From positions 1,633-65,632 of the forward strand of contig DASYKU010000065.1 in the NCBI GenBank assembly GCA_035995165.1: 64,000 bases of DNA. Direction: 5' to 3'. Position 1 is the stretch's first letter. Each line of letters begins with the position of its first letter. The stretch comes from Mycobacteriales bacterium. Its GTDB lineage: Bacteria > Actinomycetota > Actinomycetes > Mycobacteriales > CADCTP01. Positions 1-64,000 of this stretch are shown here, in pieces. The position numbers were made by a program, and so were the translations under genes. The notes under the pieces were generated by a model. That model was not told the origin of the DNA. It was given only the letters and a program-made list of their open reading frames with translations, and did no database searches.

Positions 1-715
1 CGGCCGGGGCCGGCGCCGCGCTCGGCAGGAGGGCGGTCAGGGCCGCGCCGGTGATGCGGCGGAACTTGCGGGCCGGCCGGGACCGCTCCAGGATCGCGAC
101 CTCCAGCGAGGGCGCCTCCAGGTCCCGGGTCTTGCCGTTGTCCGCGCCGACCGCGCCCAGGCCCCGGATGGCCAGCGCCAGCGCCCCGGGCAGCGTGAGC
201 GTCTCGGAGTAGCCCTCCTTGAGCGCGGCGACGATCGGTTCGCCCTGCCCTCCCAGCACCACGTACTCGGGCTCGTCGAAGATCGCGCCGTCGAACAGGA
301 TCCGGTAGAGCCGGTCCTCGGCCGGGGTGGCCCCGACCTCGCCCACGCAGATCTCCACCTCGTACGGCTTCTGCTGGTCGGTGAAGATCGAGTTCAGCGT
401 CTGCGCGTACGCGTTCGCCAGCGCCCGGCCGGTCACGTCCCGGCGGTCGTAGGAGTAGCCGCGGATGTCGGCCAGCCGGATCCCGGCCACCCGCAGCGTC
501 TCGTACTCGCTGTAGCGGCCGACGGCGGCGAACCCGATCCGGTCGTAGATCTCGCCGACCTTGTAGAGCGTGCTGGACGGGTTCTCGGCCACGAACAGGA
601 CGCCCTCGGCGTACTTGAGGGCGACGACCGGGCGGCCGCGCATGATGTTCTTCCGCGCGTACTCCGCGCGGTCCCGCATGATCTGCTCGGCGGAGGCATA
701 GAACGGCATCGTCAT
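1..715 (-). CDS. prcA: 20S proteasome alpha subunit; the 3' end runs off the window
   Basis: I translated the minus strand by hand from the ATG at 713-715. It reads [38 protein letters not shown]..., a typical bacterial proteasome alpha N-terminus. It lies directly downstream of prcB. It is absent from the ORF track because there is no stop in the window; the track ORF 433..699 is in another frame. Confidence 0.85.
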
Positions 716-734
716 GGTGTGGTGTCCCCTCCGC

Positions 735-1568
735 TCAGATCGGGTTGGCGGTGCGCTCGACGACGATCTCCTCGGCGAACGTGGCGACCTCGTCGTCGGG
801 GATCCGGCGGACACCCTCGGCGTCGGCCACCATGATCACCGGGAAGATCCGGCGGACCAGGTCCGGGCCACCGGTGGCCGAGTCGTCGTCGGCGGCGTCG
901 TAGAGCGCCTCGACCGCGACCCGGACGACCTCGGGCCGGGTCATCCGCGGCCGCCAGAGCTTCTTCAGCGCGCCCCGGGCGAAGATCGAGCCCGAGCCGA
1001 TGCCGGCGAAGTTGTGCTCCTCGTACGGCCCGCCGGTGACGTCGTAGGAGAAGATCCGCCCGGCCGTGCCCGGCGCGGAGCCGTCCAGGTCGAAGCCGGC
1101 GAACAGCGGCAGCACCGCCAGCCCCTGCATGGCCGCGGCCAGGTTGCCGCGGATCATGCTGGCCAGCCGGTTGGCCTTGCCGTCCAGCGTGAGGAGCGTC
1201 AACTCGATCTTCTCGTAGTGCTCCAGCTCCAGCTGGAACAGCCGGATCATCTCGATGCCGATCCCGGCCGTGCCGGCGAAGCCGACCAGGCTGTACGCGT
1301 CCGCCGCCGACACCTTCTCGATGTCGCGCTGGGCGATCATGTTGCCCATCGTCGCCCGCCGGTCGCCCGCCATCAGCACGCCGTCCCCGTACGTCGCCGC
1401 GACGATCGTCGTCGCGTGCGGCGCGAGGTCGCCGAGCTGACCGGGCGGCAGCGGCCGGCGGCCGGGCAGCAGGTCGGGCGCGGCGGACCGCAGGAAGTCC
1501 GAGAACGACGGCATCCCGGCCGCCAGGTACTCGGCGGGCAGCCGCCCGGCTGGGTGGTCAGCGGACAC
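735..1568 (-). CDS. prcB: 20S proteasome beta subunit with propeptide
   Basis: 277-aa ORF. A propeptide is followed by the catalytic Thr context ...[29 protein letters not shown]. It sits between pup and prcA. Confidence 0.95.
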
Positions 1569-1619
1569 GGAACTCCTCGGTCGTCGTCGTGGACGGGGCC
1601 AGGGTGAGCACCCTAGCGA

Positions 1620-1832
1620 TCACTGCCCGCCCTTCTGGACGTACCCGCGGACGAACTCCTCCGCGTTCTCCTCCAGCACGTCGTCGATCTCGTCGAGGAT
1701 CGCGTCCACGTCCTCGGAGAGCTTCTCGTGCCGCTCCTGGACGTCGGTCTCGGCGGCCGCCTCGACCTCGTCGGTCTCCTCGGTGCGCCGGGTGGCCCTG
1801 CTCTGGCCACCGCCGGTCTCTCGTGTCGCCAT
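1620..1832 (-). CDS. pup: Prokaryotic ubiquitin-like protein Pup
   Basis: 70-aa acidic protein ending ...EEFVRGYVQKGGQ, the C-terminal GGQ hallmark of Pup. It lies immediately upstream of prcB. Confidence 0.95.
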   Translation of the reverse strand: MATRETGGGQSRATRRTEETDEVEAAAETDVQERHEKLSEDVDAILDEIDDVLEENAEEFVRGYVQKGGQ

Positions 1833-2013
1833 CCGAACCTCCGCGTTGCCGGGGTTCCGACATTAGTCGGCGGTCACGACCACGGCACGTGACCCTGCCG
1901 CCGGTTCGCTCCCGGTCGGGCGGCCCAGCGGCGTCTTCCCTCCGCGGCGCTCCATGAACGCGGGCGTGGGGTCGCTGCGGTCCAGACGCCGCCGCGCCCG
2001 ACCTCCCGCTCAC

Positions 2014-3531
2014 TCACCCGCCGGACAGGGCCTCCACGAGCGCGTCCGCCGTGGGCGAACGGTCCAGCAGCGCGCCGACGTGGGCCTTGGTGCCCCGCAG
2101 CGGCTCCAGCGTCGGCACCCGGACCAGCGACTCCCGGCCCAGGTCGAAGATCACCGAGTCCCACGAGGCCGCGGCCACCTGCGAGGCGTAGCGGCGCAGG
2201 CACTCGCCCCGGAAGTACGCCCGGGTGTCCACCGGGGCCGCGTCCACGGCCCCGAGGACCTCGTCCTCGGTCAGCAGCCGCTCCATCGCACCGCGGGCCA
2301 CCAGCCGCGAGTACAGCCCCTTCTCGGGGCGGACGTCGCTGTACTGCAGGTCCACCAGCTGCAGCCGGGGCGAGTTCCAGGCCAGCCCGTCGCGGGACCG
2401 GTAGCCCTCCAGCAGCCGCAGCTTGGCCACCCAGTCCAGCTCCCGGGCGCAGAGCATCGGGTCCTGCTCCAGCCGGGTCAGCACCGACTCCCAGCGGGAC
2501 AGCACGTCCAGGGTCTGCGCGTCGGCGTCGCCGCCGAAGCGGTCCTCGACGTACTTGCGGGCCTGCTCCAGGTACTCCATCTGCAGCTGGACCGCGGTCA
2601 GGGTCCGGCCCGAGCGCATCGTGAGCAGGTGCTTCAGCGAGGCGTCGTGCGAGACCGCGCGCAGCGAGGACACCGGCTCCTCGACCGAGAGGTCCACGGT
2701 GAGGAACTTGTCCTCGATCATGGCCAGCACCAGCGAGGTCGTCCCGACCTTGAGGTACGTCGAGATCTCGGACAGGTTGGCGTCGCCGATGATCACGTGC
2801 AGCCGGCGGTAGCGCTCGGCGTCCGCGTGCGGCTCGTCCCGGGTATTGATGATCGGGCGCTTGAGCGTCGTCTCCAGCCCGACCTCGACCTCGAAGAAGT
2901 CCGCACGCTGGGAGAGCTGGAAGCCCTCGCCCCGGCCGTCCTGGCCGACCCCGACCCGGCCCTGCCCGGCCACGACCTGGCGGGAGACGAAGAACGGGGT
3001 CAGGTGCCGGACGATGTCCGCGAACGGGGTCGCCCGCGACATCAGGTAGTTCTCGTGCGACCCGTACGACTGGCCCTTGTTGTCGGTGTTGTTCTTGTAG
3101 AGCTGGATCGGCGGCTGGCCCGGCACGGACTGGGCCGCCCGCCGGGACGCCTCGGCCATGATCCGCTCGCCGGCCTTGTCCCAGAGCACGATGTCGCGCG
3201 GGTTCGTGCACTCCGGCGTCGAGTACTCCGGGTGGGCGTGGTCGACGTAGAGCCGGGCACCGTTGGTCAGGATGACGTTGGCCAGCCCGGCGTCGTCCTC
3301 GGCCTCCAGGTATTCCGGGCCGAGCGCGCTGCCCAGGTCGAAGCCGCGGGCGTCGCGCAGCGGGGACTCCTCCTCGAAGTCCCAGCGCGCCCGGCGGGTG
3401 CGCGGCACGTCGGCCCGCCCGCCGTAGCCGTTCACGATCTGCGACGACAGCAGCATCGCGTTGGCCCCCGGCTGGCCGGGCACGGAGACCCCGTACTCGA
3501 CCTCGGTGCCCATCACCCGGCGAACCGTCAT
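2014..3531 (-). CDS. dop: Pup deamidase/depupylase Dop
   Basis: I trimmed the track ORF 2014..3837 to the ATG at 3529-3531 ([19 protein letters not shown]...), which has a GAGGGG RBS upstream. It belongs to the Pup-ligase/deamidase family. Its position directly upstream of pup argues for Dop rather than PafA. Confidence 0.9.
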
Positions 3532-3560
3532 GCCCCTCAGCCTACGGCCGGGGCGCCCGG

Positions 3561-4229
3561 CTATGCACCGAACGTGACGCCCGCGAGGATCTTGTCCACT
3601 GCCCCGCCGCCGCCGGCGACCGTGTCGTGCTCCCGGAACGCGAGCTGCGAGGTGGGCAGCCACCACATCCGCGGGTCGAAGTTCTGATCCGTGTTCTGGC
3701 AGGTCACGAGCCAGTACCCGTACGCGGCGTTCTTGCTGCCGACCTTGCGGAAGCCGCTCTCGACCGACTTGCTGGTGGCCACCGCGGAGCTGTCGTTCCC
3801 GCTGCCGCAGGACGGCACGTCCGATCCCCACCACCACCCGTTCGGTGCGCCCGGGGCCGGGTCGGAGACCGAGCCGCCGGCGGCCCGGGTCGCCCCGATG
3901 TCGATCACCTCGAGACTGCAGCCGGTGTCGTCGACCAGGGTCAGGCAGAGGTAGCCGCCGTCGTGGGAGGCCGTCGCGACCCCGATCAGCGGGATCGTGG
4001 CCTTGCCGACGGTCACGGTCTTCGTGCCCGGCGGGAGGGTCGTACCCGAGGGGGCCGCGGAGCCCGTGGGAGCGCCGCTGCCGCCCTTGGGCAGCGGCAG
4101 GCTGCTGGCGCCGCCGCCCGCCGGTGCGGTGGCCCCTGCGGCGAGCTCGCCGGTGCCCGGTGTCGTCGTGGCGCAGCCGGCCAGAGCGATCAGCGCGGTG
4201 GTCCCCAGGATGGCGGCGGCTCGGTTCAC
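3561..4229 (-). CDS. Secreted lipoprotein of unknown function, rich in Trp and Cys
   Basis: GTG start at 4227-4229. The N-terminus [22 protein letters not shown] carries a lipobox (LAGC). G/C at the third codon position is consistently high. Only the 3' 669 nt of track ORF 3561..5267 are real; the rest is a shadow of arc. Confidence 0.75.
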
Positions 4230-4330
4230 GGCAGCGACCCTACGTCCCCGCGCGGGGGTCCGCGCCAGCCGGGAACGTGCCGGAGGCCGCCGCCCGGTGA
4301 TACCGGGACGACGGCCTCCGCCGACGGTTA

Positions 4331-6118
4331 CTAGAGGTATTGACCCGTGTTCGAGATGGTGTCGATCGCCCGGCCGGACTCGGCGCCCTTGCCGGTGACG
4401 AGCGTGCGGATGTAGACGATCCGCTCGCCCTTCTTTCCGGAGATACGGGCCCAGTCGTCCGGGTTGGTGGTGTTGGGCAGGTCCTCGTTCTCCCGGAACT
4501 CGTCCAGGCAGGCGGTGACCAGGTGCTGCAGCCGCAGCCCCTTCGTACCGACCTCGAGGAAGTCCTTGATCGCCATCTTCTTGGCCCGGTCCACGATGTT
4601 CTGGATCATGGCGCCGGAGTTGAAGTCCTTGAAGTACAGGACCTCCTTGTCGCCGTTCGCGTACGTCACCTCGAGGAAGCGGTTGTCCTCGGTCTCGGTG
4701 TACATCCGCTCGACGGCGCGCTGGATCATCGCCGAGATCGTCGCCTGCCGGTTGCCGCCGTGCTCCGCGAGGTCGTCCTCGTGGATGGGCAGCGTGGTGG
4801 TGACGTACTTGGTGAAGATGTCCCGCGCGGCCTCCGCGTCCGGCCGCTCGATCTTGATCTTCACGTCCAGCCGGCCCGGGCGCAGGATCGCCGGGTCGAT
4901 CATGTCCTCGCGGTTGGAGGCGCCGATGACGATGACGTTCTCCAGGCCCTCGACGCCGTCGATCTCCGAGAGCAGCTGCGGCACGATCGTGTTCTCCACG
5001 TCGGAGGACACACCCGAGCCACGGGTGCGGAAGATCGAGTCCATCTCGTCGAAGAACACGATGACCGGGGTGCCCTCGCTGGCCTTCTCCCGGGCCCGCT
5101 GGAAGACCAGGCGGATGTGCCGCTCGGTCTCGCCGACGTACTTGTTCAGAAGCTCGGGGCCCTTGATGTTGAGGAAGAACGACCGGCCGGCGTCCTGACC
5201 CCGGACCTCGGCGACCTTCTTGGCCAGCGAGTTGGCCACCGCCTTGGCGATCAGCGTCTTGCCGCAACCGGGCGGGCCGTAGAGCAGGATCCCCTTCGGC
5301 GGGCGCAGCTCGTGCTCGCGGAACAGGTCCGCGTGCAGGAACGGCAGCTCGACCGCGTCGCGGATCTGCTCGATCTGGGACGCCAGGCCGCCGATGTCGG
5401 TGTAGTCGATGTCCGGGACCTCTTCGAGGACGAGCTCCTCGACCTCGGACTTCGGGATCTTCTCGTAGACGTAGCCGGAGCGGGGCTCCAGCAGCAGCGA
5501 GTCGCCCGCGCGCAGCCGCTCGGTCAGCAGCGTGTCGGCGAGGTGCACGATCCGCTCCTCGTCGGTGTGGCCGATGACGAGCGCACGGTCGCCGCCGGCC
5601 AGCAGCTCCTTGAGCATCACCACGTCGCCGGCCCGCTCGAACTCGCGCACGAGGACCACGTTCAGCGCCTCGTTGAGCATGACCTCCTGGCCGACCCGCA
5701 GGCCCTCCAGCTCCACGCTCGGGCTCACGGCCACCCGCAGCTTGCGGCCGCCGGTGAACACGTCCACCGTGCCGTCCTCGTACGTCTGCAGGTAGACGCC
5801 GTAGCCGCTCGGCGGCTGGGCGAGCCGGTCGACCTCCTCCTTGAGGGCGACGACCTGGTCGCGCGCCTCCCGGAGGGTGCCGGTCAGCTTCTCGTTCCGT
5901 TCGGTGAGCGTCGCCACCCGGCTCTGGGCCTCGGCGAGCCGCTCCTCGAGCACCCTGAGGTGGCGAGGGGACTCCGTCAGCCTGCGACGGAGCATGGAGA
6001 CCTCCTCCTCTAGGAAGGAGACCTGCGTCGTGAGCTCGTGAACGTCCTTCTCGTACCTCGAGGCACGGATCTCCTGGTCGTCGGAGTCGCTGGCCACGAT
6101 CACCACCTCCTGCGGCAA
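4331..6118 (-). CDS. arc: Proteasome-associated AAA ATPase ARC/Mpa
   Basis: 595 aa with an N-terminal coiled coil, Walker A GPPGCGKT, and a C-terminus ...NTGQYL (the QYL proteasome-docking tail). The exact start is uncertain by a few codons. Confidence 0.93.
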
Positions 6119-6494
6119 CCTGCGGTCAAAGTCACCCTACACAGCGGGACCGACACTAAGCCTGTTCGCCGCCGATCCGCTGCCCTGCGCGAAACCCGTC
6201 CGCGTGTCCTTACCCGGTAGGGCAGGCGGATCCTCGGCGCGGACGGGTGAAACGCCGGTCGTCCGCCGGCCACGGGGCCGCCGTGCCGGGCCCGCCGGAC
6301 GGTTCCGGACCGCTACCGGCGGACCGGTCCCGGCCGCCGGACTGCGCACGTCAGAGCGGGTGTGCCAGGCTTCCGGGCGCGGCCGTGCGGCGTCCCGACG
6401 GGCCGGATCCGGGCCAGCGTTTCCCGGTCCGGCCGGCGGCCGGCGGACCCCGCCCGCGGCGGCCGGTGCCCGAACGTGACGGCCGTGAAAATTG

Positions 6495-10681
<4,187 letters not shown>

Positions 10682-10732
10682 CCCGCGCGCCGGGTCGCGG
10701 TCCTGTCGTACCCCGGAGCTAGGGTCGTCGCC

Positions 10733-11674
10733 ATGACCGGAGTGGTGGAGCAGACGGAGCCCGAGCGCGTGCTCGCCGGCTCGCTGTCGCCCTCGCGCGC
10801 GTCGGACTTCAAGACCTGCCCGCTGCTCTACCGGTTCCGCTCGATCGACCGGATCCCGCAGAAGCCGACGACCGACAAAGCCCGCGGGACGCTCGTGCAC
10901 GCGGTGCTGGACCGGCTGTTCGACCTGCCCGCCGGCGCCCGGACGTACGAGGCGGCGGCCGCGCTGGTGGAGCCGGAGTGGGCCGCGATGGCCGCGGCCG
11001 AGCCGGAGACGGCCGAGCTGTTCGCCGCGGGCGGCCTGCCGGAGTGGCTGGACTCGGCCCGCCGGATGGTGGCCGGCTACTTCGCGCTGGAGGACCCGAG
11101 CCGGCTGGAGCCGGCCGCCCGGGAGCAGCTGGTCGAGGCCGTGCTCGACCTGGGCGAGTCCCCCGGCCTGGCCCTGCGCGGGTACGTCGACCGGCTGGAC
11201 GTCGCGCCGACCGGCGAGGTCCGGGTGGTGGACTACAAGACCGGCGCGATCCCCCGGATGGCGTACGAGGCCAAGGCCCTGTTCCAGCTGAAGTTCTACG
11301 CGCTCGTCCTCTGGCGGACCCAGGGCACGGTCCCGCACACGCTCAAGCTGATGTATCTCTCGGACCGGGACACGCTGGCGTACCGGCCGGACGCGGAAGA
11401 GCTGGAGCGATTCGAGCGCACCCTGGTCGCGGTCTGGCGGGCGATCGAGCGGGCGGTGACGACCCGGGACTTCCGGGCCAACCCGAGCCGGCTCTGCGGC
11501 TGGTGCGACTACCAGGCGCTGTGCCCGGCCCAGGGCGGCACCCTGCCGCCGTATCCCGAGCCGACCCCGGCGGCCGACGCGGTCGAACCGGCCGCCGGCA
11601 TCACCCCGGCGGCCGACGCGGTTGGGCCGGCCGCCGACGTCACCGCGGCGGTCGTCGCGGCGCCGACCGGCTGA
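10733..11674 (+). CDS. RecB-family / Cas4-like PD-(D/E)XK exonuclease
   Basis: 313 aa. Nuclease core GYVDRLD...VVDYKTG...QLKFYAL. An N-terminal Cys (KTCPLLY) plus the C-terminal CGWCDYQALC cluster match the Cas4/AddB-type Fe-S arrangement. Its position resembles Rv2119. Confidence 0.8.
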   Translation: MTGVVEQTEPERVLAGSLSPSRASDFKTCPLLYRFRSIDRIPQKPTTDKARGTLVHAVLDRLFDLPAGARTYEAAAALVEPEWAAMAAAEPETAELFAAGGLPEWLDSARRMVAGYFALEDPSRLEPAAREQLVEAVLDLGESPGLALRGYVDRLDVAPTGEVRVVDYKTGAIPRMAYEAKALFQLKFYALVLWRTQGTVPHTLKLMYLSDRDTLAYRPDAEELERFERTLVAVWRAIERAVTTRDFRANPSRLCGWCDYQALCPAQGGTLPPYPEPTPAADAVEPAAGITPAADAVGPAADVTAAVVAAPTG

Positions 11675-11946
11675 CCCCCCGGGGCGTACGGCGGCTGACC
11701 GCGCATCCCTCGTCCGGTGGAGACGCGTCTCCACCCTGCGCGCGATGTGCCCGGCCCCGCGTCTCCGTAGCGTCCTGAGCAGCACCTGAGAACGCCTGTC
11801 ACCGGGCTGAGCCTCGGGGCAACCCCTGAGGAACTCGGGGGTAAACCCCAATGTCCCGGTCGTGCCCGCCCACCTAGCGTTTCTGACGACGAGATGACCT
11901 TTCGGCCCCCGGCCCGCCGGGTGGCCCCCAGAGGGGAGACCACGAC

Positions 11947-12789
11947 GTGACCAGTCCCGAGACCGGCACCCACACCCGGCACCGGGCGGACGAGACGGAC
12001 GGCGGCGTCCGCCACGAGGATGGCGCGGCCGGCGCGCCGGCCGCGCAGGCGATCGACCTGCGCAAGGTCTACGGGACCGGTCAGACCCAGGTCGCCGCGC
12101 TGGACGGTGTGAGCGCGACGTTCCCGGTCGGCCAGTTCACCGCGATCATGGGCCCGTCCGGCTCCGGCAAGTCGACGTTCATGCACTGCCTGGCCGGGCT
12201 GGACCTGCCCACCTCCGGCGAGGTGATCGTCGGCGGCGCCCGGCTGGCCGGCATGTCGGACAAGCGGCTGACCGCGCTGCGCCGGGACAAGGTCGGCTTC
12301 GTCTTCCAGCAGTTCAACCTGCTGCCGACGCTGACGGCCGAGGAGAACATCACGCTGCCGCTGGCGATCGCCGGCCGCAAGCCGGACCGGGCCTGGTTCG
12401 ATCAGGTCGTGGCCGCGGTCAACCTGGCCGACCGGCTCAAGCACCGGCCGACCGAGCTGTCCGGCGGCCAGCAGCAGCGGGTGGCCTGCGCCCGGGCGCT
12501 GATCAGCCGGCCCGCGGTGATCTTCGCCGACGAGCCGACCGGCAACCTGGACTCGCGCAGCTCGGCCGAGGTGCTCGGCTTCCTGCGCCGCTCGGTCGAC
12601 GAGCTCGGTCAGACCATCGTGGTGGTCACCCACGAGCCGTCCGCGGCGGCGTACTCCGACCGCGTCCTGTTCCTGGCCGACGGCCGGATCGTCGACGAGA
12701 TGGCCAACCCCACCGCCGACTCCGTGCTGGACCGGATGAAGACCCTGGAGCACGGCCAGGACAGCATGTACCAGCCGGTGGGTGTGTGA
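11947..12789 (+). CDS. ABC transporter ATP-binding protein (MacB/LolD type)
   Basis: Walker [10 protein letters not shown], signature LSGGQQQR, Walker B IFADEPT. It is translationally coupled to the downstream permease with a 4-nt overlap. Confidence 0.9.
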
Positions 12790-15347
12790 TGCTGCGGACC
12801 ACCATCAAGTCCCTGCTGGCGCGCAAGCTGCGGCTGACCCTGTCCGCGCTCGCCGTCGTGCTGGGCGTCGCGTTCGTGGTCGGCGCGTTCGTGCTGACCG
12901 ACACGCTCGGGCACACGTTCACCGACCTGTTCAACACCGTCAACAAGAACATCGCGGTCGACGTCCGCGGCGGCGAGATCACCTCCGGCTCGGCCAACAG
13001 CGACGGCGGCGGCCGCGAGGACGTGCCGGCCGCCGCGATCACGGCGATCCAGAAGGTCGACGGCGTCGCCGAGGTGCAGGGCAACGTCGTCGACGCGCGG
13101 GGCAACGACGTCAGCGTGCTCGGCAAGGACGGCAAGGCGCTGTCCACCAACGGCGCGCCGATCATCGCCGGCAACTGGATCCAGTCCGACCGGCTCAACG
13201 AGCAGAAGGTCGTCTCCGGCCGGGCCCCGCAACAGGTCTCGGCGACGCCCGGCGCGCCGCGCGGCCCGACCGAGGTCCTGATGGACGGCCGGCTGGCCGA
13301 CAAGGCCGGGGTGACGGTGGGCGACACCACCACCGTGTTCCTGCCGACCGGGCAGCGGCAGGTGAGCGTCGTCGGCCTGGTCCAGTACTCCAACGGCAAG
13401 GACACCCTCGGCGGCGAGTCCTACCTGTTCTTCACCACCCCGGACGCCCAGCGGCTGCTGCGGGTCCAGGGCTACTCCGACCTGTACGTCGCCTCCGCCG
13501 ACGGCGTCTCCCAGGACCAGCTGCGGAACCGGGTCGCGGCCGCGCTGCCGGGTGGGCTGGAGGCCGTGACCGGCACCCAGCTGGCCGACGAGCAGGCCAG
13601 CGACCTGCAGAAGGGCATCAGTTTCCTCAACACGTTCCTGCTGGTGTTCGCGGCCGTCGCGTTGTTCGTCGGCGCGTTCATCATCTTCAACACGTTCTCG
13701 ATCCTGGTCGCGCAGCGGACCCGGGAGCTGGCCCTGTTGCGGGCGCTCGGCGCCTCCAAGGGGCAGGTGACCCGCTCGGTGCTGCTGGAGGCCGTCGTGG
13801 TCGGCGGCCTGGCCTCGGCGATCGGCCTCGGTGCCGGCATCGGGGTGGCGATCGGGCTGCAGGCGCTGTTCGGCGCGTTCGGTGCCGGGCTGCCGTCGGC
13901 CGCGCCGATCATCGAGCTCCGTACGGTGATCGCGGCCTTCGCGGTCGGCATCATCATCACGTCGGTCGCGGCGCTGCTGCCGGCCCGGCGGGCGGCGAAG
14001 GTGCCGCCGGTGGCGGCCATGCGGGACGCGGCCACGGCCGACCGCTCGCTGTTCCGGCAGACCATCGCCGGGATCGTGCTGACGATCGGCGGCGCGGTGG
14101 CGATGACGTTCGGCCTGACCGGCAGCGGGCTGGCCGTGCTGGGCCTGGGCACGGTGCTGGCGTTCCTCGGCGTGGCGCTGCTGTCGCCGCTGGTGAGCCG
14201 GCCGGTGACCGGGGCGCTGGGGCTGCTGTTCCAGCGGTCGCTGCCGGGCCGGCTCGGCCGGCAGAACTCGCTGCGCAACCCGCGGCGGACGGCGTCCACC
14301 GCGGCGGCGCTCATGATCGGGCTGGCGTTGGTGGCGGCGGTCGGGGTGCTCGGCTCGTCGCTGAAGGACAGCGTCCGCAAGATCGCCTCCGAGGCGATCG
14401 GGGCCGACTACATCGTCTCGCCGACCGCGGTCGGGATGGGTCCGGACGCGTTCGGCGCGGTGCAGAAGGCCCCGGGCGTGGGCATGGTGACCGGGCTGCG
14501 CGGCGGCCAGGCGACCATCGACGGCTCGGACGAGTTCCCGACCTCGGTGTCGGCGGCCGCGCTCGGAACCACCATCGAGCTGTCGCAGAAGGCCGGCGAC
14601 GTCAAGGACCTCGGCCCGGGCACGACGCTCATCTCCGACGACGTGGCCAAGGACAAGAAGCTCTCGGTCGGCTCGACGGTGCCGGTGACGTGGGAGGACG
14701 GTGACAAGGGCAGCCTGCGGGTGGTCGGCGTCTACGCCTCCAACCAGCTGATCGGCAAGTACCTGGTGGACGACTCGGCGGCCTCGCACTTCCACCAGCA
14801 GCTGTACTTCGCGGCGCTGGTCAAGGCCGCTCCCGGGCAGGACGTCGGGCAGCTGCGGCAGTCGCTGGACCAGGCGATGAAGCCGTTCCCGAACATCCAG
14901 GTGCAGAACCAGTCCGAGTTCGTCGGGGACGCGACCAAGCAGATCGACCAGCTGGTGCAGTTCTTCCAGCTGCTGCTGGCGCTCTCGGTCGGCATCGCGA
15001 TCCTCGGCATCGTCAACACGCTGGCGCTGTCGGTGCTGGAGCGGACCCGCGAGCTGGGGCTGCTGCGGGCGGTCGGCATGAGCCGGCGGCAGGTCAAGCG
15101 AATGGTGCGGGTCGAGTCCGTGCTGGTGTCCGTATTCGGCGGGTTGCTGGGACTGGCGGTCGGCGTGGTCTTCGGGGTCGCGTTGCAGCGGGCCCTGATC
15201 AGCCAGGGCGTGACGGAGCTGTCGTTCCCGGTGACGCAGCTGGCGGTCTACCTGCTGCTGGCCGCGGCGGCGGGCATGCTGGCGGCGTGGCTGCCGGCCC
15301 GGCGCGCCTCCCGGCTGAACGTCCTGCGGGCGGTCGCCACCGACTGA
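12786..15347 (+). CDS. ABC transporter permease with duplicated FtsX/MacB-type domains
   Basis: 853 aa. It contains two FtsX-like 4-TM blocks, each preceded by a large extracytoplasmic domain. The conserved RTRELALLRALGASKGQ and RTRELGLLRAVGMSRRQ motifs are both present. Confidence 0.88.
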   Translation: MMLRTTIKSLLARKLRLTLSALAVVLGVAFVVGAFVLTDTLGHTFTDLFNTVNKNIAVDVRGGEITSGSANSDGGGREDVPAAAITAIQKVDGVAEVQGNVVDARGNDVSVLGKDGKALSTNGAPIIAGNWIQSDRLNEQKVVSGRAPQQVSATPGAPRGPTEVLMDGRLADKAGVTVGDTTTVFLPTGQRQVSVVGLVQYSNGKDTLGGESYLFFTTPDAQRLLRVQGYSDLYVASADGVSQDQLRNRVAAALPGGLEAVTGTQLADEQASDLQKGISFLNTFLLVFAAVALFVGAFIIFNTFSILVAQRTRELALLRALGASKGQVTRSVLLEAVVVGGLASAIGLGAGIGVAIGLQALFGAFGAGLPSAAPIIELRTVIAAFAVGIIITSVAALLPARRAAKVPPVAAMRDAATADRSLFRQTIAGIVLTIGGAVAMTFGLTGSGLAVLGLGTVLAFLGVALLSPLVSRPVTGALGLLFQRSLPGRLGRQNSLRNPRRTASTAAALMIGLALVAAVGVLGSSLKDSVRKIASEAIGADYIVSPTAVGMGPDAFGAVQKAPGVGMVTGLRGGQATIDGSDEFPTSVSAAALGTTIELSQKAGDVKDLGPGTTLISDDVAKDKKLSVGSTVPVTWEDGDKGSLRVVGVYASNQLIGKYLVDDSAASHFHQQLYFAALVKAAPGQDVGQLRQSLDQAMKPFPNIQVQNQSEFVGDATKQIDQLVQFFQLLLALSVGIAILGIVNTLALSVLERTRELGLLRAVGMSRRQVKRMVRVESVLVSVFGGLLGLAVGVVFGVALQRALISQGVTELSFPVTQLAVYLLLAAAAGMLAAWLPARRASRLNVLRAVATD

Positions 15348-15360
15348 CCCGTACGCCTCG

Positions 15361-15400
15361 GCGAGGCGCCGGACGGTCCGCGGGCCGTCCGGCGCCTCGC
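15361..15400. terminator. Bidirectional stem-loop between convergent genes
   Basis: Perfect 16-bp inverted repeat gcgaggcgccggacgg / ccgtccggcgcctcgc with an 8-nt spacer. It lies between the permease stop (15347) and the HAD stop (15424). Confidence 0.6.
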
Positions 15401-15423
15401 TCTGCGCAGCGAGCGCGCGTTGT

Positions 15424-16092
15424 TCAGGCGGCGCGGGCGAGGAGGCCGGCGAGGTCGGCGACGGTGATGCCGGCGAGCGTGCCGGCGAAGGTGCGGCCCG
15501 ATCCGGCCGGCACCGGGACATCCCCGGCCGGCACCACCAGCACCGCGCACCCGGCCGCGGACGCCGACTCCGTCCCGGTCGGCGAGTCCTCGATGGCGAC
15601 GGTGGCCGCCGGGTCGACGCCGAGCATCCGGGTCGCGGTCAGGTACGGGTCCGGGGCCGGCTTGGCGTGCTCGACCTCGTCCCCGCAGACGGAGACGTCG
15701 AACAGCTCCTCGACCAGCGGCCCGAGCGCGAGCCGCACCAGGTGCCGCTCGGTGTTGGTCACCAGAGCGGCCGGGATCCCCGCCGCCCGTACGGCGTTGA
15801 TGAGCTCCCGCGCCCCCGGCCGCCAGACCAGCCCGCCGGCGAACCGGGTGCTCGCCTCCTCGAGGAGCCTCTTCCCGCTGGCCACCGGATCGGCGTCGGG
15901 CCGCCCGACGTCCCGGTGCACGATCTCCACGGAGACCGCGATGTTCGTGCCGAGCGTCTCCTCCCGCGCCGCCGGCGACAGCTCACCACCGAGCCAGTGC
16001 GCGAGCTCCTGCAGCGCCTCGTCCCACACCGGCTCGGAGTCGACCAACGTCCCGTCCATGTCGAACAGCACTGCGGACAGAGCCTTGGTCAC
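15424..16092 (-). CDS. HAD-IA family hydrolase/phosphatase
   Basis: 222 aa with the N-terminal motif VLFDMDGTLVDSE. The GTG start overlaps the metH stop (GTGA). Confidence 0.85.
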   Translation of the reverse strand: MTKALSAVLFDMDGTLVDSEPVWDEALQELAHWLGGELSPAAREETLGTNIAVSVEIVHRDVGRPDADPVASGKRLLEEASTRFAGGLVWRPGARELINAVRAAGIPAALVTNTERHLVRLALGPLVEELFDVSVCGDEVEHAKPAPDPYLTATRMLGVDPAATVAIEDSPTGTESASAAGCAVLVVPAGDVPVPAGSGRTFAGTLAGITVADLAGLLARAA

Positions 16093-19000
16093 GTCGCGAA
16101 GTACTTCGCCTCGGGGTGGTGCACGACGATCGCCGACGTCGACTGCTCCGGGTGCAGCTGGAACTCCTCGGACAGCTCCACGCCGATCCGCTCGAAGTCC
16201 AGCAGCTCCCGCACCTGGCGCTGGTCCTCCAGGTCCGGGCAGGCCGGGTAGCCGAAGGAGTAGCGGGCGCCGCGGTATCCGAGCTTGAAGAACTCCTCGA
16301 CGTCCTCGGGGTCCTCCCCGCCGAAGCCGAGCTCCTCCCGGACCCGCGCGTGCCAGTGCTCGGCCAGCGCCTCGGTCAGCTGCACGGACAGCCCGTGCAC
16401 CTCCAGGTAGTCGCGGTAGGAGTTGGCCGCGAACAGCTCCGCGGCGAACTCGCTGACCCGCTGGCCCATGGTGGCGACCTGGAAGGCGACCACGTCGGTC
16501 TCACCGGAGTCCCGGGCCCGGAAGTAGTCGGCCAGGCACAGCCGCCGGTCCCGGCGCTGCCGCGGGAAGGTGAAGCGCACCCGCTCGGTGCCGTCGTCGC
16601 CGAGGATGATCAGGTCCTCGCCCTTGCTCACGGCCGGGAAGTAGCCGTAGACCACGGCCGCCTCGAGGATGCCCTCGGTCTGGAACCGGTCCAGCCAGTA
16701 GCGCAGCCGGGGACGGCCCTCGGTCTCCACCAGCTCCTCGTACGACGGGCCCTTGCCGCCGCGGGCGCCGCGCAGCCCCCACTGGCCGAGGAACGTGGCC
16801 CGCTCGTCCAGCAGCGAGGAGTAGTCGCTGAGCTGGACGCCCTTGACCACCCGGTTGCCCCAGAACGGCGGCGTCGGGATCGAGTTGTCGGTGGCGACGT
16901 CAGAGCGCACCGGCCCGCTGTCGGGCTCCGCCTCCTCGGCGGCCTTGCGCTCGGCGGCGATCCGCAGCGACCGCTCCCGGCGCGTCCTGCGCTCGGCCCG
17001 CTTGGCGTCCTCTTCGGCCGTCCCGCTCGCGCCGGCCAGGTTGGGCTCGGCCGCCCCGTCCGGGGTGGCGGCCGCGGGCACGCTCCCCCGCCGCGCCGCC
17101 ATCAGCGCGTTCATCAGCCGGAGACCCTCGAAGGCGTCCCGCGCGTATCGCACGTCGCCCGCGTAGACCTCGGACAGGTCGTGCTCGACGTACGCCCGGG
17201 TCAGCGCGGCCCCGCCCAGCAGCACCGGGTACTTCTCGGCGACGCCGCGCGAGTTCATCTCCTCGAGGTTCTCCTTCATGACCACGGTCGACTTCACCAG
17301 CAGCCCGGACATGCCGATGACGTCGGCGCCGTGCTCCTCGGCCGCGTCCAGGATCGCCGAGATCGGCTGCTTGATGCCGAGGTTGACGACCGTGTAGCCG
17401 TTGTTGGACAGGATGATGTCCACGAGGTTCTTGCCGATGTCGTGCACGTCGCCCTTGACCGTGGCCAGCAGGATCCGGCCCTTGCCGCCGTCGTCGGACT
17501 TCTCCATGTGTGGCTCGAGGTAGGCGACCGCGGTCTTCATCACCTCGGCTGACTGCAGCACGAACGGCAGCTGCATCTCGCCCGAGCCGAACAGGTCGCC
17601 GACGGTCTTCATGCCGGCCAGCAGCGTGTCGTTGATGATCTCCAGCGGCGGCCGGTTCTCCATCGCCGCGTCGAGGTCGGCCTCCAGGCCGTTGCGCTCG
17701 CCGTCGATGATCCGGCGCTCCAGCCGCTCGGACAGCGGCAGCGCGGCCAGCTCCTCCGCCCGCGACTCCCGGGCCGAGCCGGCGTCCTTGCCCTCGAACA
17801 GCTGCAGGAACCGCTGCAGCGGGTCGTACCCCTCGCGGCGGCGGTCGTAGACCATGTCCAGCGCGACCTCGCGCTGCTCGTCCTCGACCTTGGACATCGG
17901 CAGGATCTTCGACGCGTGCACGATGGCCGAGTCGAGCCCGGCGTTCACGCACTCATGCAGGAAGACCGAGTTGAGCACCTGTCGCGCGGCCGGGTTGAGC
18001 CCGAAGGACACGTTGGACAGGCCGAGCGTCGTCTGCACCTGCGGGTAGCGCTGCTTGAGCTCGCGGATGGCCTCGATCGTCTCGATGCCGTCCCGGCGGG
18101 TCTCCTCCTGGCCGGTGCCGATCGGGAACGTCAGGCAGTCGACGATGATGTCCTCGACCCGCATGTCCCACTTCTCGACCAGGTCGCGGATGGTGCGGTC
18201 GGCGACCCGGACCTTCCAGTCCGCCGTCCGGGCCTGGCCCTCCTCGTCGATGCACATCACGACGACGGCGGCGCCGTGCTCCTTGATGATCGGCATCGCG
18301 CGGGCGAAGCGGGAGTCGGGGCCGTCGCCGTCCTCGAAGTTGACCGAGTTGACCACGCACCGGCCGCCGAGCATCTCCAGCCCGGCCTCGATCACCTGGG
18401 GCTCGGTCGAGTCGAGCATCAGCGGCAGCGTGGACGCGGTCGCGAAGCGGCCCGCGATGTCCTGCATGTCGCCGGTGCCGTCGCGGCCGACGTAGTCGAT
18501 GCAGACGTCCAGCATGTGCGAGCCGTCGCGGATCTGGCTGCGGGCGATCGCGACGCAGTCGTCCCAGCGCCCCTCCAGCATCGCCTCCCGGAACGCCTTG
18601 GAGCCGTTGGCGTTGGTCCGCTCGCCGATCATCAGCACGCCGGCGTCCTGCCGGAACTGCACCGACTGGTAGAGCGAGGACGCGGCCGCCTCGGGCCGCA
18701 CCTTGCGGCGGACCGGCTCGACCTCGCGCACCGCCTCGACCACCTGGCGCAGGTGCTGCGGGGTGGTGCCGCAGCAGCCGCCGACCAGGCGTGTCCCGTA
18801 CTCCCGGACGAAGGTGGACAGCGCGGTGGCCAGCTCCTCCGGGGTGAGCGGGTAGGTCGCGCCGTTGGCGCCGAGCTCGGGCAGGCCCGCATTGGGCATC
18901 ACCGACAGCGGGATGCGCGCGTTGCGGGACAGGTAGCGCAGGTGCTCGCTCATCTCGGCCGGACCGGTCGCGCAGTTGAGCCCGATGAGGTCGATGCCGA

Positions 19001-19652
19001 GCGGCTCCAGCGCGGTTAGCGCGGCGCCGATCTCGGAGCCGAGCAGCATCGTGCCCGTCGTCTCGACGGTGACCTGGGCGATCAACGGGATCCGGCGGCC
19101 GGCCGCGGTCATCGCCCGCTTGGCCCCGACGATCGCGGACTTGGTCTGGAGCAGGTCCTGCGAGGTCTCGACCAGCACCGCGTCGGCGCCGCCGGCCAGC
19201 AGCCCGGTGACCTCCTCCTGGTACGCGTCGCGCAGCGTCCCGTAGGGCGCGTGGCCGAGCGTCGGCAGCTTGGTGCCGGGGCCGACCGAGCCGATCACCC
19301 AGCGCGGCTGGTCCGGCGTCGAGTAGGAGTCGGCGACCTCGCGGGCCAGCCGGGCGCCGGCCTCGGCCAGCTCAGTGATCCGCCCAGGGATGTCGTACTC
19401 GGCGAGGTTGGCGAAGTTGGCCCCGAACGTGTTGGTCTCGACCGCGTCGCAGCCGACCGCGAAGTAGGCGTCGTGGACGCCGCGGACCACGTCGGGCCGG
19501 GTCACGTTGAGGATCTCGTTGCAGCCCTCGAGGCCCTCGAAGTCGTCGAGCGTCAGGTCGGCGTCCTGCAGCATGGTGCCCATCGCGCCGTCGGCGACGA
19601 TCGGGCGCTCACGCAGGGTGCTCAGCAGGCTTGAGTCGACACTCGGGGACAT
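16089..19652 (-). CDS. metH: Cobalamin-dependent methionine synthase
   Basis: I trimmed track ORF 16089..20393 to the ATG at 19650-19652 (MSPSVDSSLLSTLRERPIVADGAMGT...). It has Hcy-binding and pterin-binding barrels, the B12 motif GDVHDIGKNLV (DxHxxG), and a C-terminal AdoMet reactivation domain. The product is 1187 aa. Confidence 0.95.
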   Translation of the reverse strand: MSPSVDSSLLSTLRERPIVADGAMGTMLQDADLTLDDFEGLEGCNEILNVTRPDVVRGVHDAYFAVGCDAVETNTFGANFANLAEYDIPGRITELAEAGARLAREVADSYSTPDQPRWVIGSVGPGTKLPTLGHAPYGTLRDAYQEEVTGLLAGGADAVLVETSQDLLQTKSAIVGAKRAMTAAGRRIPLIAQVTVETTGTMLLGSEIGAALTALEPLGIDLIGLNCATGPAEMSEHLRYLSRNARIPLSVMPNAGLPELGANGATYPLTPEELATALSTFVREYGTRLVGGCCGTTPQHLRQVVEAVREVEPVRRKVRPEAAASSLYQSVQFRQDAGVLMIGERTNANGSKAFREAMLEGRWDDCVAIARSQIRDGSHMLDVCIDYVGRDGTGDMQDIAGRFATASTLPLMLDSTEPQVIEAGLEMLGGRCVVNSVNFEDGDGPDSRFARAMPIIKEHGAAVVVMCIDEEGQARTADWKVRVADRTIRDLVEKWDMRVEDIIVDCLTFPIGTGQEETRRDGIETIEAIRELKQRYPQVQTTLGLSNVSFGLNPAARQVLNSVFLHECVNAGLDSAIVHASKILPMSKVEDEQREVALDMVYDRRREGYDPLQRFLQLFEGKDAGSARESRAEELAALPLSERLERRIIDGERNGLEADLDAAMENRPPLEIINDTLLAGMKTVGDLFGSGEMQLPFVLQSAEVMKTAVAYLEPHMEKSDDGGKGRILLATVKGDVHDIGKNLVDIILSNNGYTVVNLGIKQPISAILDAAEEHGADVIGMSGLLVKSTVVMKENLEEMNSRGVAEKYPVLLGGAALTRAYVEHDLSEVYAGDVRYARDAFEGLRLMNALMAARRGSVPAAATPDGAAEPNLAGASGTAEEDAKRAERRTRRERSLRIAAERKAAEEAEPDSGPVRSDVATDNSIPTPPFWGNRVVKGVQLSDYSSLLDERATFLGQWGLRGARGGKGPSYEELVETEGRPRLRYWLDRFQTEGILEAAVVYGYFPAVSKGEDLIILGDDGTERVRFTFPRQRRDRRLCLADYFRARDSGETDVVAFQVATMGQRVSEFAAELFAANSYRDYLEVHGLSVQLTEALAEHWHARVREELGFGGEDPEDVEEFFKLGYRGARYSFGYPACPDLEDQRQVRELLDFERIGVELSEEFQLHPEQSTSAIVVHHPEAKYFAT

Positions 19653-19760
19653 GGTCGAGAAGGGTACCGGCGGGTGGTCACAGGGCGCTGATGTTGTCCA
19701 CAGGGGTGGCGGCCGTCCACAGATCGAGCGCCGGTCACCGCCCCCGAGCGGCTCCGGTCG

Positions 19761-19766
19761 TAGGCT
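19761..19766 (+). promoter_or_regulatory. Candidate -10 hexamer TAGGCT, 6 nt upstream of the PAC2 GTG start (possible leaderless mRNA)
   Basis: The sequence cgTAGGCTtgccacGTG has no Shine-Dalgarno between the hexamer and the start. The same gTAGGnTgcc pattern occurs upstream of the aldo-keto reductase gene. Confidence 0.3.
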
Positions 19767-19772
19767 TGCCAC

Positions 19773-20642
19773 GTGACAGAGTTCGAGGACTTCCCTGAGC
19801 TGACCGACCCTGTGCTGGTCGGCGCGTTCGAGGGGTGGAACGATGCCGGCGACGGCGCCACCTCCGGAGTGGAGCACCTCGAGCTGATCTGGGACGCCAA
19901 GCCGCTGGCCGCGATCGACCCCGACGACTACTACGACTTCCAGGTCAATCGACCGACAGTCTCCCTGGTAGACGGCGTGTCGAGGCGCGTGGAGTGGCCG
20001 ACGACCCGGTTCTCGGTGTGCCGCCCGCCGGGCTCGGACAACGACGTCGTGCTCATGCGCGGGGTCGAGCCCAACATGCGCTGGCGGGGCTTCACCGAGG
20101 AGATCCTCGACGTGATCCGCGAGCTGGGCGTGCACACGGTCGTGCTGCTCGGCGCGCTGCTCTCCGACACGCCGCACACCCGTCCGACCCCCGTCACCGG
20201 CACGTCGTACGACCTGGCTTCGGCCGAGCGCTGGGGTCTGGAGCACAGCCGGTACGAGGGACCGACCGGAATACTGGGCATCCTGCAAGACGCCTGCGTG
20301 CGTGCCGGCATCCCGGCGATCTCGTTCTGGGCTGCGATCCCCCACTACGTGTCGCAACCACCCAACCCGAAGGCGACGCTCGCGCTGCTGCATCGGGTCG
20401 AGGAGGTCCTCGACGTCGAGGTCCCGTTGGCGAACCTGCCCGAGCAGGCCGATGAGTGGCAGAAGCTCGTCGACGAGATGGCGAACGAGGACGACGACGT
20501 CACCGAGTACGTGCGGACGCTCGAAGAGCGCGACAGCGACAGCGAGATGCCGCAGGCCAGCGGCGACGCGATCGCGAAGGACTTCGAGCGCTACCTGCGC
20601 CGGCGGCAGCCCCCGGGGAAATCCGGCGGCGCCGGTAGCTGA
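19773..20642 (+). CDS. PAC2 (proteasome assembly chaperone 2-like) family protein
   Basis: 289 aa: LVGAFEGWNDAGDGATSG...GPTGILGIL...PHYVSQPPNPKA. It resembles Rv2125 and is divergent from metH, as in mycobacteria. Confidence 0.85.
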   Translation: MTEFEDFPELTDPVLVGAFEGWNDAGDGATSGVEHLELIWDAKPLAAIDPDDYYDFQVNRPTVSLVDGVSRRVEWPTTRFSVCRPPGSDNDVVLMRGVEPNMRWRGFTEEILDVIRELGVHTVVLLGALLSDTPHTRPTPVTGTSYDLASAERWGLEHSRYEGPTGILGILQDACVRAGIPAISFWAAIPHYVSQPPNPKATLALLHRVEEVLDVEVPLANLPEQADEWQKLVDEMANEDDDVTEYVRTLEERDSDSEMPQASGDAIAKDFERYLRRRQPPGKSGGAGS

Positions 20643-20746
20643 CTTTCTGTTTCCAGCCGTACACGATTTCGCTCCACAGGGTTACAAACGTCCGGTGATC
20701 TGTGACACTCCGCTGTCGTCGTTTTGTGGCGACTGCGGAGAAGGAC

Positions 20747-20989
20747 GTGATCATCGTGTTCAACGGTCTGCTTGGGATCATCGTCGTGGTGATCGTGGGC
20801 GGGTATCTGGTCTCCGGGTTCCTGCACCCCTTCAAGCCCTGCCGGGCCTGCAGTGGGACGGGAATCCACCGCGGGACCGTGTTCAAGAGCGCCACCCGGG
20901 CGTGCGCGAGCTGCGGCGGGAAGGGACGGTTCCGCCGCGCCGGCGCGCCGGCCCAGGGACAGGCGTTCGGCGAAACCCGCCGCCGCTGA
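20747..20989 (+). CDS. Small membrane-anchored protein with a CxxC...CxxC zinc-ribbon-like tail
   Basis: GTG at 20747 follows the RBS GGAGAAGGA. The sequence VIIVFNGLLGIIVVVIVGGYLVSGFL (TM helix) is followed by PCRACSGTG...ACASCGGKG. The start is chosen inside track ORF 20702..20989. Confidence 0.6.
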   Translation: MIIVFNGLLGIIVVVIVGGYLVSGFLHPFKPCRACSGTGIHRGTVFKSATRACASCGGKGRFRRAGAPAQGQAFGETRRR

Positions 20990-21192
20990 TCCCCGGCGGC
21001 TGATTGCTCCGGCCGGCGACAGACCCCGAGGTGCGCCCCCACCCGCCGGGACGCTCGGCCGGGTTCTGATGCTGGCCCCGGCGCCTCGGGCCGCCGCCCC
21101 GCCCGGCTGGGCCGCTCCGGCCGGCGTCCAGCGCGCCTCGACCCGGACGATCTCAGCCGGGCGTGGTCGGGTGCGCGGTCCGGCGCGGCAGG

Positions 21193-21954
21193 TCAGGGGT
21201 GGGTGAAGGCCAGGACTGAGGGGCCGGGTCCGGGGCGTACGCGGTCCTGGTCGGGGAGGGCGCGGATGCGAGCCAGCGCGGCCGGCATCTCGCGGGCCCA
21301 GAGGTCGTCGTCGATCGACCAGGTCCAGGCCATCTGGCGGCGCTCGATCGAGTCGGCGGCGTTGGCCGGGGTCACCGGACGGCCGGGCTCCTCCCGTCGG
21401 CCGAGGAACCGGAAGCCGGCCGCGGCGGCCAGTTCCCGCACCAGGTCGGGGTCGTCCGGCCGGCTGGTCACGCCGAACTGCTCGTTGATCCGGTCGAGCT
21501 CGTCGTGCACGTCGTCGTGCACCGGGCTCTTCAGGAACGCGGTGGCGACGAGTACGCCGCCGGGGCGCAGCACCCGGGCCACCTCGGCGAGCGCGCCGGG
21601 GATGCCGGCGACCAGGTGCAGGACGTGGATCATGCAGACCGCGCCGACCGACGCGGTGCCGACCGGCAGCCGCATGGCGTCGCCGGCCGCGAGCCGGCCC
21701 GGGATCCGCTCCCGGGCCACCGCGAGCATCGGCAGCGACAGGTCGACCCCGACCGGCGGCCGGCCCAGCTCGGCCAGCCCGGCCGCGACGAGCCCGGTCC
21801 CGACGCCGATCTCCAGCAGCGGGCCGTCCGCCGGCAGGAACTCCGCCAGCACGCCGGCGAGCCGCCGCCCGCGTTCCACCCCGCCCCGGGTCGCGTCGTA
21901 CGACTCCGCGATCCGATCGAACGCGACCGACTCCCCGGCCGCGGATGAGCTCAC
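21193..21954 (-). CDS. Class I SAM-dependent methyltransferase
   Basis: I trimmed track ORF 21193..22500 to the GTG at 21952-21954. The SAM motif [15 protein letters not shown] is present. The start overlaps the mshC stop (GTGA). Confidence 0.8.
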
Positions 21955-23177
21955 AGGGCGATGCCGAGGAGGGCGTCGGCCAGCGCGCGGATCAGCTCCG
22001 GCGCCCCCTCCGACGACCCGCCGCGGGTGAGCGCCTCGTCGGCCCAGCGGTCGACGGCTGCCAGCGCGGCGGGCGTGTCGAGGTCGTCGGCGAGCCGTTC
22101 GCGGACGCGGTCCAGCACCGGCTCGGCCGGCGGCCCGGCCGGCAGCGCGACCGCGGCCCGCCAGCGGGCCAGCCGTTCCTGCCCGGCCGAGAGCGTTGCC
22201 GGGAACCACTCCCGGTTGTCCCGGTAGTGCCCGGACAGCAGCCCGAGCCGGATCGCCATCGGGTCGGTGCCGGTCTCCCGCAGCCGCGAGACCAGCACGA
22301 GGTTGCCGAGCGACTTGGACATCTTCCGGCCGTCGAGCGCGATCATCGCGGCGTGCACGTACGACCGGGCGAACGGCCACTCCCCCGTCGCCACCTCCGC
22401 GTGCGCCGCGGACATCTCGTGGTGCGGGAAGGCCAGGTCGCTGCCGCCGCCCTGCAGGTCGAAGGAGAACCCCAGCCGGCCGAGCGCGATCGCCGCGCAC
22501 TCGACGTGCCAGCCCGGGCGCCCCGGGCCGAGCGGCGAGTCCCAGGACGGCTCGCCGTCGCGGCGGGCCCGCCAGAGCACCGGGTCCAGCGGGTCCTTCT
22601 TGCCGGCCCGGTCCGGGTCGCCGCCGCGCTCGGCCGACAGCGCCCGCATCGTCGGCACGTCCAGCCGGGACTCGTAGCCGAACCGCGGCGCCGAGCCGAC
22701 GGAGAAGTAGACGTCCTCGTCGACGTGGTACGCGGCACCCTGGTCGAGCAGCGTCCGCACCAGCGGCACGATCTCCGGGATCGCCTCCACCGCGCCGATG
22801 TAGTGGTCCGGCGGCAGCACCCGCAGCGCGGTCATGTCGGCCCGGAAGAGCTCGGTCTGCTGCCGGGCCAGCTCGGTCCAGTCGACCCCGTCGCGCTGCG
22901 CCCGCTCCAGCAGCGGGTCGTCGACGTCGGTGACGTTCTGCACGTAGAGCACGCCGTGGCCGGCGTCCCGCCAGACCCGCTGGACCTGGTCGAAGGCCAG
23001 GTACGTGGCCGCGTGCCCGAGGTGGGTGGCGTCGTAGGGCGTGATGCCGCAGACGTACATCCGGGCGGTCTCGCCGGGCGCGGTCGGCCGCACCTCGCCG
23101 GTCGCGGTGTCGTGCAGCCGCAGCGGGTGACCCTTGCCCGGGAGCCGCGGGACATGCGGGCCGGACCAGGACTCCAT
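21951..23177 (-). CDS. mshC: Cysteine:1D-myo-inosityl 2-amino-2-deoxy-alpha-D-glucopyranoside ligase (mycothiol ligase)
   Basis: 408 aa. It is CysRS-like, with HIGH-type THLGHAATY and KMSKS motifs, but short and lacking the anticodon-binding extension, as in MshC (Rv2130c). Synteny supports the call. Confidence 0.85.
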
Positions 23178-23187
23178 GCCTGCCAGC

Positions 23188-23832
23188 CTACTCAGCGGGG
23201 GTGATCACCCGCGGGGCGGCAAGGTCGGAATTGTCCAGCCTCAGCGTGGCGCGGGCGGCCGGGTCGCAGGCCGCGGCGTAGATCCGCTGGGCCTCGGCGT
23301 ACCGGTCGGTCGCGGTCGGGGGCGGACCGTCGCGAGCGTGTAGCCGAGCCAGCGAAACGGCTAAGTCGACATGCAGGTAGACCGAGAATTCCCAGTACGC
23401 CGCCAGCTCGTCCCGGTGCAGGAACATGCCGTCGACGACGAGCACGGTGCCGGGCGCCGGGAGCACCGGCGCGAGGTCCAGCGCCGCGTCGGTCCGGACG
23501 TCGTGCACGGCGGTACGCACCGGCTCCCCGGCCGCGAACGGCACCAGGAGGTCGCCGGCGAACCGCGAGAGGTCGAACGCGTCGAGCCAGTAGCCGAGGC
23601 CCGAGTCCCGGCCGCGCCGGTAGCGCTCCGCCCGCGGGCGGTGGAACCCGTCCCCCGACGCCCGCAGCACCGGCCGGCCGAGCGCGGTCAACGCGGCGCC
23701 GAGCTCGTCGCCGAACTCGGTCTTGCCGGCCCCGTCCCGCCCGTCGATCCCGACCCGCACCCGCCCCGCCGGCACCCGCCGCGCGATCTCTGCCACCAAC
23801 GCTGCGCGAGCCCGCCCGCCGGCCGCCGCCAC
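23188..23832 (-). CDS. P-loop nucleoside/uridine-kinase-like protein
   Basis: Walker [13 protein letters not shown] set the start at the GTG at 23830-23832 because the upstream part of track ORF 23188..24075 overlaps, in another frame, the clearly coding 23910..24248 gene. The start is uncertain. Confidence 0.6.
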
Positions 23833-23909
23833 TCGCTCGCCGGCCGCAGGCTCGGACGCCGCGCCGGCGGGAGCGCCGGCGGGAGGGGTGGCGGGAGGGG
23901 TGGCGCGGC

Positions 23910-24248
23910 TCAGGTGCCGGCCGCCGGGACCCAGCGGCCGGGTGTGGAGCGGATCGCCCGCGCCAGCCGCGGCATCGGCGCCAGCGTCGAGTGCCCGCGC
24001 CGGCAGCGCAGGTCGAAGATCAGCTCCTCGAGGTTGCGCTGCACGAACTCGATCCGGTCCCGCATGCTGTCCCACTGCTCGAGTTGCTTCAGCAGCACGG
24101 CCCCGGCGGTGGGCTGCAGCCTCCGGCCGTCCGGGGCGGTCAGCTCCAGGCTCCCCGACAGCGGCCGGTACGCCGCCGCCGCCAGGATGTCCCCGCAGGC
24201 GGGGCAGGTCACCTGCTTGTCGATCTCCCGCCGTACGGCCAAGCGCAT
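23910..24248 (-). CDS. Conserved hypothetical protein, 112 aa
   Basis: G/C at the third codon position is near-uniform when checked by hand. The sequence MRLAVRREIDKQVTCPACGD... contains CxxC, with a later Cys/His. I recognise no family. Confidence 0.55.
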   Translation of the reverse strand: MRLAVRREIDKQVTCPACGDILAAAAYRPLSGSLELTAPDGRRLQPTAGAVLLKQLEQWDSMRDRIEFVQRNLEELIFDLRCRRGHSTLAPMPRLARAIRSTPGRWVPAAGT

Positions 24249-24295
24249 GCCGAAAGCCTAGGTCGCGCTGTTCACCGGCGCAGCACGATTAGGTC

Positions 24296-25030
24296 TCAGA
24301 ACGGTGGCCAGGGGATGGCGGGCCAGTCCCCCGACGGCTCGGGATAGCGGCGGTCCCGCAGCAGCCGGTCGACCCGGCGCCGCACCGCGACGACCTCGCG
24401 CCGGGTCAGCAGCGCCGACAGCCCGTCGTCCAGCGTGCCCTCCAGCAGCGCCCGGAACTCCGACAGCGCGTCGACGGCCTCCTCCGGAAGCGGGTCGCCG
24501 GCCCAGGACCACAGCACCGTCCGGAGCTTGTCCTGCTGGTGGAAGGACACCCCGTGGTCCACGCCGTACACGTGCCCGCCGACCATCGGGATCAGGTGGC
24601 CGCCCTTGCGGTCGGCGTTGTTGACGACCGCGTCGAAGAGCACCATCCGGCGCAGCGGGGGCAGGTCGTCGCGTACGAGCCGGGTCAGGTCGACGGTCTC
24701 GTCGCCGTCCATCCAGAGCTGGACCATGCCCTCGCCGTACGGGCCGTCGCGCAGGATGGTCGGCGGCACCACGTTCCAGCCCAGCGCGGTCGAGACGACG
24801 TACGCGGCGACCTCGCGCCCGGCCAGCGTCCCGTCCGGGAAGTCCCAGAGCGGCCGCTCGCCCCGGACCGGCTTGTAGACGCAAGCGGTGGTGACGCCGT
24901 CGCCGGTCAGCGCGCAGTAGAGCGTGGTGTTGCTCGCGTCGACCAGGCGGCCCTCGATGGACATCTCGCCGGTCCGCAGCAGCTCCAGCGCCTCGGACAC
25001 GTCGAGCGTCACGGGTTGGTCGTCGGCCAC
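24296..25030 (-). CDS. SCO1664-family protein (PI3/4-kinase-like fold, function unknown)
   Basis: 244 aa: GRLVDASNTTLYCAL...VYKPVRGERPLWDF...NNADRKGGHL...GVDHGVSFH. It occupies a position like Rv2133c, next to DUF3090 and a phosphomutase. Confidence 0.75.
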   Translation of the reverse strand: MADDQPVTLDVSEALELLRTGEMSIEGRLVDASNTTLYCALTGDGVTTACVYKPVRGERPLWDFPDGTLAGREVAAYVVSTALGWNVVPPTILRDGPYGEGMVQLWMDGDETVDLTRLVRDDLPPLRRMVLFDAVVNNADRKGGHLIPMVGGHVYGVDHGVSFHQQDKLRTVLWSWAGDPLPEEAVDALSEFRALLEGTLDDGLSALLTRREVVAVRRRVDRLLRDRRYPEPSGDWPAIPWPPF

Positions 25031-25114
25031 GACTCCAGTCTGCCGGGTCCGTGTTTCACCCGCCGCCCCAGACCAGCCGGATCAGGGTCCCGGAGGCGGC
25101 CAGGGTGGGACGGA

Positions 25115-40369: not shown

Positions 40370-41332
40370 CTAGCTCCAGGGCAGCACGACCACCTTCCCG
40401 ACCGTCCCGCGGGACCCCAGGCGGGTCAGCGCCGCGGGCGCCTCGGCCATGGGTACCCGTTCCGATACGAGCGGCTTGATGCTCCCGGCCGCGTAGAGGT
40501 CCTTGAGCGCCTCGTGCGCCGCTGCGATCACTCCCGGATCCTGCTGCCGGTAGAGCCCCCAGTGCAGGCCGACCACCGAGTAGTTCTTCACCAGCACGTG
40601 CCCGGCCGGCACCGACGGGATCCGGCCCGCGGTGAAGCCGACCACCACCAGCCGGCCCTCGAACGCGATGCAGCGCCGGGACGCGTCGAACACGTCCCCG
40701 CCGACCGGGTCCCAGACCACGTCCGCGCCGTGCCCGCCGGTGAGCTCCTTGACCCGGGCGGCGATGTCCTCCGCGCGGTAGTCGATCACCTCGTGCGCGC
40801 CGAGCTGCCGGCAGACCGCGGTCTTCTCCGGGCCGCCCGCGGTCGCGATGATCCGGGCCCCCGCGGCCAGCCCGACCTGGATCGCGGCCGAGCCGACGCC
40901 ACCGGCGCCGGCGTGCACCAGCAGCCACTCGCCCGCCTGCAGCCGCGCCCGCCGGTGCAGCCCCACGTACGCGGTCTGGTACGTGATCAGCAGCGACGCG
41001 GCCTCGTCGGCCGGCATCGCGGCCGGCACGTCGAAGGCGCCGTCGGCCGGCAGCACGGCCAGCTCGGCCAGTCCGCCGTGCGGCAGCGGCGGCCCGCCGA
41101 GGACACGCCGGTCCTCGCCGACCACCGTGCCGCAGATCTCCAGCCCCGGCGTGAACGGCAGGTCGGGCTTCTCCTGGTAGGAACCGGCGCACATCAGCAC
41201 GTCCGGGAAGTTCAGCGCGCAGGCTTCGACGCGGACCAGCAGCTCGCCCGGGCCGGCGACCGGATCGGGAACCTCGGCCAGCTCGAGCGCGTCGGCCGGG
41301 GTCCCGAGCCGGCGTACCTGCCAGGCCTTCAC
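40370..41332 (-). CDS. NADPH:quinone oxidoreductase / zinc-type alcohol dehydrogenase family (MDR)
   Basis: I trimmed track ORF 40370..41635 to the GTG at 41330-41332 (VKAWQVRRLG...). It has LNFPDVL and the cofactor motif HAGAGGVGSAAIQ. Confidence 0.82.
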   Translation of the reverse strand: MKAWQVRRLGTPADALELAEVPDPVAGPGELLVRVEACALNFPDVLMCAGSYQEKPDLPFTPGLEICGTVVGEDRRVLGGPPLPHGGLAELAVLPADGAFDVPAAMPADEAASLLITYQTAYVGLHRRARLQAGEWLLVHAGAGGVGSAAIQVGLAAGARIIATAGGPEKTAVCRQLGAHEVIDYRAEDIAARVKELTGGHGADVVWDPVGGDVFDASRRCIAFEGRLVVVGFTAGRIPSVPAGHVLVKNYSVVGLHWGLYRQQDPGVIAAAHEALKDLYAAGSIKPLVSERVPMAEAPAALTRLGSRGTVGKVVVLPWS

Positions 41333-42177
41333 GCCGACGTCCCGCCCGGCCCGGCGCCGGGATCGGCCGGGGCGGGGCCGGGATCGGCCGGGGCGGCGCC
41401 GGCTCCCGGCTCGGCCGGGCCGGTGTCCGGGCGGCGGGGTCCCGGGACGCCGCGGAACCCGTACGGGCCGGGCTCCCGGCCGGGCTGCACGAACCAGCAC
41501 TCCCCCGGCTTGCCGGAATCCAGCACCGCCAGGAACGCGTCCCCGACGTCGTCCGGCGACAGCAACGGCATCGCCGCGGCCGCGAGCGGCTCCCGCAGCG
41601 CGCCCAGGATCGCCGTGTCGGCGAACCCCGGGCACAGCGCCGTCACCGTCACGCCCAGCTCGGCCAGCGGCGGCGCGACCGCCCGGACGTACCCGACGAC
41701 CGCGGTCTTGGTCAGCGTGTAGAGCGGGTCGGCCGGCATCGGGACCAGCCCGGCCAGCGAGGCGGTGACCACCACCTTGCCGCCGGAGCCGCGCAGGTGC
41801 GGGACGGCGGCGTCCAGCCCGTACACGACCGCGTCCTGGTTGACCCCGACGATCCGCCGGTACGCGGCCAGGTCCAGCGGGTCCGTCGGCCCCAGCCCCG
41901 AGCCGATGCCGGCGTTGAGGGCGACCACGTCCAGCCGCCCGTACGCCTCGATCGCGGTACGGACGGCGCGGACGACCTCCTCGGGGCGGCTCACATCGGC
42001 CCGGACCGGGGTGCCGCCGACGTCGGTCGCCACCTCGGCGGCGCCGTCCGCGTCCAGGTCGGCGACCACCACCGCGTACCCGCGGGCGGACAGCCGGCGG
42101 CTGAACGCGCGGCCGAAGCCGCCGGCGCCGCCGGTGACCAGCGCGACCGGCGCCGTCGGCCGGATGCGGCCGCTCAT
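41329..42177 (-). CDS. SDR family oxidoreductase with a Pro/Gly/Ala-rich C-terminal tail
   Basis: I trimmed track ORF 41329..43113 to the ATG at 42175-42177. It has TGGAGGFG, NAGIG and YTLTK motifs. The start overlaps the M20 stop and the stop overlaps the QOR start. Confidence 0.82.
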   Translation of the reverse strand: MSGRIRPTAPVALVTGGAGGFGRAFSRRLSARGYAVVVADLDADGAAEVATDVGGTPVRADVSRPEEVVRAVRTAIEAYGRLDVVALNAGIGSGLGPTDPLDLAAYRRIVGVNQDAVVYGLDAAVPHLRGSGGKVVVTASLAGLVPMPADPLYTLTKTAVVGYVRAVAPPLAELGVTVTALCPGFADTAILGALREPLAAAAMPLLSPDDVGDAFLAVLDSGKPGECWFVQPGREPGPYGFRGVPGPRRPDTGPAEPGAGAAPADPGPAPADPGAGPGGTSA

Positions 42178-43490
42178 GACCCCGCCACGAAGCGGTCCAG
42201 GACGCGGACGCCGAAGCGCAGCGCCTCCGCCGGCACCCGCTCGTCGATGCCGTGGAACATCCGCGCGAAGTCCACGTCCGGTGGCAGCAGCAGCGGCGAA
42301 AACCCGAAGCAGCGCATGCCCAGCCGCTCGAAGGACTTGGCGTCCGTCCCGCCCGACATCGTGTACGGGACCGGCAGCGCCTTGTCGTCCTCGGCCCGCA
42401 GCGCCGCCGCCATCGCGTCCACCAGCGCCCCGTCGAAGTCCGTCTCCACCGCCTGGTCGCGGTGGATCCACTCCTTCACCACCCCGGAGCCGAGCAGCTC
42501 GTCGATCTGCTTCTCGAACTCGTCCTCCTGGCCGGGCAGGAAGCGGCCGTCGATCGTCGCCGCCGCCGTACCGGGGATGACGTTGGACTTGTAGCCGGCC
42601 TCGAGCATCGTCGGGTTCGCGGTGTTGCTCAGCGTCGGTCCGATCATCACCGCCAGGCCGCCGAGCCGGCGGACCAGCGCGGTGACCTCCTCCCGGTCGG
42701 CCGAGTCCAGGTCGATCTCCACGCCGAGCTGCTCGGACAGGGCCTCCAGGAAGAGCCGCACCGTCTTCGTCATGACGATGGGGAACTCGTGCCCGCCGAC
42801 GCGGGCGACGGCCTCGGCCAGCCGGGTGACCGCGTTGTCGTCGTTGTGCATCGAGCCGTGGCCGGGGCGGCCGCGGGCCACCAGCCGGAGCCAGGCCATG
42901 CCCTTCTCCGCGGCCTGGATCGGGTACATCCGCAGGTCGTCCCTGATCGTGACGCTGAACCCGCCGACCTCGCTGACCGCCTCGGTGCAGCCCTCGAACT
43001 CCTCGGCGTGCTCGTCGACCAGGAACCGGGCGCCCTTGGTCCCGCCGGCCTCCTCGTCGGCCACGAACGCGACCACCACGTCGCGCGGCGGCTTCGTGCC
43101 GGTCCGGGCCCACCGGCGGACCAGCGCGAGCGTCATCGCGTCCATGTCCTTCATGTCGATCGCGCCCCGGCCCCAGACGAAGCCGTCCCTCTCCTCACCC
43201 CCGAACGGATGCACCGACCACTCGCTCGCCTCCGCCGGCACCACGTCCAGATGGCCGTGGATCAGCAGGCCGGGGCGACTGCGGTCGGCGCCCTCGATGC
43301 GGGCGACGACGCTGGCCCGGCCCGGCTCCGACTCGTACAGCCGGGACTCGACGCCGACCTCGTCGAGCTTCCCGGTGACCCACTCGGCGGCGGCGCGCTC
43401 GGTGCTGGTCGGATTGGAGGTGTCGATCCGGATCAGCTCCGAGCACAGCTCGACGACCTCGTCCTGGGCGTTGGGTGCCTGGCTGCTCAT
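42174..43490 (-). CDS. M20/M25/M40 family metallopeptidase
   Basis: 438 aa: LIRIDTSNP...LLIHGHLDVVPAE...VADEEAGG. Confidence 0.88.
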   Translation of the reverse strand: MSSQAPNAQDEVVELCSELIRIDTSNPTSTERAAAEWVTGKLDEVGVESRLYESEPGRASVVARIEGADRSRPGLLIHGHLDVVPAEASEWSVHPFGGEERDGFVWGRGAIDMKDMDAMTLALVRRWARTGTKPPRDVVVAFVADEEAGGTKGARFLVDEHAEEFEGCTEAVSEVGGFSVTIRDDLRMYPIQAAEKGMAWLRLVARGRPGHGSMHNDDNAVTRLAEAVARVGGHEFPIVMTKTVRLFLEALSEQLGVEIDLDSADREEVTALVRRLGGLAVMIGPTLSNTANPTMLEAGYKSNVIPGTAAATIDGRFLPGQEDEFEKQIDELLGSGVVKEWIHRDQAVETDFDGALVDAMAAALRAEDDKALPVPYTMSGGTDAKSFERLGMRCFGFSPLLLPPDVDFARMFHGIDERVPAEALRFGVRVLDRFVAGS

Positions 43491-43516
43491 GGCCCGATTA
43501 CTACCACCGAACCCCG

Positions 43517-43546
43517 TTGGGACACCCTGTGCCGTCCCGGTAAGGT
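43517..43546 (+). promoter_or_regulatory. Candidate promoter for tRNA-Leu: TTGGGA, 18 nt, TAAGGT
   Basis: The -35-like hexamer is at 43517-43522 and the -10-like hexamer at 43541-43546, 14 nt before the mature tRNA 5' end. Confidence 0.35.
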
Positions 43547-43560
43547 GGTCCGGCAGACCG

Positions 43561-43645
43561 GTCCGGGTGGCGGAATGGCAGACGCGCTAGCTTGAGGTGC
43601 TAGTGCCCTTTAACGGGCGTGGGGGTTCAAGTCCCCCCTCGGACA
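43561..43645 (+). tRNA. tRNA-Leu, anticodon GAG
   Basis: I folded the cloverleaf by hand. The acceptor stem is GTCCGGG/CTCGGAC (one G-U pair). The anticodon stem is CTAGC/GCTAG with loop TTGAGGT. There is a long variable arm, a T-arm GGGGG-TTCAAGT-CCCCC, and discriminator A. It is near-identical in architecture to E. coli tRNA-Leu. CCA is not encoded. Confidence 0.93.
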
Positions 43646-43876
43646 CGAAGCAGTCTCCGACGGCGCGGGCGAAGCCTCCGCCGTGGCAGGTTGGTATTTA
43701 GGTGATATGTGAGCTTCAGCCCCATCTGTCCGTATGGAGCGGTTTTCTCCGCCGGGCCGCGTCGCCTGGCGGGCCTCATCGTCGCGGGTGTCGTCCCCCG
43801 TGTCCTGAGCAAACGCCGGCCGGTCGAGGGCGGACGAGCGGCTCGGACGTGCCCCGGCGACCCCACAAGCACGCCG

Positions 43877-44824
43877 TCAGGCCCGGACGGTCTCGGGGAT
43901 CGGCGCGGCGTCGGCCATCGCGACCGCCACCTTCCGGGGTCCCGTGTACGGCTCGCGGCCGTGCGCGGTGAGCATGTTGTCGACGACGACGACGTCGTCC
44001 GGGTCGTAGTCGAACCGGGTGGACGCCGAGCGGTACGCCGCCCGCAGGTGCTCGGCGACCTCGTCGCCGATCCGGCCGCCGTCGCCGTAGTAGCTGCTCG
44101 CCGGCAGGGCGGCCTCCCCGTACATCTCCAGCAGGCCCTGCCGGGTCTCGGTCGGCAGGGTGGAGGGGTGGAAGACCGTGGCGTGGTTGAACCACACCTC
44201 CTCCCCCGTGACCGGGTGCCGGTGGATCGCGTCCCGGACGGCCGTGGTCCGCAGCACGTCGCGCTCCAGCCACTCGGCCACGATCCCCTGCCGGCGGCAG
44301 TAGTCCGCCACCTCGCCGCGGTCCTCGGTGCCGAAGACCTCCTGCCAGCGCAGGCCGAGCTCGGGGTGGAAGGTACGGACGACCGACCAGCGCCGCTGCC
44401 GGAACTCCTCGCGGACGTCCGGATCGATGGCGCGCAGCACGGCCCGGGTGTCGGCCAGCGGGGTGGCGCCCCCGGTGGCCGGCCTCCGTACGCACCAGAA
44501 CCACACGTGCGCCGGCCAGCTGCGCTGGTAGGAGTTCTCGTTGTGCAGGAAGATCTCCTGTTCCGCCGGGTACTCGGTGGAGGTGTAGACCCGGCCGCTG
44601 ATCTCGCTGCGCGGTGAGGACCGCTCGGAGTAGGCCAGCGGCTCGCCGGACAAGGCCCGGACCGCGGCGGCGAAGCCGTCCACACCGCCCACGTCGCCGC
44701 CCCGGAACAGCAACGCGCCGTGCTCGAGCAGTTCCGCCCGCAGCCGCGCGCGCCCGGCTCCGGCCAGCTGTGCGAGTGCCCGCCCGTGCGCGGGGACGAG
44801 GAGGACGAGGGAGGTGTCGATCAT
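43877..44824 (-). CDS. TauD/TfdA-family Fe(II)/2-oxoglutarate dioxygenase (SyrP/AsnO-like amino-acid beta-hydroxylase candidate)
   Basis: 315 aa. The facial triad is HNE (His codon 44543-44545, Glu codon 44537-44539) plus a distal His in NMLTAHGREPY. It is the last gene of the NRPS operon, with an ATGA overlap to the TEII gene. Confidence 0.85.
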   Translation of the reverse strand: MIDTSLVLLVPAHGRALAQLAGAGRARLRAELLEHGALLFRGGDVGGVDGFAAAVRALSGEPLAYSERSSPRSEISGRVYTSTEYPAEQEIFLHNENSYQRSWPAHVWFWCVRRPATGGATPLADTRAVLRAIDPDVREEFRQRRWSVVRTFHPELGLRWQEVFGTEDRGEVADYCRRQGIVAEWLERDVLRTTAVRDAIHRHPVTGEEVWFNHATVFHPSTLPTETRQGLLEMYGEAALPASSYYGDGGRIGDEVAEHLRAAYRSASTRFDYDPDDVVVVDNMLTAHGREPYTGPRKVAVAMADAAPIPETVRA

Positions 44825-45606
44825 GACCGCGGACCTTTCCGGAGTTGGTCGGCGAGCAGCTCGGGGAACCGGTCGCCGGTGAACGGATGGAAGTGCCCGC
44901 CGGGCAGCATCCGGAGGGTGAGTCCCCGGGCGGCATACTCGGACCAGGGCTCCAGGACGGCGCGCGGCACGGCCTGGTCCTCGGTCCCACCGAGGACCAG
45001 CAGCGGAGCCCGCACCGGCGGGCGATCCAAGGGCCGGTAGGAGTCCATCAGCGCCATGTCGCCCCGCAGAGCGGGCAGGAACGCCGCCAGCAGCTCGGGC
45101 TGGTCGGCCAGGGTGTCCGGGATCCCGCCGTACGTCTCGTGCACCGTCCGCACGAACTCCGCGTCAGAGAGTCCCTCCAGCGCGGTACGCCCGTGGTCGA
45201 CCAGGTGCGGGGCCGAGGACGACGACACGATCAGCATGCTCGGCACGAGCCGGTAGCGGCGCCACAGCTCGCCCGCCAGCTCGTAGCCGACGATGCCGCC
45301 CATGCTGTGGCCGAGCAGCGCGAACGGGACGTCCAGGAACGGCAGCAGCGCCGAGGCCAGCGCGTCGACGAGCTCGTCCATCCTCGTCATCGGCGGCTCC
45401 CCGAGCCGGTTCTCCCGGCCGGGCGACTGGACCGGGCAGACGTCGACGGCCGGGGCCAGCGGGTCGATCCACCCGGCGAAGGCCGACGCGCCGCCGCCGA
45501 CGTGCGGCAGGCAGAACAGCCGCAGGTCGCTCCCGCCGGTGCCCAGCCCGTACGGCAGCCAGCGGCGGTAGCGCTCGCGCCTCGCGAGCACCGCCGTCGC
45601 GCTCAC
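44821..45606 (-). CDS. Type II (editing) thioesterase
   Basis: I trimmed track ORF 44821..45867 to the GTG at 45604-45606. It has [12 protein letters not shown], the nucleophile motif GHSMGG, and the C-terminal PGGHFH. There is a GTGA overlap with the megasynthase stop. Confidence 0.88.
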
Positions 45607-48600
45607 CGCCCCTCCCCCGCGGGTAGGACGATCTCGCGCCGGGCGGCGACGCCGATCGGCTCCGGCCGGGGCCCGTCCACCGCCCGGTCGAGCTCGGCCG
45701 CCATCGCCGCCACCGTGGGCTCCTCGAAGACCAGGCTGAGCGGCAGCGCCGCGCCGAAGTCCTCGTTCACCCGGGCGATGAGGCGAGTCGCGACCAGCGA
45801 GTGACCGCCGAGCCGGAAGAAGTTGTCGTGCACCCCGACCTCGGACAGTCCGAGCACCTCCATCCACAGGCGACCGAGCCGCTGCTCGGTCTCGGTGCGG
45901 GCCCGGACCGCCTCCGGCCCGACCGGCAGCTCGCCCTCCACAGTGGACATCAGCGCCTGCCGGTCCAGCTTGCCGCTGGGCCGGCGCGGCAGCCGGTCCA
46001 GCAGCACGAACCGGGACGGCACCATCGGCGCCGGCAGCGCCGCCCGCAGCCCTTCGGCGAGGATCACCGGCTCCAGTCCGGACCGGTCGGCCGCGTCCGC
46101 GGCCGCCACGAAGGCGGTCAGCTGCGGGTCGCCGGCCACGTCCCGTACCAGGACGGCGGCGTCCCCGACGCCGGGCAGCGCCCGGACGGCCGCCTCCACC
46201 TCGCCGAGTTCGATCCGGTAGCCGCGGATCTTCACCTGGCCGTCGGAGCGGCCGACGTGCTCCAGCGTGCCGTCCGGCAGCCAGCGGGCGAGGTCGCCGG
46301 TGCGGTAGAGCCGCTCCCCCGGCCGGCCGCCGTGCGGTCGCGGGACGAAGCTGGCGGCGGTCCGGCCGGGGCGGCGCCAGTAGCCGCGGGCGAGCCCCGG
46401 ACCGGCGATGTGCACCTCGCCCGGCACGCCGGCGGGCACCGGTTCGAGGGCGTCGTCGAGGACGAAGACCTCGGTGTCCGCGACCGGCCGGCCGATCGGG
46501 GCGCGGTCCCGCCGTCCGGGCTCAGCGGGCCAGAAGGTGGCGGTGATGGTCGTCTCGGTCGGCCCGTACATGTTGTGCAGCCGGGCTCCGGGCAGCACCG
46601 CCGCGCACCGGTCCAGCAGCCCTGGCGGCAAGGTCTCCCCACCGCAGCAGATCGTCCGGACCGTGCCCCGGCACTCCCGCAGCGCCGGCTCCTCGAGGAG
46701 CACCGCGAGCATCGACGGCACCACCTTGAGGATCGGGCAGCGGTGCCGGACCAGCAGCCGCGCCAGGTACTCGGGGTCGTGCTGCCGTCCCGGTTCGGAC
46801 AGGACCAGCTCGGCCCCGTTCGACAGCGGGGCGAAGATCTCCCATACCGAGGCGTCGAAGCAGTACGAGAAGTTCTGCAGCACGCCGTCGCCGGGGCCGA
46901 CCGGCCACTGGGACTGCTGCCAGGCCAGGCGCCGGCCGGCCGCCGCGTGGCTGATCACCACGCCCTTCGGGACTCCGGTGGAACCGGAGGTGTAGATCAG
47001 GTAGCAGGGATTGCCCGGATCCACCCGCCCGGGCACGGGCGCGGCCGGCTGCGCGCCGACGGCCTCGCGGGCCGCGTCGAGCGCGAGCACCGGCCCGTCG
47101 AACGCGGCTTCCCACCGGCTCGTGGTGACCACCACCGGGCCGGCGACGTCGGCGCCCAGCGCGCGCAGCCGCTGGGGTGGGCTGTCGGGGTCGAGCGGCA
47201 CGTACGCGCCGCCGGCCTTCAGCACGCCGAGGATCGCGACGACCATGTCCACCGACCGGTCCAGGCAGATCGGCACCAGGGTCTCCGGTCCGACCCCGAG
47301 GCCGCGCAGGTGGTGACCGAGCCGGTTGGCGCGCTCGTCGAGGTCCCGGAAGCCCACCGCCTCGGCGCCGATCCGGACCGCGACCGCGTCCGGCGAGCGG
47401 CGGGCCGTGGCCTCGAAGGCCGAGTGCAGCAGGGTGTCCTGGGCCGGACCGGCCGGGCCCGCCGCCCAGTCGGTGAGCAGCCGCCGCCGGTCGGCGGCCG
47501 GCAGCGACGGCAGCGCCGCGAGGGGACGGTCGAGGTCGTCCGCGGCGGCCTCCAGCACGGCCAGCCACTGCCCGGTCAGCCGGTCGATCGTGGGCCGGTC
47601 GTACAGGTCGGTGTTGTACTGGACGAGCGCGGACAGCCCACCGCCGGCAGGCAGCACGTCGAGCAGCAGGTCGAACTTGACCGTGTCGCTCGGCACGTCG
47701 CCCACGCTCAGCGCCAGCCCGGGCAGCCGCACCGGGTCCACCGGCACGCCGATGTACTGGAACATCACCTGGAAGAACGGGCCGCGGGCCGGATCCCGGT
47801 CCGGGGCGAGCACCTCGACCAGCTTGTCGAAGGGCACCTCCTGGTGGGCGTAGGCGCCCAGGCAGGTGTCGCGGACCCGGGCCACCGCCTCCCGCAGCGT
47901 CGGCGCGCCGGACAGGTCGGTCCGCAGCACCAGCGTGTTGATGAACGGCCCCACCAGCGACCTCGTTTCGGGGCGGGACCGGTTCGCGACCGCGCTGCCG
48001 ATCGCGACGTCGTCCTGGCCCGCGGCGCGGGCGAGCGTGACGGTGAAGGCGGCCAGCAGCAGCATGTAGAGGGTCACGCCCTCGGCCCGGGCCACGGCCC
48101 GGAGCGAGTCGGTGAGACCGGGGTCCACCCGCAGCTCGGTCCGGGCGCCGGCGGAGGACTGCCGCTCGCCCCGCGGCCGGTCCGTCGGCAGCGCCAGGAC
48201 GGGCGTCCCGGCCAGCCGATCCCGCCAGTACGCCAGCTGGCCGTCGAGCCAGCTCGAGTTCAGCTTCCGCTGCTCCCAGGCGGCGACATCGGCGAACTGG
48301 ACCTCCGGCTCCCCGAGCGACGACGGACGCCGCTCGACCGCGGCCGAGTACTCCTCCTGGAACTCGCTGACCAGCAGGCCCATCGACCAGTGGTCGGCCG
48401 CGACATGGTGCACGGTCAGCAGCAGGCGGTGCTCCCGCTCGCCGAGGCGCAGCAGCGTCACCCGCAGCGGCGGGCCGGCGGCCAGGTCGAAGGCCAGGTG
48501 GGCGTGCTCGGTCGCCAGCCGGTCGGCGCCGCCCGGGTCCACAATGGACGATCCGGACAGGTCGACGAGGTCGAGCCGGAGCGGCGCCGGCCGGTCGACG

Positions 48601-51600
48601 ACGACGGTGGGCTCGCCGCCGGTCGCCCGGAAGCGGGACCGCAACGTCTCGTGCCGGGCGACGATCCGGGCCAGCGCCCGCCGGACCGCGCCGAGGTCCA
48701 GCCGTCCGGTCAGGTCCATCCGGCAGGACAGGTTGTAGTCGTGGGAGCCGGGCCGCAGCTGATCGAGGAACCAGAAGCGGCGCTGGGTGGACGACAGCGG
48801 CAGCGCGACGCTCCCGTCCCGCGGCAGCACGGGGATCGGAGCCGAGTGGTCACCGGCGGGCTCCGCGGCGCCGATCGCGGGCGGGGTGCCGCGGTCGAGG
48901 AGGCCGGCCGCGTCCAGTTCGGCCATGGTCGCGGTCACCGCGTCGACCACCCGGTCCACGTCGGCCTCGGTGTGCGCGAGGGACAGGAAGCAGTTGCGGC
49001 CCTCCCAGACGTACACGCCGTGCAGCAGGAGCAGGGCGTAGAAGAGCTCGGTGACCTCGGACTGGGGCGCTTCCCCGAGAAGCCGGAACCGGAACAGCGA
49101 CCCGAACCGGACCACCCGCAGCGGCAGCCCGCCGGCCGTGACGACGGCGTTGAGCCTGTCCACCAGCCGTTCGGTCCGCCGGTTCAGCTCCTCCTGCAGC
49201 ACGCCGCCGCCGTCCCGCAGCCGCCGCAGCACCGCCCGGCTGGCCGCCATCGCCAGCGGGTGCTTGCAGAAGGTGCCGGTGAAGAACGTCCGCCGCGCCG
49301 AGGGCAGCTCGCCACCGGCGAAGCTCCAGGCGCCGCCGTCGATGCCGTCCAGCCAGCGGGCGTCGCCCGCGACGATCCCGATCGGGAGCCCGCCGCCCGC
49401 GACCTTCCCGTACACGCTGATGTCGGCCCGGATGCCGAAGATGCCCTGGGCGCCGGCCGGATGGACGCGGAAGCCGGTGATGACCTCGTCGAAGATCAGC
49501 GGGATCCCGGCCCGCTCGGTGAGCGCCCGCAGCCGCCGCAGGAAGTCCACCGGCTGCAGCTCCGGCCGGCGGCTCTGCACCGGTTCCACCAGCACCGCGG
49601 CCAGCTCCCCGGCGTGCTCCTCGAGCGCGCGCAGCGCGGCCTCCCCGCCGTACCGCAGCACGAGCGTGTCGGCACTGATCGAGGCCGGCAGCCCGGGCGA
49701 CATCGGCGCCGCTGCGCCGGTGATCTGCGGGTCGGCCGGCCGGGACAGGATCGGGTCGGCCGAGCCGTGGTACGACCCGGCGAACAGCGCCACCCGGCTG
49801 CGGCCGGTCGCCGCCCGGGCCAGCCGGACGGCGAGCATCACCGCCTCCGAGCCGGTGTTGCAGAAGGAGACCCGCTCGTTGCCGGTGAGCTCGCGGACCA
49901 GGTCCGCCACCTCCGCCGCCAGCGGCGTCTGCGGTCCCAGTTGCATGCCGGCGTCGAGCTGGGCCCGGACGGCGTCGGTGACGAACGGCTCGTCGTGGCC
50001 GAAGAAGTTGACGCCGAAGCCCATCGTCAGGTCGACATACTCGTTGCCGTCGAGGTCCCAGATCCGGGACCCGACCGAGCGGCTGACGGTCAGCGGGTAG
50101 CGGATGTCCTTGAGGTCGAGGTGGCCGGTCAGCACGTGCCGGATGTCGGCGTGGCCGGGTCGTTCGCTGTCCGCGTGCCGGCGCGAGAGTTGGGTCCGCC
50201 CGGTGTAGCGGCGGACGACGTCGGCCAGGAACGTCTGCTGGTCCGGGCTCAGTGCGCTGCGCCGGTCCGGAGGCGCCGCGCTGAACGGCACATAGACGTC
50301 CGGCGGGGACGCGGGTGCGGCGGCCGGCGGCGGGGCGGGGATAGCGGCGGCGGGCGGGCGGGTTCCGGTCAGCAGCTCGTACGCCTGGGTCATCACCTGG
50401 GCGTGGACGGCCAGGAACCGGGCGGCCGGGTCGGCATCCACCGCGGGACCGGGAGCCACCGGACCGGGAGCCACCGGACCGGGAGTCGCCGGCCGGGAGG
50501 GCAACGTCCGGTGGGCGACCTGCCGGGTCAGGAAGTCGGTCAGCCGCCGCAGCGTGTTGGTCTCCTCGAACAGCTGGGCCACCGGGATCTCCACCCCGAA
50601 GCGCTCCTGGATCGTCTGCAGCGCCTGGATCAGCACGACGGAGTCGGCGCCGAGCCGGAGGAAGGACTCGTCCGGGTCGAGGTCGGCCTGGTCCATCTCG
50701 AGGAACTCGGCGAGCGTCGCGCGGACCACCGCGAGCACCTCGGCCCGGTCGGCGACCGGGATGGCGGCCGGTTCCGTGGCGGTGGTCTGTGCCGGTGCGG
50801 TCACGGGAAGCACCTCCGGTGCGGCGGCGGGCGGGCGGCCGGGCTCGGCGAACCAGTGCCGCGTGCGCTCGAACGGGTAGCCGGGCAGCGTCACCCGGCG
50901 GTACGGGTAGCCGGCGTCGACGCCGGCCCAGTCGACCGGGTACCCACGTACGTGCAGGCGGGCCAGGGAGTCGGCGAGCGTCGTCCAGTCGTCGCCCCGG
51001 CCGCGCAGCGACGGCAGCCAGTCGGCGCCGGGTCGGTCCCGGCCGCCGAGCGCGGTCAGCGTCGGGCGGGGCCCGATCTCCAGGTATCGCCGGATTCCTC
51101 GTTCCGCCAGGCGGTCGAGGCCGGCGGCGAAGCGGACCGGCTCGCACAGCTGCCGCGGCCAGAAGGCCGCGTCCAGCGGCAGCTCCGGGCCGACGAAGGC
51201 ACTGTCCACATCGGACACGAGCGGAACCCGCGGCCGGGCGTGCGGCAGCGTCGCCGCCAGCTCCGCGAGGTCCGCCTCGACCGGCGCCATGAGCGGCGAG
51301 TGGAAGGCGTGCGCGACCGGGAGCGGCCGGATCGCGTGCCCGTCCCGGCTCAGCACCGCCGTCACCGCGGCCAGCCCGCTCAGCGGCCCGGACAGCACGG
51401 TGTTCGCGGGGCCGTTGACGGCACCGACGACGACGTCCGGCGGGGACCCCGCGGTCGCGAGCGCCGCCCGGACGGTCGCCTCGTCGGTGAGCACGGCCGT
51501 CATGCCGCCGCCCGCGGGCAGTGCCTGCATCAGCCGGCCCCGGTGGGCGGCCAGCCGCAGGGCGTCGGCGTCGTCGAGCACCCCGGTCACCGCCGCGGCG

Positions 51601-53747
51601 GTGATCTGGCCGAGGCTGTGGCCGAGCGCGGCGTCGGGCCGGATTCCCCAGCCGGACCACAGCCGGGCCAGGGCGATGCCGAACGCGACCAGGGCGGGCT
51701 GCGCGTACTCGGTGCGGGACAGCAGCTCCTCATCGCCCCGGGCCGGAAACAGGATCGTCTGCAGTGGACGGTCGAGCACGCCGTCCAGCAGATCGGCGCA
51801 CCGCATCAGCTCGTCCCGGAAGACGGCGTTGGTCACGTACAGCTGCCGTCCCATGTGGACGTGCTGGCTACCCTGGCCGGGGAAGAGGAACGCGAGCGGC
51901 TCGGGGCCGCCGGGCCGCGCTGTCCCGCGGTGGACCGACCGGGACGGCCGCCCGGCGGCCAGCTCCCGCAGTCCTTGCACGAGCGCGGGCCGGTCGGTGC
52001 CGACGACCACCGCCCGGCGGGACAGCCGGCCGCGGCCCACGGCGGCGGTGTGGCAGACGTCGTCGGTCCGGTCCGCGGCGGATCCCAGGTGGCCGGCGTA
52101 CCGGCCGGCGAGGGCGGCGAGGGCGTCCTCGGTGCGGGCGCTCAGTGGCAGCACGTGCACCGGCCGGGCGTCCTCGATCTCCGCCTCGGCGGCCGGCTCG
52201 GGCGCCTCGCCGAGGACCACGTGGGCGTTGGTGCCGCCGAAGCCGAACGAGCTCACCCCGGCGACCCGCGGGACGGGGCCGCGCGGCCACGCCGACAGCG
52301 TCGTACCCACCTCGACCGGGCCGGCGGTCACGATGGCGGGATTGATCTCCCGCAGGTGCAGGTGCGGCGGCAGCTCGCCGGCAGCCAGCGCGAGCACGAC
52401 CTTGATCAGCCCGGCGATGCCGGCCGCGGACTCGGCGTGCCCGATGTTCGTCTTCACCGAGCCGACCACGCAGGGCTCCCGCCGCGCCGGGTCGTCGAGC
52501 ACCTCCTCCAGGGCGCGGAACTCGATCGGGTCACCGAGGCCGGTGCCGGTGCCGTGCGCCTCGACGTAACCGACCTCCGCCGGTGCGACACCGGCGTCGG
52601 CCAGGGCCCGGCGGAGGACCTGGCGCTGGGCCGTCCCGTTGGGCGCGGTCAGCCCGTTGCTCAGGCCGTCGGAGTTGACCGCCGAGCCGCGCACGACCGC
52701 GAGGACGCGGTCACCGTCGCGGCGGGCGGCCGCCAGCGGCTTGAGGACGACGACGCCGCAGCCCTCGGCCCGGACGTATCCGTCGGCGGCCGCGTCGAAG
52801 GTCTTGCAGCGCCCGTCCGGCGCCAGCATCCCGGCCCTCCGGAACACCCGGGTCACGTGCGGGGTCAGGATCAGGTTGACCCCGCCGGCCAGCGCGAGGG
52901 TCGACTCCCCGCTGCGCAGGCTGGCGCAGGCCAGGTGCACGGCGACCAGTGAGGACGAGCAGGCGGTGTCCACCGCCAGGCTCGGCCCACGCAGGTCGAG
53001 CGTGTACGAGAGGCGGTTGGCGGCGAGGCTGAAGGCCTGTCCGGTGCCGGCGTGCACCTCCGGAGCCGCCGTCCCCGCGGCCGCCTGCACGGCCCGGCCG
53101 TAGTCGGCGTTGCTGATGCCGACGAACACGCCGGCCGGGGTGCCGGCCAGCCGGTCCGGGGCGATCCCGGCGGACTCGAGGGCTTCCCAGGCGACCTCGA
53201 GCAGCAGCCGCTGCTGCGGATCGAGCTGCGCCGCCTCCCGCGGCGAGATCCCGAAGAACCCGGCGTCGAAGCCGTCTATCCGGTCCAGCAGCGAGTGCGG
53301 TCCGCCGAGCGGCTCGGTGCCGGGCCGGGCGGCGCCGTCGCCGGGCGGCACGTGCACGCCGTCGCGCAGCAAGCGCCAGAAGGCCTCGGGACCGTCCGCG
53401 CCGGGGAACCGGCAGCCGATCCCGATCACCGCGACCGGCCCCGGCACCGGGGCCGCCGGATCGCCGGCGTCCGCGGGCTCCGCCCCGCCGGTGAGATGGG
53501 CGGCGAGCCGGGCGATGGTCGGCTTTTCCCACAGCAGGGCGGCGGGGAGATTCTGGCCCAGCAGCCGTTCCAGGTCGCCCGCGAGTACCAGACCGTCGCG
53601 TGAGGACAGTCCGAACGAGCTGAACGGGGCGTGCTCGTCGATCTCGCCGGCGGGGACCGCCAGCTCGGTGGCCAGCCGCGCCCGCAGCCAGCCGGCCAGG
53701 GCCGCCGCGTTCGTGTGGACGTCGCCGGCCGGAGGAGACGCGGTCAT
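45603..53747 (-). CDS. Hybrid PKS-NRPS megasynthase with domain order ACP-KS-AT-ACP-aminotransferase(class III)-C-A-PCP
   Basis: 2714 aa. I located catalytic codons by hand. The N-terminal carrier has FGLSSRD (about 53601-53606). The KS Cys in DTACSSS is at 52959-52961. The AT Ser in GHSLGQ is at 51615-51617, and the HAFH motif is at 51297-51311. The ACP Ser in LGADSV is at 50640-50642. The PLP Lys in [12 protein letters not shown] is at 49404-49406, preceded by [15 protein letters not shown]. The C-domain HHVAADHWS has its His-His at 48405-48410. The A domain has [14 protein letters not shown]...NMYGPTE...PSGKLDR. The PCP Ser in LGGHSL is at 45798-45800. I found no KR, DH, ER or TE domains. 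Confidence 0.92.
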
Positions 53748-53748
53748 C

Positions 53749-55011
53749 TCAGCTCACCCCCGTCAGCTCGGGGTGGCGGCGCCGGGCCGGACTGAGCACG
53801 CCCAGCCCGACCAACGCGATCACCGCGCCCCCGCCGGCCAGGCAGACCGCACGCACCCCGGCGGTCCCGGTTGCCGCGGTCAGGATCAGCGCCCCGAGCG
53901 GCGCCAGCGCCGAGTGCAGGGTGCGGAACACGGCGGTCACCCGGCCCAGCAGGTGGTCCGGAGTGATCTGCTGCCGCAGCGAGACGGACGTGACCGCGGC
54001 GGCGGTCATCCCGAACGAGAAGGTGGCCGCGAGCACGGCCACCAGCGGGACGTCCGTGACCAGGCCGACCGCGGCCATCGCCACTCCGGAGACGAGGTTC
54101 GCGCCGAGCCAGGCGACGCCGAAGCCGAACCTGCGCCGCACCCGCGGGACGAGCAGGGCGCCGGCGATCGAGCCGATCCCGGCGGCCCCCAGCGCGTAGC
54201 CGACCGCGGTGTCGCCCTGCCCCAGGTCCGTCTTCAGGTAGTAGATGAACACGTCGGTGGCGCCGAGCGTGAGGAACGTCAGCGCGGACAGCAGCAGGGT
54301 CAGCGTCCGCAGGATCGGGCTGTTCCAGAGGAAACGCACCCCGGCCAGCAGGTCCCCCCACCCGGACAGCACCGGCTCGGTGCCGGCCCGGGCCTCCTCC
54401 GGCGGGCGCAACCGGATGACGGCCAGACCGGCCGCGGACACCAGGAAGCTCAGCGCGTTCAGCCCGACGGCGCCGGCACCGCCGACCGCCGCGGTCAGCA
54501 CGCCGGCGCAGACCGGGCCGACGACGTAGGAGAGCGCGAACGTCGCCTCGAGCCGGCTGTTCGCGTCCAGCAACTGGTCCCGGCGGACGAGGCTCGGCAG
54601 CACGGTCGCGTACGCGACCTGGAAGAGCATGCCGAAGGCCGCGGCGAGGACGGCCACCACGTAGAGCAGCCAGATCTGCGGCCGGAACAGCCAGCACAGC
54701 GGGATCGCCCCGTACAGCGCGGCCCGGACCAGGTCGGTGAGGATCATCAGCCGGCGCCGGTCGAACCGGTCGACGACGTGCCCGGCCAGGACGCCGGAGA
54801 CGATCCAGCCGGCCGTGCCCGCGGCGGTGAGCACGCCCATCTGGGTCACCGAGCCGGTCGCGGACAGCACCAGCAGCGGCAGCGCCACCAGCGCGAGCGC
54901 GTTGCCCGTCACCGACAGCGCCTGACTGGACCACAGGACCAGGAAGTCGCCGTTGCGGGACAGCGCCGGGCCCGGCCCGGCCACGGTGGCGACCCGGTCG
55001 TCCCCGGTCAC
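53749..55011 (-). CDS. MFS transporter (EntS/MFS_3-like exporter)
   Basis: This is the C-terminal 420 aa of track ORF 53749..58143, starting at the GTG at 55009-55011 ([49 protein letters not shown]...). It has about 12 TM helices. There is a GTGA overlap with the upstream NRPS stop and a 1-nt gap to the megasynthase start. Confidence 0.85.
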
Positions 55012-58000
55012 GAGATCCTCCGCGCGTCGGTCCCGGCGCCGAGCACAGCGCGTACGACGTCGGCGAGCTCGCCGACGTGCGGCGGCCGCAGCAGCCCGAG
55101 ATGGTCGCCCCCGACGACATGGGTGGTCAGCCGCCCGCCGGTCAGGTCGGCCCAGCCCCGGGCCGCCGCGGCCCGCAGCCGCGGGTCCTGCTCCCCCGCC
55201 TGGATCAGGACGACGTCCCCCGGGTACGGCCGGGGCCGCCAGGCCCGGGCCGCGGTCAGGTGATCCTGGACCAGCCCGAGCCGCTCCCGCAACCGGGCCT
55301 GCTCGGCCGCCGGCACCGCCCGCCGCAGGACGGCCAGCACGGCGTCCGCGAGGTCGCCGACCGGGGTGCCGGCCGGCACGTCGAGCTCGTCCGCGTCCGT
55401 CCCGTACGCCCGGGCGACCTCGGCCACGGCATCGCGGAGCAGCAGCGCGCGCTCGTCGTAGCCGGCCGTCTGGTCCGGCAGGTAGCTGTCCAGCAACAGC
55501 AGCGGGCCGGTCTCGGCCCCCCGCTCCCGCAGCTGGCGGGCGAGCTCGTACGCGATCACGCCACCCATCGACCAGCCCGCCAGGCACGGCCGGGGCGGCA
55601 GGTCCGCCAGGTGCGCGGCGGCGATCCCGGCGACCGTCCGCTCGGGCCCCGCCTGCAGCCCGTGCACCGGGCGGTCCCCCAGGGCGGCGGCCAGGCCGGC
55701 ATAGCCGGCCACGTCCCCGCCCGCCGCGGCGACACACACCAGCGGCGTGCCGACGCCGTCCCGGCGCAGCGGGACGAGCCCGCGATCGGGTGCCGGGCGA
55801 CCGCGCACCAGCCGGGCCAGCCGCGCCACCGACGACGGCTCGAGATCGCCGTCCGGGTCGGCGAACAGCGCGGCCAGCGGGATGACCCGGCCGAACTCGT
55901 CCTCGATCGCCGCGACCAGCCGCACGGCGAGCAGCGAGTGGCCGCCGAGGGCGAAGAACCCGTCCTCGGCGCCGACCTCGCCGACGTCGAGGCCGAGCAG
56001 GCCGGCGACCAGCGCGGCGAGCCGGCGCTCGACGTCGTCGCGGGGCGGCGCCGCCGGGCGGGTGCGGACCGGCTCGGCCGGCTCCGGCACCGGCAGCGCC
56101 GCCTCGTCGAGCTTGCCGTTGGCGGTCAGCGGCAGCGCGTCCAGCCAGCCGAACGCGGTCGGCACCAGGTGCTCGGGCAGCCGCGCGCGCAGGAAGTCCC
56201 GCAGGTCGGCGGCAGGCGCCCGGGCGCCGATGAGGTAGCCGGCCAGCCGCTCGGTCCCGCCGTCGCGCCGCAGCACCACCGCGGCGTCGCGGACCGCGGG
56301 GTGCTCCCGCAGCGCCGCCCGCACCTCCGCGGGCTCGACCCGGATGCCGCCGACCTTGATCTGCTCGTCGGCGCGGCCGAGGAACTGCAGCTCGCCGTCC
56401 GGCCGCCGGCAGGCGAGGTCGCCGGTGCGGTAGACCCGCGCCCCGGGCACCGGCGAGTACGGGTCGGGCAGGAAGGACCCGGCGGTCAGCCCGGGCGCGC
56501 CGGCGTAGCCGCGGGTGACCCCCGTGCCGCCGATGTAGAGCTCGCCCGGGACTCCGACCGGGACCGGCCGCATGGCGTCGTCCAGCACGTACGCGCGGGT
56601 GCCGGCGATCGGGCGGCCGATCGGGACGGCACCTGCGCCGGTGCCGTCGATCTCGTGCACCGTGCAGCCGACGACGGTCTCGGTGGGGCCGTACTCGTTG
56701 AAGACCCGGGCGCCGGCGGCCAGCCAGGGCGCGACGGCGTCCGCGGTCAGTTGCTCGCCGCCGACGACCAGCGTGCCGACGGCTCCGGGCAGCTCGCCGG
56801 GGGTCAGCTCGGCACCCAGCAGGGTCAGGTGGGACGGGGTGAGCTTGAGCAGCTCCGCGCGGCCGCGGCGCAGCGCGACGGCCGCCGCCCGGGGGTCGCG
56901 CCGGTCGACCATGGTCACGGTCCCACCCGCGACCAGCGGGGTCAGCAGGCCGGTGACCGTGAGGTCGAAGCCGATCGGCGAGTGGACGATCGACCCGCCC
57001 CGGCCGGCGTCGTACTGCCCGGCGCTCCAGAGCAGGTAGTTCGACAGCGCCGAGTGCGGCACGAGTACGCCCTTGGGCGTGCCGGTGGAGCCGGAGGTGA
57101 ACATCACGTAGGCCAGGCCGTCCGGCGTCACCTCCGGCCGGTCCCCCGGCACGGCTCCGGGCGGGTCCTCGGCGGTCACCGGCACGACCGTGCCGCGCCA
57201 GCCGCCCGGGCCGGCCGGCGCCGCGGTCAGCAGCAGCCGGGAGGACAGCCGCCCGAGCAGGCCGGCCACGCGCCGCTCCGGCAGGCCGGGGTCCAGCGGC
57301 ACGTACGCCCCGCCGGACTTCAGCACGGCGAGCAGGCCGACGACCAGGTCGGCGCCGTGCTCGAGCTGCACGGCGACCGGGATCTCCGGTCCGGCGCCGT
57401 GCCGGCGCAGCCGGTCCGCCAGCAGGCCGGCCCGGCGGTCCAGCTCGGCATAGGTCAGCTCGGCGTCGCCGTCCCGCACCGCGATCGCCCCGGGCGTCCG
57501 CCGGGCCTGCCGCTCGATCAGCTCGTGCGCACAAGCGGGCGGCGCGGCCGGCCTGGTGCGGGCCCGCAGCTCCGCCTGCTCCCGCGGTCCCACCGCGGTC
57601 AGCTCGCCGAGCGGCCGGTCCGGCTGCGCCAGCGCGTCGGCGAGCAGCAGCCGGTGCTGCTCGGCGAGCCGCGCGAGGTAGTCCGCGGACGCGTGGCCGG
57701 GAGCCCCGAGCCAGCTCAGCCGCAGCCGTCCGGGCGTGGCCAGGCAGCACAGCGTGACGTCGCACGGCTCGGTCCGGACGTCGAGTCCGGTGATCGCGAG
57801 CGACCCGCCGGCGGGCAGCGGCCGCGGCCGGTCGGCGAGGAACTCGAACCCGAACGACCAGCCGGCCAGGTCGTCCGCGAGCCCGGCGGCGGACCGCTCC
57901 TCCTTGGCCGCCAGCTCCCGCCGGGTGCTCAGGTCGGCGACCAGGGCCCGCCAGGTCGGGCCGGCGGCGCGCAGCCCGGCCCAGCGGTCGTACGGGCCGG

Positions 58001-58826
58001 CGCCGCCGGTCAGCTCGTCCAGGGTCCGGCCGGGCAGGGCCGTGCCGACGACCGGGCCGGGCGCCCCGCTGATCCGGCCCGCGAGCACCAGCCAGGCGGC
58101 CAGGAGCGGGATCCGGGAGTCGACCTGGTGCTCGGCCGCCCACCCGAGCACGGCGTCGCGCTCGCCGTCGGGCAGGTCGACCGTGCAGCGCTCGTCCGGA
58201 CCGGCCGGGCCGTACCCGCCGGGCAGCGGCCAGCCGATCCGGCCGGAGGTGTCCGCGGATCCGGCGGGGTCAGGGCCGTGCTCCGCGGCGGTCTCGCGCT
58301 GCCAGCCGGCGTACTGGCTGTATTGGACGACGTCCTGCGAGCCGGCCGCGTACGCACCCGGGTCGGCGTACGCGGCGGCCAGGTCGTCCGCGATCACGGC
58401 GCCGGTCGTGGCGTCCGCGACCAGCGGGTGCGCGGTGACGACGAGGGCCGGCCGGCCGGTGCCGCGGACCAGGGTCAGCCGCAGCAGCCGGTCGCCGGCC
58501 GGCGGGATGGCGCGTTCCCCCGCCACGACGGCCGCGAGCTCGCCGCGCCGCCCGGACGGCCCGGTGTCCACTGTGGACCACGGCGGCGCCGGCGCGGCCA
58601 CCGGCAGCTGGACCGCTCCGGCCATCCCGGGCAGCCGGCGGAACACCGATCGCAGGATCTCGTGCCGTTCCAGCACCAGCGCGGCGGCCGCCCGCAGCCG
58701 GTCCTGCCGGACCGGTCCGGCCAGCCCGATCACCGCCTGCACGTGACCCTCGAAGCCACCCCGCCGCAGCGCCCAGGACCGCTCCTGCTGGCCCGAGAGC
58801 TGGTATCCCTCGACGCGAGCCGTCAC
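55008..58826 (-). CDS. NRPS termination module: divergent C-like domain, A, PCP, TE
   Basis: GTG at 58824-58826, inside track ORF 55008..59501. The N-terminal roughly 420 aa are C-like (LSGQQERSWAL), but the HHxxxDG motif is degenerate, reading TAHPLVADA at 58410-58433. The A domain has AYVMFTSGSTGTPKGV, NEYGPTE and ANGKLDE. The PCP Ser (LGGHSL) is at 55935-55937. The TE Ser (GWSMGG) is at 55569-55571, and the C-terminal GGDHLG motif is present. Confidence 0.9.
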   Translation of the reverse strand: MTARVEGYQLSGQQERSWALRRGGFEGHVQAVIGLAGPVRQDRLRAAAALVLERHEILRSVFRRLPGMAGAVQLPVAAPAPPWSTVDTGPSGRRGELAAVVAGERAIPPAGDRLLRLTLVRGTGRPALVVTAHPLVADATTGAVIADDLAAAYADPGAYAAGSQDVVQYSQYAGWQRETAAEHGPDPAGSADTSGRIGWPLPGGYGPAGPDERCTVDLPDGERDAVLGWAAEHQVDSRIPLLAAWLVLAGRISGAPGPVVGTALPGRTLDELTGGAGPYDRWAGLRAAGPTWRALVADLSTRRELAAKEERSAAGLADDLAGWSFGFEFLADRPRPLPAGGSLAITGLDVRTEPCDVTLCCLATPGRLRLSWLGAPGHASADYLARLAEQHRLLLADALAQPDRPLGELTAVGPREQAELRARTRPAAPPACAHELIERQARRTPGAIAVRDGDAELTYAELDRRAGLLADRLRRHGAGPEIPVAVQLEHGADLVVGLLAVLKSGGAYVPLDPGLPERRVAGLLGRLSSRLLLTAAPAGPGGWRGTVVPVTAEDPPGAVPGDRPEVTPDGLAYVMFTSGSTGTPKGVLVPHSALSNYLLWSAGQYDAGRGGSIVHSPIGFDLTVTGLLTPLVAGGTVTMVDRRDPRAAAVALRRGRAELLKLTPSHLTLLGAELTPGELPGAVGTLVVGGEQLTADAVAPWLAAGARVFNEYGPTETVVGCTVHEIDGTGAGAVPIGRPIAGTRAYVLDDAMRPVPVGVPGELYIGGTGVTRGYAGAPGLTAGSFLPDPYSPVPGARVYRTGDLACRRPDGELQFLGRADEQIKVGGIRVEPAEVRAALREHPAVRDAAVVLRRDGGTERLAGYLIGARAPAADLRDFLRARLPEHLVPTAFGWLDALPLTANGKLDEAALPVPEPAEPVRTRPAAPPRDDVERRLAALVAGLLGLDVGEVGAEDGFFALGGHSLLAVRLVAAIEDEFGRVIPLAALFADPDGDLEPSSVARLARLVRGRPAPDRGLVPLRRDGVGTPLVCVAAAGGDVAGYAGLAAALGDRPVHGLQAGPERTVAGIAAAHLADLPPRPCLAGWSMGGVIAYELARQLRERGAETGPLLLLDSYLPDQTAGYDERALLLRDAVAEVARAYGTDADELDVPAGTPVGDLADAVLAVLRRAVPAAEQARLRERLGLVQDHLTAARAWRPRPYPGDVVLIQAGEQDPRLRAAAARGWADLTGGRLTTHVVGGDHLGLLRPPHVGELADVVRAVLGAGTDARRIS

Positions 58827-59866
58827 CGGGCCGTCCCCGCCGTGTCGTCCCGGAACTCGATGACGTCGCCCATCGCGACGAGCAACCGCCGCGGCCCGGT
58901 GAACGGGTCCCGGGCGTGCGCGGTGAGCACGTTGTCCAGCACCATGACGTCGCCCTGCTCCCAGTCCAGACCGACCTCCAGGCGCGCGTACGTCGCCAGG
59001 ACCGCGGCCATCGCGTCGTCCGGGATCGGCGTGCCGTCGCCGAAGGTGCACGTGCGGGGCAGCTCCCCGGCGCCGAGGCTGGCCAGCAGCGACGCTCGGA
59101 CCTGGCCGCCGAGACAGGACGGGTGCCAGTGCTGGGCCTGGTTGAACCAGGACAGCTCGCCGGTGACCGGATGCCGCAGCACCGCGGGCCGTACGCAGCT
59201 CGTCCGCAGGCCCTCGCCGCGCCAGCTGAAGCTCATCCCGTCGGCCGCGCACCGGGCCTCGACCTCGGCGCGGTCGGTGGTCCGGAACACCTCCCGCCAG
59301 TCCAGCCCGAGCCCGGCCCCGTACGTGCGGACGTAGCGGACGCCCTTGCGGACGAACTCCTCGCGCAGCGCCGGATCCAGCTCCGCGTACACGGCCCGGC
59401 TGTCGACCACCGGCGTCCGGCCACCGCTGGTGGCGGGCCGCAGGCAGCAGAACAGGATCCGGGCCGGGCCACGCGCGTTGAAGGAGTTCTCGTTGTGCCA
59501 CAGCAGCTTCTCCTCGGGGGCGAAGAAGACCGGCGTGTAGACGCCGCCGGTCACCGCCGCCCGCGGGTGCTCACCGTTGTCCCGCAGCAACCGGCCGACG
59601 AACAGGCCGGCGAACCGCTCGAACTCCTCCGCCGAGGCGATCCCCGCCCCGCGCAGCAGCAGCGCGCCGCTGCGCCGTAGCTCGGTCCGCAGCCGATCGG
59701 CGTGGGCGCCGGCCCAGGCGGGCAGGTCGACCCCGGCCGCGGCCGGCTCGACGACCGTCGGGAGCGTCGCGCCCTCGGACGGTCGCAGCCGGACCAGATC
59801 GGCACCGGCCAGGCTGACCCGGCGGGCGGAGAACTGCTTCGGTCCGCGCAGGGATTGCTCGGTCAT
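58823..59866 (-). CDS. TauD/TfdA-family Fe(II)/2-oxoglutarate dioxygenase (stand-alone beta-hydroxylase candidate)
   Basis: I trimmed track ORF 58823..60655 to the ATG at 59864-59866 (MTEQSLRGPKQF...). It has the HNE triad (His 59495-59497, Glu 59489-59491) and NVLTAHARDPF. It is wedged between two NRPS genes, with 4-nt overlaps on both sides. Confidence 0.85.
   Translation of the reverse strand: MTEQSLRGPKQFSARRVSLAGADLVRLRPSEGATLPTVVEPAAAGVDLPAWAGAHADRLRTELRRSGALLLRGAGIASAEEFERFAGLFVGRLLRDNGEHPRAAVTGGVYTPVFFAPEEKLLWHNENSFNARGPARILFCCLRPATSGGRTPVVDSRAVYAELDPALREEFVRKGVRYVRTYGAGLGLDWREVFRTTDRAEVEARCAADGMSFSWRGEGLRTSCVRPAVLRHPVTGELSWFNQAQHWHPSCLGGQVRASLLASLGAGELPRTCTFGDGTPIPDDAMAAVLATYARLEVGLDWEQGDVMVLDNVLTAHARDPFTGPRRLLVAMGDVIEFRDDTAGTAR

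Positions 59867-64000: not shown

Follow-up and report, generated by a model that had tools for sequence, protein, structure and literature searches.

A MycA-Type Aminotransferase Embedded in a Hybrid PKS-NRPS Predicted to Begin a Peptide with a Beta-Amino Acyl Residue

Introduction

Beta-amino acyl lipopeptides are membrane-active antifungals that include the iturins, puwainaphycins, laxaphycins, and occidiofungins. As far as literature searches show, most of the documentation of their biosynthetic logic comes from Bacillus, cyanobacteria, and Burkholderia.

MycA and ItuA are Bacillus hybrid subunits in which an embedded class III PLP domain transaminates the beta-keto thioester made by the KS, followed by an NRPS module (PMC3870968, PMC11751314). 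Transamination of an ACP-bound beta-keto thioester with an amino-acid donor has been shown for MycA only (Aron et al. 2005, cited in PMC3870968). The amine donor in MycA is Gln. Malonyl loading in the iturin synthetase is carried out by a trans-acting malonyl transacylase (PMC11751314), and the puw cluster takes its starter from a separate FAAL and ACP (PMC4219810).

The hybrid PKS-NRPS considered here is encoded in a 64,000-nucleotide stretch of DNA (the window) that belongs to a metagenome-assembled genome; its expression and product are putative, and the assembly of its AMT-C junction is provisional. Its domains indicate that it very probably adds two carbons to an acyl starter, aminates the keto group thus formed, and attaches the product to an amino acid, a familiar opening for beta-amino lipopeptides of the iturin kind. 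In the full scheme, the hybrid would start off a PKS-NRPS line whose peptide has a beta-amino acyl residue at its N-terminus, a reading to which we assign a probability of roughly 0.78.

Domain Organization of the Hybrid

The hybrid is encoded by an uninterrupted 8.1-kb ORF with the Pfam domain order ACP-KS-AT-ACP-AMT-C-A-T, including three PP-binding stretches (Table 1). Both the ORF and this order are those of the original prediction, and the E-values rule out chance as the source of the domain calls. Catalytic motifs are intact in all eight domains, and third-position GC is 95%, matching the neighboring genes. Pfam finds no KR, DH, or ER family in the hybrid at E <= 0.01, in agreement with the earlier claim that reductive domains are lacking.

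Table 1. Features of the hybrid and its operon, in window coordinates.
Feature	Position	Strand	Residues	Evidence
TauD-family dioxygenase 2, last operon gene	43877..44824	minus		Pfam TauD 1.8e-45
Type II thioesterase (TEII)	44821..45606	minus		GHSMG; Pfam Thioesterase 5.3e-39
Hybrid PKS-NRPS ORF	45603..53747	minus	2714 aa	ATG start
T domain (peptidyl carrier)	45678..45875	minus	~aa 2625-2690	GGHS; PP-binding stretch
A domain	45969..47417	minus	aa 2111-2593	Pfam AMP-binding 2111-2457 and C-terminal part 2516-2593
C domain	47475..48803	minus	aa 1649-2091	HHVAADHWS; Pfam Condensation 1.2e-93
AMT, class III PLP aminotransferase	49011..50096	minus	aa 1218-1579	Pfam Aminotran_3 9.2e-48
ACP1	50529..50729	minus	aa 1007-1073	GADS; best PP-binding stretch
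cis AT	51048..51890	minus	aa 620-900	Pfam Acyl_transf_1 8.5e-52
KS	52353..53438	minus	aa 104-465	Pfam ketoacyl-synt 3.6e-83, Ketoacyl-synt_C 2.9e-44
ACP0, N-terminal carrier	53484..53705	minus	~aa 15-88	PP-binding stretch
MFS (EntS-like) exporter, immediately upstream of hybrid	53749..55011	minus		Pfam MFS_1, MFS_3; NCBIfam
NRPS2, terminal module: degenerate C-like, A, T, TE	55008..58826	minus		Pfam, motif, BLAST
TauD-family dioxygenase 1, between NRPS1 and NRPS2	58823..59866	minus		Pfam TauD 1.2e-43
NRPS1, middle module, C-A(MT)-T-C	59863..63999 (partial in window)	minus		Pfam; code DLTKVGEVA-

ACP0 is the N-terminal carrier, and the FGLSSRD motif expected there lies at aa 45-51, with its predicted phosphopantetheine site at Ser49. 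Its identity is 39-47% to N-terminal ACPs from actinomycete relatives, and likewise to the FAAL-fused ACPs of three cyanobacterial relatives (P0093, P0115, and P0116), in which the ACP0 homologue directly follows the fused FAAL. The KS contains the motifs DTACSSS, EAHGTGT, and NIGH, has an intact Cys263-His-His triad, and shares 62-69% identity with its actinomycete relatives.

The cis AT carries the motifs GHSLG, HAFH (aa 813-816), and RTEYAQPAL. By these motifs it is a malonyl-type AT, an assignment for which we take the established AT motif rules to hold. The earlier claim of a cis AT with a HAFH signature stands as to the motif, but the positions given for it, 51297-51311, were one codon too long; HAFH occupies 51300-51311.

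The A domain yields the code DAWKCGMITK by GrsA-PheA position mapping, identical to the Stachelhaus code extracted earlier by hand. The code is unique among 1193 A-domain alignments mined from the matches of a representative-sequence search, the ranking of which was dominated by giant multi-module NRPSs, whose A domains supplied the codes for comparison. Among the A domains mined, the highest identity of any long alignment to that of the hybrid is 50%. The code is not of the DLTK type, which we take to specify Asn, following the established Stachelhaus tables. Judging from the code, the substrate X is possibly acidic.

The Embedded Aminotransferase

The AMT of the hybrid is, by homology, a MycA-type PKS-embedded class III aminotransferase, and it sits directly after ACP1 at the PKS-to-NRPS interface, ahead of the C domain. 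Its best PDB match is the MycA AMT 6KFM (E = 1.2e-121, ~55% identity over 386 residues), a domain with known biochemistry and a crystal structure, whereas the best match to a GSA aminomutase (GSAM) reaches E = 8.7e-56. The two motifs quoted for this domain in the original prediction were located at aa 1297-1311 and aa 1446-1457. The second contains the catalytic Lys1448, encoded by AAG at exactly the predicted position, 49404-49406. This residue aligns with the active-site Lys of MycA and GSAM, and all 29 sequences in the alignment have it.

In the AMT tree, the domain joins MycA and all PKS-embedded AMTs in one clade, with the GSAM outgroup well apart. Within that clade it falls into a separate actinomycete sub-clade (70% bootstrap), and its identity to actinomycete relatives is 61-66%. 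It also shares with MycA a 12-residue insertion that is missing from the GSAMs shown in the alignment and that corresponds to the insertion described for the embedded AMT family in PMC3870968. HemL (GSA 2,1-aminomutase) resembles the hybrid's AMT in its Aminotran_3 fold and the PLP lysine motif GK(V/I)xGGG, but it is a stand-alone protein of ~430 aa, it lacks the 12-residue insertion, and a long branch sets it apart in the tree.

Because the hybrid has no reductive domain, the beta-keto thioester on ACP1 is the only plausible amine acceptor. Homology supports the proposed beta-amination of the KS-made thioester, and each part of the proposal that sequence can address holds. The same AMT is carried by 116 of the 120 best homologues of the hybrid. 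By sequence comparison, the PKS-AMT-NRPS architecture is common and widespread, and the hybrid is an intact further member.

The Condensation Domain after the AMT

The C domain of the hybrid is, by its sequence relationships, of the elongation type and not of the usual post-AMT type. A dedicated post-AMT C type is present in 114 of the 116 relatives that carry the same AMT, and set against this survey of 116 relatives, the hybrid is the only clear case of an elongation-type C after an AMT. In the NJ tree, the post-AMT C clade has 100% bootstrap without the hybrid's C and 0% with it. The domain clusters instead with the C domains that come second, at the C-terminal end, in the Nonomuraea and Streptomyces hybrids (76% bootstrap), with which it shares HHxAAD[H/Y/F]WS. 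From this comparison, the AMT-C arrangement looks as if one module (C-A-T) had been deleted. The junction is read from a metagenome-assembled genome.

One reading of this junction is that a PKS-AMT lipoinitiation cassette was joined straight to an ordinary elongation-type C and set on a tripeptide framework that is widespread and of the Streptomyces type, (Me)Asn-(OH)Asn, by natural NRPS/PKS re-wiring. We regard this as doubtful, at some distance below even odds. If it were true and the enzyme functional, the product would be a beta-amino acyl tripeptide of very small size, possibly a cyclic lipotetrapeptide with a 13-membered ring; beta-aminoacyl donors could be processed without a C of the dedicated post-AMT clade; and a loader gene outside the operon would provide the starter. 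The atypical AMT-to-C junction would then be a natural module-deletion design, useful to NRPS engineers only if the enzyme works.

Starter Supply

FAALs and other ligases are absent from the window, as determined by Pfam on all called genes and by tblastn with the FAALs of three relatives, which likewise found no FAAL remnant. This bears out the claim that the N-terminal carrier has no adenylation or ligase partner there. A profile search built on the FAALs of three relatives listed none from the source contig among the best 120 of ~8000 matches, which is a weak negative. The window also contains no MbtH gene, no KASIII or extra ACP (Pfam on called genes), and no free-standing A domain able to load ACP0.

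The relatives are differently equipped. Starter supply genes lie within 10 kb of the hybrid in all six relatives examined: a FAAL in five and FabH/ACP/FabF (KASIII/ACP/KASII) in one, with MbtH nearby in five. In view of these five, a search for a FAAL, as suggested earlier, is well aimed. The hybrid's locus is the only one of the seven without FAAL or FAS-type starter genes over ~10 kb on either side.

The chemistry may be as proposed with a starter other than a FAAL-activated long-chain acid. ACP0 or the KS would then be primed by KASIII/ACP/KASII of the FAS type or from a pool of acyl-CoA or acyl-ACP, and the product would bear a short or unusual 3-amino acid and no lipid tail. The FAAL searches above are consistent with this, as is a Streptomyces relative (P0089), its AMT among the closest, in which KASIII-ACP-KASII is present and a FAAL absent within 10 kb. 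The five relatives with an adjacent FAAL, the lack of KASIII or an extra ACP in the window, and the homology of ACP0 to FAAL-coupled ACPs argue against it, and it is considered improbable.

A second alternative holds that the hybrid is decaying or was recently rearranged: C-A-T was deleted, the loader was lost, and the PKS/AMT part has no productive link to the NRPS part, such that the operon would make nothing or only a truncated peptide. The exceptional position of its C domain among the 116 relatives, its grouping with the second C of the Nonomuraea and Streptomyces hybrids, and the locus standing alone among seven in its lack of starter genes, with MbtH absent too, all point in this direction. 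Against it stand the unbroken reading frame with every domain motif intact, the third-position GC shared with the neighbors, and the preserved translational coupling of seven genes; the loader, moreover, may sit in the ~13 kb of contig beyond the window or at another genomic site. The odds are judged to be low for decay, and an intact initiation subunit is the preferred reading.

The Operon and the Place of the Hybrid in the Assembly Line

The hybrid belongs to an operon of seven translationally coupled genes: C-A(MT)-T-C, TauD, degenerate-C-A-T-TE, MFS, hybrid, TEII, and TauD. The MFS-hybrid pairing recurs at relatives' loci (L002, L003, and L086). The TEII start overlaps the hybrid stop by 4 nt; in several relatives, the TEII slot holds MbtH and FAAL, and a Micromonospora relative has hybrid-TEII-MbtH-FAAL.

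NRPS1 is a 1965-aa protein at full length (P0241, same 79,004-nt contig) with one C-A(MT)-T-C module, and it begins near window coordinate 65,760. TauD 1 shares 57-63% identity with a TauD domain that NRPS1 orthologues carry fused at their C-terminus, and TauD 2 shares 61-66% with the stand-alone TauD that occurs in Streptomyces clusters without PKS or AMT. NRPS2 has the Asn-type code DLTKVGEVGK, and its C-like domain reads AHPLVAD, having lost the catalytic His; the orthologue from S. cyaneogriseus retains this degenerate domain. Related clusters contain orthologues of the middle and last modules, of both TauDs, and of the degenerate C.

The terminal C of NRPS1 is intact (HHVAFDGWS). Since the C-like domain of NRPS2 lacks the His, the C of NRPS1 on paper needs a partner carrier, which raises the question of whether the hybrid is the first subunit at all. 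NRPS1 could pass its peptidyl chain to an aminoacyl group on ACP0, with the KS and AMT making an internal residue of the 3,4-diamino type. S. cyaneogriseus, however, has C-A-MT-T-C(-TauD) followed by degenerate-C-A-T-TE with no PKS, which indicates that the terminal C of NRPS1 serves the degenerate-C-A-T-TE module; a feed from this C into ACP0 was rejected on the synteny of such PKS-less clusters. In addition, the N-terminal carriers of all relatives examined co-occur with FAAL or FAS genes, and the window offers no separate A domain to charge ACP0. An internal position is very improbable.

A bestatin- or microginin-like scheme was also considered, with TauD 2 as alpha-hydroxylase of the beta-amino acyl chain and an M20 peptidase as self-resistance. 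The first role was rejected on account of the close TauD in Streptomyces clusters without PKS/AMT. The second was rejected because the M20 peptidase lies beyond a 386-nt gap from the operon in its own coupled M20-SDR-QOR trio and has a 700-bit match to PRK07906, a family conserved in actinobacteria.

Proposed Pathway and Product

With the hybrid as initiation subunit, ACP0 would receive an acyl starter from a loader with its genes beyond the window, probably a trans-acting FAAL or else a dedicated set of FAS type. The cis AT would put malonyl on ACP1, and the KS would condense it with the starter to give 3-oxoacyl-S-ACP1. The AMT, with an amino acid as donor, would then transaminate the 3-oxo group to a 3-amino group on ACP1; it is expected to act on the 3-oxo group because the hybrid has no KR, DH, or ER. 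The C domain would couple the 3-aminoacyl thioester to X, activated by the DAWKCGMITK A domain.

NRPS1 (Asn-type, MT), NRPS2 (Asn-type, TE), and the two TauD hydroxylases would finish and release a short peptide. The predicted product is beta-aminoacyl-X-(Me)Asn-(OH)Asn, in which the methyl group may be on nitrogen or elsewhere and the hydroxylation sites are putative. Release may involve cyclization onto the beta-amine. The absence of a loader from the window, a C outside the post-AMT clade, and the absence of MbtH from the window count against this pathway.

Rhodopeptins have a 13-membered cyclic lipotetrapeptide topology. A link to them was considered and set aside: the ring topology alone would fit, but their amino-acid composition mismatches the two Asn-type codes. 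Literature searches found no rhodopeptin gene cluster.

Comparison with Known Systems

MycA and ItuA share with the hybrid an ACP-KS-ACP-AMT-C-A-T core, and the MycA/ItuA and McyE logic proposed for the locus finds support in the closeness of its AMT to 6KFM and in a KS-AT-ACP-AMT-NRPS module contained in one polypeptide. The Bacillus subunits have a fused N-terminal acyl ligase (FAAL), whereas the hybrid starts at a carrier and its sole AMP-binding domain is the NRPS A domain. They also lack a cis AT and depend on a trans malonyl transacylase (FenF, ItuD), whereas the hybrid has its AT in cis. The first NRPS module of the iturin-family subunit A (MycA/ItuA/BamA) activates Asn, unlike that of the hybrid, with its non-Asn code. 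The hybrid further differs in its C outside the post-AMT clade and its AMT in a separate actinomycete sub-clade.

McyE of microcystin synthetase has a domain order of the same KS-AT-ACP-AMT-NRPS-module type. PuwE (puwainaphycin, Cylindrospermum) and other cyanobacterial hybrids likewise combine a KS, a cis AT, an ACP, no reductive domains, an AMT, and one NRPS module in a single polypeptide, and cyanobacterial homologues are 40-45% identical to the whole hybrid. PuwE has a monooxygenase domain after its AMT, and a FAAL, a luciferase-like monooxygenase, or a TauD is often fused into cyanobacterial relatives; the hybrid has no such domain or fusion. It departs from the PuwE type in its fusion of ACP0 to the KS, in the lack of a visible FAAL, and in its elongation-type C.

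Actinomycete clusters are closer in content. Those of Nonomuraea deserti, Kutzneria viridogrisea, Streptomyces sp. NPDC026589, Amycolatopsis, Micromonospora, and Kitasatospora have the same N-terminal xGLSSRD ACP. The first three of these, as here, also have an MFS directly upstream of the hybrid, a C-A(MT)-T-C with an Asn-like code, a TauD, and a terminal Asn-type A-T-TE. The hybrids of actinomycete relatives are 3000-4100 aa long; their C is of the post-AMT type, and they contain one or more further C domains or modules, whereas that of the window is one module shorter. Literature searches found no known product for these clusters or for that of the window. The locus and its relatives show the same cassette to be common in actinomycetes, in clusters without an assigned product, which makes them a defined family for genome mining.

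The trimodular NRPS clusters of S. cyaneogriseus and S. griseus, which have no PKS, contain the same MFS, TauD, C-A(MT)-T-C(-TauD), and degenerate-C-A-T-TE, and both Asn-type codes agree as well. These clusters open with a plain C-A-T module, whereas in the window an ACP-KS-AT-ACP-AMT cassette is joined in front at that position.

Hybrid protein and its domains

The hybrid gene is an intact open reading frame with an ATG start that encodes a protein of 2714 residues in high-GC actinomycete DNA (70-79% GC), and its third-position GC (95%) is the same as that of the adjacent genes. Pfam bears out the predicted order ACP-KS-AT-ACP-AMT-C-A-T, in which AMT is an embedded class III PLP aminotransferase, and the hybrid contains no KR, DH, or ER family at E <= 0.01. 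Every motif named in the original prediction is present at its position, including HAFH of the AT (51300-51311) and the AAG codon of the PLP lysine (49404-49406). The other catalytic motifs, including the KS Cys-His-His residues, are unbroken. The motifs GHSLG, HAFH, and RTEYAQPAL denote malonyl-CoA by established rules, and their presence in the hybrid AT indicates malonyl-CoA specificity.

The N-terminal carrier (ACP0; motif FGLSSRD) shares 39-47% identity with the N-terminal ACPs found in all actinomycete relatives; with the ACP downstream of the fused fatty acyl-AMP ligase (FAAL) in cyanobacterial-type relatives, the figure is 32-47%. Judged by these identities, it is a starter-accepting ACP and no stray PCP.

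Genes of the window and Pfam domains of the hybrid (nucleotide positions refer to the window; aa, residues of the hybrid protein)
Feature	Position	Strand	Remark
Housekeeping block	1-43490		proteasome alpha and beta subunits, Pup ligase family, Mpa/ARC ATPase, TrmI, site-2 protease, signal peptidase, ABC/FtsX pair, MetH, PAC2, MshC-like ligase, UppP, M20 PRK07906
TauD2	43877-44824	-	last operon gene
Type II thioesterase (TEII)	44821-45606	-
Hybrid	45603-53747	-	target gene
MFS	53749-55011	-
NRPS2	55008-58826	-
TauD1	58823-59866	-
NRPS1	59863 to beyond 63999	-	partial in window
PP-binding			hybrid, three stretches
KS	aa 104-465		hybrid
KS-AT linker families			hybrid
Acyl_transf_1	aa 620-900		hybrid
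Aminotran_3	aa 1218-1579		hybrid
Condensation	aa 1649-2091		hybrid
AMP-binding	aa 2111-2457		hybrid
AMP-binding_C	aa 2516-2593		hybrid

Mapping of the ten GrsA-PheA positions gives the A domain the specificity code DAWKCGMITK, the same code that had been extracted by hand. Among the 1193 A-domain alignments obtained from 510 proteins, no second instance of it appeared; the nearest codes there are DAAKVGGITK (7/10 positions) and the Gln-type DAWQFGLIDK (6/10). By whole sequence, the closest A domains are Ser-type (DVWHxSLxDK) and Gln-type, at 43-50% identity. Compared with these, the hybrid carries Lys instead of His or Gln at position 278 and Thr instead of Asp at position 331, a charge reversal that suggests, with low confidence, an acidic substrate; the earlier decision to assign no substrate stands.

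Aminotransferase domain

The closest match to the AMT among all PDB sequences is the AMT of the mycosubtilin synthase MycA (6KFM/6KFR/6KFU; E = 1.2e-121, 410 bits over 386 residues), whereas the best glutamate-1-semialdehyde aminomutase (GSAM) reaches only E = 8.7e-56. Lys1448 aligns with the lysine of the MycA YGK motif and with that of the GSAM GK(I/V)IGGG motif. A 12-residue insertion is common to the hybrid AMT and MycA and is missing from the GSAMs in the alignment; an insertion of about 12 residues is described for this AMT group in a survey of assembly-line PLP domains (PMC3870968).

A neighbour-joining tree was built from 26 embedded AMTs and MycA, with two GSAMs as the root. The embedded AMTs all group together in it, separated from the GSAMs by a long branch. 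The window's AMT lies with the embedded AMTs and MycA, within an actinomycete sub-clade (70% bootstrap). The original prediction had named loss of the PLP lysine or a non-aminotransferase grouping as grounds for rejection; the catalytic column is K in 29/29 AMT and GSAM sequences, and the domain belongs to the embedded-AMT clade.

Condensation domain after the aminotransferase

Homologue searches indicate that the hybrid architecture is common, with an AMT present in 116 of the 120 best matches. An identical protein stands in NCBI under a Mycobacteriales MAG label. After it, the best homologues (Kutzneria, Micromonospora, Kitasatospora, Amycolatopsis, Streptomyces, Nonomuraea) reach only 46-48% identity, and more distant ones from Burkholderia, cyanobacteria, and others reach about 40-45%. 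The PKS and AMT parts have orthologues in the actinomycete relatives, with identities of 62-69% for KS and 61-66% for AMT.

The C domain is the exception. In every actinomycete relative, its top match is the second C domain of that relative (37-40% identity), compared with 30-36% to the C domain directly after the AMT (post-AMT C) in three of them. When 35 C domains are placed in a bootstrapped tree, the post-AMT ones from actinomycetes, cyanobacteria, Burkholderia, and others form one clade, which has 100% bootstrap without the window's C and 0% with it. The window's C instead groups (76% bootstrap) with the first C of an S. griseus C-A-T protein and the C-terminal C of the Nonomuraea and Streptomyces hybrids, and it shares HHxAAD[H/Y/F]WS with the latter domains. 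Among 116 AMT-bearing relatives, 114 carry the post-AMT type, one distant MAG gives a tie, and solely the window's protein has a clearly elongation-type C.

At the AMT-C junction, the tail of a T-C linker is followed by an ordinary elongation C start. The Nonomuraea-type hybrid reads AMT-C1-A(Orn)-T-C2, and next to it the window's hybrid gives the impression of having lost C1-A-T. The sequence comes from a MAG, and the junction could in principle be a mis-assembly, although reading frame and codon usage run unperturbed across it.

Operon and peptide framework

Seven minus-strand genes (43877-63999) form one translationally coupled operon, in which neighbours either overlap by 4 nt (ATGA/GTGA) or stand 1 nt apart. 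The next genes, 386 nt away, are an M20-SDR-quinone oxidoreductase trio, also coupled, whose M20 member belongs to the conserved actinobacterial family PRK07906 (700 bits). The conserved actinobacterial housekeeping block directly adjoins the operon, and its GC (69-78%) is for the most part slightly below that of the operon (74-79%). The first 40 kb or so of the window consist of housekeeping genes, so the cluster begins at 43877 and extends beyond the window edge.

Full-length NRPS1 (P0241; 1965 aa), which shares a 79,004-nt contig with the hybrid, is a single C-A(MT)-T-C module that starts about 1.76 kb outside the window and ends in an intact C domain. The A-domain codes of NRPS1 (DLTKVGEVA-) and NRPS2 (DLTKVGEVGK) are both Asn-type. 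NRPS2 opens with a C-like domain (57516-58826, minus strand, about 437 aa) in which AHPLVAD stands in place of HHxxxDG, so that the catalytic His is missing. The degenerate domain is kept in the S. cyaneogriseus orthologue, which reads TTTALAADG (36% identity over 414 aa). TauD1, encoded between NRPS1 and NRPS2, has a fused counterpart in many Streptomyces and Kutzneria clusters, where a TauD domain of 57-63% identity forms the C-terminal end of the NRPS1 orthologue. TauD1 and the degenerate domain resemble the pairing of hydroxylase and "interface domain" that Reitz et al. (2019) reportedly described for beta-hydroxy-Asp siderophores. The pairings of modules, TauD enzymes, and degenerate C argue for the line order hybrid, NRPS1, NRPS2-TE.

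The MFS-hybrid pairing, C-A(MT)-T-C, TauD, and an Asn-type terminal A-T-TE recur in Nonomuraea, Kutzneria, and Streptomyces sp. NPDC026589. The same framework occurs in S. cyaneogriseus (L005) and S. griseus (L004) with a plain C-A-T first module and no PKS or AMT. Such PKS-less Streptomyces clusters are widespread and contain MFS, two TauD, C-A(MT)-T-C, degenerate-C-A-T-TE, the same two Asn-type codes, and a B12-radical SAM gene. The PKS/AMT cassette thus looks like an interchangeable front end to a conserved tripeptide line without an assigned product. The stand-alone TauD of the S. cyaneogriseus and S. griseus clusters shares 61-66% identity with TauD2, which argues that both hydroxylases belong to the peptide part and disfavours alpha-hydroxylation of the beta-amino acyl chain by TauD2.

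Starter supply

All six relative loci inspected have a dedicated starter supply no more than 10 kb from the hybrid. A stand-alone FAAL is encoded in five of them (Amycolatopsis, Nonomuraea, Kutzneria, Kitasatospora, Micromonospora): the Kitasatospora locus has two FAALs with an ACP and acyl-CoA dehydrogenases, and the Micromonospora locus runs hybrid-TEII-MbtH-FAAL. Streptomyces sp. NPDC026589 has no FAAL within 10 kb of its hybrid and carries KASIII-ACP-KASII after the terminal NRPS (L086:24595-27133), a hint that AMT modules of this kind can also draw on an alternative, FAS-type source of starter.

The window's locus is the sole one of the seven without a visible loader over the approximately 10-kb span. 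Three FAALs, two MbtH proteins, and one P450, used as tblastn queries against the window, revealed no such gene and gave just weak superfamily matches on the three NRPS A domains. As a weak negative, the best 120 matches of a FAAL profile search include none from this contig.

Other loci in the window

Mpa (4331-6118) is at most about 82% identical to its matches (loci L006-L085) in uncultured Actinomycetota, Modestobacter/Geodermatophilus (Geodermatophilaceae), Frankiales, and Micromonospora, which points to a source organism with no close cultured relative. 'Mycobacteriales' here is the broad GTDB order and not the mycolic-acid bacteria.

Side by side on the plus strand (30770-38030) lie genes for a family 2 glycosyltransferase, for two NosD-like proteins of the right-handed beta-helix type (1063 and 370 aa), and for a UDP-glucose/GDP-mannose dehydrogenase; together they may form a surface polysaccharide locus. 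Spurious long open reading frames are typical of high-GC DNA. The 1134-aa frame at 7277-10681 (+) overlaps the M50 protease gene 7376-8473 (-), and its signal peptidase S26 match is confined to the last 160 residues; the true signal-peptidase gene is therefore probably much shorter (8957-10681 by GC3). Two frames of 112 and 244 aa at 23910-25030 (-) have coding-like GC3 and no Pfam match.

Proposed pathway and comparison with known systems

An acyl starter would be placed on ACP0, the cis AT would load malonyl, and KS condensation would give a 3-oxoacyl thioester on the second ACP (ACP1). By analogy with MycA, the AMT would convert it to 3-aminoacyl-S-ACP1. MycA transamination has been demonstrated with Gln as the donor (PMC3870968), and a corresponding scheme is drawn for ItuA (PMC11751314). 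The 3-aminoacyl thioester, the putative donor for the hybrid's C domain, would be condensed with residue X, and the chain extended by a methylated Asn-type and then an Asn-type residue. TauD enzymes would perform two hydroxylations, and the TE would release the product, perhaps by forming a lactam with the beta-amine as in iturins.

Literature searches found no products for the nearest actinomycete relative clusters. The hybrid probably works like MycA/ItuA and PuwE/McyE. It is no member of the iturin-type subunit A group, as it has no fused ligase, its AT is in cis, and its code is not Asn-type. The architecture will not surprise specialists, and the hybrid fits the KS-AT-ACP-AMT-C-A-T class except for its C-domain clade and missing loader; the AMT-C junction and that missing loader make it modestly noteworthy.
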